Positions 1-64,000 of a stretch of DNA of 64,000 nt are shown piece after piece. Position 1 is the stretch's first letter. Each line of letters begins with the position of its first letter. Source of the stretch: Thalia democratica (taxonomy: Eukaryota). Under the pieces are notes generated by a model that worked only from the letters and a program-made list of their open reading frames with translations, made no database searches and was not told where the DNA came from. The stretch covers positions 46,252,001-46,316,000 of the forward strand of contig OZ241831.1 of the NCBI GenBank assembly GCA_965202585.1. Direction: 5' to 3'. The position numbers were made by a program, and so were the translations under genes.

Positions 1-3000
1 AAAATAGAAACATTTCAGTAAATGTTTTTGAAACTATCTTTGCAAGCTCATTTTAATGATTATATAAAATTACAGCTTATAAAAAGTTGTTTAAAATTTT
101 CTTCATACAAATCCTGCTGCAATTAGAGTTGTTTACAAAATGAACAAATGTTTAGATACTTCTTCCAATAGTCAGTTATTATTATTTTTATTAGACTATG
201 TAAGCATTTGAGAGATTTGTATTGATAACATCATTATCTAATAACAACGAATCATTTTTGTTAGGTATTTCCCTAACTATTTTAAATCTCTATTTAATGT
301 TAGAGAACTTTTAAGACTTTATTTTCAAAACAATGTTCACTCAAAAAAAGAAATTGAATACGTTAATGTTAAATTATTATTGAAATAAATGTTCTACTTG
401 AATAATAATCTATTATCAACTGATCTTTTTGACTGAGACATTGCTTTGAAAATAAAAACTTAGAAAATTCTAACTATATTATTCTCCTGATCAGTAAGTT
501 GAGATATTTAAGTATTGTCTTTAAAGAGTCAAGTATACTTAAAGGTCAGTCTGATTTGAATATTTGCTAAGTCAAAAAAAAAAGCTTTTTTAATGTAATT
601 TTTATTTCAGTTATAAAAACTTTATTTTTGAACAACTTTCAATTTGTTTGGGTAAGGTGGGTTAGGGACAAGGGTATAAATAAAAAAGGTTTAGGAAAAT
701 TTGTCGACTCATTAAGTGTGCAAATCAGATTGATCTTTAAGTATACTTTCTTTTTAAAGATAAAAGTTTCACAAACGCTAGAGATTATGAGAGGGCATAT
801 CTGATTCAGAGGACCAAATTGACCAAAAAATATTTTCGGTCCAAGCTAATTACATAAAAACATTCACGGGCACATAACTTTGAAGTTTTTTTTATAAAAG
901 AAACTCTTTGAATAAATTAATGTAATACAATATGTATGTTCCGTTGATCTTTTAGAAAAAAACATAATTAAATAAACATTTTGAGAATTCACGAATTTTC
1001 TGTACAAGTATTTGTTTTTATTGAGAGTATAGATAACTTTTGGAGTAAAAATGTTTAAAAAGAAAGTACATTTGAAAACACTTTATGTTTTTTTATTATT
1101 TAAGCGGTTGTTTTATTTTTGGTTTGGTTTAAAAACTTAAATTAAAAAAATATTTTTCATTAACTTTTAACAGAATAGATTGTAAAATTATGTGGTGTAC
1201 GACCCGATAACTGAAAGGTTTTTTTTTGTACACCAGTTCCTTAGACCAAACTATTTGAGCGCTTTTTTTTGTCATTCAACAAACAACATATTCAACTTAG
1301 ATTAGATAAATACTTGCATATTGGTCACTGTAAAAGCTTAAAACTCAAATCATCTTATACTAATTTGGTTTTTGAACAGAAAAGAGAATATACTTTTTGC
1401 ATAATTGTTTTTCAAGTGTTTAATTGAAAAAATATTTACTAGCTTTTACTTACAAATTTTCCAAGGCTGTCACTAAGACCACTACGCCATGAGGTCACGG
1501 ACAATAAGTTATTGTATATATAAGTTTAAAATGTACTAGTAAAGAGATAAAAGCAAAAAAATACTTGGTATACCATTTGAGTGTCTTCCAGAAAGATTTT
1601 TAGACATAGTTCGTTAAAAGAGACTAGATATTTAGTGGCCTCTAAAAAGTTACAAAGCTGCAGAAAAAAAAACTTTGTTTGAAGGTTTTACTTTAGATAA
1701 TGTTTGATACATATATATATACAGTTAAATTTAGGTCAGTTATACATAAACTAATTCTAAAAGCAATAACTTTATTTTACCTTGAAGCAATTGAAGCATT
1801 TTGATCTAAAAAGTTTACTAAAGACTTTTTATTTGTAAATGTTAATACAACAAAAATCAACTCCAAAATGTTTAACGCCATATTTAAACTAAAAACCCGA
1901 TTTTTAATACCAAACTTATTGTTATAACATACAGTATATAAACCAGTGTTCCGTAGTCTATAATTTCAATATTTCAAATTGATATAAAAGTTCAACTCCT
2001 GCACTACTTTGGCTTAATTTTTATAAGGAGTAGTCAAAACATTTACCAAGTTTTTCCATATAAACACAACAATTTTTACTGATAATTGCGTTGAAATTAC
2101 AAAACCTTTCAGATAAAAAATACTTCAATACCGTGAGTCAGTCACTAATATTTAGTTTAGTATATACCCCTAATCATTTTCTTGAATTCAGATAGAAGTT
2201 AAAAAGATTTATTAATTATAAAATGAAAGCTTATGTCAGCCAGTAGCAATTTTGATTAACTTTTAACTAATACTAATAAAAAGTGCAAGTTTATTTAATT
2301 TATTTATTTTTAGAATTATCCTAAATTTCTACAATTATGTACTAATTATGTTAAAAAACTGATAAATTATGAGAAAAGTGCCTTCTTTAAAACCTAGCAA
2401 TTTTATTACCAAATAATATAAAACCAATAGAAACAGTTTTCAAAATTTGATAAAAAGTCTGACTAAAATAATAAGCCCAAACTTTCTAAATTAGTTTAAA
2501 TGAAAGATGTTTTAATACAAACATATATTTCACTTAGAATATTTTAAAAGTTTGTTTTTTGTAAAGTAGTTCCTATGTAAAACTAACTCGAACCACAAAA
2601 CTAAAACAAGATTGTCAAAAATTTTTATAAACTTTTACATTTAATTTTACAATTTATATCAAAAATATTTAACTTAAAATCTATTAAACAATGTTCTTAT
2701 CTAGCAAATTTTACAATTATCAGTAAAAGAAGTAACACAACGATATTAAAATACAATGAAAAAAATGCACAAACAGAAAAGTTTTTTTTATAAAAAAGTC
2801 ATAAAGAAATAAAATTTATTGAGCACTTTAATATGCTTCAACAACTTGTAGACAAAATAAAAACTATTTTATTAAACTAAAACAATAACTTTTTTTATAT
2901 TTAATGCGAAAATATTCTAAAATAATGTTATAAATAGTTTATATAACAACTTCACATAAACTTGTTTAAAATTTTAATTAAAATACCATTATTAACATTC

Positions 3001-5891
3001 ATAAAAAATTGAAAAATCTTTCTATAATTAAGTATCAAAATTATTAAAATAGTTTTTAAAAATAAACTTTAGAAACATATTCTAGAATTTTGAAATGTTA
3101 CCCAGAAAAATCATCAAATTTAGTATTTTTAATTAAAACACTGTTATGATTAACAAAACGTAAAAATAAAGTTTGTTTATCATTTAACAAAACTATCTAA
3201 GATGATATTTATACGATAAAACAAGAAAAAAATAATAATCAACAATATAAATTGAGGTAGTAATTATGAATGCAAAAATTATTTTTATTTCAACTGTTCA
3301 ACTATGAAATTTTGTTTTGATGCGAATTGAATAGTGAACTTACAATTAACGTTGCTCACATATGTGCTTGGAATTACTAAAATGTTCTTCCAAGATGTTA
3401 CCAGGTATGTACTGATGTTCGCTGTAAAACATTTTAAATTAACTACCACGGTTGGTCTAAAAGAAGTTAGAAATATTTTAGTTATTCTTTTTTTTTATTG
3501 TTATACTTTATTATATTTATGTTATATTTGTTTAAACTGAAAACTAAACCAAAGTTATAGAAAATATAAATAGACTTATTACTAACACTTGATAGTTAAA
3601 ACAAATTTTTAATTGAAAATAAGAAAAGTTTAACTAAATTTTATTAATAACTTAAAACAAATTACCTAGTTGTTATACTTGGTCTTACAAACTAAGAAAA
3701 AAGGTGGTTAAAAAGTATCTTAATTTATGCAGGTTTATTACTCATTCATTAAAATAAACTTGTATGGAAAATTTATAAAAAAGTTTCTTCATTAGAGAAA
3801 ATTTATAATTTTTTTTAGAAATACTTTGACCTTTTTTCTTTAGCAACTAAAAAAGTTATAAATTATCAGATAGGTTTTAACGTGTTTTATTGCATGTTTA
3901 TTAAATAAAATTGTTCAACTGAACAGTTAAATATATATTATAATTTAAGCTTAAAAGTTGTTAAACATATGTTATCTTTATGTTTAAATTCGGTATGAAA
4001 CACACAAAAGCAAAATATTAATTTTTAGATTTTTTAACCCACTGAATAAAAATAAAAGCAAAATATACAAAACCCTTTTATATTTGCATTTTTGAAATTG
4101 ACTAACTTAAAATTGTTTGCTTAAGACGTTTTTATGTTTTAAACTAAAAAACTAACTAATTTTTTACTAACTTAAACTTAACAAATTTAAATGACCACAC
4201 TTTATTTGTTTATGATGTTTGGTACAAGTAGGAATTATCATTTGTTTCTATTTGTTGTTATTAGAGACGTATTTAATTCTAAAACATTTAACTTGCCTAG
4301 AAGTAGTCTGAAACTATCCACAATTAAAAAAAAAACAAAAATATATACAAATATGTTTTGTTATAAAGTATTTAAACTTAAATAAAACTATGATAAATAT
4401 TTTACTGGTTACATAGTTTAGAACCTAAACAACTGCTTGTAAATCCAATTGTGAATGATTTTTCAATTTTTTTTATTAATACTTGTGTTAAGCTAAAGGT
4501 GCAATTATGAAATTAAATTTGAAAACCCTGGTCTAAAACACATATACAGCAAGCACATTAGACAAGCATTGTAGGCCAAAATCTATACAGAAACCTAGAA
4601 AACATTTTTAGAAATTATTTTTTTTTTTCGTTTCACATCTTCAACTATAAAAATACTTCTTTATAAGAATGCTAATCATTTTGCTCGAAATCCACACAAC
4701 TGATGTAAGTCTAAGTAGTACAGAAATTAAATTTTATTAATTTTAAGATAACACTTTTATTATGTAGTTTGTTGGGTAGAATTTTACAACTTTTTACAAA
4801 TTAAAAGAATATTTTAAAGGTAAATTATTTTTTTTTAGTATTATTTGAATTTTGTCGCTTATTTTTTTTTTTTATTGTTGCTTATCTTAGTTAAATTACT
4901 GATCAACTGTTTTATATATGTATATATGAATTGTGAATGTCTAAATAATTAATTTTTGCTCAATTATGCTAATTAGTGTCAATTGATTCCTTCTGATGTA
5001 ACCTCTAACTATTTATTTACTCAAAATTTAATTTTAAAATTAGTTGCTAACAAAAGTAAATGAAAAGCGTTAGCCGAAATCGAATTTATTTGTTGCTTGC
5101 TTTAGATGTTTTTGAATGAATATTGTCTTAGATTTCTGTACAACTTTGGGTAAAATAAAAAAGTTATGTTAGACTTGAAAGCTACATTATTACAAACAAA
5201 CCAAATCATTTATGAGTTGCACTACATATTAATAGTCAAAGCCATAAATGTGTTCAACTAGTTGTTTGCATTTTGTTTGTTTTTATCATAAAAGTTTTTC
5301 CAACACTTGTTTTCATAACTAGCGAACTTGAAGAAGCTTAAGAAATAACCACTACTCGATATTATGAATCGCCCCCTTTTCTACTTAACATAATATATTA
5401 TAATTTACTAGCATTTACTTTTTCCATTTCTTATTAGTTAGATCCCCCTGATGGCCAAAACAAGCTATTTTATATGTTTTCGTTTTACCTATCGTAATTT
5501 TTTCTTTTATAGTTAAAAAAATGCTTATTTTTTAGCTCTATATATCCTTGAAACGAAACATTTCTCTTTATTATTTTAAACAAATATTTTTGAAAGTTTG
5601 GATTTAAATCAATATAGTTTTATAAACGGAGTTTAAAAATTATGAAAATTTCAGGTAGAGCAAAACGAAAATATTTAATTTTTTTATGGCATGAAATAAG
5701 TTTTCTTTAAATAGAAAGTAAGTTAAATAAAAGTAAAAATATGCATAGTACTGTCTTACACACTGCATTTTACTACAAAAAACAAAAAGTAACTTAATAA
5801 ACTATAATTTTAACAAAACCATAAAATTTTTGTACAAAAAATAGTTACAATGAAAAAAATTCATTTATAAGTAAGTATTTAACATTGGGAG

Positions 5892-6298
5892 CCGATCATT
5901 TCTAACCCGCTATCATTTCTAACCCGTTCACTTCTAACCCGATCGTTTCTGACCCGATCACTTCTAACCCGACCATTTCTAACCCGATCACTTCTAACTC
6001 GATCACTTCTAACCTGATTACTTCTAACCCGATTACTTCTAACTCGATTATTTCTAACCCGATCACTTCAAACCGATCATTTCTAACCCGATCATTTCTA
6101 GCCTGATCACTTCTAACCCGATCACTTCTAACCCGATCGTTTCTAACCCGATCACTTATAACCCGATCACTTCTAACCCGATCACATCTAACCCAATCAT
6201 TTCTAACCCGATCACTTCTAACCCGATAATTCCAAAAAGAGCATTTCTAACCCGATCACATCTAACCTGATCACTTCTAACCCGATCGTTTCTAACCC
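5892..6298 (+). repeat. 15-bp minisatellite, consensus (C/T)TTCTAACCCGATCA, about 27 degenerate units
   Basis: Directly visible tandem array; the reverse complement of the unit (GGGTTAGAA(A/G)TGATC) forms the array at 28035-28432. Confidence 0.95.
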
Positions 6299-6816
6299 AT
6301 TCTACTTATTTTTTTTTTCTTATCTGGATTTCATACAAAAACAAACTAGTCTTAATAAAGTTATGATATATATATATATTTTTAGTTTCTTTTAAACATT
6401 ATTGTGTTAATGTTTTACGCAAAAAACTTCGTTAGTATAAATTTTATTTTTAGTATTAACTTAACATAAGTTTAATTTATTTTTATTACCTCATTTTTTG
6501 ATATTTCATCCTACACTTAATTTAAATTTTTTTCATTATTTCATATTTTTTGTTCTTTCAATCTACTTAAACAGACGTTTTTCGTTAATCATATACAATT
6601 TACTAAATCGTTTACTTTATAATGTTTTGAACTCTTCTTGTAGGATTTTAAAGTAAGCAGTTATAACTATATTTAATTAGGATATTATAGTATTTCACGT
6701 GACTATAGAAATGCTAACATAAGCAAATTTTAAAAAGTAAACCTTTACAATATTGATATTCAGATTTAAAAATCTTTATATTACGGTCTAAAAACTACAT
6801 TGTAAGTCTGTTGTAA

Positions 6817-6820
6817 ATGT
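6817..6820. repeat. Left copy of 4-bp target-site duplication ATGT
   Basis: ...taaATGT|TATAACC at the left end and ...CTTGTTATA|ATGTtg at the right end (25107-25110). Confidence 0.85.
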
Positions 6821-7499
6821 TATAACCACTGACCGATGGCTCGGTCGTAGTTAGGTTAGGTAATTGCTTATTATTGCTTTTCGCCTTAGTTTGCGACCGC
6901 GTCATGCGTTTTATGTCGTCCATCGATAAGCGTTTGGACGACATGAAATCTTAGTTAAAATATATATATATAATATTAAAACGTTCTAATATATATTCTA
7001 ATATATATTCTAATATAATTATAAAACGTTCTAATGGAACGATCAATAACTTTAATGTATTGAGCTTATTTATAATCTAGTATCTAGAAAACAACTTTAA
7101 GTGAATGGTGAATTTATATACATTTAAAAACAAAACACGACAATGTGATAAAGTAACGTGATGAAGTTCTACCACAACTGACTCGAGGTTTTCTTAAGCT
7201 TAGTGACTGTACGCTGGTTACAATTTACAAAACTCAAGCAATTCTACTATCCTTTGCAGAGCTTCTATTCCCTTTGCCCAATCCGTCAACAACCCCACAA
7301 CAACCCAAAACATCCTTTTAACACACTAAGAAAAACTTATTTATTTTTTTACTCTCTTCTCTACTTACTACGTCACGCACAAGTCTTTCTGTAATTTTCC
7401 ACTTAAAACTTTGACTCCTTTGATGTAAATTCCACTTAACTTATCTTTGACTCCTTCATTGTACTTCTCGAAACAAGTAGTAAACTACTACTTGTTATA
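6821..7499 (-). repeat. 3' LTR (679 bp)
   Basis: Matches 24428-25106 at offset 17607; I found one mismatch (7119 T vs 24726 A). Termini are the 6-bp inverted repeat TATAAC/GTTATA. Confidence 0.95.
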
Positions 7500-7519
7500 C
7501 TACCCTTCCTACCTTACTT
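7500..7519 (-). promoter_or_regulatory. Polypurine tract (PPT), sense AAGTAAGGTAGGAAGGGTAG
   Basis: Purine-rich run directly abutting the start of the 3' LTR on the sense strand. Confidence 0.85.
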
Positions 7520-7583
7520 AATTGATTTGTTTTTATCTTCTGAGTGCTAAAATATTTGAAGTTATTTTCTCGTTCTAGCTTTT

Positions 7584-7625
7584 GAAACAAGTAGAAGCTA
7601 CTACTTGTTATACTACCCTTCCCTA
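7584..7625 (-). repeat. Second copy of the PPT plus the first ~30 bp of the LTR, 113 bp upstream of the true junction
   Basis: gaaacaagtagaagctactacttgttatactacccttcc (7584-7622) vs gaaacaagtagtaaactactacttgttatactacccttcc at the 3' LTR start. Confidence 0.85.
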
Positions 7626-8184
7626 ACTTCGTTTTTTTTTTTAATAATCTAAATGAGCACTTGTAGTTTGTATTTACTTTTGCTAGGCTAAAACCTCTAC
7701 CCAACTTAAGACACTGCACCCAAAAAAAACCTCACTACAGTCGTTAGTAGAACTAAGAAAAAGTTAAATTACGAAATTAATTTTTTACAGGAAACTGTAA
7801 AACTTTACCTTAAAACATGAATTGTTCGAGACTCAAAATATGAGAAAATAAACACGAAAAAATTATGCTAGTATTTAAATTTACTGGAAGTCTCTATCAC
7901 TTCTTAATCTAAGTTTGAACAATGTTAATTTGGTTAAGCATGACAAAATAAAAAGCATTTTCATTGAAATAAAAATAAAATTCTTTAATAAAACAATAGT
8001 TTTCAGATTAATAGTTATTTTTAAATACTAAGAAAAACATTTTTTTGTAGAAATACACTAATATAGTTTTTTAAAACGATTAAAAAAATTAATTATAAGA
8101 TGTTAGCAATTACACACAATTTTTAAAACAGAAAAAAAAAATTAATTAATACCTAAGCTACAATTTGTCTTGTAAGTTCACGTA

Positions 8185-8452
8185 CACAGCTTCTCGTTGA
8201 TAGGAACCTTCCGTTGCTGGAAAAGGAAATCTCTCGGACAAGGGGTTCGTTCTTCTGGGGAAAACTCGTAAAACACAGCTTCTCGTTGATAGGAACCTCC
8301 CGTTGCTGGAAAAGGAAATCTCTCGGACAAGGGGTTCGTTCTTCTGGGGAAAACTCGTAAAACACAGCTTCTCGTTGATAGGAACCTCCCGTTGCTGGAA
8401 AAGGAAATCTCTCGGACAAGGGGTTCGTTCTTCTGGGGAAAAACTCGTAAAA
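8185..8452. repeat. 89-bp tandem repeat, 3 near-identical copies, in the 3' untranslated part of the retroelement
   Basis: Units start at 8185, 8274 and 8363 (cacagcttctcgttgataggaacc...ctcgtaaaa). Confidence 0.95.
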
Positions 8453-8511
8453 CCTTGGTGGAAAAGTGCTAGGGACTTAAAACTTAGCTTGATTGAGAGG
8501 AAAACAGAGTG

Positions 8512-10590
8512 CTACATCGAACTCGGTTTGTCTTGTCCGAAAAACTCTGGTGTATTTAAATTTGTCTCATTTACACAAGGGAACCAATGCGACAAATGAT
8601 CTTCGTTTTTAAACGTTTCTTCTATTTCCGGAAAAGTTCTAGCTTCTTTAGAAACCGATTTCAAGGCCGTTCCCACCTGGAGGCAGTTCGAGATTCCGTG
8701 CGACTGTTCCATAACCTCGGCTGTCCCATCTCTTTCATCTCCATTTTTCCAAATCTTTGATAATAACCCTCCGTCATTTGCTACTTTCTCTTTTTCTTTT
8801 TTTATAGATGACTTCGAGATTCCGTGCGACTGTTCCATAATCTCGGCTGTCCCATCTCTTTCATCTCCACTTTTCCAAATCTTTGATAATAACCCTCCGT
8901 CATTTGCTACTTTCTCTTTTTCATTTTTTAAAGATGACTTTTGTTTTTTATTCAATTTTTTACTGTCTGTCTCAATCTCTTCCTTTCCTGTGTCTCTATA
9001 TTTCATCTTGATATTTGGTTTATCCTCGGACGCAGTTCTTTTCACGACATTGATATCAATATCTCCACATTGAATAGAAAACAGGTGGTGTGTATTTGTT
9101 TTTGCTTTGCAAAATCTCTCGAGTCCATCTTGAATGGTCAAGCAACTCATTTTTTCATCTTCTATATTTTTCAGTTTAAGCTCTTTAACTTGTTGTTTCC
9201 ATTTGACTATTTCTTTACTATGTTTTTCTTCATGCTCTTTGTTTGCCTGTTTGAGTTCCTTTAACTCTTTCAAGAGATTTGTTATTCTTAGTTTTTTAGT
9301 TCTTAGTTTTTCTTGGACGTTTTCCTTTTTTCTCTTTTGCTTATTTAATCTTTCTTGTAATATTTCAATGGTATTGTTGGCATTAAGTATTTTGTCACAA
9401 AGCTCAGTTCCTTCCTTTCTTAAATTTATTCCGTCCTGCGTTAAGTCATTTATAACTTCACTTTTTTTTCTAAGTTCGGCTTTTAACCTTTCTACTTCAG
9501 TTCCCAAAAATTCCATTGCCCCTTTCACGCTAGAATCATTAAATGATTGTACAGCTTTCTTTATGAGTACTTCTTGTAAAAGTTCCACTAACTCATTTTC
9601 TTGGAGAGTTTCTTCCCCTTCATGTGTAACATTTGAAAGATTTTTTTCATCCTCAATTACCATAACTTTTGTTGCATCCTTTTCTTTAATAACCTCTTTT
9701 TGTTTGACCATTTTCTTGACATTTTTTTGGTCGTAGGCAAGGTGAGACTCTTTAGAATTTTTAACAAAACTTCCCACATCTTCGAGGTTGTTAGATCTTT
9801 CCTTTGCAACTTCCATTTCACTTAAAGTGTGCTTTTTTAGCTTAGTTGATGATTCATTTTCCACTCCTTCAGATATCTCCGTCTCTTGCATTTGAACTTT
9901 GCTATTTTCTTTTCGTTTCTCCTCCGTCGTATGTAAAATTTTTACACCAGATTGAGTTCGTACCTTTTGTGGTTTTGTTTCTTGAATCGTACCATCTTCT
10001 TTTTGCTTTTTGTTAGTTGTCTGGGCTGCCTCTTCGCTAGTTGGCGTTCGTGCTCTTTTCGTTGGCATAGTAACCTGCTTCCCACTATTTCCTTTTTGTA
10101 TGTTATTTGTCGAGGAAAATGTCCTATCTCCTGATTGCGTTTCTACTTTTCTTGATCTCGTAGCGCTGATATTTATTTTCATATGACTCTCCTGAATATT
10201 TTTTGATGTTGTCCATGACCCTTCATTAGATTGCCATCGTCTCGATGGCATTGTATTCCTACTCACATTCCTAGTTGGTTCGTATCTTGATTTGTTGAGT
10301 CTCATAACTTCTTCTCTTCTTGGCTGGTTATTTCTTAATGAATAGTTTGATCGTCTATAATATGAGGACCTGGAAGGTGGCGTTCTTCTATTGTCCCAGC
10401 GATAATAACTATTTGTTCGACGTATAATTCTTCTGTTTTCCGTTCTACCGTCATATCTTCTATCTTCAGAATCATATTTGTCTCTTCTGTGATCACAATT
10501 TTTGTTTCCATCGATTTCTGTTAAACTATCAGTTTCGCTTGCCAACAAAGACACAGCGTCTTCGGATTTGTTCGTGCTGTTACAACTCAT
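8512..10590 (-). CDS. Retroelement ORF3, 692-aa protein of unknown function: Arg/Ser/Tyr-rich basic N-terminus, central coiled coil, duplicated 42-aa C-terminal unit
   Basis: 2.08-kb uninterrupted ORF in AT-rich DNA, ATG preceded by AAAA, same strand as gag-pol and env, inside the LTRs. No family recognised. Confidence 0.85.
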   Translation of the reverse strand: MSCNSTNKSEDAVSLLASETDSLTEIDGNKNCDHRRDKYDSEDRRYDGRTENRRIIRRTNSYYRWDNRRTPPSRSSYYRRSNYSLRNNQPRREEVMRLNKSRYEPTRNVSRNTMPSRRWQSNEGSWTTSKNIQESHMKINISATRSRKVETQSGDRTFSSTNNIQKGNSGKQVTMPTKRARTPTSEEAAQTTNKKQKEDGTIQETKPQKVRTQSGVKILHTTEEKRKENSKVQMQETEISEGVENESSTKLKKHTLSEMEVAKERSNNLEDVGSFVKNSKESHLAYDQKNVKKMVKQKEVIKEKDATKVMVIEDEKNLSNVTHEGEETLQENELVELLQEVLIKKAVQSFNDSSVKGAMEFLGTEVERLKAELRKKSEVINDLTQDGINLRKEGTELCDKILNANNTIEILQERLNKQKRKKENVQEKLRTKKLRITNLLKELKELKQANKEHEEKHSKEIVKWKQQVKELKLKNIEDEKMSCLTIQDGLERFCKAKTNTHHLFSIQCGDIDINVVKRTASEDKPNIKMKYRDTGKEEIETDSKKLNKKQKSSLKNEKEKVANDGGLLSKIWKSGDERDGTAEIMEQSHGISKSSIKKEKEKVANDGGLLSKIWKNGDERDGTAEVMEQSHGISNCLQVGTALKSVSKEARTFPEIEETFKNEDHLSHWFPCVNETNLNTPEFFGQDKPSSM

Positions 10591-11018
10591 TTTTAATTAA
10601 ACAAAAATGCTGTTAAGAAGAATAATTGTTATCCAAACGTTATTATATATATATTTTATTTATTTATTTATTTTTTTAATATTTTTATATTTTTTAACCA
10701 ACTCATGTTTTATTTTTTTATTTTTGGACAAATATTATTTTCAGTAAATTTTATAAGTTCATATTACTTACTTTACTCTATTGTTTCAATGCATTCTCAA
10801 TTTAAGTATACTGTGGCTCTGTTTTTTATTTTTTTTTTATTTTTTTTTTTTATTTTTTTTTTTATTTTTTTTTTTTTTTTGAAAGTGATGTGATGAAGAA
10901 ATAATGTGATTAATATTATAATAATTATCCCTGACCTTGTTGCTAATGAAGGAAAAAGGAAAAACAAAAAAAAATAATAAAACCAATATATACATGATCA
11001 GTAACGGCCACCTATTTC

Positions 11019-12734
11019 TCATTTTTTATCCCCCTCATTTGGTTTTTTTCCACATTTCTCCCTTAATGTTTGAATAATAACAACAACAATTAAGATTGTT
11101 GCTATAATTGTATAAATATGTCCTAAAAGTCCTAAGATATTCTTAATTTTCTTCCAAATCGAATATTTAATTTTTTCCAGCATGGCCCTCACATTGTTGT
11201 AGTCCATAGTATGCGTTTCTGCCAGTAATTCTTCTATGTTGATTCCATCACTTATATATTCTTCCTTGGTAATTAACAACAAGTTCTTGAGTTGCTGCTG
11301 TGTAACATCTTCTTCAGACCAAGAAACTTCTTGTAAGTCTTCATTTAGGTTTTCCTCTAAGATGTCGAAACTTTTTTCCTCTAGTTCAACATTTTTTATT
11401 GTAATCTTTTTCAGTGCTGGTATTTGATCGATTAAGGTATTGTTATTATATATTATCAAGCTGTTATTGAAACTAAATGTCTTTCGTTTAGTAGGTGTAA
11501 CTGTAGAGCTAATTTTTTCCGTAAGAAATCTTCCTTGGCGTAGTGATGTAAGCTTTGCTTCCGTGCCAGTATAGGCCACAAATAGTGGCCTATCTGACAC
11601 ATGACCATTATAATATAAATTAGGCTGCAAAACTGCTTGGACTTTTGAGCACCTCAGTTCTTTTAAAATCCCTCCTGCGAATATAGCCTGTACCTCTCTT
11701 TCGAGAAGATAAGACAAAACTTGAGATGGATTTAGACTTTGACTTCCCATAAGGGCTACTATATTTGCCCGTGCCATTTCACAGGTAACTAATTTAAAAT
11801 AGTTCCTAAAATTTTCGCTGTTCAAAAACGATCCATGTGCAATAGATGTAATTGTGGCTTGAATATTTCGTAGTGATGCTGGTATATTATCATCTGCAGT
11901 TCCAATTGGCTCAATGTTGCTTTCCTCAGGAATTTCCAGCACATGATTGGTCATTGTACAAAAAAATTTCGATTTTTTCTTTTGTTTTAGGCAGGCTAAT
12001 GATTTTGGTGAGCATTTCATCAGGTTAGATACAATTAAGTTTGTTTCGTCTAGTTCGAATAAGTTTCCTTTTGAAGTTTTATGAATTATTAGAGTTTTAT
12101 TTTCACTCCTCGGTATAGTTTCACAGGTTTTTTCTCTAGGTTCTACATAATTGATTCTCCAGTTTCCTGCTGTGCAAGTTTTGAATTTTCTACTGCAAAA
12201 CAATTTGCCCAACGATATGTGATGTAGTTCTTCTGTCACCACATTTTTTGTAATTGTTAGATAGTTTAATTCAACATTTTTTACTTCTATTAGGTTTCCA
12301 AACCATCCATATTCCGGTTCCAAAATGTTTTTCGTAGTCATGGATCCTTCCGCGTTTGGTAAGAGTCTCCCAACCGAAGTGAAGTGTCTTTGTTCCCACA
12401 ATTCACACTCCCTCTTTGTTACTAACTGGTGTTCCGTTCTTACTAAGTTGCAGACATTACTGCCGAAAAGGTAATGTATGCAGTTATAAGTATCTTTTGT
12501 CATTCTGCAAGCTTTTGCCCTTAAGTTATACATTTGGTTAAAAGGTTTAAAAACCCTTACTGGGTATATTTTAGTAGTGTTTCCTTTGTTTATGCATTTC
12601 CCAGGGGGTATAATTTTGAACTGTTGTATTACCTCATTCTTGCAAAGGTCTATATATACCTTCCTTGTTATATCTGAATAGACCATAGCTAAGCAAAGTG
12701 TTGTTATCCATAATGTTTTCATGACCAGCTTCAT
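11019..12734 (-). CDS. env: Env-like type I membrane glycoprotein, 571 aa, class III viral fusogen-like (chuvirus G / herpes gB / rhabdovirus G-like motifs)
   Basis: Hydrophobic signal peptide (MKLVMKTLWITTLCLAMVYS), Cys-rich ectodomain, N-glycosylation sequons (NTT, NKT, NNS, NNT), C-terminal TM (IYTIIATILIVVVII) and short basic tail. CRMTKDTYNCIHYLFG and NPSQVLSYLLEREVQAIFAGGILKELRC resemble class III fusogen motifs. Confidence 0.8.
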   Translation of the reverse strand: MKLVMKTLWITTLCLAMVYSDITRKVYIDLCKNEVIQQFKIIPPGKCINKGNTTKIYPVRVFKPFNQMYNLRAKACRMTKDTYNCIHYLFGSNVCNLVRTEHQLVTKRECELWEQRHFTSVGRLLPNAEGSMTTKNILEPEYGWFGNLIEVKNVELNYLTITKNVVTEELHHISLGKLFCSRKFKTCTAGNWRINYVEPREKTCETIPRSENKTLIIHKTSKGNLFELDETNLIVSNLMKCSPKSLACLKQKKKSKFFCTMTNHVLEIPEESNIEPIGTADDNIPASLRNIQATITSIAHGSFLNSENFRNYFKLVTCEMARANIVALMGSQSLNPSQVLSYLLEREVQAIFAGGILKELRCSKVQAVLQPNLYYNGHVSDRPLFVAYTGTEAKLTSLRQGRFLTEKISSTVTPTKRKTFSFNNSLIIYNNNTLIDQIPALKKITIKNVELEEKSFDILEENLNEDLQEVSWSEEDVTQQQLKNLLLITKEEYISDGINIEELLAETHTMDYNNVRAMLEKIKYSIWKKIKNILGLLGHIYTIIATILIVVVIIQTLREKCGKKPNEGDKK

Positions 12735-13126
12735 TATACTATCTACCTTCCAGCTTAAATTTTCTTATTTATAACCAAAACGAGAGAGGTGGGAGAAAAA
12801 AAAATAGTTCGCCAAAAAATTTTTTTTTTTAAATTTTTAATTTTTTATTTTTTTTTTTTTTTATTTTTTTTTTTTATTTTTATTTATTTTTTTTTTTTAT
12901 TTTTTTTTTTTGCCCAATCATCTTAGTATTGAGAGCGGAAAAATAACAACATCAAAAAATAAAATTAATAATAAGCAAGTAACTTTAACTTCCACATTAA
13001 TTATACTTCATATGATACACGGTAATTTTGTGTGACAATTTCAAGTGCTCGAGTTTAAAGTGACATGGTTATGGAATTTCTCAAAAAGAATCATATATCT
13101 GATATATACAAAATTAATACGATGGC

Positions 13127-13450
13127 TTAATTGGTCTCTCCCACCATTCCAAAATACGGTTGGTTATAAATGATGAAATACCTTAATTTCATCTCCAAAT
13201 TGAATAGTGAAATATCTTGAAAACTTATCATGTGAGTAATTCCTACAAAACCTATTGCGTACGAGCATTTCTCACTTACTTCGTTTTCAAAAAGGAAATT
13301 AAAATGGGTGCAGAAATTTTTTATCATATTACTGTTTGAACATTCATATAAATGAAAATTTTTATGTAAGAATTCTTTAAAGTTCTCATTCGAATTTATA
13401 TAATTATAGAAGTCTTCTCCATATACGGGGTTAATCATAAGTAAGAACAT
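13127..13450 (-). CDS. Possible small 107-aa retroelement cargo ORF, unknown function
   Basis: ATG-initiated ORF on the element sense strand, long for this AT-rich region, followed by an A-rich tract. No homology recognised. Confidence 0.35.
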   Translation of the reverse strand: MFLLMINPVYGEDFYNYINSNENFKEFLHKNFHLYECSNSNMIKNFCTHFNFLFENEVSEKCSYAIGFVGITHMISFQDISLFNLEMKLRYFIIYNQPYFGMVGETN

Positions 13451-14205
13451 TACAATTTTATCTAAAATAGTTATAATTTTTAGGGTGATTACTAATCAAT
13501 ATGCCTACAATAAATTTTACTTTGCTAAATTAGCTCAATTAAATTGAAGATGTAAAAATAAAATAAAAAAATAAAAAAAATTAGTGAGGGATGGAATAAC
13601 AATATGGCTAAAAAAAATACAAAACAAAACATTTTCTGAGGTAAAACTACTTAATTAATTCAGTAATTCATAAAAAACTATAAACTTGTGTTTCGTAATT
13701 ATAAATATAGACAATCATATTTAAACATTCATTTTTATTATTAATTATATCTGCTTATTTGCTATTTAAATCTAAAAAAAAATAACAGATATTATGATAT
13801 TGAAATTCAATATTATTTAAAGTTAAGTAATTAGAAAAATTACATAAAAAACAAAAAACTTATAACAAAACCTAAATATTGTTTTTTCAATTTTGTAATA
13901 AACTTGATGTCCGTTTTTCCATGACCCTTTCAACTTCGTCGTTTTTTTTCTGACAGATGTCTCGTGGAATTGTCAAGCAAAAAGGTATATTCTTGTCTTC
14001 ATCATGGACGTTTGAATTTAAAAGCAAAGTTTCTTTCGTAGAAACATCATCATAAAAAAATATTTCATTTGGAGTATCTTTTTCCAAATATTTTCGAGCA
14101 GTTTAGCTCGGAATGTTTTCATAGTTCAACTATCTTTATAAAATAATAAATATTTTTATTTCTATTTAAGAAGTTTAATTAATTTCTATTTAGGTGAGTT
14201 CCCTC

Positions 14206-14505
14206 TCAACTTATTCGTCCCCACATATCTTCCATATCAACTTATTCGTCTCCACACATATTCCATATTAACTTTTTCGTCTCCACACTTCTTCCATATC
14301 AACTTATTCGTCTCCACACATATTCCATATCAACTTATTCGTCTCCACACATATTCCATATCAACTTATTCGTCTCCACACTTCTTCCATATCAACTTAT
14401 TCGTCCCCACACATATTCCATATTAACTTATTCGTCTCCACACATATTCCATATCAACATATTCGTCCCCACACATATTCCATATCAACTTATTCGTCCC
14501 CACAC
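14206..14505. repeat. 31-bp minisatellite (TCAACTTATTCGTC(T/C)CCACACATATTCCATA), about 9.7 copies, inside the retroelement
   Basis: Directly visible tandem array between gag-pol and env. Confidence 0.95.
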
Positions 14506-17500
14506 AACGACTATCTTTCAGTTAATATTACTGGAGCTGATTACCCTTCCAAACTTAAAAAAAATTTTACCTCACATAAAATGATAAATATTTCTGAGTT
14601 CAGCCAACGAAGTTCGTTTAAAATATTGACAAATTGATAAGTTTCATTATGTAGTGTCACGGGAATAGAATTGCATCCTCCAGACTACTAACTTTTAGTT
14701 TTTTATTTGTTTAAAGTTTATTTATTAAATGTTTTTTTTTTTATGTTTAACATAATGTCATGATTTGACAACTTTAAAACACTTGATTTGTGGTTATTCT
14801 ACTGGCTTAAAATAAAAAACTATATTTATATTATTTTTATGATATACGATGCACTAAGATTAATATAATTAAGTGAATACTTAAATTCACTGTTAACATG
14901 CCATGCGAGGTTGTTTACGAGTTAAGTAGTTAAACTAGCAATTAAAAAAAAAAAAGACCAGAACTTTGCGCTTTTTTAAAAAAAAACAAAATTTCTTCAT
15001 CATAAATGAATAACATCAACAATATATATATACAAAAAAAAAAAAAAAAATAAGATAAATTAATATGAAAACTACAACAGGCAGACTATACATATAGTAA
15101 CTATAAATCATAATATATTTCTAAGCATGACATAATGAGAATAAACTTAATAAGTAATTTGTAGTTTAAGACAATGAAATTTCTACATCGATGCTCAAAC
15201 CCATAAAATGCCTTATGCATAATATCAACATAACTGTTACCTAAACAAATCACAACCGCTTGTGAAGCTATAATCAAAAGTTTATATACTTATTTTTTAT
15301 ACACTTTTTAAGCAAACATTAGTGGAATTTTTTTAGACATTAAGTAAGATTGTTAAAAAATAGATAAAGCTACCCAAACTTTATATTTTTTTTATAATTC
15401 ATTTTAATAAACTTAATTAATAAGTTATTAAAGCAAAATATTTATTATATTATTTAGATAATTTAATGAAAATAATTAAATGATAACAGTTTTTTAATCT
15501 AAATTCACAGAAATATGTTTGATAGTTATTGTATCATTATAGCAATCAATAGTTAAATATTAAATGTATTAATTAACTTTTTACTAAATTATCATTATAA
15601 CTTTATCAATAGATAAAAATCACTTTAAGTTATCAAAATAGCTTTAACCCTACAGAGAAAACTAATTATTAAACTAGAAGTTTGCCGTACAATGTGACGT
15701 AATATATCAACAAATTGAGTAAGTATTTCTTTTAAAATTATGTTACAAGAGACTAATAAGACAATTAGTTAATAAAATTAAGTGTTTTGGTAAGAAAAAC
15801 TTTATAGTACTTTTAGGTTCTGTTTTGTTATCGATTTAAAGTCAAACGCCATACTAAATAAATTAAAGCCAGATGTTATGAAAATTTAACAATTGTTATT
15901 TACTCCTAACGTTTTAGATTTTATCGATAAGAAAATAAAATCCGAGTGAAATTTAAATTGATAAGAAAGTTTAACTTTTACGACAGTAACTATAAAAAAT
16001 TATCAGATGCTTGTAAAACGAAAATAGCAAGTTTTATTTTGTTATTGTTTGAAAAATTTATTTTTAACAATTTTTTATGTGAAAATTTACAAGAACTGTC
16101 AATCATTACTCCTATTTGTTTATGATTAAAGTACATTTTTACTGCTGTAACTTATTCTTAAAAAAAATTCGATTTTTTATACGACGGGAATTTTATCACA
16201 AACAGGTGCGGTTAAATAATTTAAACTCCTTCCGTTGTGTTAACAATCTTTAAAACATTGTTAAAAAAGATTTAAAGTTAGGCTATAAGATTGTATTGTA
16301 ATAATTTAAAGTTTGAAAATAAATATTCTTAAAGTTATTAAGTATTGTGTAGTTATTATACACAAATTGTAATTAGAATATACTAAAACATTCTAAACTT
16401 CTTATATTCTTAATGAAAATCCACTAACAAAAATAATAGCGACATAATTATACACATGACATAGTTAAATAGTTAAATGTAAACAACAAAACTTTTTTAT
16501 TTTTTTTTATTAAATAATATTTGAAACTTTTTTATGTTTTTTTTATCTTTTAATTTTATATTTTTCTTATTTATTCTTTATTTTACCAACTAAACATATG
16601 AAAATAAAATAACTTAAAATTTAGTATATTGAGTAACAAAAAAACATTTAAATGTTTTGATTATTTTGAACAAAATGAATCTAATAAATATTAGTTTGCA
16701 CTTAAGCAAAATCGAAGTTACCTAACTATACATTATGTCAAAATTATATAAAAAATCATTTTATAAATATTATCACTGTTCTGTTTAATTATTATCATCT
16801 CTAATATCTCGTATCAATATTTTATAGTTACGGTGTTAAACATAACAACACATCAAAAAAAATTAAAAAAAAAATTTCTAGTTTTAAGAATTGAAGTCTA
16901 TAATGATAACAATAATTATTGAGTGAAGTCATAACTGTTAATATTATTCGTAAAGTAATTTGTTTTAAAACGCAGGATAACGTTTGATGTGTTTAAATGT
17001 GTTTCTAATAATGTTCCTCTATTTTTTCAAATGAAAGTATTCAATTTTAATTAACCCACATACTACAATAACATATAAGCTTAAACTTTGGATAATAAAT
17101 TATAATTTAAGCAACATATATTTGTTTAATAATATAAAATTTCAACATCTCTACTTATTGTTTATTTAATTATAATACCAAGTAGTAATAATAAAAAATA
17201 TATAAAAAAAAATTATCTAAATAATGAAAAAATAAAATAGTTACTAACAGTTTAATTGATTTCTTCCGAATGAGCTGAATTATGTAGAAACAAGATTTCT
17301 TCAAAACTGGTCTAAAAGTTATTCCTATTCGTCTGCATCGTGACCTTCCTTTCATATTCCCTCACGCGCAGAATCAATAAGTATCCTAGATGTTGTCCTG
17401 CTTCCTGTCGATCGCTTAAATTTTCCTAAATGTTTCATAATCGACTATTTAACACTATTTCCCGCTAAGTCTACTGTGGCTCTGCATAATTTTTAGTTTC

Positions 17501-19403
17501 CATGTTCTAACTTAGGTCCAACGATAAGAAAAAGTAATGTATTTGACCTCTCCCAATTTCTAGAATAGATTTTCTAAAAATAGTGTTAAGCTCTGCTGTC
17601 CATTTTCTATACTTCATAAAGCTTCATATGGCCAACAAACAAATACGTAAAAATGTTTATCCACCAAAATTTTGTTTTCCATGTTCTCCTTTTAGGCCCA
17701 ACGATAAGAAAGGATAAAAGTTAATATAAAAGTAAAAACTACTGCCTTATTGAAGTATGAAATTGACGTGTTGTAAAACAACGCGTACTTTATTAATTGA
17801 TTATTATTCGCAACTCAAGAATTTAAATTATGGTACTATAATTTATCATAGATTAAAACATTTTTAAAATCATTAACAATTAAGTTAACATAAGTAGTGA
17901 GATTTCCTTACAAATATGTAATAATATAAAAAAAATAATATAATAATATTTAACTCTTTACTATTATAATACATATTTAACAAAACACAAAAAAAATCTC
18001 AGTATGCTACATATAATTCTAATGTAACTAAAAAAAATTTTGAAGTCTGAGCTTTCCTTTCAGTTGATTTTTTTTATAAATGTTTCTTGAAAAGCAGATA
18101 TATATGATCACAACAAAAGAAAAAAATCTTAAATATCTTCTATCAAAATTGTAACTACTTGATAAAAGTTTAATTATCTTCAGTTTCTTGTTCAATTGAA
18201 TTCCCCTGACTCCTATACTTGAAATAATTCAATTTTGAATAAGTTGAAAAGTTTAACTTAATAAAAGCACTCAAGTTTTCTTAGCTTCTTAAATGATCCA
18301 AGTGCTGGCAAAATAAATTTATGCCACAACTTTTTAAATATTTAAATTTAAAAAGTTTTGTGTAAACATTTTCATTAATCTAACAATTTCTAATTTTAAG
18401 TATCGCGTTTTTTATTTTTTTTAATTTTATTATATTTTATTTATCTAAATAGTTACAAATATTAATCAATTATTCGCCGACAAGCTAAAAATTTATACTA
18501 AATAATATCAGCTGGGAATATTATTACAAAATAAAACAAAATAAAAACATTTATTTTTCAAAATCCTTCAAAAAATTTAAAAAATTTGTTTCACTAATTA
18601 TATTCCCATGTTAATTAAATGTCACAATTTCGAATACAAATCCTTTGTGTATAACATCGCATATTAAAAAAATTAAAATATTCGTTTGCACTTATTAACA
18701 AAATTTATTAAAAAACAAATTTTATTCAAAAGCTAATTTATTATTCTCATGCTTTACTAATTTCTATTGACAAAAAGTTTCATATTATATTACAAAGGTG
18801 TTAAATGAAAGCTATAGCATCTTATGCATTTATATAACATGTTAAATAAAATCTGAAACAATATTTATTTACTCATGCCCATCGATGCTTTATACTCGTA
18901 ACATCGATACAAGATTTATAAATACTGTTAATACATAATATAATACATTATTCTAAAATTGATAGTTTATAATATTAATTATTCAAAAAATTTTTTTATA
19001 AGTTTTATGATTTTTGGAAATTTTTATTAATTTTTATTATTTTTTTTATATTTTTTATTTTTATTTTATTTTATTTTATTTTTATTAAAAATTTTTTTAT
19101 TATTATTTATGGAAAAAATAAAAAAAAATTAATTACATGCAATAAGATGAAAAAGTAACACAACAAGTTGATTACAATCGCTTGTTTAGGCTTAAACAGG
19201 CCTTACTAAATTAACACAAAAAAAATCTTAATAAATAAGTATTTCGCACTCAATTGCTTATTGTAACGAATCACACAGCTATGCTTTAATATTAAAACTA
19301 TTTTTATATATCATGCTAACTAAAACAATATTGTACGAATAAAATATTTTGAACATGTCAATCTGATTAATGTTAGTTCCTACTCTCAATTCAAAACTTA
19401 CTT

Positions 19404-22400
19404 TTAATCGGATTCATCGTATGTGGTAGTGTCTATATCTGCGTAGTTTAGTTCAATATTTCTTTCCCTCAAATTGTATGCAGCCGTAGGTCCCAATTTG
19501 TTACCCTCCGCGTCGAGTTCCTCACGAGGGAAATACCCTTTTACGTTTCTTAATGAGACTTTTATCGGTTTACCATTTTTTTCTATGATCATGGAGTGAT
19601 CGGAATAAGAAAGTATTGGGTACGGGCCGTGATATTGTGCACTCAGATGTGATTTATTCTTTTTTCGAATCCACACTTTCTCACAGTCAAAAAGACCAGG
19701 CTCATAATAAGTATGCTTTTCTGTGTAGCATTTATGTTTTCTATATGCATTCGACATCGTATGAAGGAAGAAATTTGTTTCATAAGTGTCAATCTCCTTA
19801 TGGTTGTTGCTGACCTTGTTGAAAAATATCCTACCACTTATATTCGTGCACGTTCCTAATGCTAATTGCGACGGAGTAAACAGATTCCCTTCAATAAACG
19901 AGTTGTTAATGGATGTAGTTATCAGAGGTAAGAGCATAGACCATTTTTCTTTATCGACTAACGTTCTTAATGCAACATTAATACTTCTGTGTTGTCTTTC
20001 AACAAAACCATTACTTTCCGGACTATAAGGTGGTACGTATCGATGGTCTATACCTAATTGTTGGAATACTTCCTTGAGAAGGCTATTATTAAACTCACAT
20101 CCATTGTCTGTGACAATAACTTGTGGTACTCCAAAAATCCCGCACCACGATTGTATCAGCGCATTTTTTACTGTCTGAGCTTTCTTATTAGGTAAAGGTG
20201 TAGTAACCAAAAATCCGGTACCTCTGTCTTTGATAGTCATAATATATTTGTTATCATCTGAAATTACATTCATTGGACCAATAAGATCCACATGAATAAA
20301 TTGGAAACGTTCTGTATTCTTTGGATACAGACCTATTTTAGGTCTATTGTGTCTAAAAGTTTTAGTAGCTTGGCACTCGGCACAGCTCTTACACCAATAT
20401 TTTATGTCAGTCTTCAAAGTTGGCCACCAGTAATCCTTTGCAGTCGCTATTATAGATCTTTCTACTCCCAAATGTAGATATCCGTGAGCTAATTCAAATG
20501 CTGTCAAACGTAATATCGAGGGTAAGATTATACGTTGGTTATCTCCTTCTTGGATTACTGCTAAGTCCTCCGATCCCACATATTTTATTTCCTTTTTTAA
20601 TTCTTTGGCTTTCTTTAATAATAAAGGTTCGTTTTTTTGAAGTTGGGCTATTTCTAACTTATTTAATGATGCCGCTGTTATTAACTCTTCTTCATTTTCA
20701 GTCAGATCATCATCTGTGTCAGAACAGCTCAAATCTGTGTTTGAGTTATGAACATAGTCTGGATCGTTATCTTGTAGGGCTATGTGCATGGATGTGCTAT
20801 GAGGTGGTCTGCTTAATATATCGGCTACTATGTTATCGGCACCAGCTATATGTTTTATAAAAGGGTTAAACTCCTTGATTGCCGCGATGTAACGTTGTTC
20901 CATTGGTGACTGATCTTTAATTGGATTTGTGATTGCTTTTTCTACTGACTGACTGTCGGTCCTAATAATAAGTTCACGACCAATTATCCTACTTTGAAAA
21001 TGTTTCAAACTTAAATACAGAGCCCTTAGTTCTTTATAAAAAGTAGATCTATATCTCTTAAGGCTAGGAAGTTTTTTTGAAAAGAACGCAAGAGGCCTTT
21101 TATTTCCATCTATTCCTTCCTGCTCCAACACCGCCCCCACATGAGTTTCGGATGCGTCTGAGTATAATATTAATGGCATATTGTGATCTTCATAAGCTAA
21201 GGTTGCTGCCTTTGCCAACACCTTCAATGTATCCTTATATGCATTAATTTGGAATTGATTTAGTTTTAGTGGTTTTTTGTTAGTAGCTTTGGGTCCTCCA
21301 GACAATTCGTTAAGTGGTGCTATGATTTCAGATAATCTTGGAATGTGATGGTAATAATAATTGACTAAACCGATGAATCTTTTTAGTTCCTTTCTATTTG
21401 TTGGCCTCGGTAAATTAATAATTGCTTCCACTTTGCTATCCATGACACCTATACCATCGGCTCCAATTGAATGTCCTAAAAAGTCTACTTTTGATTCTGC
21501 TATTATACACTTCTTAGCGTTCAAATACAGTCCACTATCTTGTAATGTTTGAAGCACCTTTCTAAGATGCAATTCGTGATCTTTTTTAGTTTCACTAAAA
21601 ACAAGTATGTCATCCAGATAAACATAAACAAAACCTGTGCAAGGAGTCAAAATATCTTCCATCATCATCTGAAAACGCATCGGCGCATTCATGAGGCCAA
21701 ATGTTGTGCGATGAGGGATAAACACACCATGATGAGCAATTATAGCAGCATATTTTTGAGAGTTTGGGTGAATTGGAAGACTGTAGTACGCTTCTTTTAA
21801 GTCAAGACAGGAAAAAATTTTTGACCCATTTGGAATAAACTCAGGAAGCTCATCAATGCGAGGCAATGGGTATGAGATTGGGTTTGTGTGGGCATTTAAG
21901 GTTGTATAATCTATGCAGATTCTTATATTTCCATCCTTTTTTGGTACCATCGTAATTGGTGATACATATATTGCTTCTTGTCCTCTTGACATTGCCCCTC
22001 TTATTATTAAATCGTTAAAATTTTCCTCAACTATTTTACGTCTCATTCCGTTGCATTTACGTGCTTTAATCATTCTTGGTACTAGATTATTTACTTTTAT
22101 CTCAAGTGAATGTCCATGTTTAACTGGTTTATTGTAATCTGGTTCCATCGTAAGTTCTTTGAACTCCTCAAGTATGCTTTTTATATTGTTTTTGTCATCT
22201 GATTTCTCTTGGTAACTAGTTATTTTGAGTTTTTTACATGGTCCCTCAGCAGCTGTGGTTAATTCCCCAGCTGTATATAGTCTGGCTTTACGATTTAAAT
22301 TGTATTCAAGAATTTCGGAAGTGTGAGGTGAAATAATTAGTTTGTTAGCTTTGAGTATATCCAATCCAATAATTCCATAGTCCCCCGATTCCTTGGTAAC

Positions 22401-24551
22401 CCAAAATGTGGCTTTTTTTAAAAGCATATTTCCAATGCTGAGATCCACATCTACACTCCCTATTGGATAAATGGTTGAGTTTCCCAAACCCTTTATTGTT
22501 TTACTTTTTGGCTGGAAATATTGATTTATTCCATTAGTTAACATTTTCGGTAAGATAGACACTTCACTACCTGAATCGATTAATAACAAGACTCCCGATT
22601 TTTTTTCCAGTGCGAATAGGAGGTTTTTAGGAAGATTTTTTATATCGGTTGTTTCTGTTTTATTTTCTAAAACTGAGCATTGTTTAACCGGAACATTACT
22701 TTTGTCCAAAACCAATTCGTTTATCTTTTTCAAAATATTTTCTAGATTGTTGTTTATTTGATCTGTATTTCCCGAACATGTAGGCATTGTACTTTCATGA
22801 ATATCATTCTCTTTCGTTCCTTTCATGCTTACCGTTAATGAGCTCTTTTGATTTACAAAACTATTTTCTGTGTTATCCACTGGTATTGCTTTGTAACTGC
22901 AGTTTTTATTATCTTCGTCGTATAACTTAGTTTCCTTGTCCTTTGTTAAGTCTGTTTGCATAACAGCAACGTTGCAACTTTTCTGTTGTTGGTGATTCGC
23001 AATTAGATGATTCATCTTACAATCTTTCCTATTACAAGAGTAAGCCTCTTTTCCGTATCGCCAATGTTGATAGCATAAGTCACCCTGGTTTGTAAACGGA
23101 TTTGGTTTTGCACTAGTTTGTTGGTAGTTCCAATTATTGTTATTGTTTTTATTGTGTGAGTAAAAATCTGGAATTTGATGATTTCGATACGGTCTAAAAT
23201 TTCCGTTGTTGTTATTGTTGTAATTAAAATTATTGTTTTTATGTCCGATATTTCGATTGTTATACCTTCTAGGATTTGTACTATAAATTTGATTAGTTCG
23301 TGGCGTTCTATCATAATTTACCGGATTGGAAGGTATTTTTTCCTCTTGACAATTCCAAATACCTTGTGTCCTTCTCTTGAAGATATCATAGTTTTCATTA
23401 AAGTTTTCTCTGATTTTTGTTTTCAATGAAAGTGGACTTAAGTAGTAGCAGAAAAATTTTATGCGGTCAACTTTGCTGCTTTCTGCGAATTTAGTTGCAT
23501 CTGCGAGGAATACACCAAACGGGGTAGAAGCATCATATTGTGGTACCTTACTGAGAATATCGCTCAGAGAGTCGTCCCTATTAACACAAAAATCACAGAA
23601 TGATTCGAAGTTTCGATGTTCCCTGTCCACTAATCTATAAAAATTCGAAACATCCTCAGTTGGCCATTTTTCGATAAGTATGTTATACTTCACGTAATCA
23701 TCACGTATGTTAAGTCGATGAAATTCTTCCTGGAAATACCCCAATACATCTCTAGGATTTTTTACTTTCTCTATTCTGTTGAATTTTTTTATTAATCTGT
23801 CCATTTCCATATATTTTCCATATACTGTATGGTTTGAGTTAATATTATCAAAATTTCTATTATAAATATTTTGGTTCTGCATATAATCTTCGTCGCAAAA
23901 GTTGTTTTTATTTGCATACATGTTATTACTGATGTGATGCGTCATGTTATTATCTGTATGTATAAAGTTTTGACTTGTGATCAGATTTTCCAGTTTATTA
24001 TTATTTTCACAAATTTTCTCCCTTATTTTACGAATTTGTTCTTCCGCCTGTTGTCTTCTAAGGTTTTCTTCGCTTATCTTAAGTAATTTATTCATTTCTT
24101 CTATTTGTATTTCATAGTCTGTTTTCTTAATAATGTTTAAATTATCCTGGGTCGAAATGTTATTCTGTTGAAAAAAAATTTTTTGATCATTTTCTAACTT
24201 CGTCGAAGGTATTTTATCCATTTCTGTTTTTTTATTTGCCTGTATAATTCGATCATTAAATAAAGTTCTAGCTTCGTCATAAGTTGGTGTATTGACCTGA
24301 AAGGTTAATCCTTCTGTATCAGTTTTTTTACCTTCTTCGCCCTTATTTTCAACATTTCTATCATTCGGTCCGCTATTCGCTGTTTCATCGAAAGGTGGTA
24401 CATCTGTGCTTGTAGGGAGGACGCCATTATAACCACTGACCGATGGCTCGGTCGTAGTTAGGTTAGGTAATTGCTTATTATTGCTTTTCGCCTTAGTTTG
24501 CGACCGCGTCATGCGTTTTATGTCGTCCATCGATAAGCGTTTGGACGACAT
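19404..24551 (-). CDS. gag-pol: Gag-Pol polyprotein, 1715 aa, single frame, Ty3/Gypsy, CsRn1/Kabuki-like
   Basis: CHCC-type finger CYQHWRYGKEAYSCNRKDC (23019-23075); protease LIDSGS (~22570); RT SPITMVPKKDG...YLDD (21609-21620); RNase H YSDAS (~21155); integrase H-x3-H...C-x2-C, HVDLIGP, TDNG, VER and GPY (~19620). Confidence 0.97.
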   Translation of the reverse strand: MSSKRLSMDDIKRMTRSQTKAKSNNKQLPNLTTTEPSVSGYNGVLPTSTDVPPFDETANSGPNDRNVENKGEEGKKTDTEGLTFQVNTPTYDEARTLFNDRIIQANKKTEMDKIPSTKLENDQKIFFQQNNISTQDNLNIIKKTDYEIQIEEMNKLLKISEENLRRQQAEEQIRKIREKICENNNKLENLITSQNFIHTDNNMTHHISNNMYANKNNFCDEDYMQNQNIYNRNFDNINSNHTVYGKYMEMDRLIKKFNRIEKVKNPRDVLGYFQEEFHRLNIRDDYVKYNILIEKWPTEDVSNFYRLVDREHRNFESFCDFCVNRDDSLSDILSKVPQYDASTPFGVFLADATKFAESSKVDRIKFFCYYLSPLSLKTKIRENFNENYDIFKRRTQGIWNCQEEKIPSNPVNYDRTPRTNQIYSTNPRRYNNRNIGHKNNNFNYNNNNNGNFRPYRNHQIPDFYSHNKNNNNNWNYQQTSAKPNPFTNQGDLCYQHWRYGKEAYSCNRKDCKMNHLIANHQQQKSCNVAVMQTDLTKDKETKLYDEDNKNCSYKAIPVDNTENSFVNQKSSLTVSMKGTKENDIHESTMPTCSGNTDQINNNLENILKKINELVLDKSNVPVKQCSVLENKTETTDIKNLPKNLLFALEKKSGVLLLIDSGSEVSILPKMLTNGINQYFQPKSKTIKGLGNSTIYPIGSVDVDLSIGNMLLKKATFWVTKESGDYGIIGLDILKANKLIISPHTSEILEYNLNRKARLYTAGELTTAAEGPCKKLKITSYQEKSDDKNNIKSILEEFKELTMEPDYNKPVKHGHSLEIKVNNLVPRMIKARKCNGMRRKIVEENFNDLIIRGAMSRGQEAIYVSPITMVPKKDGNIRICIDYTTLNAHTNPISYPLPRIDELPEFIPNGSKIFSCLDLKEAYYSLPIHPNSQKYAAIIAHHGVFIPHRTTFGLMNAPMRFQMMMEDILTPCTGFVYVYLDDILVFSETKKDHELHLRKVLQTLQDSGLYLNAKKCIIAESKVDFLGHSIGADGIGVMDSKVEAIINLPRPTNRKELKRFIGLVNYYYHHIPRLSEIIAPLNELSGGPKATNKKPLKLNQFQINAYKDTLKVLAKAATLAYEDHNMPLILYSDASETHVGAVLEQEGIDGNKRPLAFFSKKLPSLKRYRSTFYKELRALYLSLKHFQSRIIGRELIIRTDSQSVEKAITNPIKDQSPMEQRYIAAIKEFNPFIKHIAGADNIVADILSRPPHSTSMHIALQDNDPDYVHNSNTDLSCSDTDDDLTENEEELITAASLNKLEIAQLQKNEPLLLKKAKELKKEIKYVGSEDLAVIQEGDNQRIILPSILRLTAFELAHGYLHLGVERSIIATAKDYWWPTLKTDIKYWCKSCAECQATKTFRHNRPKIGLYPKNTERFQFIHVDLIGPMNVISDDNKYIMTIKDRGTGFLVTTPLPNKKAQTVKNALIQSWCGIFGVPQVIVTDNGCEFNNSLLKEVFQQLGIDHRYVPPYSPESNGFVERQHRSINVALRTLVDKEKWSMLLPLITTSINNSFIEGNLFTPSQLALGTCTNISGRIFFNKVSNNHKEIDTYETNFFLHTMSNAYRKHKCYTEKHTYYEPGLFDCEKVWIRKKNKSHLSAQYHGPYPILSYSDHSMIIEKNGKPIKVSLRNVKGYFPREELDAEGNKLGPTAAYNLRERNIELNYADIDTTTYDESD
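24409..24426 (-). promoter_or_regulatory. Primer-binding site TGGCGTCCTCCC...
   Basis: TGG starts 1 nt after the 5' LTR end; complementary to a tRNA ending ...GGACG-CCA. Primer identity not established. Confidence 0.75.
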
Positions 24552-25106
24552 GAAATCTTAGTTAAAATATATATATATAATATTAAAACGTTCTAATATA
24601 TATTCTAATATATATTCTAATATAATTATAAAACGTTCTAATGGAACGATCAATAACTTTAATGTATTGAGCTTATTTATAATCTAGTATCTAGAAAACA
24701 ACTTTAAGTGAATGGTGAATTTATAAACATTTAAAAACAAAACACGACAATGTGATAAAGTAACGTGATGAAGTTCTACCACAACTGACTCGAGGTTTTC
24801 TTAAGCTTAGTGACTGTACGCTGGTTACAATTTACAAAACTCAAGCAATTCTACTATCCTTTGCAGAGCTTCTATTCCCTTTGCCCAATCCGTCAACAAC
24901 CCCACAACAACCCAAAACATCCTTTTAACACACTAAGAAAAACTTATTTATTTTTTTACTCTCTTCTCTACTTACTACGTCACGCACAAGTCTTTCTGTA
25001 ATTTTCCACTTAAAACTTTGACTCCTTTGATGTAAATTCCACTTAACTTATCTTTGACTCCTTCATTGTACTTCTCGAAACAAGTAGTAAACTACTACTT
25101 GTTATA
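24428..25106 (-). repeat. 5' LTR (679 bp), containing the first 41 codons of gag
   Basis: Near-identical to 6821-7499; followed on the sense strand by the PBS. Confidence 0.95.
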
Positions 25107-28034
25107 ATGTTGTATTATTGCTGACTAATGTATTAACGTTTTATAGTAGGCTAGTTTTAAGTTTAATTATAATATCTCTTAAAACTTAACATAAAACTTG
25201 TATAGGTCTATTATATAATGTAATTGAAACAAACATTAGGAGAAATTAAATAATTTTGTTATATTAAGTGGAAAAAAATGAATTTTAGGTATAACCTAGA
25301 TATTAAAACAGTTATGTCATATAATAAACCGCAAAAGTATGTTCCGTCGATTGACCGTCTTGATTTCTTCTCATTAATAAACTTCTTCTTAGTTCTAGAG
25401 CCAAAAAAGTCACTAATAATTAAACAGACATGTTTATTTGTATAAAAAGTCCGAGGTTAATAAAGTCCTGCTAGGTAATGTTCTTTAAAACCTTCACTTA
25501 AATTTATAAAACATACAAAATGTTTCAATTACGTATTAAATTAGTACTTTAGTTGACAAAAGTTTGATACAATTTACTTAAATAATGAACAGTTGAAATA
25601 ACGCAAGTAAAAACATTTTAAGTACTGAAAAAACATTTTGAAAGAGAATAATAAATTGATTATAATTAAATTAAGTATAACTAGAAGCAGAAGTTTATAT
25701 AAACTCCTTCAAGTTCTTTGTTTCCTTTAACCAAATATTTCTCAGACGATTCTTATACGCAACATACTTACTTTTTATTCATTACAGTTAAGTCAGCTTG
25801 AAGTCTATTGACTTTGTTCTCGTATTTTTTGCTCCTCTAAATTTCTATAAATGTCATGAGTTTTTTCTTCATTAGAAATTTAAACCTATATTAGAGTGGC
25901 ACAACACAAACTAATTTTACTATTTTATTATAAGTTTTAAAATTATACAAATTAATCGTGTAACTTATACTTATATTTCATATTAATTTATCGTTAAATA
26001 ATTTTAGGTCTTTGTGTTTTTGGAAACCTGTGAAACAATATTTTTCAAAAGATATCAAGAATTTTTTAAGTAGTTCTACTATTAATCGTGAGAAACTGTT
26101 TTTGCAATTTTAAATTTTGAAAACTTTTTAATTTTCATGATAAATGTAAATTTATTTTGCTTTATATATACCATATTTTGAAAGAAAAAAAATCAAAATA
26201 ATAAGTTTTTGACACTTAACTTTTATAGTTAAGTTTATTATATAATATATCTTATTTAATCTTTAAATATGGTTTACCATTGGCTAAAAGAAAAAAAATT
26301 AAATTTAAGTCCTAGTAAATGACAGGTTCTAAATATCAAAAAAACGTCTACTTCTACTTTTCACTTATTAAACAGTATACACCTTCGTTTTAAGAACTTA
26401 GAATTTGATAATGACAATTTTCAAAGAAACCACCATACTAATTACGATTACTAAACTATATTAGATGTATTACTTCAAGTTTCATATATACTAATATTAA
26501 TATTCTTAAAAGTAGTATTTCATATAAATTCGCCCTAAGTTTGAATGCAACTTGCCAATCTGGTCTCCATACTTAAAAATATATATTAAGCATGTAGAAT
26601 CTCTTCAAATAAAAAGTACAGAGTAGTTTTTAACGGCTGCAATACTCATTATATTTCTTACATTGACGACTATAAAAACTTAATAATTAATCTTTAGAAT
26701 TCAAAACACTTATACTTTTCCTAATCCTTTTAAAAATAATTAACTATAATTAATTTATAATCCATTTTTGAAGTTTATTAAAATAAATAATTATCACGAA
26801 AACAAATCGAAAAATTCATTCAGTCATAATTATCTTTCAGTTTGAATGAGGAATTAGCTTTCAAACAAAACTAATCTTTGCAAAAAATTGAACAACTTTG
26901 ATTTAAGTTTACTTGATTAAGATAATATACTTTACAGTAGAAACTATCAGTAACATAACAAGTGTTTAAACTTATAGACCATTGATTTAATAAGTATAAT
27001 TTAGTTCATTCTTTAGTTTGATTTTATTAGCAGCGTCTTGCTTCTGTAAATAATAAACCGTTTTTCAATATTTTCGATAGATATTTATTTTATCTGTACT
27101 CTTAATGTGTTTTGGACTTTAAATTTTAAATTTAGAGGTTAGTCAATGCACTTAAATGTTTGTTGTTTTTTTACAATTGTCTGTATCTTAATTCCAATAA
27201 CGTTTATTTTAATTGTGTCGACTATGCTATGGCAAAGCGACCAAAATAATTGATAAAAATACAATGAAGTACCAAACGGGTGCACAAATGTTTAGAACCT
27301 AACCATAAAAGTCAGGATGTGTATATCCGGTTGATGGTTGAACAAAATTAAGTTTATTCATGAACTTTTGAAGTTTGTTTGCATTCTGACTTTCTAGTAT
27401 GTTCTAAAAAAAATTTACAAAAGTAACCATGAACCTTATTTTAATGAAGAAGTGCGTGATTTAGACTATTTTGCTGATTGCTGCACAATTAAAATAATTT
27501 ATTAAATCGTCTTAATATGTCTGAATTTTGAAGAAAAGGTTTTTTGTTGAAAAGAAATCGGAAGTTAACTCTAAAATGAAAAATTGAGTAGCTGTGTTTG
27601 GTTTTATTTGAACTCACTGATCGATGAAAGAATTGATGTCAAACTTGCTTATTATGGAGTTAAAACCAAATTTATTAAAAACCTTCTCCTTCAAATCATA
27701 ATCAATTTAATTAGTATTGATAGTACTTATTTCTTTTACTGTTAATCTATAAAAGTTAGATAAAACTGGAGTTTTAGATTTAAAGTATATAAACTTTCGT
27801 GTCTTCGTTATGTGTCATTCAGTTTAATTTGCCCAGTTTTTAATGGCTAGGTCTAGCGTAGGATAACAAACTTCGAATAGCAATAAATATCAAAAATTAA
27901 ATTCAAAAAAAAACTATGTGAACATTAATTCATTATGAAAACAGTTATGTTGAGATTAGTTTGTTTTTAAAACAAACCCTTATTCTAAAACAATAGTAAA
28001 CAAACATAATAATACAGTTCGGGCAAATAATTGT

Positions 28035-28432
28035 CGGGTTAGATCGGGTTAGAAACGATCAGGTTTGAAATGATTGGGTTAAAAATGATCGGGTTAAAAA
28101 TGATTGGGTTAGATATGATCGAGTTAGAAATTATCGGGTTAGAAATGATCGGGTCAAATCTGGTTGGAAATGATCAAATTAGAAATGATCTTGTTAGAAA
28201 TGATCTTGTTAGAAATGATCGGGTTAGAAATGATCGGGTTAGAAGTGATCGGGCTAGAAGTGATCGGGTTAGAAGTGATCGGGTTAGAAGTGATCGGGTT
28301 AGAAGTGATCGGGCTAGAAATGATCGGGTTAGATATGATCGGGTTAGAAGTGATTGGGTTGGAAGTGGTCGGGTTAGAAATGATCGGGTTAGAAGTGATC
28401 GGGTTAAAAATTATAACGAGTTAGAAATGATA
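28035..28432 (-). repeat. 15-bp minisatellite GGGTTAGAA(A/G)TGATC, about 26 units, inverted relative to the 5892-6298 array
   Basis: Directly visible; accounts for the spurious repetitive ORFs 28070-28510 and 28164-28424. Confidence 0.95.
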
Positions 28433-29506
28433 GTAAACCTTAACATTAAAGTGTCCAAAAAGATTAAAATATGTTACGTAAAAAACAAAAAGCTCCAAAA
28501 TTATATCTAGTTAGTAGAAAGCACAAACAACTCTATGTTTATTGTTTTAATGATGCGGTAAATAGATATTTAAAAATACTCAAGCAAAGTACCAAACACA
28601 TTAAATATACAAAGAGAATATAAAAGAACATAATAACTACTTTAGTTTTAATTTTTTAAACTGAAAGTTTATTTAGCATTTTATAAGTATATACATTTGA
28701 AAAGCTCTTAGCGGGCCGGAGTTTTCCAAACCCTATTCTAATTTATTTTATAAAACTTAATTTAGTGAAGCAGTTTATGTTTTGTAAACTAAAAAGCAAA
28801 CTCTTAAGTTTAATTATTACAATAAAAAATTATGGAACTAGTAAGAATTGCTTTTAGAAAATTTTAAGGACCTTTAAAAATAGTGGTAATGTTTTAAAGA
28901 ATTCTTCTTAACTTTTAATTAAAAAAGAATTTAACAGAGTAAACTACAAAATAGTATTAAAATAAATTTAATCAATCTACAATTATCAATCAGTAATACT
29001 AATTATAAAAGACTACTTTCGTGAAGTTAAGCAATTATTAAAAAATTATAATTAAGCAAAGATGAAGTTAAATGAGTTGTTTTATTTTAGTTATAAAAAA
29101 ATGTTTACCTTTTGTTCTTTTAGCCAAACATTTGCTCGTTATAACTTTAAATGAGATCAAGCGAATCCTATGCTGTAATCTAAAAACAAAGGGTGTTTTT
29201 GAAAATGATTAAAAGTTTAGTAGTTCTGTTTAATCTACAATACAACTTCATGTCTTTCTTAACGTTGAATCCAAAATAATACTTATTTTAGTTACAAATC
29301 ACAAGTAACTTTAAAAAAATTTTCACCATAAATTTTATTAATTATACTAGTCTTTATGATTAAAATAAAAAAAGTATTTTAAAGGAAACTCAAAAGTTTT
29401 GTAACGTAGAAACTTTAGACTGTTACAGTTAAATCGCAACGTCTCCTCGTCGCCGTGACGATTCCACCGAAGCGCGCTACGACGTCACTATGACGTCACC
29501 ACGCTT

Positions 29507-30961
29507 CTAGTTCATGGAGGGAGCTTCGCTGGAACCGGTGTTGCAGTCCCACTGAGCTTGCCGCACGTTCGCGTTGCGGGTCGCCCATCCGTCCGAGCTG
29601 GCATCCGATCGCGGCTGCCGCGTCCTACCCTCCTCCTGCCGTATGACCGAGCGATCGAGTCTCCTCTTCATTTCGCCGATCTCGCCGGTCAGCCTCGCGT
29701 TTTCGGCTCCCTGCCTGTCGAGGTGCGCCTTGTTCCTCTCGCCTTGTTCCTTCAAGGCCGCGATCTTCGCCGCGCTTTCCCTCTTCATCTCGCCGACGGC
29801 AGCGTCTTGCGCTTCGGCTCTCCTCTTCAGAATCTCGAGGTGGTCTTTGTGATCGGACACCTCCGCTTTTAGCTTGTTGAGCTCCTTACGGTTGGAATCG
29901 TATTTTTTCAAATCGGTCGCGTCTCTGGATTTTTTTTCTTCAGCAAACTTTTCCGTCAGGTCGTCGACTTGTTTCCGAAACTGTTCTTTCAAGTTTTTCA
30001 TGTCCTCATTTTCGGTTGCTTTTTTTAAAAAGAGCTTTGCCCCGAAAGCAGAAGCTGCGAGTAGAGTGATTAAAACAGCACCGAAAAATTTGTAGCAAAG
30101 GACAAAGGTTGTTTCGAGGTTTTCCAGACTGTCGGCAACAATCTTTTCCGCGTCTTCCTTTTTGTAAAAGTCCACGAGCAACTCTTCCATCGCCGCAATC
30201 TTGTTGACTAAATTGGTGTTGCTGTCGTAGTGGTTTTGCGAAAAGTTGCTTATTCTTTTGTCGAACACGTCGACTCGCTCTTTCTTGATGACCTGCAGCA
30301 AGCCGTAGACGCTTCCGAAAAGTTCAACGGCTACGTCGTTGGCAATGGCTGAAAAGGTAAAAAATTTCTAAACGTCATAGTGAAAGTAAAGTTTGAAAAA
30401 GTCATACATGTTGTGAGCTTGTTCAGAAAATGAAAGCTAAAACTAAAAGTTAGAGAAAACGGAAGGTGTAGTTGCAAATGTTTTTCTTTTTTAATTTCAA
30501 TTTTATTTAACAAAATTATTGATTGCACTAAAAACTACACATTTTGATCTAAAAAGAAAAAAAGTTTAAAACAAGGTTGCGACTATATACTAAAATTAGA
30601 GGAACTTATGATGTTAGTTATACAAGATTTCACCTTTGCAACTTTCCAGGCAGATTTTTTTGCTTTTTGCGTCTGTCCATTTAAACAACCAAACTCCAAC
30701 CATAAAGTTTTCCTCTCTGCAAGCATTTTCGCAGTCAACAGACCGAAACAGCTTGTCGAGAAAAACCAACTCCTTCTCTTTCGATCCGTCATTGGCTGAT
30801 ATTTCGCCGTAAAAACTTTCAATCAGCCTTTCAAATTTTGCAAGCTGGTTGTGCGCGGTAAAGAACTTGATGTTCTTTTCAAACTTCTTATGTTGACAGT
30901 GCCCGGAAATGACAAATAAAAAGAAACAGGAGAAAACTTTTGAGCATATTACAAATGTCAT
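29507..30961 (-). CDS. Two-exon orphan gene, ~389 aa, probable type I membrane protein with a cytoplasmic coiled coil (exons 30961-30634 and 30348-29507)
   Basis: Exon 1 ends AAA G|gtgaaa and exon 2 starts ttttcag|CC, phase-compatible across a 285-bp intron. Signal-like N-terminus, two CxxxC motifs, hydrophobic segment FFGAVLITLLAASAFGAKLFL, heptad-rich tail; GC well above background. Confidence 0.7.
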
Positions 30962-33900
30962 TTTATCATTCTGATTTAAAGAAGTTTGAAAAAATTAGCT
31001 ATTGTTTTACGCCTTAACTAAATAAATTTAAGTTTCTTTAACAGTGCAATTGTTTACTGCAAATGGAAGAGCTTTTTTACTATTGTTTACTGTTTTGGGA
31101 TTTTATTCAGAATTTTTTAGATCAACTAGATGAAACGAAAAATAATTTATTTAAAATATCCTAAATTTGTTTAAAAAATCTTAATAAATAACATGTTTAC
31201 CTTTTAAACATATTTTCAGGTTAAGTATAGTTCTATTATAAAAATTAAATAAATTTATTGTTTGTTTAGCAAAGTATTCTTAGTTTCAACATGTTATTAA
31301 TCGAAATGTATTTAATTTCATTTGTTTTAATTTGATTATTTAAAAAAAAAACTTAAAAGGTTTTGTTTTAGTAAATATACGTTCAAGAATTAATACAATT
31401 TTGCTTCAATACACTTTTGCTTCAACATTTATGATCTAACTTAGACAAACAAAACTAAATACTAACTTATTTATACAATTTTTTTTCATAAACTCAATAT
31501 TTAGTAATTTGTTTACACTAGAATTATGTTTCTACTTATACACACGCAAAATTATATATTCAAATAAACTTATATGAAGTTTATTTGACCTTGACTTGAT
31601 TAGTGTCTTCAAATGGTTACATTTTAATATTACTTAATTATTAATGTTCGAACTCAAGTTTAAAACAATCAAGTAAATTTTAAAAAGTTTTAACATAAAG
31701 CTTAAATTCAATTTTGTTTAATTATCTAAAAAATTAGCAATAAATACACAAAACGTACTTAATACTCTGTGCAGTAAAACAGTCTTATAAACTTTAATTT
31801 TCTTTGTTATTCAATATACTTAAAATGTTTATCTTGAACGCTTTTAAAAAGAACAATAATTCACATAAAAACATTTTGAAAATAGTATAAAACTTTTGTC
31901 GGAGCTTTACCTAACTAAAAACTTAAAAATTGTATAAAAACCTGTTAGCAAAAAAAAACCACGCATTAATTTATATACTTACTAAAAATCAAGTAGAGCT
32001 AATGATCTTTCAATTATTTGAGAGTTAATGCTTAACTTAGGAACTTTATAGCTACAAATGCTAATATTTGTTTAAATTTCAAAATATGTTTACACTCTTA
32101 AATCACTTTTTAAATTTACAAAACTTTTAAGTACTTAAAAGAGGTATTTTGTAATCCTTGATTTTACTTATTCTTATACCTATAGAACAAGTTATTTTTG
32201 ACTAGTTTGATAAGTTGTTACTTTTATATATAGTTTGTTAATTTTTAATACTTTGAAAAAATTTCTATATTTTTAAAGTAATTAGAAGTGTTTACTACTG
32301 TTTTTGTTTTTTGAAATAAACTTTTTGTAAAAGTTTATTTTACTTAATTTTCATTTTTTATTAATTTTTCTGTTGAAACTTGACAAAAATTGTTTTTTTT
32401 TTGTTATTTAAGATTTTAAATAAATGGTTTTTAAAAATATATTTTTGTTTTAACCGTAAAAATGTTCACATCAATTGAGTTCAAAATATTTTTAATTGTA
32501 AACAAAGCATGCGGTTATAAAAAATTCTGAAAAAGATAAACTAGGCTTATAATTGTTGTTACTTATATCTTTTTTTATAAGTTTTAAAAAGTTACATTTT
32601 TAATTAAATATTTTTTTTATTTTTTTTTTATGAATGCTTTTTATAACGTAATTTAGATTTGCGTATAGTAACTTAAAAAAAAAAACTTTAATTAGTTCAA
32701 AAGATCTATGTTATATTATTATTTTTTTGGCTATTGTTTGTATTTAATCTAGTGTTTGAGGGCCAGATATAGATTGGACGGAAATTGAAAATCTAATTAT
32801 CATATAAAACCTATTAAGAACGTGCAAAGGCACAAAAAGTATTTAGATTTAAAAAAAAGTTGTTAAGTAGTTTAAAACTACTTTATAAGCTAATAATAAA
32901 AATAAAGCTCAAACTTATGATAACTATAAACAAAATTAAAAGTAAATTGAGTCATGTCGAGTTAGTTTAAATATTTTTACAGTTTTAAAGCTGTCTGACA
33001 AATGACAACTTACTAAACCAGTGGTCGGTACGCTACTTCGAATCCGTGAACCCTAATTCACAATATTAAAATTCTGTGCACCCCCATTAGCATTCTTTAG
33101 CGCCGCTAGTGTTCAAGAATACGTAAACACTTTTAATCGATTTATTTACTAATAATTCGGTAACACCCAGTTAACTTTTACACGCCAATTTTAAATTGTC
33201 CACTTTACCCTTTCCATTTTAATAAACTTATATCGATGATCTAATTTTTACAACAATACAACTTGTATCAACCAGGTCTAAAATACTAACTAGATTAATT
33301 TAATACATTGCCACAACCCCAATTAACAATCAGTAGTCTTGGTACTCTTTATTGAATGGTAAATTTAAATATTTAGTTAGTTAACTTAATGATTTTTTAT
33401 TAAGCGATTACTATCTGTGTTTAACAAATGTATTGCCACGAACAAATAATAAAAACAAAAATTACATTAAAAAGTAAAGAAAAAAAGACATAAAAAATTA
33501 TCACAGCTATATTCGTTTGTTGATCTGGAACTGTCTGTGTTGGTCTTGTTGCTAGCACGAGTCTGATCAAGCCAAAATTTTAGGTTTTAAACTTAATGCT
33601 TAATAACAATTCAGGTCTTAATAAGGTTTATTGAACAAAATCGCTCACAAATTTTTTTTGGTTAAAGGACCTGAATACACAAAAAGACCTCTCGGTCATC
33701 GATTTGCATACCCAACTTTAATCAAAATTATAATGAGCTAAAATATTATTAAAAAAACTTTACAGTCCGAATTTTAAGTCTAAAACAAAAACGATATGAA
33801 AAATGAGACTATTAAACTTTAAAACATTAAATATTTATTAAAACAAAAACATCCATAAAAAAAATTATACAATAGTATCTAACATTATACACACATAAAA

Positions 33901-36687
33901 TATATATTGAACTCTGCGTTAAAATTTCAACCTGAAATGTTTTTAAATTTAAAATTTATCAATAATTTAACCTTTTATATGTCTTAAAAATTATATATAT
34001 TTTTAGTTTTAAAAAGGATCAAAAATCAAAACCAGGCTCAAGCTCAGAAAAAAATTTTTAAGCTAAAATTGGTTTTTTAAAAATCCTTACTAGTCTGAGT
34101 TTAGATAAAGTATCATAAAACCTTTAAACTATATATATTTTTAAATTTAAATAATAAAAATACTGAAAATATGTCAATTAAAAGTATTTTTTCTTTCAAA
34201 ATATTCAAATAAAGTAAAACAACTGAAGAAATGTAGAACATTTTGAAACATTTAAAAATTAAACTGTTTCTAAATTATCACAACTAAAACAGAAAAAACT
34301 AGCTTAATATTTTACAAATAATACATTTTTAGTTGTGAATATAGTTGAAACTACAATAAAGAAATTCATAATGAAATAAAAAACATTGGAATAAGATTTC
34401 AAAAAATTATTAAACACCAGGGCTAGATTTAACTTCAATATTTAACTATGTCGCTCAAACTAAATAAATTTGATAAAAAGACAAAAAAAAAGTTTTGTGT
34501 AATCTCAAAATTTCGTGCACCCCTAAATGACTTTCGTGTACCCTAAAAATTTCGTGCACCCCAAAAATAAAATTCAAGTGCACCAGTGTACACCAGGGGC
34601 GTAGCGTGGTGAGGGACGCTGGCGCATGCGTGCCACCAAAAAAAAATGCAATATCTTTATCCTTTATTTTTTCTGCTTAATTTGCCTTTTTTCAACTATG
34701 TTTTTCTAGTACTTGAAAAGTAAAACGAAATTTCGAATACCAATTAGTGACAAGTTAGGGAAATTACCCAGTATACTGATTCGGTGCGTAATTGCAAATC
34801 CGCACCGATGTTGACGAAAAACTCCATAAGAAAACATTTTATAAGTTTATTAACTTCATAAGAATTTAGACTCAAACAGTACGCAACTAGTTAGTGCACC
34901 GCATTAGTATAACCTTATGACAGATTTTTTAAAAGGACAAATGCTAACATTTTGTTAACAAACCATAAAGCTAAACCTGTTTTATAGTGATAATGATTCA
35001 AGAATATACAAATTGTAGTAAAAATAGCAATAAACAACTGCTAATAAAATAAAAATAAATTGATAACAAGAATAAAAAATATTAACATCATAATTTAAAA
35101 GAAAAATAACAAATAACAGAAAATAAATAAAATAATAAATTAAAGTAAATAATAAACAAACAGTTCATACTGTGATTACAGTTTTAATCTTACTATACAA
35201 AAAGTATTGTTTAAATTATCTAAACTTAAAATTTTTATTAAAAGTAGTTTCTTTTTTTATTAAGATAAGAAACAAATCAAACTTAGTTATTTTATCAGCC
35301 ATAAAGTTTAAAAATTAAACAATTTTTGTAGCAAGTTATTTAAAAATTTTTTTAGTTACATCATGAACTAATTTATAGCAACTTGTAAACCAAATTTTTA
35401 CAATCAATTTTTATTCTAAAAGACATAATAGATTAATTATAAATTTATTTAGTTTCAAATCAATTTTTAAATGGTATTAAAAAAAAAATCTTTCTACCAA
35501 CTATTTGTAGTATTTAAAAAATGCTATTCCATAAAGATCTTAGAAAAACTGATTTTAAGATAAGTGAAAAGTTATATTTCTTGTGAATTTTTAAAAGCAT
35601 TAAAAAAGTTGACCTTAAAAAATCTATCTTTTAAACATTTTGTATCTAAAACATTTAGTAAAATCTTTCCATACACTCAGGATTTTATGAAGTTTTGGAA
35701 AACTTTAGTATGTCTCAGTAAAAATCAGGATAACTCAGAATGTTTTAAGTATTTTTAAGCTCAGGCTGACTAAGGATATATTTGTTTTTTTTTAACTCAG
35801 GGTAGATTTAGTGGTTTAAAAAGCTTTGTTATAAATCCTAATTTCTATAAGTTTAAAAACAATAAAAAATTCTCCAAAAGAATTTAAAATGCTTATGATG
35901 ACACATGACATAAAAAACTACCTCAGGACAGTTATTTTGACTCAAAGAGTGGCAAGGCAATCCTGATATCTTCAAAGTTAAATGTTTTTTTTTTGTGAAA
36001 TATATTTTATTATACTAAAGAAAAAGTAAACACTTGTTTTTATCAATTTTTAGTATATTATTTTAAAAATATGCAAAGTGATATTGTATGGAATGTTGCA
36101 TTTCTATGATTTTTTCTAAGTTTGTTTTTAATAAATATTTAGTAATATTATTTGGTATGTTTGAAATTGATTTTAAAATACTTCTATTTTTATTTTATTA
36201 AACTATAGAAAGACACAAGAAAATAAAATTAATAATTTTTTGTTAGAATCGAAAAACCTGATGTTAAAAATAAAATGACGACTTTATACTTTGGATTTTG
36301 GAACTTTATAGCAAAATTCACCAAGCTTCATTAAAAAGTACTTCCTAAAAACAAAAAGTTTAAAAGTTAGTTTGAAATTCGTTTTGGTAGATAGAACAAA
36401 ACAAAATTTAACTAATAAAACATCGCTTACATAATAATCTAAAGTGGAAAGTAATAAAAAACATATAAAAGTTTTGCAAAACAAATTAAAAGTTCCGAAT
36501 TTTTTTTTTCAATCGAACTTTTAGAGGAATGACAGAAACTTTCAAGAATGTTTGGATGAAAAACTGATTGAAAAAAATCTTATTTTAAATTTACACAATA
36601 GAACGAAGGTGTAAAGTTTGCGATGACGTAGTTGAGCGGAAATGTTGCTTCACAACATGTTTTGTGACGTCACAAATGATTATGACA

Positions 36688-36756
36688 TCACAGATGTCCT
36701 TTGGAGAAGGAAACTCTCAGGTGGCTTCGGTCGCTCAACTTGTAATTGTGGAGTTT
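36688..36756 (-). CDS. PTBP1: PTBP last coding exon ([22 protein letters not shown]), end of RRM4
   Basis: aaacag acceptor, in-frame TGA, matches the PTB C-terminus HLRVSFSK. Confidence 0.93.
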   Translation of the reverse strand, partial: KLHNYKLSDRSHLRVSFSKGHL

Positions 36757-39700
36757 CTGTTTAATTTTATTTCTTTTCCATTATTCAAATTAAATTAGTT
36801 TTATTTTATCGCATTAAAATAACATTCATTATACTACAAACTAGAGTGGTTAGTTAAAGAGAAATATGTTATAACAAAATATTTATGTGTATACAAAAAT
36901 GTAGACTTTTAGAAACCAAAACTAAACTTTTACTTAATTATTTGTATTTTAAAGTTTTCAATTAATCTAATTAATTGTGCACTGGAAATTATTTGAGTAA
37001 TTTTTGTTAAAAATTGTGTTATGCCAAAAATTCATTATTATTATTATTATTTTTAAATATTTTGACAAATATTTAGCATACCTAGTATAAAAGAGACAGT
37101 TAAATAATATTAATAGTATTTTGGAGAATAATATTAGAATATAACTTTATACTTAAAAATATAATACTTAAAATTATAAAACCAATGATTAAGAGTTTAA
37201 GTAAAAAGCTATAGAATTATTAATAAATATAAAATATGAACATTTTTAAAAACAATATTTGCTATGAGTATAAAAAAACTTAGCTTGCTAGTTATACTAA
37301 ACTACTACAACTTACTATAAAAGTTATGAAATTTGGCTAAGTAAATTGTTATGTAAGATAAAACTATTGCTTTGGACATTTATTTTCAAAATATTATGTT
37401 AAACTGATCCAATCCTGATTTGTTAAACTAATCTAAAACCTACAACAGTTTTTACATTATACAGTTTAATTAATTTCTTTAATCTATTCTACTCAAGTCC
37501 GACGTTAGTTAAAATTAAACTTTCTTTATAAACATAAGTATACTTATATTACCAGTTAAACAGCTGTTTATCTAATCTAAATTCTTTTTACTTTACTATA
37601 TTAAAACTAACATCAAGATTATTATTTCCTATCTGTTAGTTTAATACAAAGTTAGCAAGATTAAACCTTAAGTTGATTTTATAGAGCTTTTATTACTAAA
37701 ATAACAAATTTTTAAAAATCTAATCCCAACTAATCAACTACATTCGTTTGTTTTTTTATTTATTTTTTTATTATTTAAACTTACAACAAGACACTGCAAG
37801 GCTTCATCAGTGTTCAACATTTTAATAAGAGCCATTTTTCTGTCTTTCCTATAAAAAATAATGATGTATTAAATTCTACATATACAAACTTGCTACTTTT
37901 TAGCAAGTAAGGGTATTACTTGCAAAAAAAAAACTTAAATCTATTATATATCAATAAAACTAACTGAAAGAATTTAAAAAACCTTATTCATGGAATAATT
38001 TTGTTGGACATTATTTTAAATTTTCTATTTTATATTAATAAAACTAACTGAAAGAATTTAAATCCTCCAACAGAGCCATGTTCATTGAACAATTTTGTCA
38101 AATATTCTTCAGAGACGTCGGGCCTAAAATTATTTTATGTTGAAAACAAAAATTCGTATATTATAGAAACTTAAGATACATAACTAAACAATTTTACATT
38201 AGTTATTTTGACTGGTGTAAAACGTTTTATTTATTTTTCTAGACTATTAATAATGCAAAATTACCTGTATAGTTTAAGAACTTAATCTTATTATTTAAAA
38301 ACCTACTTTCCATCATGTAAAAAAACTTAAAACGTTATATGAAATTGATTTTGACTTATTGATGTTAGATTTTTAAAACATTATCTGATATTAAATCAAT
38401 AACTTAATGTGAATTTTTGTCACAAATGTACTGTGAAATTTTTTAACTATAATATAAAAAAAATAAAAAATATTTAAATTTTATAAATAATCTCTTTAGC
38501 TTAATCTTTATAATCTTAAATATTTCTTTACTAAATACTAATTAACAGTGATTATTATACATTTTGTTATAACTACAAACCTACTAAATTTATAACTCTA
38601 AAAATTGTAAAAAGCATATACGGTAATACTTCAACGGAAGAAAAGAAAACAAAAATAAAAAAGTTTATACTTTTAAACCTTTTTAATGCAAATATATTTT
38701 TCTAAAAGCATTTCTAAATTTATTAAAAGCTACTATATTTTTAAACGAAGCGTTATATTTAATTCATATATCAAATACTCTTAATTTATTTATTTAACAT
38801 TAGGAACATTTGATAGAAGTGGTGCGAAAATTTTTAACAACAAATACTCATTATTTTCTAATGTAAACTTTTACATACGGGATGTTTGATAGATGCAGAA
38901 CACTGCTCGGCGCGAAAATATTCTGAAAGTTTTTCGATCCAGGCTTCTTGAAACGGTGCAGTGGCGATCCTGTGTAATCCTGAATAAATAGCTGTAATTA
39001 ATATACAAGAACAAATAACTACAGATAATAAATTAACAAGCGTTCCTTAATAGATATTTAAAACTACTTAACAGGTATTAATATTTAAAAATATTGTAAA
39101 AAAAAGATTGTTAACAAAAATTAAATAGCTATGAATAATAAATTAATTTAATAAGATACCCTAAATAAATGTTTACAACTTATGAAAAAAAAAACAGTTT
39201 TAATTAATTGACGAAATCAACAAGTTGCTGAAAACTAGTTAAAAGTTTGTTTAAAAGTTTGTAAAAAATAACTATTTTCGGTAAATCTACAAGCTGAAGT
39301 AAGTTGGTATGCAAGAATTTTAAACAACTATTTCGAATAGTTATAGCATGAAAAAATATACATAACAAGTAGTTTAAACCTTGTAAAATTTATTAAAAAA
39401 TGTTAACCTACTTAAAACAGCTTTTTTAACCTGCTAGTGAAAATAAGTTAAAAAAAATTTGAGATGTTTTTAGAATTTACTTCTACAGAACATCAATTAA
39501 AACACTGTACACATGAAAAAACTTTGTTAACACAATTAAAATAAGTGAAATTAACAAAAACAAATTAAGCAATTTTAGTAAGACGTAACTGAAAGCTTTA
39601 CTGAAACTACTGTAAAAAATTTACATTGAAGAAAAAAAAGGCATAGCTAAGTTTAAGTTCAAACATAGCTAAAACATATTTATAACAGGGAAAACATTAC

Positions 39701-42700
39701 AAATGTAAAAAGGTATTTGTTTTTAACAAAACTATGTACTTTTTATAATCAAACAAGCAAAATACTTGCTGTACAATCGATACTTTCATAAATACAAAAA
39801 AAAAAGCACAAACTCGATAATCAATACTCACAAAAATTGAATATTCCAAAGTTAATGGGTTTATAATAATGTGATATGAACTGGAAATATTTTTAAAGTA
39901 ACTTCTTTTCCGAGTATTTATATGTACACTCAGCTTTAGTAAGTCAAACAGGTCAAAGTTAGGCATTTTATTAAATTTATTAATTTCATAAAATCAATAT
40001 AATGTTGACACCTTCAGGAAAGGCAATATAATAAAACACATATTGAAGTTTTTGAATGATATTTAAAAAAAGTGTGTGTTTTAAAAGGAATTTTATGTAA
40101 AAACACTTCTTAATTGAAAAGAAAAAACGATTAATTTTGGCTTAATACTTTAATAGCTACATATTAGAAAAACAAAACTTGTAATTAATTGCGGATTTTA
40201 AATAAATCTTTTATATGATTGAATTTGTGTACATTTAAAACTTAATTAAAATAATATACACGCAACTTCATTACAAACCACATAAACAAACATTTTTAAT
40301 GAAGTATTCGATCACGAGTAGATACCAACATAAAAGTGGTTTTATATTTTACAAGCAAACTAAATATGTAGATTTAAAATTAAATTTCAAGGCTGAAAAT
40401 CTTGATACACATTTAAACTTGAAATTAAAAAAAAAACTGTTGAATTAATTGTACAATGTTTTGTTGATTTTACTAATAAAAAAAAAGTTACTTTTAAAAG
40501 CTACGTATTTCGTATCTTTTTTAAATATATACTTGTACACATAATTGAGAAATATAATTATTTTATGTCTACAAAGATATAATATACATATTAAGTTTAG
40601 TTTATATACTTGATACTTAATTATTTTTAAATGTACAAACTAATTAAAAAATAATCATGTACCAGTATATTAAATGGTTCTTACATTTTAACCATGGTTA
40701 ACTTCACACTCAATAAAAATCTTTTAAATGAACACGATTATTTTTTCCTGAGTCGTACAAAAAACTGACTTAAATATAAGTACGTGTCTGTAACTTTGAT
40801 ATGCATATATCAGGGGTCGGCAAATGGTTCCGCTGGTATGTATTTAGTTCCAACTAATCCAATGTAATTTTGTCAATTAAAAAACGGTTTTCTTTTAAAG
40901 TTAATCTATTGCTTAAATACTTTTTATTCAAAAAAGTTAGCAAAAAAGGTGTTATTTTAAACAAATAAAATTCGTTCCTTTTTCGACATTCCGACCCCTA
41001 GTATATACATATATACCATATCTATTCTTAGAGCTTTTTGAGACTCCGTAGATCTGTTCTTAAATTTATTTGAGAGCAGTGAAACGCCGTTAGTTGAAAT
41101 AAAGTTTTAGCACAAGAACATCTGTGGCATATACCATAAGATATATTATATATTTTTTATTATTTTTTGTCTGACTTTAGTTAATTTAATTAAACACATT
41201 TTAGCTTATTTTCACTTACCATAGTCAACTTATGTTGATCCATGCCCTCTTTAGGAAGTTGCACCTGGTTGTGTTTAGACACCACAATGTTCAGCTGTCG
41301 ACCGAAAAACTTCACCCCGTGCAAATTGTTGCGTACTGTTTAGTAAAAAATGTGTTTCAATAAAGTTATAAATTAATAAAAAAACTTGACCTCATGCAAA
41401 TTTTTGCATACTGTTAAAAAAAGATATTGTATAGTTGTTTTTTTTTTATACTTCAAAAAGTAAATATTCACTTCACAAAAATGTTGGTATGTACTATAAA
41501 TCTATAGTTTGTCAGAATAAAAATCACCTAATGTAAATTGTTGTGGAATTGTCCAGATAAATAATAATATTTTAAATAAAAAAAAACATGAAAGTTGTTG
41601 CGTAGTTTAAAGTAAAAATTTCATCTCGTGTGGTTATTTTTGAATTGGAAACAATAAAAAGTGTGTTCCAATAAAGTATAAAGTAGCTTAAAAATTAAAC
41701 TTTTGTCAAAAGCTATTAAGTACTTAAAATAACAAAACTAAATACACTTCAATTTTAAAAGGTTGGACTTTGTTCAAAGTATCATAACCACAACTTAACT
41801 TTAAAAACAATTTTAAAGACAATAAACAATAAAATAAAACAATTTTGCATGCTTTAAACTAAAAAAAGTATTTACATCATTTACAACCAAACTTACCAAT
41901 TAAATAACCTAAACATTGAATTATTTAAGAATTGATAAACATTGAAAAACTTAACCACTAACTTAAATAAACAATGTCTAACTTTTTATTTTTATAAAAT
42001 GTTTGGTAATTTTTTTTTTGAAAAAATATATTTATAACTAGTCTTTTAAGAAATTAAAATAAACATTTAATGATAAAAATAAATTTAAATGTGATTTTTT
42101 TATAGATTTTTTACTTTTTTTAAATAATTTTAAGTTTTCTTTAAGCAAATTTTTAGTTTATAGCTTCCAAATATACTAGATTTTTATTTGTTTTTTTAAA
42201 GATACATACAATTCAAATCAATTATGTTTCTAAAGTCTTACAATAATTTATTTTAGTCTAATGATTTTCAAAAATTATTACAACTTATTTTTACTAGGTC
42301 TTTTTAAAAACAATACTTTTATAAAAGATTTAAGGCACCTTATAGTTTTGTGAAATATTATTTGTATTATTTATTCTATTATCAATTTAATTAACCTTGT
42401 TGAGCTTGGTTAGAATCAACCATTTGGATCAGAGCACTGGTTTTCTTTTGAAATAAAATTTTCACTCTTATCACATCTCCGTATATACCTGAATATTTTT
42501 TTTATATAAAAGAATTATATAAGTATTTATACTTTTATATATAAATTTGTTGAAGTCTAAATTTAAGTAGCCTAAAATAGAAATCTTAACAAACTATATG
42601 AACTAATAAAGTTATATATTCAAAAAATACATACTTTCCTATGCAAAACTATATAAACATATTTTTTTAAATAGTAACTTTCTATACAAAAAATTGTGTA

Positions 42701-45700
42701 TAAATTCAAAACATGAAGTAACTACATTTTTTAATAACTATAAAACATAAAAGTTTGTTCTTTGTTATAAATTAAAATTATACTCATAAACTTTTACTTA
42801 TGAAAAATTGTTATTTGAAATGAAAACTCATCAAGTTAGAGTTTGAAATACGAATGTGAAAAAATGAACAACTTAAATTCATACTTTTAATTATGTAACC
42901 TAAAAACTTGTTTTAAAAACAAGTATTTCGAGTAATTTCACTATTTTCAAAGTAATTAAACTTCAAATAAATCATTTAAAAATATATTTACACAAGCAAA
43001 TTAAAAATAACAGAAGTTTACATTAATATAAACTCAAACAAAGATTACTTTTAACGACTTCAATTCATTGTTTTACATTTTACTAAAACTGTTTTATACT
43101 TACAAAATAAAAATGACTTTTAAGTTAATAATAAAACTCAAAATAGTTATTACTTTTAACGACGTTAGACTTATTGTTCTAATAAAAATTTAAAGTCAAA
43201 ACTTAATGACTGACTACAAACATGCAATTAAAAGTCGTAAGAAAATAAAACATAAAAATAAACGTCGCAAACCGAAAGTACGAATTACTTCGAAATTGGC
43301 CTCAAATTAAAAGGCGAGTGGTAATTTTCTTCGAAGCAATTTGTAGTGGGTAGTGTTACACATAAACGTGAAATATTACAAACAAAAAAAATTGACAAAA
43401 TTGAACCGGAAAAACTTGAAACACAATAAGCCCGCCTGTCTTGCATTCTTACATTAAAAATTTTTAATAAAAAAAAAAATATCTGCACTTGTTTTGAAAT
43501 TTTGTTCGCTTCAAGTGATCACTAAAGAAAATTTTATTTTTACTCGGTAAAAAGGATTGGCTTTAAATGCTGTTTCTTGTGCAAATGAAAAGGTCGCATA
43601 AGAGGTGAGAATTTTCAGGGTCTTGTGTTGAGAAGGGCGTTAAAATGGCATTTAAACAGTTTTTATCGTGTTTTGTGAAAATTTTAATGGCACTTTTACG
43701 CACTGTTGGCTGGCATTTAATAGTAAATATTTGCAAAATAATATAAACTTTGCGTGTTTTGAAAACACAAAACATTTAGCATGCTTTTAAATGTTAGATG
43801 TTCATGAGAAATTAAACTAGAAATATGCATTTCTGAAGCTTTTACAAAATATATTAAATAAGTTTAGTTTACAAACATAAATTATTTTTTGAAATATATT
43901 TTAAACTTTAACACATTTTAGAAAGTAGAAAAAGAAGTTTTTTAAAGTTGCACATTTAAAATAAAATACATGTAAGGCAATTTAAAAGCAAATTTCACAA
44001 TTTATAACTAAAAACAAGGTTGTCAAAAGTTTTTTGAAAAAAAAATTCAGGTTTTTTAGTACCATTTTTGTATCCGTTATTTGTGTAAAATTAAATTTAA
44101 AGTAAAAATTGCTTTAAATAGCATAAAAATATTAAAAATATAATTCAATGCTACTTTAACTGTATTTTTTGATAAATAAAGTATCAAATAATACAAAAAA
44201 ATATCGCATACGATAAGTTTTTTATACCTAATAAAAAATTAACAACTTTACATTGAAAGTTATTTCAGGTTTTTTGCAACCCTGTAAAAACCTGTAAACA
44301 AAAGCAAAATTTTGTAAGTAAGTATATGTAGCAGCATGGGTTAGAAGCAAGTAAGATGAAGTAGAAATAATAGCAGTTTGAAATAAAAATAAAGTTGAAA
44401 CATACCGAAAAGCATAAACAGTTGCTCTGGGGTTTTTACCTTCTGCGAAAGTTGTCCAAAAAAATCCGAGAATTTTCAGAAATATTTGAAGTTTTCCAAG
44501 AAATAGGCAGAGAACACCAGAAAAGAAATTGAAATTAAAAACAAGAAAAAGCTTTTAGTAAATAAAAGTTAAACACCATTATTAAATCATTTTAAGTAAT
44601 TTTCTGAAGGGTGTAAGATTTTAAAGGTAAAGTTTTAAGGAAACAGTAAGAAAAAGTACTTTTTTTGTAAAAGAAAGATTTAAAACAAACACTAATTATT
44701 TATTACTTTTTATTTCTAATTTCATTTTTTAGACAACAAAAATTAAGACAAATAAAAGTTTTAAATGTTTAAACGGTACTAACCTGTTCATTTAGATTGG
44801 AAACGTGTAAAACGTTGTTGTTAGGGATACTAATACCGTAGTTCATATTAATATTTGTTGAATTCAGCGAGCTTGCAAACAACCCCTGGTTGGCAAGACC
44901 TCCCAAACCTGTTTGTAAAAATACTTAGTTTTTTAATATGTTATAATAAATAATTTTTTTTTTATATTAAGAGTTTTTAATTATATTTTTAAAATTAAAT
45001 TAAATTATTGCTAAAGTTTAACAGGTATAGTTTCAAAAAACAATAATTAATTCACTAATTTTCATACCTGTTAAAAAAAAAGTTTTTAAGGATATAACTA
45101 TTTGTTGTAACTAGAAAAAATTACTCAATTTACTGCATAGTAAAGAGTTTCTTAAATATAAAAAGTTGAATTGCACATTTATCATCAAGTTTTTAAAGAT
45201 ATGGCAAAAATAAAATAAACTAAATTCATAAAATAAAAATAGCTTAGTAAATAAATTTCAAACTCACTTTTTGCTAAACTTTAGTATAACAAATATAGTT
45301 TTAAAGAACAATAATCAAAAAAATACATTTTCATACGCTTATTTAACTACATTTTTCAGAAAACAAAATATAGTTATTTATAAATAAAGACTTCTTAAAA
45401 TTTTGAAATTTTAATTTATATATATAAAATCACTTGTTGAATAATTTTGAGCTTAATTTTAATTGACAATTGTTCACCACATTTTCAGTATAAATACGTT
45501 TTAAAATATTTATATTTAGCAAATCATCTAGGCTAAAAGCTTTTTAAAAAAATTTCAAGCTTGATTGTGCTTTACGCATATAAACTAGTTTATGCTAAAT
45601 ACTTAAAAGTTAAGTTTTCTTACAAAATCAAACGGTTAATAGCTGGAGATATTGATTTTATTTTACTCTGGGGAGCAGAAAATCTTTAAACTTGCGCACA

Positions 45701-48700
45701 CAGCGGTTCTAAATTGCAATGGTTAATTAAATTAAAAACTTGCACTTTACAAAACATAATCGCGTCAAAAGTAAAGATTCTTGTTTCTTAGTGTTAAATG
45801 GAAGTAGGTAAATATTGATATCTGTAATATATACACTCTTCTTTTTAAACAATTAATTAAGTACAGCTGAAAAAATAAAATTAGATATTTAGATTTTTAT
45901 TTCATAAGACTTTGAATTAAATTTCAATTTAAGATAATAATAAGTCTATATCAACAATCAGACCATTTATTTAAAACTATGTAAAAAACATTACAATAAA
46001 AATCAATATTGTACACTTTAATATTTTTGTTCCTACTTTTAATTAAAATTAAATTTAATTTTACTAGACACACAACTAATATTAATCTAGTGTGTATACA
46101 TTATTTCTAGTCAATGTTTTAAAATGTTTAACACTAATAATTCAGTTATTAGTACCTAAATTAATTCTTAATAAATTCCAAAAATCATATCTCTAATATT
46201 TCGTTAACTACATTAGTGATGAATGGTAAATAAGTTGAAACAAAAGTTAAAAAAAAACTTACAAGGCTTTAAAAAAACTTTAAATACTAAGTAAACTTCA
46301 AAAAAATTCAAACCTCTAAATATTTTGCGAGTTGTTGACCACGTTATTACAAGCATTATCAATTATAATAAATTAATATTTTCATTTATTTTCACAACTA
46401 ATACACTTATGCAATTCAAGTATGATAAAAATTCAAACCTCTAATATTTTGCGAGTTGTTGACGACGTTGTTAGCGGCGGCCTGGACCATGGAAGCGAGA
46501 TTGGACTGGCTCAATATCGACGCTATCGCCTGCTGGGCCGGTGAATAAATGGAAGGCGTCGCCATCAGTGCTGGCGGGTCTGTGTGACGTCATAATGCAT
46601 GTTTATTACGTAATTTAAATGTGAACGTATCTGTTGTGGTATCATAGTACATGTTAATTTATATATTAATATCTATTTCAGGGTTTCCCAAACTTTTTTT
46701 CAAATGGCCTCCTCTGAAGAAATTAAAAAAGCTACGGTCCTCTTCAACAATATTACTTAAACTATTATTGAAAACACTTGAGGCCTTTTTTTTTTCTCTT
46801 CATCCTCCACTCCAGAAAATCTAGTGTAAATTTACTATGACCCCCCTTTGGCCCCTTTGCTGCTCGTGGCCTCCTGAACATCTGTCATGGCCCACTTTGG
46901 GAAACCCTTGTCTACATCCTGGTAAGTCTACGACTAACCTTTATCATTGAAAATTAAACTAAACGGCTGTTAATTGCTCGTGAAAACAACAAACCTCTCA
47001 TGAGGGCGAGCGATTGGGTGACCTGGCCGTTAGCTTCGCTCCCATTGGGCAGATCGGACCTGGTGAAGTCGCGCGACTTGTCGTTGTTGTACTTGACGTT
47101 GAGGCAGGGCAGCCTGCTGAAGTCGATGCGGAGCGTGCAGCAGCCGTTGTATATGTTTTGTCCGTCTAAAGCCTGAAAAAAATGAAATTTAATCAAGTGC
47201 GATTCTTGTTTATTTCAGTTATTAGATATTACGATTGTGCAGCAGCCGTTGTATATCTTCAGTAGACCGTTAAGTGCCTGCGAATTTATAAATTAAAAAT
47301 ATTTATTTGATAGTCAACTTGTTTATTAATTAAATAATACTAAACTAGTATTTACTTAATATTTGTTGTATGTGGTCTGACCGTCTTATGCCTTTAAGTC
47401 AAATGAAAATGTAATTACTAAAAGTTTTTTTAAATATTTTAATGTTTTGACCGTCTAATTCAGGTGTCAGTAAACAGACTTAAAAAAATAAATAACAAAA
47501 AAGTTTTTTTGTAGTAAAAACCATTAACTAGACTCATTTCAATAGTTACCCTTTACTTGGACTTCATCATTATATACTTGACGACATTATGAGTTAAACA
47601 TGCTGAGCTATTTCTATTCGATTACTAATATTTGTTTTACATAAGTGCGGCCCGCGAACATTTTTTTATATAAACGTTAGAAGGCTAACGCCTTTATAGT
47701 TTTTTTATAATGATCAAAAAGTTTTTATAGTAAGTTGTATATGTTCAGACTAATGCCTTAAAAGTGGAAAAAATGTATTCAACTTTTGGTAGCATATATT
47801 TTAACAGTCCAAAGACTATGAAGCTTATAAAAACAGTTTTTGAGCATTAATTTTACTACTTTATAAGTTACATGTTCTGAATATCAAGTGTCATGTTAGA
47901 ACAAAAAAAAGAGTACTTAGGATCTTGTTTTAATTAACAAACAAGAAAATTTAATTATATATATTATTTACTAAATCATGATGAAAAAAGTTAATAAAAA
48001 AGAATTTTTTTAATCAAATAAATTCTGACCACCAAGAAACAACAAGGTTAAAAGTCATTAATTTTTAATTTGTTAACATGTCCGGAACTTTTAACATTTG
48101 AAAAAAGTAAAAATCATTAAAAAACATATGTTGATGTTGTATGGGTTTTTACGGTACAAATGAAAAATTATAAAATAATTAGAGTTATTATGTAAAAGAC
48201 AAAAAATATAATGAAAGGCGGTTATTACTTATTTCTTATTATTTGTTTTGTTACAAGTTGTGATTATCTAATAACTGAAAAATAAGTAAAATGAAGAAAG
48301 TTGACAGATGAATGTAAATCTTCTGTAATTAAAATCTAATAAAATACTAATAATATTGATACTTATGTTTAAACTAATTATGTCAGTATCGGCATATTTC
48401 ATGTTTTAATATTCTAAAACACAATGTAAAAATTCAAATTTTTAATGCTTAAAAACTCTTCTTTTCTTCAAATTAAATATATGTTCCTTTGGAAAAATAT
48501 ATTAGAATATAAACTTTTAATTTTTTAACTTGAAGCGTACAAATAAAACGAAATTGTTTTTGAAATTATTGAAATTATGCTGTACGCAAGACTACATATG
48601 ACTTTATTTTAATATTATTCGGTGAGAACTTTTACTAAAGATCATTATTTGTCTGAAACATTAAAAAGTATTCAAGCAATACAAAAACAAACCTACATAA

Positions 48701-51700
48701 AACTTTTATTAAACAATATAAAAACAAACTCACGAGTTTTGCTTTTTGGGTTTGCAAAGCGTCGGCCATCTGTATGAGGGCTTGAAATTCATCTGAAAAA
48801 AAAATCAATCATCAGAACAAACGTTGTAACAACAACCCGTGATACGCTGTTGTGGTTTGAATAAAGACAATATTGTTTTTAAAGTAGTTTAGTTGTTTTC
48901 TTTAAAGTTATGATAATAGTATTGGCCAAAAGGAAGTAACTTGTTTAAACCTGTGTTTTTGTTAAATAGCAACAGCCTGTTTTTTTGTTAAAAAAATTTA
49001 TTTTATCGAAATGTTAAACAAATGTTTTCTATTTCAGGTTTTGTTACAGTTAATTTTTTAAGTATTTTTAATCGAGCAGCGTTCTTATTTGGAAGTAAAA
49101 AAATTACAAAAAGTTTAAGCGTTTTTCGATTCTCGCAAACAGGTTTTTGGAAGTACAGAATAAATTTACAAAACACTTTTAATTTTCAATTTCACAGTTT
49201 ATAAGATAAAGTAGCAACCTTCGAGTTGCAGACGTTTTAAATTTGCTTGTCGAAATGCCAAATTAATATTTAAACGAATTTCAAACTGATGCTCGGGTTC
49301 CAACAAGAATTTGACAAACAGCGGTAGACAGCAATTTCACGCGGTGAGCAGAAACAATTTGAAAGCGCTTGCATTTTGGAGAAAATTGAAAATATTTTGT
49401 ATAACAAAAACAACTCAAAATGACCAAAATTTTAATTGTTTAAAAAAGAAAGATTAGATTAAGAGAAGCACTTTTCTAGCAGTAGTAGACAGCAATTTCA
49501 CGCGGTAACAGAAAAAATTTCAAAAAACTTGAAATTTGGAGAAAATTGAAAATATTTTGTTAAACAAAAACACTTTGATACAACTAAATGTTCAATCATT
49601 TGTTTGTAACTTGATTATCAAATGTAAAATTAACTTTTCAAAATAACTTGAAAGCTAAAAAATATTGAAAAATCGCAACTTGAAGATACTGTTGTTGATC
49701 AAATGGATCTCGATGCAGATGTACGTCTAAAATAAATAATAAACTTGCAATTAATGCGCAAAAACATTTTCAAAAATGAAACATCACTACTCAAAATATT
49801 GCCGGTCAGAAGCAATGCCGATCTGCGAACGTATAATTAAAATTCGATAAATCACTGGTAACTATAACATGCATGAGCAGTATTGACATTTGGAAACAAA
49901 TAATATTGTCACCCGTAACATGCCTACATTGAATCTGACATTTTACGCTGATCTAATGGAAGTTTGATAGACTATAATGCATGTACAATTTTAAGAGGTA
50001 GCATAAAAAAGGGGAAGTAAATATTTTACTGTTAAGTATTTATCAATCGCCCTTTAAAGTATGCATGGTAAGCTGATTATAATTATAATTAAGAGTACAA
50101 TGTTAATATTGAGTTTGTTTTTGTTATTAAATGTTCGGAAATTATTACATACTTAACTCATTAGCTTATGTTACAGCAAATACACATTAGATTGAAAACA
50201 AATTAAATTAAAAATTAATTATAACTGATTGCACGGTCGAATAGACTTATATAAACTTTTACTAGCTATCATAACAATACTGGAAGTTCTTAATAAACTT
50301 AGAGACGTATTTATCTAAGCAAAGCAAACACTAAATGCCTCTATCAAAATGATAACATTTATTTAATAAATTTTATTTATTTCAATAAAACTAATTTGAA
50401 ACTAATTTGAAACGAATTTGAAACTAATTTGAAAAAAAGTATTAAACTTATTTTAAATTTTTTAATCTTAATTAGAATGCTTTATTTTAACAACTAAAGT
50501 ATCGAAGGCACGCTTATTCAATTAAAATACTTAAATTTAATTAGATACCTAAATATAGTCCAAAAAAGAAAGTTTCTATTTTGAAATGACTATTATTAGT
50601 TTGGGAAACTATAAGTTATTTTAATCACTAAAAAAAAACTTGAAAATTTTTGATTACAGCATTTCTTTTTTAATCAAAAAAACGTTTTAGTTAGTTAATT
50701 TAACTGTTTTATGTTGATTTTTTAAAGTTTACAACTGTATCTTTCTAAAGTTGTAAAACTATGAAACTAACTTTTTAATATTAAAAACTTCCTTAGTTAT
50801 TTTCATTAAATTTAATAATATAAAATTGTTACTTTTTATCTTAAATTTTTTCAACAACTAACCGTAATTTGTGAAAATTATTGTTAAAAAATGCATTATA
50901 CAGACAGCTCGATGAAATCACAAACAAGGGAAGTAGTTAAAACATAATCACTTAGCTTACTCAAGCACTTAAAACTGTTTCAAAGGGACGTTTCGATAGT
51001 TAGATTACATTTATACCTTTAAAATTTACTTTTAAAAACTTACATTTATATAGTTGTAAACTTAACAACTAACTGTTCTTATTGAAAGTGATCACTTTCA
51101 GCACGACGCCGTATTTAGTGAAAATGGTGTTTATGACGTCGATGGTTATGGGGTACACCATATTTTCAACCATTATTCTCAACACGTGGTTCGGGCCACC
51201 TTCTGTCTGCTGCAACGCTTGCAACACCGCCTGGGCTTTCTGTTGAAAAAGTTATTTTTAACAAAATAATTGTTAGTATTTTCCTATGAATTTTTTTTTT
51301 ATTCACCTTATTAATTTAAACTATTATTTAATTTAATAAAAATCAGGTAAAAATTAAGTGAATACAATAAACAAGTTTTATTAGTTTGTTACAACACTGC
51401 CTGGGTTTTCTGTCAGAAAAAATTCAATCAAAATTGATAAACAACAAACATTTTAAGTTTAATATGTTTTTGTTTTTATTTTGTTTTAGTTTTAAATTTG
51501 CCTTAAAGTAATCTATACTTTATAGATATAGCAGAACAACATATATTTAAGGTGCACAAACAAAACAAGTATGTTATTCGTGCTAATTTATATAGTTTAA
51601 TAATATCTATTTAAGTTATATTGGATTTATACAAAAACTATTGAATCTGTACATAGTTTATAGAAGCTTTACTACATATTTTATTATTATTTCTGTACAA

Positions 51701-54700
51701 TATTGGTCATAATTTTCTGGCTAATAATCTTATAAATAAAAAGTATTTGCAAAACTAAAACTTTTTTGTAAAACAAAACTATAAATGTTATACTTTGTAG
51801 ATAAACACAAATTATATTTTTTTAGTAAATTCTAAACAAAAAAAATTAATCTTGGTAATGATAAAACGTAAAATCGTAGGCATTCTATTTTCATAAGTCA
51901 CTGCAAAATAAACTTAAATACTGTGAGATATACTTTTAGTTTTTAACGAAATTATTTATATTTCATTCCGTTGAGTCAGCCTCAATTTAACTGTCAAAGC
52001 GAAAGAAGGTGTATAAATTAAAACATAATTTCATAAAAATATTCTGCTTGCGTTTTCCTCAAAGAAAAACAATTAAATTTAATTTTGAAAAGAGAGTTTG
52101 TAATCACGACGCCAAAGCTTTTCTGATTAAAAACTTCTAAGGTCGCATTTATCGATTTTTATAAAGTTTTATTGAAGGGGTTGTGTATTGCGTGAAGCAG
52201 TTGCGAAATGCAATTTAGCAAACTTGTTGTTGGAAGGAGTTGATGTTTCCAGCATGAATTTGCTAAACAAGTTATGAATAATTAAGTTATTAGAACAACA
52301 ACGAAGCTTTTAATCAATAATTAAATGTGTTTGTTTATAAACGAAGGTGAAATAATTAAATTTTGTATTATATCACAGTGGTACACAAATTAATAAAAAA
52401 AAAAAATCCGTGCTTGTTAGAGGTTGTATGAAAATAGTAAAAACACAAAAAAAAATTTGAATCTTATTAAGTTTTTATACTATTTAGAAATTTAAACTTC
52501 AAACTTTTATAAAAAAGTTCTTATAACTTTTTGTATAAAAGCAAAACAAATTATTTTTTTTAGTTAAGTAGTGAACAACTTCAGAGAAAACTGGCCATAA
52601 AATTGTTATAACAGCTTGAAAATTTTCTACAACAGTTAAGTGTTTATTTATTTTTAAAAGTAACTTTTAGCTCATACTTAAAGTTTCAGTGCAAGATCAA
52701 CCTTTACTTTGCTTTCCAAGCTTTAACTCGTTTTAAAAGATTTATTTTGCAAATACTCAAGCTAACAGGACCATACAACTTTTTCTGCATTTCTTGAAGT
52801 TTGAGCTAATTACATTAAAAGATTTGTCCTTATACAAGTCTCGTGTAGTATGAAACTGCAGACAGCCGAATACAATTTTAATGAGCATGGGAAAAAATTA
52901 TTGATTTTTATATAAGGTTCAGTTAGAAGAGCCTGAGATTTCTAAGTTAACATTACATAACCGTAGATTTCAACAAAGTTAATGCTGTGTTTTTATATTA
53001 GCTGTTATAAAAGTGGTTATGATAAGTCGTTAGAGACTAGACATATATCCAAGACATATGGCTTTAAAACCTAAAATAGGTGCTAATTTTAATATACTTA
53101 TGCTTATACATAGAAAATAAACTTTTTCAAGTTAATTTTGTTTTACCTTGCTAAATCTCTTAACTACTCTAGGAAAAACCAGTAGCTAGGAGTTAAAGTA
53201 TGTGGCACTTTATAAGTCAATAATACTAAACTATAATTACTAGTTTGAAATACTTATTGGTTAATTATTCCTTTTAATTTTACTTGTATACTTTTTTTAT
53301 TACGTTTTATATAAGAACATATCTATTTTATTATTTAGATTTTTATATTTAGATATTTAGAACTAGGTTTTTATATTTTATCAAACTTTGTTTGGTAGTT
53401 GAGTCTTATTATGTTTGTATTATGAACAAAAATAAACAATTTTTTTTATATACAAAACTTTATTTATTTAATGTGTAATTGCCAATTAAATTACTAAAAT
53501 ATTTATTGAATGTTTTATACTTATAATTCTAACAATTTTGCCATTTTTGTACAAAGTTTTACGATAACATATAAAACAGATTTGATAAGTAAAATTTTTG
53601 TTCTATATAGTTATTTAGTTTATATTGTATTCTATAAGTTTCAAAAATTTTCATTTGCATCTGATTTTATAGCTTATATATAACAATAAATCCTGTAAAA
53701 TTTACTACACATTTAAATTATAAGACGCATTACTTTGTATTTTAAACTATTTATATTAATTCTAATTAAGATGGATAGTTTGTTTATGTTTAGTATTTTT
53801 TAGTGTAATTTGTCCAGGTTTTAGGTCAGTTTTATGCAAATACTATATCAACAATTACCATTTGATCTGGTGAAGTATCAGTTTTAAGTTCGTTGTGATT
53901 ACTAAACTGTTTGTATATCATTCTCTTATAGTTAATATCATATCAACAATTACCATTTGATTTGGCGAAGTATCAGTTTTAAGTTCCTTGTGGTTACTGA
54001 ACTGTATGTATATTATTCTCTGCCTTATTGTCGGGGGATTCGATTCGCTGGACATCACCATTTGTTTTGCGACGTTCTCATCTGCCATTTCAAGAAATGC
54101 CTGATTCTTGCCCTGAAGGTTTTACTTTATGATAGAAAAATATACCTAACTGTAATGTTGTAATTAAATACACCTCTTTTATGATTAAAGTAATAACTTC
54201 TTGCTCTATCTTTTTATTTTAGTTATGTTTTTACTATTACAAATTATATAATTACATGTAAAAAAATTACAAAACTTTTAGTTTGGCTACTTACTTTTGC
54301 TTGAAGTAATTTTTTCAGTTCGTTATCAGCAAATTTAAACATTGTTACTAATAGAAAAATAAAGTTTTAACTTAATGCCCTAAAGGTTTTCTCTTTATTG
54401 TGTTTTTACAAGATAAGTAACTCCTATTTGTTTCTATGTTTTTTTGGCTTTTATGAGCACTTAGTAATTTGTGTGTAAACTGTTATAATAGCTTTTTAGT
54501 AGCTCTAATTGACTGCTTTAAAAATAGATAATTGCTTCTTTAAAGGCAAATTTTTATAGCTTCGTGACAGATTTTTTAGTTTCAAATACAAATTGTTTTA
54601 CCCAAATAAAAACATTGAAAAACTTAATAAGAACTTTTTCAATAAATAATCCTTTGCAAACTATAACTTTTCTGACTTAATTGTTTCAAAAATTATAAAA

Positions 54701-54849
54701 TGAATTAAAACCTTGAGCATAAGCACGTTGACAATTTTGCCGTAAGTCATACCCAATTGTATTACTTCAACATCGGTTACGTCCGAAGGCAGGCTTCTCA
54801 AATGGACCACTTTACTGACTTGCTGGTCCGTAAACGGTTCTATCTTAGC
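36688..54849 (-). CDS. PTBP1: Polypyrimidine tract-binding protein (PTBP family, 4 RRMs); 14 confidently placed exons give 506 aa, N-terminus uncertain
   Basis: GT-AG exons in continuous frame: 54849-54712, 54112-53954, 51239-51074, 48792-48734, 47172-46995, 46579-46439, 44908-44784, 44442-44406, 42488-42396, 41335-41220, 38979-38879, 38123-38049, 37848-37785, 36756-36688 (TGA). Diagnostic motifs [76 protein letters not shown]. The symbol denotes the family, not one-to-one orthology. Confidence 0.95.
37785..37848 (-). CDS. PTBP1: PTBP exon, RRM4 ([21 protein letters not shown])
   Basis: ttatag acceptor, gtaagt donor, PTB motif KDRKMAL. Confidence 0.93.
38049..38123 (-). CDS. PTBP1: PTBP exon, RRM4 ([24 protein letters not shown])
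   Basis: ttttag acceptor, gttagt donor, phase 2-2. Confidence 0.92.
38879..38979 (-). CDS. PTBP1: PTBP exon, RRM3-RRM4 linker ([34 protein letters not shown])
   Basis: Near-invariant PTB motif; ttcag acceptor, gtatgt donor. Confidence 0.95.
40811..41000. mobile_element. hAT-like MITE (~190 bp) in a PTBP intron
   Basis: Termini CAGGGGTCGGCAA and TTCCGACCCCTA are inverted repeats; 8-bp flanks gcatatat / gtatatac match at 6 of 8. Confidence 0.55.
41220..41335 (-). CDS. PTBP1: PTBP exon, RRM3 C-terminal part ([30 protein letters not shown]...)
   Basis: aaacag acceptor, gtaagt donor, SKH-x-x-VQLP motif. Confidence 0.93.
42396..42488 (-). CDS. PTBP1: PTBP exon, RRM3 ([23 protein letters not shown]...)
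   Basis: 93 bp, ttcag acceptor, gttaat donor, PTB motif YGDV-RVKILF. Confidence 0.94.
44406..44442 (-). CDS. PTBP1: PTBP small exon ([13 protein letters not shown]), 37 nt (34 nt if the second AG of CAGAAG is used)
   Basis: Restores phase 0 to phase 1 between the flanking exons; resembles vertebrate PTBP1 exon 11 (RVTPQSLFILFG). Confidence 0.88.
44784..44908 (-). CDS. PTBP1: PTBP exon, linker and start of RRM3 (...[13 protein letters not shown])
   Basis: aaacag acceptor, gttagt donor, VL-VSNLN motif. Confidence 0.9.
46439..46579 (-). CDS. PTBP1: PTBP exon, RRM2-RRM3 linker ([24 protein letters not shown]...)
   Basis: GC-rich open block, cacag acceptor, gtttga donor, phase 1-1. Confidence 0.8.
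46679..46909. mobile_element. hAT (Charlie-like) MITE (~230 bp) in a PTBP intron
   Basis: Inverted termini CAGGGTTTCCCAAA / TTTGGGAAACCCT; flanks atctattt / gtctacat are a degenerate 8-bp duplication. Confidence 0.6.
46995..47172 (-). CDS. PTBP1: PTBP exon, end of RRM2 ([19 protein letters not shown]...[14 protein letters not shown])
   Basis: Diagnostic PTB motif; tttcag acceptor, gtttgt donor. Confidence 0.96.
48734..48792 (-). CDS. PTBP1: PTBP exon, RRM2 ([19 protein letters not shown])
   Basis: tttcag acceptor, gtgagt donor, FQAL motif. Confidence 0.92.
51074..51239 (-). CDS. PTBP1: PTBP exon, start of RRM2 (KAQAVLQA...[17 protein letters not shown]...[14 protein letters not shown])
   Basis: caacag acceptor, gttagt donor, PTB RRM2 motifs. 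Confidence 0.94.
53954..54112 (-). CDS. PTBP1: PTBP exon, RRM1 second half (GKNQAFLEM...[19 protein letters not shown])
   Basis: cttcag acceptor, gtaatt donor, diagnostic motifs. Confidence 0.95.
54712..54849 (-). CDS. PTBP1: PTBP exon, RRM1 first half (...[35 protein letters not shown])
   Basis: ttgtag acceptor, GT donor, matches PTB SRVIHIRKLP...LLMLK. Confidence 0.92.
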
Positions 54850-55691
54850 CTACAACACATTTGTAATGATTAAAATTTATGCAAACTTACAAAATCTTAA
54901 AAGCTTGATTTACATTGTATTCTGTTTTAAATCAAACAATTTAAAGTTCTTGACTTAAATAGCTTTAAGAAGATATTTATCTATCTATTTATTTATTTAT
55001 TTATCTATACTGATGATCTCTTATATGCCAATATCCGAGTGAAACATTGTTTTGTTAATAATAAATTGTAAAAATAAATAATAGACAAGTTTGATTTATG
55101 GTAAAAAACTTAAAATGTATATATGAAAAAAATAAAAAAACTTATGTCACTTGAAAACTATTTCTACTGCTATTTTAGGTTTTAAATTATTTTACTTTTT
55201 ATTTCAATAATTGTAAACGAGTCACTTAATTAATAAGTTAACTAGCTATTACAAGTCAAACCTTTTTGGTGGTATTTTCGTAGCTGTTATAACCATTGAA
55301 GTCCTCATTGCTTCTCTATTAAAAATAATTTAAATCAAATATACGTAATTTCAGCCAAATATTAAGAAAAAATAGCTCTTGTTCCTCTCTTAAACCCCTC
55401 AAATGTTCAGTGTTAAAAACATATTGGCAGAGGTTTTTTATTATTGGGTATCACAGTTATTTTTGTTTAAATAACAGCTATTTTAATAGATACTAGTATA
55501 AGAAAAAAAAAATGCTCAAAAATTTGATACTATATTTTAAAAAATATATCTTACAACAACTGCCAACTTTTGATGAACAAAAAAAAACACAGCGCTACTA
55601 AGAGTGCTCAATTTATTAACAACAAAATCCAGAACTGAACTCTACAAAAATACAAAATTATGCCCGATAAATCGAACACCTTTCTGAGTAC

Positions 55692-55871
55692 CTTGGTGGC
55701 GGTTTGAATCGTCACGGGGAAAGTTCTCTCCACAAACTGGTGGTTGAACGCTGGGGGAGGAGAAATGACGATGGAGGGCTGCTCCACGGGCAGCAACGTC
55801 GTCGGAGTTTGGATTATTTGGGTGAGGGGCAAGGTGGTGGGAGGGTGGAGTGGCAAGTAGACGAGTGACAT
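55692..55871 (-). CDS. Candidate PTBP N-terminal exon, 60 aa Pro/Thr-rich (MSLVYLPLHPPTT...TIQTATK)
   Basis: GC-rich open block ending AAG|gtactc in phase 0, matching the phase-0 start of exon 54849. No similarity to the vertebrate PTB N-terminus recognised. Confidence 0.5.
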
Positions 55872-56130
55872 TTTTAATAAAGAGCTAAAAGTGACATTAC
55901 TCATAAGTAGCCAGAAGTAACATTATTAATTATAAAAATGACTTTACCAACAAGTAGCTTAGGCAAGTGACATTTTTAAAAAAGATCTAAAAGTGACATT
56001 ACTCATAAGCAGCTAGAAGTAGCATTATTAATTAAAAAATGACTTTACTAACAAGTAGCTTAGACAAGTGACACTTTTAGTAAAGACCTTAAAGTGACAT
56101 ATACAAGGAGATAAAAGTGACATCATTAAT
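55864..56130. repeat. ~102-bp tandem repeat, about 2.5 copies
   Basis: gtgacattttt..agctaaaagtgacattactcataag recurs at 55865, 55967 and (degenerate) 56068. Confidence 0.85.
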
Positions 56131-59100
56131 AAGAACCTAAAAAGTATGGCATTAACAAGAAGTGGCTAAAACAAGTAACAATGTTAAAAAGTAGCTAGAA
56201 GTAAAATAAACAATTGCTTATTATTCTTAATAATCTTGACTGGTACTTGATGTAATTAAATTTTACACATAACATAACCTTGTAAATCACAGTAATGTTT
56301 TAATTGATAGTTTAACCCCTTTTGCTATGCTTGCTTGGTTTTATTGTTATCGCAGACAAATAGCTTTTATTATACTTTTCACTTATGTTTTATTGCTATT
56401 GTAGGCAACAATTTATTTTTATACATGCTTAAATTGTAGCTAGGATTCGGTTTTGTTATTTCCTTGTTAGAAATGCGTTTAAGAAAATACTAATTTTTAC
56501 TTGATAGTAATCTTTTTCTTACTTGTTTATATCCCTTACATAATAAGTAATTACTTCAAAGTTAAAGAAAATTATAGTTTTCTCGAATAAAAGTAAAAAC
56601 AAATGTACTTCTTTATCTAATTTGAAAAAAAAGAAACCTTTTAAAACTATGTTTAACTTTTTTTTAACGAAAACTTTACATAATAGTTTTTTTTTTGTAC
56701 TAAAAACTTATAGTTTTTGTAAAATATGTGTAAACTTTGTATTATGTTAAAGCTTCCATTATTCTCAAAATAATTCCATAATTATTTTAAAAATAAACGA
56801 AACTCAAACTTAAGTCTATTCATTTTTCATAAGAAACTTTGAACTTTTTTGACACTTGACTTGTTATGCAAATTACTTTAAATTGCTTTTTATTTAAACT
56901 TACTTGCGACTTCTTCCTAAGCTTTTTAATTATTTAAACTTTAAGTTTAAAAGTATACTTATTAAATTTTCTATCTAATGTTTTAAAAGTACAAGTCAAA
57001 ATGACAACTATTCTGCTGATTTTTTTTTTAATTGTTTTGAAGCTTTTATTAATTTGTTTTTTGAATTAAAGCTTAATCTGAATTCAAAACATCTATTAAA
57101 TTTTAACAAAAATGAACAACTTAATTCAAATTAAACTTTTTTCTATACTTTTATTAAGTGTTCACAGGTACACCTTACTAGAAGTACTGGTTGTATGTGC
57201 GTGCGATTAATTCGCTCGTTTGTAAAAAGTCTCCTTTTTTCATATCACGCTTTCAATGACAGAAGGGAAAAAAGCAAAGTGTTCTGACTCACTGGAAATG
57301 ATAACAAAATCCTCCCATTATAACATTATAGCTTTGACTTGCTTTTTATTCAAAAGGTGATGTATCATAAATGCAATCTGATTACTTTTTATTATACAAC
57401 TCAAGTATGAGGATCATAAATAAAACTAAAAAACTAATAAATTTATTTATCAAGCTTTATCTCTACTTTATATTTGAAACTAAAAATAATAAAAAACACA
57501 TGATAATCTAGTTTTGAATTTAGGTTTTCTCAAAGTTAGTAGGCAATAAACACTGATGCAATTTGTTTTCAACTATCTACTAAAATCTCACATGTGAGCA
57601 ACAACAACATGATAAAAACATTATGAGCACATTATTTGAAAAGTGTATATGTTGTAACAGTTATAATGAAAAACAATAACAGTTTAACTGTAAACAAATG
57701 TATAAATCTTTAATTAAAATTATTCAAAGTTTTATTTGTAAACTAAAAACGTATCCACAACCGCTATATATTTAAATATTTAAAACAGATACGTTTTTGA
57801 ACTTAAAAAATAGAATTTTAAATCTTTGATAAAAATTTATTAAGAATGTTAAAAATCAATTGCTTGACATAGTATAGAAATTGAATTAACCTATATAATT
57901 CTACAAGCTAGAAAATAATCGATTACAATAGCTCTTGTTTTTTAAACCTAAATCCTGTCTTGAATAAATTTGCATCTGACATTTTTAATTTTAACAGAAA
58001 TTTTTTTTTTTCAAAAATTAGGTTTAACATGTATTTGTTGAATTTAAATAAATTCAAAGGGTTTGTAACGTAATTGTTGTTAACATGTAATACAAACTGA
58101 AAATAATATAATAGTTTTTTTTTGAGTAAAATTACACCACACAACAATATTAACAAAACCACTAATTTATTTATCATAAAAAACTTTAAATTATTAATGA
58201 GCTTATAGAGTACAAACTATAAAAGGAGTACCAAAATTTAAAATAAGTATTACTAAAGTTTTTATTAAAAACAGCAAGTAAAAATTATTTTATAAGTTAT
58301 TTTATTAAAATGTGCTATATTTACTAGCCTAATTTCTATAAAGTAAAAAGTATTTTTCCATTTAGACAAACAAAAAATATAACAATTAAAAGATGAAAAT
58401 AAGTAATTGACCTTAACTTTAATAGTTTAACTTATAACATACTTGAAACTAATAGAAGTAGTTTAAAATTGTAGCTAAAAAACAACAATTACTTTATTAG
58501 CTCAAAAAACCATTTAAACTTTTCCTGAAGTATTTCAATGCTTATTATATAAAGTCTTTATCTAAACTCTAAAACTTTATATATAAATTTACAAAACATA
58601 GAAATTAATTATATAAAATTTAGTAATAAACATAATCAAAAATATTTTTTTTAATATTGTTAATACAAAAAAAAAAACTATAAACATTTTGTTTATTTAC
58701 GTCTTAATTAAAAGTATGAACATAAAAACAATAGTCTAGTTTAACTAATGTTTTTATCTAAGTTTTTTAACTAAGTATTTAAAATTCTTTTAAATGTTTA
58801 ACACAAATTGATTAGATTTTACTAATGTACATAAGTTAAAAATTATGAAATAAATTTCGAGTTTGTACATAAAAAACCAAGTTTCTATATGTGTCTAACT
58901 TAGTTTTAAAAAGTTTATCCTTATGATGGCGCTATAACGGCAGTTTTTAGAGACTTCTTGTGATTAATAATTTAAGATAACTTGATTACTTGACAGCTTA
59001 AATGAATAGAAAAAACCACTTATACGAAAATAGCCTCACGAATCAATATGAAACAAACATAAAACAGAATTCAACTGTTTAGTACAAAACTAAGTTTTAA

Positions 59101-60721
59101 AATCATAAGTGAAACTATAACTAGCTAAATATGAAAAACTAAAAAAGTATAAAATTAAACAAATATTATTTTTGCTATAAATTTAAACACGTTAATAAAA
59201 TGTTTTAAATCACAGAACACAACTTTAAAGCTTTTGAAAACTTTAAAATTTATTTGTAAAAGTCTAGTTAAAAAAATATATGTCACACAGTTATTTTACA
59301 TAATAAAAAAGAACAAAATAAAACTTCTGTCAAATAAAAATAATTCTTTACTACTACATATAGATCAGTACACTTAAACTTTTTAGTATCCACAATTTAA
59401 TAGCTAATTGAAAACACTAAAGCGCAACAGTATAATAAAATATAAAAACATAAATCATAAAAAAATTGACAATGGTAAGACCTCAAGAGTTTAAGAAATA
59501 CTTAGATAAAGTTTTAAAAAATTCAACATATATTAAACGTAAATATATAAATTAAGTGTAGTACAATTAATTATAAGTAGAACAAATAATTGTTTAATTT
59601 ATAAACCCAAAATAACAAAACATTTGAATACACTTTTGTTAATAGCTGCATTTCAAAAAATTCAAGTTTAAAATTTTTGTAACGGGTAGTTTTTATACAG
59701 TTTGAAATTAAGTTAAAAATATCTTTAATTACATAAATAATAATCTATCACTACAATTTAGTCTATCAGTATTATCAAAAATTTTGTATAAATAATAAAA
59801 TCTTATTGTGTCAACGCGATCTAAACTTAATTTATCACAGAAACATAATTCTATGTTAACTGCATAAACATATTATTAAAGTTTTAAATAACTTGCATAC
59901 TTTTCAAAACTTAATACATATTTAAATAAACAAAAGTATTTATTTATTAAATAAACCTATATTTTACTAACCGTCTTTAATTTGTTTTATTATATATATA
60001 AATGTACTAACAAAAATTTCTACTTACCTTTATTCCAAGAGAATTGGGATAATTAGACATAGTTTATCTTTAAATCTTTGCAAAAAGCTTTATTATAGAA
60101 TCTAAAAAAGTTTGTAGACATTATTTTCTGAATGCAACTACTATTAACATAACAAAGTTTTGAATAAACAATAACATTAAACTATTCTAATTAATCTAAT
60201 CTTATATGAGAACGTAGTACAAAATGTACAGTATATAGTATATAACAGTATTTAAACAAAATTTAGAGATAAATGTAAAAAAACAGTTGTTGAAATAAAT
60301 ATTACAACTCTTGTTAAATTTTACTTAAAAATTACATAATGCCAGTTTTTAGTAAAAAAACATTTTTAGTAAACATTTGCTGAAAGTTATTTAAAAAGTA
60401 TTTAAAAAAAATCGATCATATATTATATAAATATATGTGTTAGATTATATGCTGTGTTTTTTTTTTTTTTTAATGCTTGATACTTTATAAACAAACAAAG
60501 AGCAACATTTACAAAAAAAAAGTAATTATGTTATTAAACTCCTTTAAATTACTTTTGTTTATTTGAACTATTTATAACATACATACATGTATATAAATAT
60601 TCCTATTTTAGACTTATGTACACATTGGACTAAAATCAGCTTTAATTTGAATATTAAATAAATATTGACTAATATTTATTTTTAAATTTTAACAGCCTTA
60701 GATAAAATAAAAATTAATGCT

Positions 60722-61380
60722 TTAAGGGCATCTTAAAAAACGTATGAGAAGATAGGTTTTATGTGAAATAGTCTTTTTTTACAATTTTAGTTTGCGCCTT
60801 CCATAAGGAACCTATTGTTGTCTCCAACTTTGACCGGCTATATCTCAAAAATTATGTTGAATTTTTAAAATCTGTAAAAAGCATCTTGTAGCTTAGTTAA
60901 AACTCTATAAAATAAGATCAATTTGTGGAAACAGTGTCAAAATGTAGTTACTAATAATAATAAAACATTTTAATAATAATATCCTTAATAACTATAAAAA
61001 GAAAACCAATGATAATCATATTGATACTAAAGGCGTAGGTATAAATCAATTTTTTCACAATTTCCTCTTAGTTTATAGAGTTTTAATCAAGCTACAAGTT
61101 GCTTTTTGCAGATTAAAGTTCAAAATAAATTTTGAGATATAGCAGGTAAAAGTCGGAGTCAACAATAGGTTCCTTATGGGGGGCACAAAGTAAAACGGCA
61201 AACAAAGTCTGAAAGTTTGAGCTAGTTATCTCTAAAAACGTAGGAGAAGATAGATTTTTAGTGAAATAGTCTATTTTTGCCGTTTTATTTTGTGCCTTCC
61301 ATAAGAAACCTATTGTAGTCTTCAACTTCGACCTGCTTTATCTCAAAAAAATTTTTTTATTTTAAAAATCTGTAAAATTA
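60722..61380. mobile_element. Rearranged fragments of the same TIR family as 62548-63223 (direct, inverted, direct)
   Basis: Shared blocks such as ccataaggaacctattgttg, ctatatctcaaaa and aaatctgtaaaaagcatcttgtagctt occur in both orientations; starts ttaa-gggcat. Confidence 0.75.
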
Positions 61381-62547
61381 TAATATTAACAAATAAAATT
61401 AGAATGAAAATTAAAAATCAATACCAACAAAAAAATAAATAGAAGTTATTGTTATAATAAGACTGATATAAACAAAAATAATAATAAAATATAAAAATAG
61501 TAACAATACTAGTCTCTTTGTTGATATCAATATTTATATATTTTTTTCTTCTTTTTATAACTTATTAGATATTATTTATATACTTTATCAACATTTTTGA
61601 TATTGATGCTATTGTTATTATTATTAGTGATTAATTTTGACACTATTTTATCATATTTCGTCCCTGGTATGTCACTTAGCTCTAAATAATTAATTTACTT
61701 TACATGCAAAAATATTCTGAAAATATGGATGAAAAAAAGTAATATACACATAAAAAAGGTTAAATTTTAAGGGACATGTATAAAAACTACATCAAATTAA
61801 GAAAAAACATAGAACTTTACAATTATAACTTAAATAGTAAGACTAAAATAATAAATAAATACTTTGTTATTTGAGCCATAACTTGGCTAACAAATAGTGT
61901 TGTTGTAAGTACTGCCAGAAAAAAAAATTCCCTAAATCTTTCATTTTAAATTGAAAAAAAAAAACATAAAACCAGGAAATAAAATAAATAACTTTAATTT
62001 AAAGAAACAAATTTAAAAAATGATGCAAAGCTTAAATCATGTTTTTATTTATTTGGTATTTTTGTGACAAAAACAATAATAATACTAAAATGACTATTTT
62101 TTCAAAGGATCTTTGCGTCAAAAATAAGCCCCAATAATTTTTGACTTTTACTTTGTTTAAAAACTAATGAAACGTTCTATTAAAGGTAAAAAAAAAGGTT
62201 TTTAAATTAATAATGGGAAAGTTACGCCATAAGGAAGTGAAGCTATATTGGAAAAAGAGGAAATTTGAAATCCTCTGAGAATCTAGAGTTGTTAATCTAC
62301 ACTAAATTAGAACATTTCTTCCAGAACTTATGTAAAGAAAATTCAGGTTTAATAAAAAATTGTTCTTGAACAAAAGTAATCAGACTCTTTAGTAGCAGCA
62401 AATTAACATTGTTTCTAATGTATGCAAAAAAAGAGACAATGTTTAAAATATACTTTTTGAAAATGGAAACAAAGCAGATTATTTTCTTTTAAAGCTTTTT
62501 GCTTTCTAATTGAATTTAAATGCTTTTTAGATACAAAATAATTTTAA

Positions 62548-63223
62548 GGGCATAGGGGGGTAATAAACACCTTTTGTTTTAATTTGATCTTATTTTATAT
62601 TGTTTTTACTAAGCTACAAGATGCTTTTTACAGATTTAAAAAAATTAAAATATTTTTTGAGATATAGCTGGTCAAAGTCGGAGGCAACAAAAGGTTCCTT
62701 ATGAAAGGCGCAAACTAATACCGCAAAAATAGACTATTTCACTAAAAATCTATTTTCTCCTACGTTTTTTGAGATAACTACCTCAAACTTTTTAGAAATG
62801 TTCCTTGATAAATTTATAAAATTCTGTCAGAAATAATTTTTAAAAAATTATAAAATAAAAATTTTATATAAAAATAAACAAAAAAAAAGTTTTTTTTTTG
62901 TTTTTTTGTTATAAAATTTTTATTTTTTTTAATTTTGTTCCAACAGAATTTTCTAAATATTGCAAGCACACTTCCTGATAATTTGAGGTAGTTATCTCAA
63001 AAAACGCAGGAGGAGATAGATTTTTAGTGATTTCTATTTAATTGCCGTTTTAGTTTGCCCCTCCCATAAGGATCCTATTGTTGCCTCCAACTTTGACCGG
63101 CTATATCTCAAAAGTTATTTTGAATTTTTTAAATCTGTAAAAAGCATCTTGTAGCTTATTAAAAACTATATAAAATATAATCAAATTTAAAAAAAAAAGG
63201 TGTTTACCCCCCCCCCTATGCCC
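62548..63223. mobile_element. Non-autonomous palindromic DNA transposon (676 bp) with TTAA flanks, Kolobok-like
   Basis: TTAA|GGGCATAGGGGGG ... CCCCCCTATGCCC|TTAA, with two imperfect ~330-bp inverted arms. A TTAA TSD with purine-purine termini fits Kolobok better than piggyBac (CCC...GGG). Confidence 0.7.
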
Positions 63224-64000
63224 TTAAACAAAAATCTATAAAAAAAATTACTGGATACTATTTAAAGTTTATTATTATAAGAAATAAAACACAATTTTAA
63301 GTAAAATTTTTTGCAGACATTAGCATGTAGCAAAATTATATTGAATCACTGATAATAAGAAACTGATTACTTTTGTTCAAGAAGATTCTGATTATTTAAG
63401 TAAATCATTTTCTCAATTTATCTAGGGCTACTTGACAACTTAATTTAAAAAGTATTTAAAATGATTAATATTTCTCCTATTTATAGTCAGTCCACTGTGA
63501 AATATGTATTAAAAATATTGATTATTTTTAATGAAATAATTGAATTTAATGATAATAAATGTACAATACTATTTTATTTATTGCAAGATTTTAGTGGGAA
63601 AAAAGTTGCTCTTCATTTTACAGTAAAATGAGCTATATAGATTTTAATTACAATAAACTACAGTGAAATAATTGATAAAATAAACAAAAAATGAAATTAC
63701 ATTCTCAAACTAGTTTTTATTTAACTTAAACTTTTTATTAATTTTTTCAAGTACAAACCTCATTTAAATAAAAGTATTTAACATTGACTGATGAACTTGT
63801 TTTCTTACTTTCTAAGAAAGAAATATATAACTTATTTTTGTTTGATATTCAAGTTTAGTTTCATGTTATAAATAAAAACAAAACAATCCATTCCTAATAA
63901 CAGTACTTTCCACTTGATAAAACTATGGTTGTAAATTTAGTGTCCACAGAACTTTAAGCAGTATAATAACAATCATGGATTAGATAATTAGAAAATAGTT

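Follow-up and report, generated by a model that had tools for sequence, protein, structure and literature searches.

A 64,000-nucleotide stretch of DNA (the window) carries on its minus strand, at 6821-25106, an 18.3-kb LTR retroelement. We interpret it, with a probability of about 0.85, as a Ty3/gypsy element that carries an env gene for a class III fusogen and was inserted recently as a single unit of that length. The element is intact and young, and it belongs to the env-carrying kind lately named 'ancient errantiviruses'. The best explanation of these data is that a marine animal with an AT-rich genome harbours an autonomous, retrovirus-like endogenous element of the Ty3/gypsy type (Metaviridae). 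The unusual length of the element comes from a non-coding spacer of 6.7 kb and from an additional gene, an orphan.

Structure and boundaries of the element

The boundaries and the genes of the element were located as follows.

25107..25110, strandless: TSD copy adjoining the 5' LTR, ATGT on the plus strand
24428..25106, minus strand: 5' LTR, 679 bp, with TATAAA at LTR positions 382 and 426
24415..24426, minus strand: PBS-like sequence starting TGG, one base past the 5' LTR
19404..24551, minus strand: gag-pol, a single ORF of 1715 aa (Pfam domains and motifs)
11019..12734, minus strand: env (ORF2), 571 aa, predicted class III fusogen fold
8512..10590, minus strand: ORF3, 692 aa, orphan accessory gene (ORF calling, database searches and predicted model)
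8184..8453, minus strand: tandem array of three 89-bp units separating ORF3 from the PPT, with a higher G+C content than the rest
7500..7519, minus strand: PPT, abutting the 3' LTR, 17/20 purines
6821..7499, minus strand: 3' LTR, 679 bp, one mismatch to the 5' LTR
6817..6820, strandless: TSD copy adjoining the 3' LTR, ATGT on the plus strand

The two LTRs are direct repeats with a single mismatch (7119 vs 24726), and ATGT lies directly outside both element ends as a 4-bp TSD. The LTR termini are TA...TA, with a 6-bp inverted repeat (TATAAC/GTTATA), and are thus atypical rather than TG...CA. All three ORFs are intact (24551..19404, 12734..11019 and 10590..8512); given their own base composition, the chance of the frames staying open is approximately 1e-59 for gag-pol, 1e-20 for env and 1e-24 for ORF3. 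The original prediction, made from the letters of the window, had named the LTR pair with one mismatch, the TSD, PBS and PPT, and three same-strand ORFs of exactly these lengths, and had read them as a recently active lineage; each of these features was recovered, and the element, with an LTR difference of 1/679 and ATGT on both sides, is young.

The sense strand one base past the 5' LTR reads TGGCGTCCTCCC, where a host tRNA would prime at the TGG start, and the PPT would prime the plus strand. A search for a PBS-matching tRNA found no tRNA gene in the 64-kb window and no Rfam match. A 20-mer spanning LTR and PBS was also searched in the JGI metagenomes and hit one 92-kb contig (L019, 49% G+C); this contig is otherwise dissimilar to the window, and the match was dismissed as chance. 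A PTBP1-like RRM exon was noted as a clue to the host.

No other copy of the whole 18.3-kb layout was seen among the marine metagenome contigs because these contigs break at A-tracts.

Gag-pol and its affiliation

The domains were placed within gag-pol, all on the minus strand.

23019-23075, minus strand: CHCC-like finger
22350-22589, minus strand: protease (DSG)
21465-21947, minus strand: RT (YLDD)
20811-21251, minus strand: RNase H
20019-20522, minus strand: integrase zinc domain and core, with GPY near the C-terminus

The first ATG of the frame lies 124 nt inside the 5' LTR (LTR position 556), and the frame runs through the PBS; the next in-frame Met past the PBS is residue 111. Pfam matches follow in the order gag-asp_proteas (residues 655-734), RVT_1 (869-1029), RT_RNaseH (1101-1228), Integrase_H2C2 (1344-1398) and rve (1416-1511), giving the PR-RT-RH-IN order of the Ty3/gypsy type. 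The best solved relative in the PDB was Ty3 Gag-Pol (7q5b, E 1.8e-73 over RT-RH-IN), and the next matches among solved structures were caulimovirus, foamy virus and MLV. On this sequence evidence Pol is Ty3/gypsy, as had been predicted. Approximately 96 residues separate the RNase H match from the integrase zinc-domain match, a stretch that could not hold a second RNase H. A full-length LTR-to-LTR RNA would serve both as genome and as gag-pol message, in one frame and with no frameshift, and the DSG protease would cut the resulting polyprotein.

We further compared the element with the CsRn1 clade (CsRn1, PwRn1, AgCR; PMC2582038), to which it had earlier been assigned. It shares with the clade a fused gag-pol ORF, which is one of the clade's strategies, a 4-bp TSD, GPY in the integrase tail and a finger of order C-H-C-C with the same first two spacings. 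However, the Gag finger reads CX2HX9CX4C (residues 493-511), so that its last spacing is X4 and not the X3 of the clade signature CX2HX9CX3C. The clade is also described as having no ENV-like protein (PMC2582038), whereas the present element carries env. A PBS complementary to tRNA-Trp is a further trait of the clade. Moreover, L001, the closest full relative (pol 61% identical), has a Gag without a Cys/His finger and a DTG rather than DSG protease. Membership in the CsRn1 clade is not established.

Env is a membrane glycoprotein with a predicted class III fusogen fold

ORF2 encodes a type I membrane glycoprotein, with a signal-like hydrophobic N-terminus, an ectodomain containing four N-glycosylation sequons and 16 Cys, a transmembrane segment at about 532-561 (Kyte-Doolittle score >1.6) and a short tail. 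Against PF00606 (herpesvirus glycoprotein B) it scored 16.8 bits vs a gathering threshold of 43 (E 0.0048). The env family profile gave no match among PDB sequences, and an exact-protein look-up found ORF2 not on record. A phmmer search of ORF2 against the PDB returned one chance match only, which was discarded.

The AF2 monomer model was weak overall (mean pLDDT 55, with residues 313-483 below 50), and residues 50-270 reached pLDDT 75-93. Foldseek returned 118 matches in the PDB at E<=1e-3 (best E 5e-9), led by herpes gB, VSV G and rabies G, and 193 matches in BFVD at the same threshold (best E 2.6e-11), led by the G proteins of rhabdo-, chu- and nyaviruses and by herpes gB. The top matches, among the matches listed, are class III viral fusogens. 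The TM-scores were 0.2-0.3; with a mean pLDDT of 55, this means that the fold class alone is supported and not the domain arrangement. The model thus supports env as a homologue of class III viral fusogens, with likeness at fold level only. The env-like character first proposed for ORF2 is borne out in this form, whereas the description of the lineage as potentially infectious stands as inference only.

Eleven env relatives were found (37-96% identity), all in marine metagenomes, and 14 Cys are invariant in ten of them. A search with the env profile returned the same 11 clusters and no further relatives, and none was found in the JGI metagenomes or IMG/VR. No member of the family turned up in the annotated protein sets searched; all those found lay in marine metagenome contigs. 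In L001/L002 an env relative (P0011) follows gag and pol, and L001 is a compact, circularly permuted unit of 9190 bp with 748 nt between pol and env. The dN/dS values of env were 0.10 and 0.06, ratios that indicate strong purifying selection.

The pol-env spacer was probably present at integration

The region between pol and env contains the following features.

12735..19403, minus strand: pol-env spacer of 6.7 kb, 17-30% G+C, no ORF >107 aa
14199-14506, minus strand: 31-bp x 10 tandem array within the spacer
12820..12913, minus strand: A-rich tract (sense strand) at the spacer 3' end, upstream of env

The spacer would be non-coding, AT-rich cargo that the element takes with it when it is copied. 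A nested transposon was considered and rejected, as the spacer has no internal LTR or TIR pair and shares no repeat with the rest of the window. An unlikely alternative is that the long layout is secondary: the mobile form would be a compact gag-pol-env element of approximately 9-10 kb, and this copy or its parent would have gained the spacer, and maybe ORF3 likewise, as captured host or repeat DNA. Such a copy may be poorly mobile or a dead end, or the spacer may be a misjoin at A-rich tracts. The compact organization of L001 fits this alternative, as do the lack of longer ORFs in the spacer, a G+C content that resembles the host background and not the genes of the element, and the 94-nt A-rich tract at the spacer end, as a captured polyadenylated RNA would have. 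However, the LTRs differ at 1/679 and a single TSD encloses all 18.3 kb, and therefore the spacer was present at integration. It also contains no internal TSD. In the sister lineage L005/L006 (env 57% identical), at least 4.8 kb upstream of env is likewise without pol similarity, and ORF3 is linked to env in the relative L015 and constrained. L005/L007 have ORFs of 525 aa and 154 aa upstream of env, neither of which resembles ORF3 or the spacer.

Expression of env

Two features precede the env ATG.

12766..12773, minus strand: TATAAATA box, 39 nt upstream of the ATG of env
12781..12804, minus strand: pyrimidine tract ending CTCTCG, common to relatives L004, L015, L005, L007/8 and L017

We suggest that env is made from a subgenomic message, most likely via an internal TATA-box promoter, a reading to which we give slightly less than even odds. 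A TATA-like box lies 35-50 nt before the env ATG in five relatives, at a distance similar to that found here, where the match sits in very AT-rich DNA; L017 has no clear box. There is precedent in Oikopleura dioica, where experiments showed that a promoter inside the element, located in or after pol, drives env of Tor3b/Tor4b (PMC4402516).

Splicing onto the pyrimidine tract is an alternative source of the env message. Here both env and ORF3 would be expressed from genomic RNA that is transcribed from the LTR and then spliced, the route taken in gypsy, retroviruses and Tor3a, and the tract with a following AG would be the acceptor. Splicing is the usual env route (PMC4402516), the 24-nt tract, at 47-70 nt upstream of the env ATG, has AG dinucleotides after it and is shared by six lineages, and a pyrimidine run with CAG is also present upstream of the ORF3 ATG. 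The intron, however, would span approximately 11.5 kb, no splice donor was identified, and the TATA-like box holds a fixed position relative to the ATG even in L001, which has not kept the pyrimidine tract. We regard splicing as possible but doubtful and retain the internal promoter as a tentative preference.

ORF3 is an orphan gene under moderate constraint

An A-rich tract separates env from ORF3.

10817..10884, minus strand: A-rich tract (sense strand) between env and ORF3

ORF3 has an Arg/Ser-rich, disordered N-terminal half and one long helix of approximately 145 residues (353-497) with disordered arms on either side, and approximately 70% of the protein is disordered in the predicted model. 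Its C-terminal part contains a 126-bp (42-aa) tandem duplication at 8687-8938, the unit of which is polymorphic. No homologue outside the family was found among 1.84 billion representatives and no Pfam family matched; the PDB gave just a weak coiled-coil match (E 0.043).

Two copies were found in the Tara metagenomes: L013, which is 98.7% identical and intact (630 aa), and L014, which is 89.6% identical. The two independent comparisons gave dN/dS values of 0.45 (L013) and 0.43 (L014), by which ORF3 is moderately constrained. In L015 (env 64% identical), an ORF3-like sequence was detected downstream of env by tblastn (38% identity, E 2.7e-9). The recurrence of the env-ORF3 pairing in so diverged a relative shows that the layout is not a one-off chimera, a concern that had been raised with the original prediction.

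It is improbable, in our view, that ORF3 is a young decaying passenger rather than a functional gene of the element, that is, a captured fragment or a frame arisen de novo in purine-rich sequence. The missing matches outside the family, the predicted disorder, the polymorphic repeat unit, a dN/dS just moderately below 1 and the interruption of three related copies (L014, L015 and L016) would agree with such an origin. Against it, a frame of 692 codons would stay open by chance at only ~1e-24, a second copy (L013) is intact, dN/dS is 0.43-0.45 in both comparisons, and the N-terminal part is still recognizable where env is down to 64% identity.

We propose instead that ORF3, a basic disordered protein with a long coiled-coil-type helix, serves the element as an accessory factor. 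It may handle RNA or have a regulatory role, as CERV of Cer1 suggests by analogy, which is the weakest step of the proposed mechanism and one that we rate as rather unlikely to be right as worded. This role is a guess, since ORF3 lacks both a domain and any homologue beyond its own family.

Comparison with known env-carrying elements

Env-carrying Ty3/gypsy elements have only recently been recognized as ancient and widespread in animals, and those with an HSV/gB-type ENV have been described in most animal phyla (Chary and Hayashi 2026, PMC13524379). The layout LTR-gag/pol-spacer-env-ORF3-LTR, put forward originally as unfamiliar, is real and unusual, but its gB-type env is not new; only the spacer, ORF3 and the size lie outside the described range. 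Like the elements of PMC13524379, the present one is LTR-flanked with uninterrupted gag, pol and env on one strand, comes from marine invertebrates, and has an env that diverges together with pol. Its Env likewise has a signal peptide, a Cys-rich ectodomain, a transmembrane segment and a predicted class III (gB-like) fold. The ENV of that group is characterized by five domains, I-V, in a trimer, with hydrophobic fusion loops in domain I; the model obtained here is a monomer with a poorly predicted C-terminal half. The bridge of approximately 96 residues, too short for a second RNase H, may be of the 'ancient' type (RNase H and mini domain, no duplicated RNase H). Unlike those elements, the present one has a 6.7-kb pol-env gap, a total length of 18.3 kb, a CHCC-like finger in Gag and, past env, a further ORF of 692 aa. 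The survey filters allowed a POL-ENV gap of 1 kb at most, or ENV no further than 3-5 kb away, in regions of 10 kb or less (PMC13524379), and an 18.3-kb layout with a 6.7-kb gap would therefore be missed. An intact member of this size indicates that such elements can hold far more than gag-pol-env, and catalogues therefore probably under-count long or complex forms.

Tas of Ascaris, reportedly described by Malik et al. in 2000, is said to be a BEL/Pao element that captured a class III fusogen. Mosquito BEL/Pao elements carry a chuvirus-like G, according to the citation in PMC13524379 (Dezordi et al. 2020). As in both, a gB/G-type glycoprotein gene lies here inside an LTR retroelement, but the element is Ty3/gypsy.

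CERV of Cer1, a Ty3/gypsy element of C. elegans, is a precedent for an orphan accessory protein; its message is spliced from five exons and has exons in common with gag, and it takes the place of env (PMC10309623). LTR elements of bdelloid rotifers have captured extra ORFs (PMC5408684). ORF3 resembles CERV in its helical or zipper parts and basic clusters. Unlike CERV, with which it has no sequence similarity, it is a separate frame additional to env. A speculative extension, which we hold to be improbable as a whole, would place the element in a 'complex' lineage of invertebrate endogenous retroviruses, one that has a class III fusogen under its own internal promoter, lineage-specific accessory genes (ORF3; the 525-aa and 154-aa ORFs in L005/L007) and tolerance of kilobases of cargo, in which ORF3 would act on the element RNA in a Rev- or CERV-like manner.

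Tor3b/Tor4b (PMC4402516) are, like the present element, Ty3/gypsy with an env for a membrane glycoprotein. Unlike it, Tor elements are compact, and their ENV types differ, with Tor4b grouping with F-type elements. The internal promoter was shown for Tor env, whereas here a promoter is suggested by a TATA-like box before env that is conserved among relatives. An internal env promoter has so far been seen only in the Oikopleura Tor elements, and the conserved box provides sequence-level support for one in a second animal lineage.

Structure and integration of the element

The element at 6821-25106 of the window belongs to a known kind, env-carrying Ty3/gypsy elements with a class III fusogen as envelope. 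It is intact, was inserted recently, and is read on the minus strand from 25106 down to 6821. The LTR pair was a 679-bp direct repeat (6821-7499 versus 24428-25106) with a single mismatch, and a 4-bp target-site duplication (TSD), ATGT, immediately flanked both element ends. A PBS-like site (sense strand TGGCGTCCTCCC) was present one base past the 5' LTR, and a PPT-like tract was observed in the 20 nt preceding the 3' LTR, with purines at 17 of the 20 positions. Three long ORFs were found on the same strand, each unbroken in the window:

24551-19404, minus strand, gag-pol, 1715 aa
12734-11019, minus strand, ORF2 (env), 571 aa
10590-8512, minus strand, ORF3 (orphan gene 3' of env), 692 aa

Calculated from their own composition, the chance of such open frames was approximately 1e-59 for gag-pol, 1e-20 for ORF2, and 1e-24 for ORF3. 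The LTR pair, TSD, PBS, PPT, and three ORFs had been described in the original prediction and were confirmed, while its interpretation of a potentially infectious, CsRn1-like enveloped element with an unrecognised layout was only partly supported. The element departed from the textbook in its LTR termini, TATAAC...GTTATA and not TG...CA, and in its gag-pol frame. The first ATG of this frame lay within the 5' LTR (LTR position 556) and the PBS was read through in frame; therefore, this ATG is a candidate for the true Gag start. The next in-frame Met beyond the PBS was residue 111.

Gag-pol and clade placement

Along gag-pol, Pfam matches to an aspartic protease (a weak match), RVT_1, RNase H (two models), Integrase_H2C2, and rve followed the order of Ty3/gypsy elements, and the motifs DSG, YLDD, DAS, and GPY were present. 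The best match among solved structures was the Ty3 Gag-Pol polyprotein (7q5b, E 1.8e-73), with caulimovirus, foamy virus, and MLV enzymes ranking lower. The Gag part matched nothing in Pfam or PDB and carried a single C-H-C-C finger, CX2HX9CX4C.

The CsRn1 clade is defined by a CX2HX9CX3C finger, a tRNA-Trp PBS, a 4-bp TSD, and no ENV (PMC2582038), whereas the last spacing in the finger of the element is one residue off (X4 versus X3). The closest complete relative, on metagenome contig L001 (pol 61% identical), had no Cys/His finger and a DTG protease. Because of the finger spacing and the features of this relative, the element was not filed in the CsRn1 clade.

Envelope gene and its linkage to pol

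The N-terminus of ORF2 is hydrophobic, and the protein carries 16 cysteines and four N-glycosylation sequons. A single strong transmembrane segment spans residues 532-561, with a short tail beyond it. The match of ORF2 to the herpesvirus gB ectodomain in Pfam was sub-threshold (E 0.0048, 16.8 bits; cut-off 43). A search of 5.8 billion proteins yielded 11 clusters of env relatives with 37-96% identity, all from marine metagenomes (ENA assemblies, many of Tara Oceans), and a profile search revealed no further env relatives beyond these clusters. No relative was found in JGI metagenomes or IMG/VR. A 20-mer match in JGI metagenomes (L019) was rejected as a chance match.

An alignment of ten env sequences contained 14 invariant cysteines and was used to build an AlphaFold model of ORF2, in which residues 50-270 were confident (pLDDT 75-93) and residues 313-483 were poor. 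Foldseek comparison of the model with PDB gave 118 matches at E<=1e-3 (best E 5e-9), the top ones among those listed being herpesvirus gB, VSV G, Chandipura G, and rabies G. Comparison with BFVD gave 193 matches (best E 2.6e-11), headed by rhabdo-, chu-, nyami-, and xinmovirus glycoproteins and herpes gB. The TM-scores were low (0.2-0.3), so the fold class is supported and not a particular conformation. To the level of fold class, the model supports ORF2 as a class III envelope gene. The length of ORF2, 571 aa, is closer to that of mononegavirus G than to that of herpes gB. The dN/dS of env was 0.10 against a 93%-identical copy (L004) and 0.06 between the copies on contigs L005 and L007. Env is under strong purifying selection.

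The most distant env relative (P0011, 37% identical), carried by L001 and L002, was located 748 nt past a pol 61% identical to that of the window, with gag preceding. The first 251 nt of L001 recurred at its end, 9190 nt apart; L001 thus represents a compact gag-pol-env element assembled in circularly permuted form. The gene order on these contigs indicates that env belongs to the lineage.

The pol-env spacer and apparent accessory-gene turnover

The spacer between pol and env (12735-19403) was 6.7 kb long with a G+C content of 17-30%, similar to the host background; the window was very AT-rich, its G+C content outside genes being approximately 24%. The spacer held a 31-bp x 10 tandem array, and none of its ORFs exceeded 107 aa. 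Neither an LTR pair nor a TIR pair was found inside it, and it resembled neither the remainder of the window nor the DNA of the relatives. Since a single TSD and near-identical LTRs enclose everything, the spacer belonged to the integrated unit.

The window copy is not alone in having a long stretch without pol ahead of env. In L005 and L006, whose env is 57% identical, the sequence upstream of env showed no pol similarity over at least 4.8 kb. Two ORFs were located upstream of env in L005, with counterparts in L007:

L005 1669-3246, ORF of 525 aa; counterpart at L007 2-697, 61% identical
L005 3873-4337, ORF of 154 aa; counterpart at L007 1409-1852, 54% identical

These ORFs had coiled-coil-like tails, were unrelated to ORF3, and matched no significant Pfam family; the env genes of their carriers were 56-57% identical to that of the window. 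Accessory genes seem to turn over in the family of the element.

Signals around env

When both strands of the whole 64 kb were considered, an A content of at least 85% across 40 nt was reached in only two stretches, each on the sense strand of the element. They and the signals close to the env start were as follows:

12913-12820, minus (sense) strand, upstream A-tract, ending 85 nt before the env ATG
12804-12781, minus strand, pyrimidine run ending CTCTCG, between the upstream A-tract and the env ATG
12773-12766, minus strand, TATA-like box TATAAATA, 39 nt before the env ATG
10884-10817, minus (sense) strand, downstream A-tract, starting 135 nt past the env stop

An A-tract 130-250 nt past the env stop was also observed in L005, L008, L015, and L017, and not in L001. 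On aligning five relatives, the TATA-like box was found at a similar distance in all five and the CTCTCG run in most. L017 had the CTCTCG run and no clear TATA-like box. Among the Tor elements of Oikopleura dioica, also Ty3/gypsy, capped env transcripts of Tor3b/4b begin at an internal promoter, and Tor3a splices (PMC4402516). Judging from the signals preceding env, an internal promoter would be somewhat more likely in the element than the production of env by splicing.

ORF3, an orphan and probable accessory gene

ORF3 matched no Pfam family, and PDB gave only a weak coiled-coil match. Two close relatives were detected by word-indexed search, and a full HMMER scan of 1.84 billion representatives detected seven, all fragments, with 57-97% identity. 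In the structural model, residues 1-327 and 497-692 were disordered, and residues 353-497 formed one long helix (pLDDT >90). The first 130 residues were rich in Arg/Ser, and the net charge was +19.

The Tara contig L013 was 98.7% identical across 10822-8813, and its frame was open for 630 aa. A 126-bp (42-aa) tandem duplication in ORF3 (8687-8938) was present as two units in the window and one in L013, with the frame kept in both. L014 was 89.6% identical to the ORF3 of the window. The dN/dS values were 0.45 (L013) and 0.43 (L014); ORF3 is constrained, although far less than env. In L015 (env 64% identical), an ORF3-like sequence followed env past a short A-rich tract (tblastn 38% identity, ORF3 residues 10-136, E 2.7e-9); therefore, the env-ORF3 order predates the window copy. 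At least one frameshift each in L014 and L016 and at least one in-frame stop in L015 interrupted the ORF3 relatives, and decaying copies therefore also exist in the family. A 200-aa ORF antisense to ORF3 (9134-9736, plus strand) had no family match and probably reflects the purine richness of the sense strand.

Surroundings of the element

Two inverted arrays (5892-6298 and 28042-28431) of approximately 27 copies of a 15-bp unit, CCGATCACTTCTAAC and its reverse complement, flanked the element 0.5 kb and 2.9 kb off its ends. They matched only each other, and their surroundings did not match. The arrays may represent a host minisatellite; alternatively, they may form the ends of a larger foldback-like unit holding the insertion. 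A 264-aa ORF (29507-30301, minus strand) in a locally G+C-richer region (36%) combined a hydrophobic segment with a charged tail of helical appearance and matched nothing in Pfam or PDB; it is either a host exon or a gene of another mobile element.

Approximately 22 kb from the element, an open frame (46954-47196, minus strand) matched RRM2 of PTBP1 (E 9e-22 to PDB 1sjr) and was not reported by Pfam at E<=0.01. By this similarity, the frame probably belongs to a host PTB-like gene as one of its exons, so the host would have an animal-type PTB. Direct and inverted repeats of 150-195 nt with 85-88% identity were clustered at 60730-63213 and resemble multiple copies of a short non-autonomous repeat.

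Comparison with known systems

Most animal phyla, among them cnidarians, ctenophores, and tunicates, have been described as containing intact Ty3/gypsy elements whose ENV is F-type or HSV/gB-type, and the ENV and POL of these elements co-diverge (Chary and Hayashi, eLife 2026, PMC13524379; preprint 2023). The general kind is therefore already known, and the original prediction of a layout not recognised from described families did not hold in this respect. It stood for the spacer, ORF3, and the size: the survey pipeline took POL-ENV gaps <=1 kb, regions 3-10 kb long, or ENV no more than 3-5 kb away from POL (PMC13524379), whereas the 6.7-kb gap and 18.3-kb total of the element fall outside this range.

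Extra ORFs in rotifer LTR elements provide a precedent for an accessory gene (PMC5408684), and CERV of the C. elegans Ty3/gypsy element Cer1 is an orphan nuclear protein required for genomic RNA export (PMC10309623). ORF3 has no sequence in common with either, and the comparison bears on its possible mode of action, not on membership. What the element adds to the known kind is an orphan accessory gene that is conserved, a pol-env spacer that is non-coding and very long, and, likely, an internal env promoter.

Follow-up and report, generated by a model that had tools for sequence, protein, structure and literature searches.

Accessory regulatory genes 3' of env are a mark of the complex vertebrate retroviruses. 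On the minus strand of a 64,000-nucleotide stretch of the Thalia democratica genome (GCA_965202585.1 OZ241831.1:46252001-46316000; the whole stretch is called the window below), an env-bearing Ty3/gypsy element of 18.3 kb also carries a large open reading frame 3' of env. The question raised by this locus is whether that frame is a gene of the element and, if so, what its product may do. The frame is called ORF3 here and the families of related elements are labeled A to G, with A denoting the family of the window; these are working names of this analysis. The features discussed below are collected in Table 1.

Table 1. Position of the element, its genes and the features of ORF3 within the window
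Feature	Position	Strand	Remark
3' LTR, 679 bp	6821..7499	-	
5' LTR, 679 bp, termini TATAAC..GTTATA	24428..25106	-	
4-bp target-site duplication (TSD) ATGT	6817-6820 + 25107-25110		flanks the LTRs
Primer-binding site (PBS) TGGCGTCCTC, complementary over 10 nt to the 3' end of host tRNA-Asn(GTT) plus CCA	24417..24426	-	
Polypurine tract (PPT) adjoining the 3' LTR	7500..7515	-	
gag-pol, single 1715-aa ORF, ATG inside the 5' LTR	19404..24551	-	
pol-env spacer, 6.7 kb, AT-rich, with a 31-nt tandem array at about 14137-14568	12735..19403	-	also in other full-length copies
Small ORF, 107 aa, hydrophobic start, just upstream of env	13127..13450	-	
env, 571 aa, N-terminal hydrophobic leader, C-terminal TM	11019..12734	-	
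Candidate 3' splice acceptor: TTAACAG after a pyrimidine run, 19 nt upstream of the ORF3 start codon	10610..10626	-	
ORF3, 692-aa orphan ORF, probable accessory gene	8512..10590	-	ATG to TAG
Acidic/hydrophobic N-terminal motif EDAVSLLASETDSL, ORF3 aa 9-24; sister-family counterpart EDRLSLFGSDDESL	10519..10566	-	
Arg/Ser/Tyr-rich basic low-complexity segment, ORF3 aa 35-130	10201..10488	-	predicted disordered
Long predicted helix with heptad pattern, ORF3 aa 355-496 (putative coiled coil)	9103..9528	-	AlphaFold2
Three predicted beta-strands, low confidence, ORF3 aa 502-531	8998..9087	-	pLDDT about 66-70 vs about 40 in two models
In-frame tandem duplication, 126 nt (42 codons), ORF3 tail	8687..8938	-	1-3 units among copies
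Three 89-nt tandem units, 3' UTR	8184..8450	-	1-4 units in young copies

The element is young, its two LTRs differing at one base, and the claim of the preliminary description that 692 codons stand open inside a young element was borne out, with the frame uninterrupted on the minus strand. The pol domains follow the order PR-RT-RH-IN at Pfam positions 655-734 (PR, below cut-off), 869-1029, 1101-1228, and 1344-1511. Because gag starts inside the LTR (24428-24551), its frame includes the primer-binding site, and the first 42 codons of gag recur in the 3' LTR; a gag start within the LTR was also seen in families B and C, and the LTR termini are TATAAC..GTTATA, not TG..CA. A second copy of the polypurine tract plus the first LTR bases lies at 7583-7625, about 100 nt inside the 3' UTR, and long A-rich tracts occur on the sense strand before ORF3 (10822-10881), before env (12821-12916), and after pol (19003-19101).

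The product of env is likely a class III (herpes gB-like) fusogen, judging from profile matches that all lie below curated cut-offs: Glycoprotein_B (herpes gB) matched the env of the window and 4 of 11 relatives (E=0.005-0.011), and the rhabdovirus G fusion domain matched 4 of the 11 relatives (E=4e-4 to 0.03). A profile search of the PDB with env was empty. The 107-aa frame just upstream is possibly a second accessory gene or an exon; it is open in 16 of the 19 copies that hold it and also in an old copy at 80% identity, which differs by 21 nonsynonymous (N) and 13 synonymous (S) changes and no stop codon.

Elsewhere in the window, two 15-nt tandem arrays in inverted orientation (5892-6302 and 28042-28431) flank the region that holds the insertion, and a long palindrome lies at 62543-63228. 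An open frame of 286 codons on the minus strand (29507-30367), GC-richer than its flanks, encodes a hydrophobic stretch and, after it, a segment resembling a coiled coil, and matched no Pfam family above cut-off. A short exon-like frame (46954-47214, minus strand) presumably resembles an RRM segment of PTB/hnRNP-L; Pfam gave nothing for it.

The length of ORF3 is far beyond chance, as the longest open frame in 2x500 Markov simulations of the same DNA reached at most 331 codons and each of the other five frames across ORF3 contains 15 to 69 stops. The predicted protein is basic as a whole (pI 9.2, net charge +19). Its residues 35-130, net charge +16, had been described as RS/RY-rich; the density of arginine, serine, and tyrosine is indeed high (25%, 14%, and 8%), but the segment contains just six RS/SR dipeptides and is therefore Arg-rich low complexity and not an RS domain. 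No RRM was found in ORF3 by Pfam either, so that neither element of an SR/RS-domain splicing factor (an RRM plus RS repeats) is in place. The absence of a TM segment and of a signal peptide was reproduced, the highest 19-residue hydropathy window reaching 0.41.

A charged disordered region followed by a heptad-rich segment had also been described, and AlphaFold2 agrees with that order. Without an alignment, residues 1-324 score pLDDT <50 nearly throughout, which predicts disorder, and the helix at 355-496, which has Leu/Ile/Val at heptad spacing, scores about 80-96 over most of its length. A second model, of the helix-plus-strand region of a sister copy with a 12-row alignment, gave a helix of ~165 residues at pLDDT 80-98 and strands at ~40, so the beta part became no firmer. 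A prediction of a two-copy ORF3 complex scored 0.30 against a mark of 0.32 and is evidence neither way on self-association. Family A ORF3 contains the basic clusters KRAR, KKQK, and KRKK and two overlapping, weak NES-like patterns. Two features had escaped the preliminary description, namely the 126-nt duplication in the tail and a 13-codon in-frame deletion in the sub-lineage of the window. The TTAACAG of the candidate acceptor before ORF3 is kept in 22/22 family A copies; an in-frame gag-ORF3 splice fusion was rejected, as a stop sits two codons before the ORF3 ATG.

Searches for homologues agree with the earlier statement that ORF3 belongs to no recognised family, there being no match in Pfam, the PDB, or 1.84 billion representative proteins that would place it in one. 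The whole protein matched 0 Pfam families at E<=1. A phmmer search of the 1.84 billion representatives returned seven hits, all of them 57-97% identical pieces of its own family, and a word-index protein search (7993 candidates of 380-1211 aa scored) returned two proteins, both near-identical family members. The Atlas yielded no homologue (its best scores, A 0.75 and B 0.86, are no more than leads), generic coiled-coil Pfam matches ranged from E 0.06 to 3, and one PDB match was to ELKS (E=0.043). The fold search was meaningless, since top-hit rmsd values in BFVD were near 60-70 Å and the whole model is of low confidence. No homology to Rev, Rex, or CERV appeared in Pfam, PDB sequences, the representatives, or BFVD, and neither sequence nor fold connected ORF3 with any RNA-binding domain. 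A resemblance to viral nucleocapsid proteins or phosphoproteins had been suggested as well and found no backing, as neither profile nor fold recognised a viral N or P protein (chuvirus/Mononegavirales); P proteins diverge so strongly that such searches can miss them, and an N fold is at odds with the predicted disorder of ORF3. No host parent gene was found in the own genome, scans of metagenome and viral contigs with the env alignment found no relative, and the env relatives from other organisms (P0004-P0006, 56-64% identical) have no known ORF3 context. As to a structured RNA response element, the 89-nt repeat, the only candidate folded, is no more stable than its shuffles (z=0.1 and 1.2), and Rfam gave 0 hits.

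The genome itself (an AT-rich assembly of 802 Mb) holds 87 ORF3 matches. In all 22 copies that were cut out, env lies directly upstream of ORF3, and other copies align along the whole length of the element. ORF3 is fully open in 10 and env in 12 of these 22 other copies. It follows that ORF3 is not a host-gene fragment confined to one copy, the outcome that the preliminary description had named as speaking against it. Both LTRs lie inside the fetched stretch in 8/22 copies, which span 16.4-18.5 kb with LTR pairs 97.3-100% identical, and matching 4-bp TSDs were found in five of these eight; the 18.3-kb layout is thus the family's own. ORF3 occurs in sub-families with nucleotide identity as low as about 75%. 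Seven of eight partial loci checked further lie in LTR, gag, or env context; the remaining one (L072, 38-42% identity) has no such context, matches an element-type tail, and carries stops. In three copies (C7c, C1a, and C8b; L005-L008, L043-L044), PPT-end sequence and not a TSD precedes the 5' LTR, which suggests tandem elements sharing an LTR.

The env-ORF3 stretch is present in two organisms from two studies, runs X3 (possibly the source sample) and X5 covering 30/30 bins, and marine metagenome records include close relatives of the family. One marine metatranscriptome yielded contigs over about half of ORF3, in six listed pieces for which DNA carry-over is possible, and another yielded contigs over env and the intergenic region only. 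Because the word shares of the two are small (0.12 and 0.09), carry-over is possible, and there was no silent-stretch control, we do not count these contigs as evidence of transcription.

Is the frame maintained by selection? Among young copies (the window plus 18), shared variants give ORF3 a dN/dS of 0.78 (p=0.33 against 1), compared with 0.11 for env in the same set and 0.20 for pol in 13 copies; env stands at 0.11-0.15 overall, i.e., under purifying selection. Pairwise values between the window and 10 intact copies range from 0.34 to 1.36, none significant. A clearer picture came from a set of old and young copies together (ORF3 codons 1-557 in 35 rows, namely the window and 34 copies, one of which did not align). 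Variants found in at least three copies comprise 128 N, 0 stop, and 54 S changes, and singletons comprise 341, 34, and 77. The N/S contrast between the two classes corresponds to an odds ratio of 0.49 for ORF3 (p=5e-4) and 0.19 for env, and stops are depleted among the recurring variants (p=5e-5). The absolute dN/dS with old copies included is 0.79, not below 1 (p=0.15), so that significance is confined to the comparison with singletons. A simple site model puts the singletons at 1.62, an effect of private mutation being biased from GC to AT (without strand bias), and the contrast, rather than the absolute value, is therefore the valid measure. Deaminase-type hypermutation was rejected, private G>A and C>T changes being alike (99/440 vs 56/299, p=0.23).

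Indels tell a mixed story. Of the nine that recur in at least three copies, four are in-frame and five are single-base shifts in A-rich runs (p=0.42), and a stop at codon 133 is common to two copies; the large indels that define sub-lineages (39 and 126 nt) all preserve the frame. The frame of ORF3 is kept and about half of its amino-acid changes are removed, a degree of constraint as expected for a largely disordered accessory protein, and purifying selection on ORF3 is real but weak. The claim to a selected gene, for which the preliminary description had looked to dN/dS, survives narrowly: the value for young copies is indistinguishable from 1, and selection is seen only in the contrast with private mutations and in family B.

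In an env search of the own genome, 76 of 263 candidates were scored and 14 elements or 3' halves were then fetched. Further env families at 50%, 38%, 37%, 36%, 31%, and 28-29% identity were found among the candidates scored; in all, at least seven distinct gB-like env families have intact copies in this genome. Family B, whose env is 50% identical to that of A, has an ORF of 393-428 aa about 350 nt after env in 3/3 elements. Its dN/dS is 0.46-0.60, with p<0.05 in five of six pairs (e.g., 0.47 at dS 0.21, p=4e-4), next to 0.14 for B env, and its plan is that of A: an acidic N-terminal motif, a charged low-complexity linker, a heptad segment, and a basic tail. No post-env ORF of at least 100 aa was found in one element each of the five other families, where the gap between env and LTR is 0.6-1.4 kb. 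These elements measure 8.9-11.1 kb, compared with 18.3 kb for A and 16.5 kb for B, a correlation of size with ORF3 that has just two families, themselves related, behind it.

The A and B proteins share no BLASTP-significant similarity (best E=0.19), and the Arg/Tyr segment is missing in B and therefore cannot be a defining feature. Their best 16-mer match anywhere pairs the two N-termini (SEDAVSLLASETDSLT and SDDRLSLFGSEDESLM); in a post hoc test, 7 and 1 of 3000 shuffles reached its score. In trees that held only families of this genome, A and B form an env clade, with both alternatives rejected by the AU test (p about 2e-4), and the two families have the PBS start and LTR end in common. An acceptor-like pyrimidine run ending in ACAG stands 20-35 nt before the ATG in both, and the C-terminal KRRKRH/KRKRH is kept in B-type ORFs that are just 37-63% identical over that stretch. 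The A and B ORFs are probably homologous, having diverged beyond alignment, though they may also be independent captures. We do not claim a recombinant env-ORF3 cassette; the pol tree puts A with C/D, but A+B is not rejected there (p-AU 0.30).

Several B-type loci are of note in their own right. One (L023, G000:C10:22493600-22503599) has the 3' end of env and the post-env ORF duplicated in tandem, both ORF copies being open and 90% identical. Four others (L074, L075, L079, and L080) have nearly identical gag/pol and post-env ORF fragments about 37-58% identical to that of B, hinting that 3' modules are exchanged. Family B also has its own pol-env ORF of 130-257 aa, conserved in four elements (L021+L022; L075:4629-5399) and unrelated to the A spacer by tblastx.

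Taken together, we consider it very probable that ORF3 encodes a real accessory protein of the element. That it is an element-encoded accessory factor had been proposed at the outset, and the proposal was strengthened here: ORF3 travels with env, stops are depleted among its inherited variants, the sister family has a selected counterpart, and no host gene matches it. ORF3 would thus be the third, weakly constrained gene of an env-bearing Ty3/gypsy family. As to its role, a soluble protein with basic clusters, an Arg-rich segment, a coiled coil, a likely message of its own, and a long RNA to serve fits best with a trans-acting nuclear RNA regulator, and our tentative preference, by analogy with Rev or CERV, is for a nuclear, self-associating RNA-binding regulator. 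The protein could be translated from a spliced subgenomic RNA made with the candidate acceptor just upstream of its ATG and could oligomerise through the coiled coil. Its basic clusters might direct nuclear import and its Arg-rich segment, which the B protein lacks, might bind RNA; both features are recognised by composition. Acting in trans on element RNA, ORF3 would help the very long unspliced transcript (roughly 17 kb, with internal acceptors) to escape splicing or nuclear retention.

Two close rivals have to be weighed against such a regulator. ORF3 may instead be a counter-defence factor, an antagonist of silencing or restriction whose high turnover mixes purifying and diversifying selection. 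Its amino acids change about 4-7x faster than those of env and pol with the reading frame preserved, the low identity (about 40%) of B-type ORFs next to nearly identical gag/pol suggests turnover of the 3' module, and its position is that of foamy-virus bel2/bet as described in the accessible part of PMC5210030. We nevertheless consider this unlikely, because no segment has a dN/dS significantly >1 among variants in at least three copies, and the higher N/S of singletons means that disorder and AT-biased mutation explain the fast change. Somewhat more doubtful is a structural linker, matrix- or tegument-like or a P-type scaffold, that ties capsids to Env or to the transport machinery. The P proteins of negative-strand viruses combine a short motif at the N-terminus with extended disorder, a coiled coil, and a small module at the C-terminus, a plan that ORF3 resembles, and ORF3 is tied to an env clade and sits right behind env. 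However, five env-bearing families with multiple intact env copies manage without it, it has no membrane anchor and no meaningful BFVD fold match, and its NLS-like clusters point to the nucleus.

Two further readings, in which ORF3 does nothing for the element today, are less likely than these. It is rather improbable that ORF3 is a once functional and now dispensable cargo of family A, drifting almost neutrally in an element that copies itself inside cells. A young-copy dN/dS of 0.78-0.85, the stop common to two copies, and the in-frame deletion and duplication that arose recently in the sub-lineage of the window would all suit such drift, but there are 0 stops among the 182 variants found in at least three copies, ORF3 is intact about as often as env despite its greater length, the large sub-lineage indels keep the frame, and the sister ORF is under purifying selection. 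Least of all do we credit the capture of part of a host coiled-coil gene that does nothing for the element: the weak coiled-coil Pfam and ELKS matches and the locus without element context nearby (L072) are what it has to offer, against the lack of any cellular homologue in 1.84 billion representatives, the presence of ORF3 across sub-families to about 75% identity, and the element-type tail and stops of L072 itself.

A selected, family-wide orphan gene 3' of env suggests that an organisation like that of complex retroviruses arose in parallel in an invertebrate lineage. Young env families with ORF3 (16-18 kb) and without it (9-11 kb) occur in one genome and offer a natural comparison for the contribution of the gene, and the case shows what gag-pol-env surveys overlook when they limit gap and element length. 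With more reserve than for the regulator itself, we raise the possibility that a marine-invertebrate clade of gB-type errantiviruses is independently 'complex', with elements of 16-18 kb in which accessory ORFs flank env. The downstream ORF would represent a new Rev-like or counter-defence family with a short conserved N-terminal host-binding motif, missed by survey filters.

The nearest known systems are the gB-type ('ancient') Ty3/gypsy errantiviruses of invertebrates (Chary and Hayashi, PMC13524379), with which the element shares, as far as the accessible part of that paper describes them, pol order, gag-pol-env arrangement, a probably class III-like env, near-identical copies, and a tRNA PBS. 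It differs from them in its 18.3-kb length, its 6.7-kb pol-env spacer, and its large post-env ORF. The filters given there (a POL-ENV gap of at most 1 kb and, outside insects, a first filter of 10 kb with later extensions of 3-5 kb) mean that an element with a 6.7-kb gap would largely have been missed; the main text makes no mention of an accessory or extra ORF downstream of env, and its element table may list a relative. We found no paper in the openly accessible literature that describes a large ORF behind env in a gB-type Ty3/gypsy element of an invertebrate. The earlier view that such an ORF is atypical for Gypsy elements holds insofar as five other env families lack it, and falls short insofar as LTR elements can capture ORFs downstream of env according to the available portion of a review (PMC6431247), so that there is precedent for the arrangement itself.

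Foamy-like fish ERVs (AcERV, DrFV-2; PMC5210030, accessible text) and foamy-virus bel/tas/bet resemble the present case in genomes of >17 kb and orphan ORFs on either side of env, and the fish ORFs also resemble it in being similarly placed, without TM, with dN/dS of 0.1-0.8 and no detectable homology between families. In contrast, those are vertebrate Retroviridae, whereas the present element is Ty3/gypsy with a probably class III-like env, and nothing in the sequences was found to link the two. Accessory ORFs, some coiled-coil or nuclear (sORF1), are likewise described in the accessible parts of reports on bdelloid LTR elements, Ogre, and Burro (PMC5408684, PMC6431247) and on MDG1 sORF1/2 (PMC11952523). 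Unlike the 400-700-aa orphan found here after an intact env, these extra ORFs mostly stand in place of env, code for enzymes or apoptosis domains, or lie upstream of gag with a length of about 100 aa. The functional model for the preferred reading is CERV of the Caenorhabditis elegans element Cer1 (PMC10309623), a Ty3/gypsy accessory protein for which the accessible text reports a leucine zipper, an NLS-like KRKK, and predicted oligomers. CERV, however, has exons in common with gag as well as M and G domains that are folded and a Cys loop, whereas ORF3, in which no such domains were found, is a separate 3' ORF whose product is predicted to be mostly disordered.

Follow-up and report, generated by a model that had tools for sequence, protein, structure and literature searches.

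The window analysed here, the whole 64-kb stretch of DNA, contains a complete LTR retroelement of ~18.29 kb on the minus strand (6821..25106), as delimited by self-BLAST direct repeats and by reading its ends directly. The direct repeats (680 bp, 99.85% identity) represent a 5' LTR of 679 bp (24428..25106, minus), the termini of which are TATAAC...GTTATA and not TG...CA, and a 3' LTR (6821..7499, minus) with one mismatch to the 5' copy. The element is flanked by a target-site duplication, ATGT, read directly at 6817-6820 and 25107-25110, which becomes a 3-bp ATG if the shared T is assigned to the LTR. A putative primer binding site with a TGG... start is located one base past the 5' LTR (24409..24426, minus) and a polypurine tract (7500..7519, minus) abuts the 3' LTR. 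A tRNA scan of the 64-kb window found no tRNA genes, and the Rfam scan was likewise empty.

Gag-pol is encoded as one intact ORF of 1715 aa without breaks (19404..24551, minus), identified by Pfam and by a PDB match, although its true start is uncertain as the first ATG falls within the 5' LTR. The ORF includes a protease (~22350-22589), a reverse transcriptase (~21465-21947; Pfam RVT_1, 1.6e-31), an RNase H (~20868-21251; RT_RNaseH_2), the zinc-binding part of an integrase (~20358-20522; Integrase_H2C2) and the integrase core (~20019-20306; rve), all on the minus strand, and its translation shows the motifs DSG, YLDD, HHCC and D,D,E. The best solved relative of this polyprotein is the yeast Ty3 Gag-Pol (7q5b, E=9.6e-73). 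A BEL/Pao carrier was considered and rejected, as no BEL/Pao Pfam families were found in pol at E<=0.01 and Ty3 is the best solved relative. Hence the carrier is a recently inserted and structurally complete Ty3/Gypsy element, and its description as Gypsy in a preliminary description of this DNA agrees with both the Pfam domains and the Ty3 match.

The env gene (11019..12734, minus) is separated from gag-pol by an AT-rich spacer of 6.7 kb (6.67 kb; 12735..19403, minus; GC 0.21-0.29), in which the longest ORF encodes 107 aa (13127-13450) and a 31-bp tandem array is found at 14137-14568. The 1.5 kb of the spacer closest to env recur at 98% identity in L012, an independent contig from Tara, and in a 57%-identical relative (L004) at least 4.8 kb without pol lie upstream of env. 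A candidate for an internal promoter of env is a TATAAATA box (12766..12773, minus) that lies 39 nt upstream of its ATG. This box is preceded by two tracts, one C/T-rich and one A-rich (12820-12911), and the pyrimidine tract together with an AG could instead represent a splice acceptor. The sequence TATAWA is found in the window as well as in L001, L004, L009 and L016, in each case 28-40 nt upstream of env, and the arrangement of TATA and pyrimidine tract is conserved in diverged relatives.

Downstream of env and still inside the LTRs is an extra ORF of 692 aa, termed ORF692 (8512..10590, minus), the product of which, rich in K, E and S, is largely disordered apart from one long helix (residues 353-496; low-confidence AF2 model, pLDDT 47). 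It contains a 126-bp duplication (8687-8940), its only homologues are copies that are 82-91% identical in Tara contigs, and its dN/dS is ~0.45. Pfam gave no match for any extra ORF, whether from the window or from its relatives, gag included. An 89-bp tandem repeat in three copies (8184..8453) lies between ORF692 and the 3' LTR. A PTBP1-like exon was also seen in the window and indicates no more than a eukaryotic host with an animal-like PTB gene, while the remainder of the window has no resemblance to any retrieved protein.

The env ORF is 571 codons long and uninterrupted, and by our estimate this openness is far beyond chance at the ~7-8% stops per codon expected from the local base composition. 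The ORF is predicted to encode a type I membrane glycoprotein that has a hydrophobic leader at approximately residues 8-19 (a helix at 2-19 in the AF2 model), 14 cysteines that all lie in the ectodomain between residues 31 and 362, four N-glycosylation sequons and a single strong hydrophobic segment near the C-terminus. This membrane-spanning segment (11067..11141, minus) covers approximately residues 532-556 by hydropathy, forms part of a helix at 512-562 in the AF2 model, and is followed by a tail of ~14 residues; a leader helix with one C-terminal transmembrane segment corresponds to type I topology. The signal peptide, cysteine-rich ectodomain and C-terminal transmembrane segment that the preliminary description had read from the translation were thus all found, and the motifs that it quoted are present where it placed them.

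The assignment of Env to a fusogen class comes from its family. As a single query, or as a profile of 12 sequences, Env found no relevant solved relative in the PDB, and a profile of seven sequences restricted to the N-terminal 280-320 residues gave nothing at E<=1 against solved structures and no alignment to rhabdovirus G. In contrast, a profile built from the 40 sequences of the env family (A2) matches solved gB chains of HCMV, EBV, HSV, VZV and PRV with E-values from 5.7e-18 to 1.6e-8. The A2 alignment to gB spans the central helix and domain IV. The same profile matches four PDB chains named 'Glycoprotein' (rhabdovirus-type G) at E~1e-5 over the fusion-domain stretch only, and against a set of 5.8 billion proteins it retrieved the close env family only and no named viral proteins. 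The Pfam gB family, PF00606, is matched by 24 of the 40 family members, and the match in Env covers residues 318-439. A distant member (P0058) exceeds the curated cut-off of PF00606 (44.9 versus 43 bits) whereas the Env of this element is below it (16.8 versus 43 bits), and hence its link to the Pfam gB family is transitive only.

The AF2 monomer model of Env (pLDDT 84.6) leads to the same class. Its 46-residue helix at residues 286-331 (11742..11879, minus; pLDDT >85) aligns with the central helix region of gB and is the predicted domain III equivalent. The best 50 Foldseek matches listed against the PDB are all gB (E 3.9e-18 to 2e-15, probability 1.0), with alignments of 540-720 columns that extend over the full length of Env at ~10-14% identity. 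The TM-scores (TMq) to gB are 0.33-0.39 for postfusion and 0.24 for prefusion forms, all below 0.5, and the values of 0.33-0.39 are as would be expected for an elongated multi-domain protein. A predicted structure without the PH-like fusion domain and central helical trimer, or best matches among cellular proteins, had been named in the preliminary description as grounds for abandoning a class III assignment; the monomer model contains the long central helix and the best Foldseek matches are gB. An F-type Env (baculovirus F or paramyxovirus F-like, class I) was rejected, since no F-family Pfam match was obtained at E<=1 and the fold matches are to class III; a furin-type R-x-K/R-R site is also absent from the Env sequence. 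Env is therefore assigned to the class III fusogen fold of the herpesvirus gB type, resting on the profile match and the full-length Foldseek match, and the earlier view that it is class III and not F-type is borne out by both (5.7e-18 and 3.9e-18, respectively).

The region that the preliminary description had likened to a gB segment, the NPSQVL...KELRC motif (residues 335-362, 11649-11732), is exactly the stretch that the A2 profile aligns to gB. Together with the beta-rich region equivalent to domain IV (residues 350-435) it makes up the segment at 11430..11732 (minus) that was located by the PF00606 match and the profile alignment, and P336, L340, A350 and C362 are each kept in at least 36 of the 40 family members. 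The two proposed fusion loops lie nearer the N-terminus. By DSSP of the AF2 model, the first (12459..12479, minus; residues 86-92) contains HYLFG at residues 87-91 in the turn that joins the long strands 68-87 and 93-103, and the second, EYGWFG (12297..12314, minus; residues 141-146), directly precedes the long strand 147-164. In the family, 30-31 of 39 members carry aromatic residues at positions 88-90 of loop 1 and 32 of 39 have G91, while in loop 2 position Y142 is aromatic in 39 of 40 and W144 is found in all 40. Both patches fall within the stretch matching the rhabdovirus-type fusion domain, with their placement at loop tips taken from secondary structure only. The HYLFG loop is preceded by C76-x8-C85 (cysteine pair and HYLFG together at ~12462-12509) and flanked by C85 and C95, and while C76 is conserved throughout the family, C85 and C95 occur in only 12 of 40 members and are subfamily-specific. 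The fusion-loop pair of the preliminary description is accordingly retained as a pair of conserved aromatic patches, but the C-x8-C spacing on which it also relied is not the conserved feature.

The relatives of this env gene bear directly on where it came from. Each one found is the env of a gag-pol-env Gypsy element from Tara Oceans plankton metagenomes, on contigs from ENA, Logan or JGI: the gag-pol-env order was read in L001, L006, L008, L009/L010 and L011, and every relative with a readable context is the env of such an element, an association with Gypsy gag-pol that is exclusive. Fragments that are 98-99.4% identical are present in several Tara samples, with one copy within the window, and the 90% cluster has 18 members. 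No relatives turned up in scans of the viral contigs of IMG/VR and the metagenome contigs of JGI. Identity within the family extends from 96% down to ~17-20%, and env divergence correlates with pol divergence (Mantel r=0.65, p=0.011).

The preliminary description inferred an independent capture of a class III fusogen by a Gypsy element, possibly from a chuvirus-like RNA virus, and these data can be set against a recent capture of that kind from such a virus (Jingchuvirales/Mononegavirales). The predicted fold would accommodate such an origin, as glycoproteins of the chu-related, nyami-like and rhabdo-like kinds are matched in BFVD no less strongly than gB (E 4e-18 to 1e-16, with Nyavirus G at 4.2e-18 and the G of a dermapteran chu-related virus at 5.3e-18), and the modelled fold by itself does not discriminate between gB and a chu-, nyami- or rhabdo-like G. 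In both the PDB and Pfam (Rhabdo_glycop_FD, six of 40 members) the stretch of the fusion domain has matches to rhabdovirus-type G, the size of 571 aa and the short tail are nearer to an RNA-virus G than to gB, and in arthropods, Hexanauplia among them, chuvirus-like glycoproteins have been reported beside gypsy pol (PMC13524379). Against this, the sequence of the family is much nearer to gB, both in Pfam (24 of 40 members match PF00606 and one of 40 matches Monjiviricetes_fusion, PF24664, at E=3.7e-4 and 19 bits versus a 27-bit cut-off, with no match for the Env of this element) and in the PDB (E=6e-18 versus 1e-5). The env family is also deep and confined to Gypsy elements wherever context can be read, its divergence follows that of pol, and IMG/VR viral contigs yielded no relatives. 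We consider a recent capture of this kind unlikely, and the premise that the Env of Gypsy elements is always F-type has been superseded (PMC13524379).

The env gene is under purifying selection, with a dN/dS of 0.17 over 124 differences in comparison with a copy that is 87% identical in DNA. The power of two further comparisons is limited, as near-identical env copies differ at only 9-11 positions and synonymous sites are saturated between env and L016 and between env and L004. Env might instead be an inert passenger that the element does not use, its frame still open simply owing to a very young insertion: the two LTRs show a single difference, leaving little time for decay, a 6.7-kb spacer parts env from pol, the comparisons of near-identical copies rest on just 9-11 differences, and in one relative copy (L020) env is shortened and broken at least once. 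The dN/dS of 0.17 nevertheless argues against such a passenger, as do the approximately 10 lineages at 37-96% identity that retain full-length env ORFs with invariant cysteines, the conservation of the loop aromatics across 40 sequences and the TATA and pyrimidine-tract layout kept upstream of env in diverged relatives, which together make it improbable. An intact ORF under purifying selection would also be compatible with a domesticated host fusogen, co-opted in the manner of a syncytin and merely located near retroelement debris. This we regard as scarcely credible and have rejected, as it is contradicted by the anatomy of the element: env forms part of one unit that is bounded by LTRs and has a target-site duplication, copies of it are many, both near-identical and diverged, and the relatives are always beside gag-pol.

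We propose that the ORF at 11019..12734 is, with high probability, the env gene of a complete, recently inserted Ty3/Gypsy element, and that its product is a type I, gB-type class III fusogen. Such Ty3/Gypsy elements with an env come under the operational use of 'errantivirus' in Chary and Hayashi (eLife 2026, PMC13524379). The leader would direct Env into the ER, where the conserved cysteines would form disulfides and the sequons would be glycosylated, and Env would trimerise about the long central helix at 286-331, the model being that of a monomer. Upon a trigger, the aromatic loops HYLFG and YGWFG at the tip of the fusion domain are predicted to enter the target membrane, and Env would then fold back to a hairpin, drawing the C-terminal transmembrane segment and the target membrane together to bring about fusion. 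Gag-Pol particles could thereby pass between cells, one example being the soma-to-germline passage of Drosophila gypsy. Expression of env would probably use either the TATA-type internal promoter just upstream or a spliced LTR transcript; an atypical feature, the pol-env spacer of 6.7 kb, could hinder the expression of env from a genomic transcript.

The element is a good example of the already known combination of gB-type Env and Gypsy, and not a new capture, and our picture of the origins of class III fusogens is unchanged by it. Its value is that of a clean and apparently intact Gypsy element with a herpesvirus-gB-type fusogen whose relatives are abundant in open-ocean plankton metagenomes. 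It is one more piece of evidence for a long common history of class III fusogens and LTR retroelements in animals, and for the frequent occurrence of such elements in marine zooplankton. What is unusual is the 6.7-kb pol-env spacer, the possible internal TATA promoter of env and the extra 692-aa ORF. This odd architecture (18 kb, a long spacer, a candidate env promoter and an extra ORF) suggests that surveys requiring adjacent pol and env undercount such elements, and it hints at a 'complex' gene content in some lineages. The further step, to a 'complex' env-carrying Gypsy lineage of a marine planktonic animal in which an expanded pol-env interval common to independent copies is combined with a TATA promoter for env and with lineage-specific extra genes (ORF692) inside the LTRs, is a tentative one that we regard as somewhat doubtful.

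The gB-type Env and Ty3/Gypsy combination has been described across animals in 2023-2026, and gB-type ENV in Ty3/gypsy elements across Metazoa is already published (Chary and Hayashi, eLife 2026, PMC13524379). Like those elements, the one described here has gag-pol with a downstream env whose product has a gB-like five-domain hairpin fold, the PR-RT-RH-IN order in a continuous ORF, LTRs with a primer binding site and env inside the LTR unit. Also shared are hydrophobic fusion loops, putative here, within domain I, cysteine bridges that are specific to lineages (one of them next to a fusion loop), the lack of an obligatory furin site and an env that co-diverges with pol. The published elements are intact and multi-copy, and here near-identical fragments are present in the Tara samples. 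Unlike the published set, this element has a pol-env gap of 6.67 kb, a size of 18.3 kb and an extra 692-aa ORF after env. The survey was filtered for a pol-env gap of up to 1 kb, or 3-5 kb where steps were manual, and for regions <=10 kb (PMC13524379), so that a 6.7-kb gap and an 18.3-kb element are an architecture outside its criteria, the published gap limit being a search filter and not a biological definition. The Tor3b and Tor4b elements of Oikopleura dioica (Henriet et al., 2015, PMC4402516) are also Gypsy elements with env in a marine planktonic animal. However, their internal promoter is backed by 5'RACE whereas that of env here is putative, and their Env products fit furin cleavage (PMC4402516) whereas Env here has no furin site.

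Herpesvirus gB (PF00606; PDB 7kdd, 5c6t, 6vlk and 2gum) shares with Env a homologous central helix and domain IV stretch, a match of the fold over the full length, internal bipartite loops (putative in Env) and type I topology. The gB proteins have a size of ~850-950 aa and a large cytoplasmic domain. Their solved chains of 630-950 residues compare with the 571 aa of Env and their cytoplasmic domain with its tail of ~14 residues, and there is no sign in this element of counterparts of the herpesvirus accessory entry glycoproteins. Rhabdovirus G and the chuvirus-, nyami- and rhabdo-like glycoproteins resemble Env in their class III fold, similar size and short tail, but the rhabdovirus-type signal in the Env family is much weaker than the gB signal and is restricted to the fusion domain, and the rhabdo- and chuvirus-like glycoproteins belong to RNA viruses whereas Env is borne by a retroelement. 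A gB-like Env was reportedly described by Malik and co-workers in 2000 in BEL/Pao elements of nematodes (Tas). Chuvirus-like glycoproteins in BEL/Pao elements of mosquitoes are attributed to Dezordi et al. (2020), as cited in PMC13524379. The Tas and mosquito elements thus also represent a class III-type fusogen on an LTR retroelement, but the carrier here is Ty3/Gypsy.

The env gene, on the minus strand from 12734 down to 11019, is open for 571 codons, and at ~30% G+C a frame of this length cannot be attributed to chance; no breaks were counted in it or in gag-pol. Its product has a hydrophobic leader at the N-terminus and four N-x-S/T sequons, its residues 31-362 include 14 cysteines, and near the C-terminus one strong hydrophobic segment (~532-556) precedes a tail of ~14 residues; no R-x-K/R-R site was found in it. 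All of the ORF features quoted in the preliminary description are present in the translation, with HYLFG at residues 87-91, the EYGWFG patch at residues 141-146, and the segment likened to herpesvirus gB, NPSQVL...KELRC, at residues 335-362, which convert exactly to nucleotides 11649-11732. The C-x8-C motif preceding HYLFG is likewise present (C76-x8-C85), but in A2, our alignment of 40 env family sequences, only C76 is conserved family-wide, while C85 and C95, which lie on either side of the HYLFG loop, are restricted to a close subfamily (12 of 40 sequences).

By itself, env matches the herpesvirus glycoprotein B ectodomain family in Pfam (PF00606) over residues 318-439 with E = 0.0048 and 16.8 bits, which is below the curated cut-off of 43 bits, and a single-sequence search gave no relevant solved relative. 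No F-type family was found in the Pfam search of env. Env belongs to a family, of which a word-indexed search gave 11 proteins (37-96% identity) and an exhaustive HMMER search 90 representatives (down to ~20% identity). The A2 profile matches more than 50 solved herpesvirus gB sequences, with E-values from 5.7e-18 (HCMV) to ~1e-8. The alignment to gB covers the central helix and the beta-rich domain after it, and the gB-like segment at residues 335-362 lies within this exact stretch. Scanned singly, 24 of the 40 A2 members match PF00606, and one distant member (P0058) exceeds its curated cut-off with 44.9 bits. The rhabdovirus G fusion-domain family is matched by six of the 40 and Monjiviricetes_fusion by one, under its cut-off. 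The profile also matches four chains named 'Glycoprotein', which we take to be lyssavirus G, at profile positions 68-203 (E ~1e-5 to 6e-5).

An AlphaFold2 model of env made with the A2 alignment is confident (mean pLDDT 84.6), and 490 of its 571 residues score at least 70. A beta-rich N-terminal half leads into a 46-residue helix (286-331), after which come another beta-rich region (350-435), a flexible linker, helices close to the membrane and the transmembrane helix. When the model was compared with the PDB using Foldseek, the best 50 matches listed were all herpesvirus gB (E = 3.9e-18 to 2e-15, probability 1.0) over 540-720 aligned columns. The TM-scores are 0.33-0.39 against postfusion and 0.24 against prefusion forms of gB, low values that are to be expected for an elongated, hinged protein but that show its domains, as arranged in the model, not to superpose closely on those of gB. 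As judged from the model, the fold is class III. Among the predicted viral structures in BFVD, gB scores equally with chu-related, nyami-like and rhabdo-like glycoproteins (E ~3e-18 to 1e-16), and hence the fold alone cannot pick the closest viral lineage; sequence comparison favors gB.

Both aromatic patches have the pattern expected for the bipartite fusion loops of a class III protein, and the two would probably lie close together in three dimensions. Residues 88-92 form the turn that joins two long predicted strands (68-87 and 93-103), and residues 142-146 directly precede another (147-164). Among A2 members, aromatic residues occupy positions 88-90 in 30-31 of 39 and Gly occupies position 91 in 32 of 39. 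At position 142 an aromatic residue is found in 39 of 40, and at position 144 in all 40 (Trp in 37). Trimerization, loop insertion and fusion by env, its expression and its biological role remain at the level of inference.

The carrier of env is a Ty3/Gypsy element. Self-comparison of the window revealed a direct repeat of 680 bp whose two copies, 6820-7499 and 24427-25106, differ by one mismatch, corresponding to LTRs of 679 bp with inverted termini TATAAC...GTTATA and, on the outer side of both, a 4-bp target-site duplication, ATGT (3-bp ATG if the shared T is counted as LTR). One base past the 5' LTR is a putative primer-binding site starting with TGG, and directly next to the 3' LTR is a polypurine tract. 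Together these features define an 18.3-kb minus-strand element (25106 to 6821). Its gag-pol is a single unbroken minus-strand ORF of 1715 aa (24551 to 19404) whose protease, RT, RNase H, integrase zinc-binding and integrase core domains follow the order of Ty3/Gypsy elements, and the catalytic motifs are seen in the translation. Among solved proteins, its best match is the Gag-Pol polyprotein of yeast Ty3 (7q5b, E = 9.6e-73, over ~700 contiguous residues), and no BEL/Pao domains were found in gag-pol. The frame is also open within the 5' LTR (24428-24551, minus strand) and reads through the primer-binding site, and since the first ATG lies inside the LTR the real gag start codon is uncertain.

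Outside the element, a 15-bp repeat forms two tandem arrays (5892-6298 and 28042-28431, ~26-27 copies each), which flank it at distances of ~0.5 kb and 2.9 kb. The arrays are mutual reverse complements (83-89% complementary) and may represent the two arms of a foldback or TIR-type repeat that is older than the LTR element and received its insertion. A 264-aa ORF (29507-30301, minus strand) in a G+C-richer patch (0.36) encodes a charged, coiled-coil-like sequence with a single hydrophobic segment, and has no match in Pfam or PDB. The sole clearly recognizable host gene fragment found in the window is a PTBP1-like exon encoding part of an RRM (46957-47196, minus strand; E = 9e-22 to human PTBP1 RRM2), which implies a host that is eukaryotic and animal-like and whose introns are long and AT-rich. 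Clustered direct and inverted repeats of ~150-200 bp with 80-87% identity at 60730-63195 probably represent a small host-genome repeat family.

Between pol and env lies an AT-rich spacer of 6.67 kb (G+C 0.21-0.29) with a 31-bp tandem array and ORFs of at most 107 aa, the longest of which (13127-13450, minus strand) is 98% identical in the Tara contig L012 and has no Pfam match. A TATAAATA box, preceded by C/T-rich and A-rich tracts, is located 39 nt 5' of the env ATG, and TATAWA boxes are also present 28-40 nt 5' of env in four diverged relatives (L001, L004, L009 and L016) but absent where env closely follows pol. A pyrimidine tract and AG acceptors occur upstream of env as well. Env may be expressed either from an internal promoter or from a spliced LTR transcript. 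An internal promoter has been demonstrated by 5'RACE in the Oikopleura Tor3b/4b elements (PMC4402516). Long A-rich tracts on the element sense strand lie upstream (12820-12911) and downstream (10822-10880) of env, and metagenome contigs often stop at them; the upstream tract is ~66 nt shorter in L012, which is elsewhere 98-99% identical, and its length therefore differs among copies.

Still within the LTRs, env is followed by an additional ORF of 692 aa (10590 to 8512). This ORF matches no Pfam family, and its product is predicted to be largely disordered, with a single long helix (pLDDT 47). Its only homologues are proteins 82-91% identical on Tara contigs, and a dN/dS of ~0.45 (118 differences) suggests moderate constraint. 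It contains a 126-bp in-frame duplication (8687-8940) that is single copy in the Tara contig L017, and an 89-bp sequence is repeated three times in tandem (8184-8453) between this ORF and the 3' LTR.

Wherever the neighborhood of an env relative could be read (L001/L002, L006/L007, L008, L009/L010 and L011), env is the third gene of gag-pol-env with RT-RNaseH-integrase Pfam domains, and all of these contigs are from marine metagenomes, mostly Tara Oceans. Several Tara samples contain contigs 98-99.4% DNA-identical to 10925-14284 (env and 1.5 kb of spacer), and another is 98.7% identical across 10822-8509, covering the 692-aa ORF. Neither the spacer nor the extra ORF is therefore private to the window copy, and the host, or a very close relative, is a member of the ocean plankton. 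A search of IMG/VR and JGI contigs with the close-family alignment found no relatives. In the 57%-identical relative L004, at least 4.8 kb 5' of env is without pol and holds two ORFs (1669-3246, 525 aa, N/Q-rich; 3873-4337, 154 aa), also present in L005, with no Pfam match and no similarity to the window. Compared with a copy 87% DNA-identical, in which env is shortened with at least one break, the part of env open in both has a dN/dS of 0.17 (124 differences). Pairwise identities of pol and env correlate across six elements (Mantel r = 0.65, p = 0.011, exact, 720 permutations).

Profile, fold, Pfam and pol evidence agree with the earlier proposal of a class III, gB-like fusogen rather than an F-type Env in a Gypsy carrier, an assignment that is well supported. 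The origin that had also been proposed, an independent capture, possibly from a chuvirus-like RNA virus, is not borne out. Rather than to a fresh capture of this sort, the evidence points to an Env family of long-standing association with Gypsy elements that is nearer to gB in sequence. The premise that insect Gypsy elements have only F-type Envs, and that gB- or chuvirus-like Envs are known from BEL/Pao alone, is out of date (PMC13524379). Chary and Hayashi (bioRxiv 2023; eLife 2026, PMC13524379) described more than 1,500 Ty3/gypsy elements with an env gene from across Metazoa. In about half of them the Env is of the HSV/gB type, and hosts include cnidarians, ctenophores, tunicates, rotifers and arthropods. 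These Envs have five gB-like domains, hydrophobic fusion loops and lineage-specific cysteine bridges that sometimes adjoin a fusion loop, env and pol co-diverge, and the association is held to be ancient; in several arthropod groups, including copepods, chuvirus-like, gB-like glycoproteins also adjoin gypsy pol (PMC13524379). The architecture of the window element differs, as with 18.3 kb and a 6.7-kb gap it would have been missed by that survey's pipeline, in which the pol-env gap was limited to 1 kb, or to 3-5 kb in manual steps, and the region to at most 10 kb (PMC13524379). The expanded pol-env interval, candidate internal env promoter, extra ORF and abundance in plankton metagenomes are of secondary interest. 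A gB-type Env in a Gypsy element is of a kind already published, and the window env fits the HSV/gB-type Envs of that survey in every respect tested.
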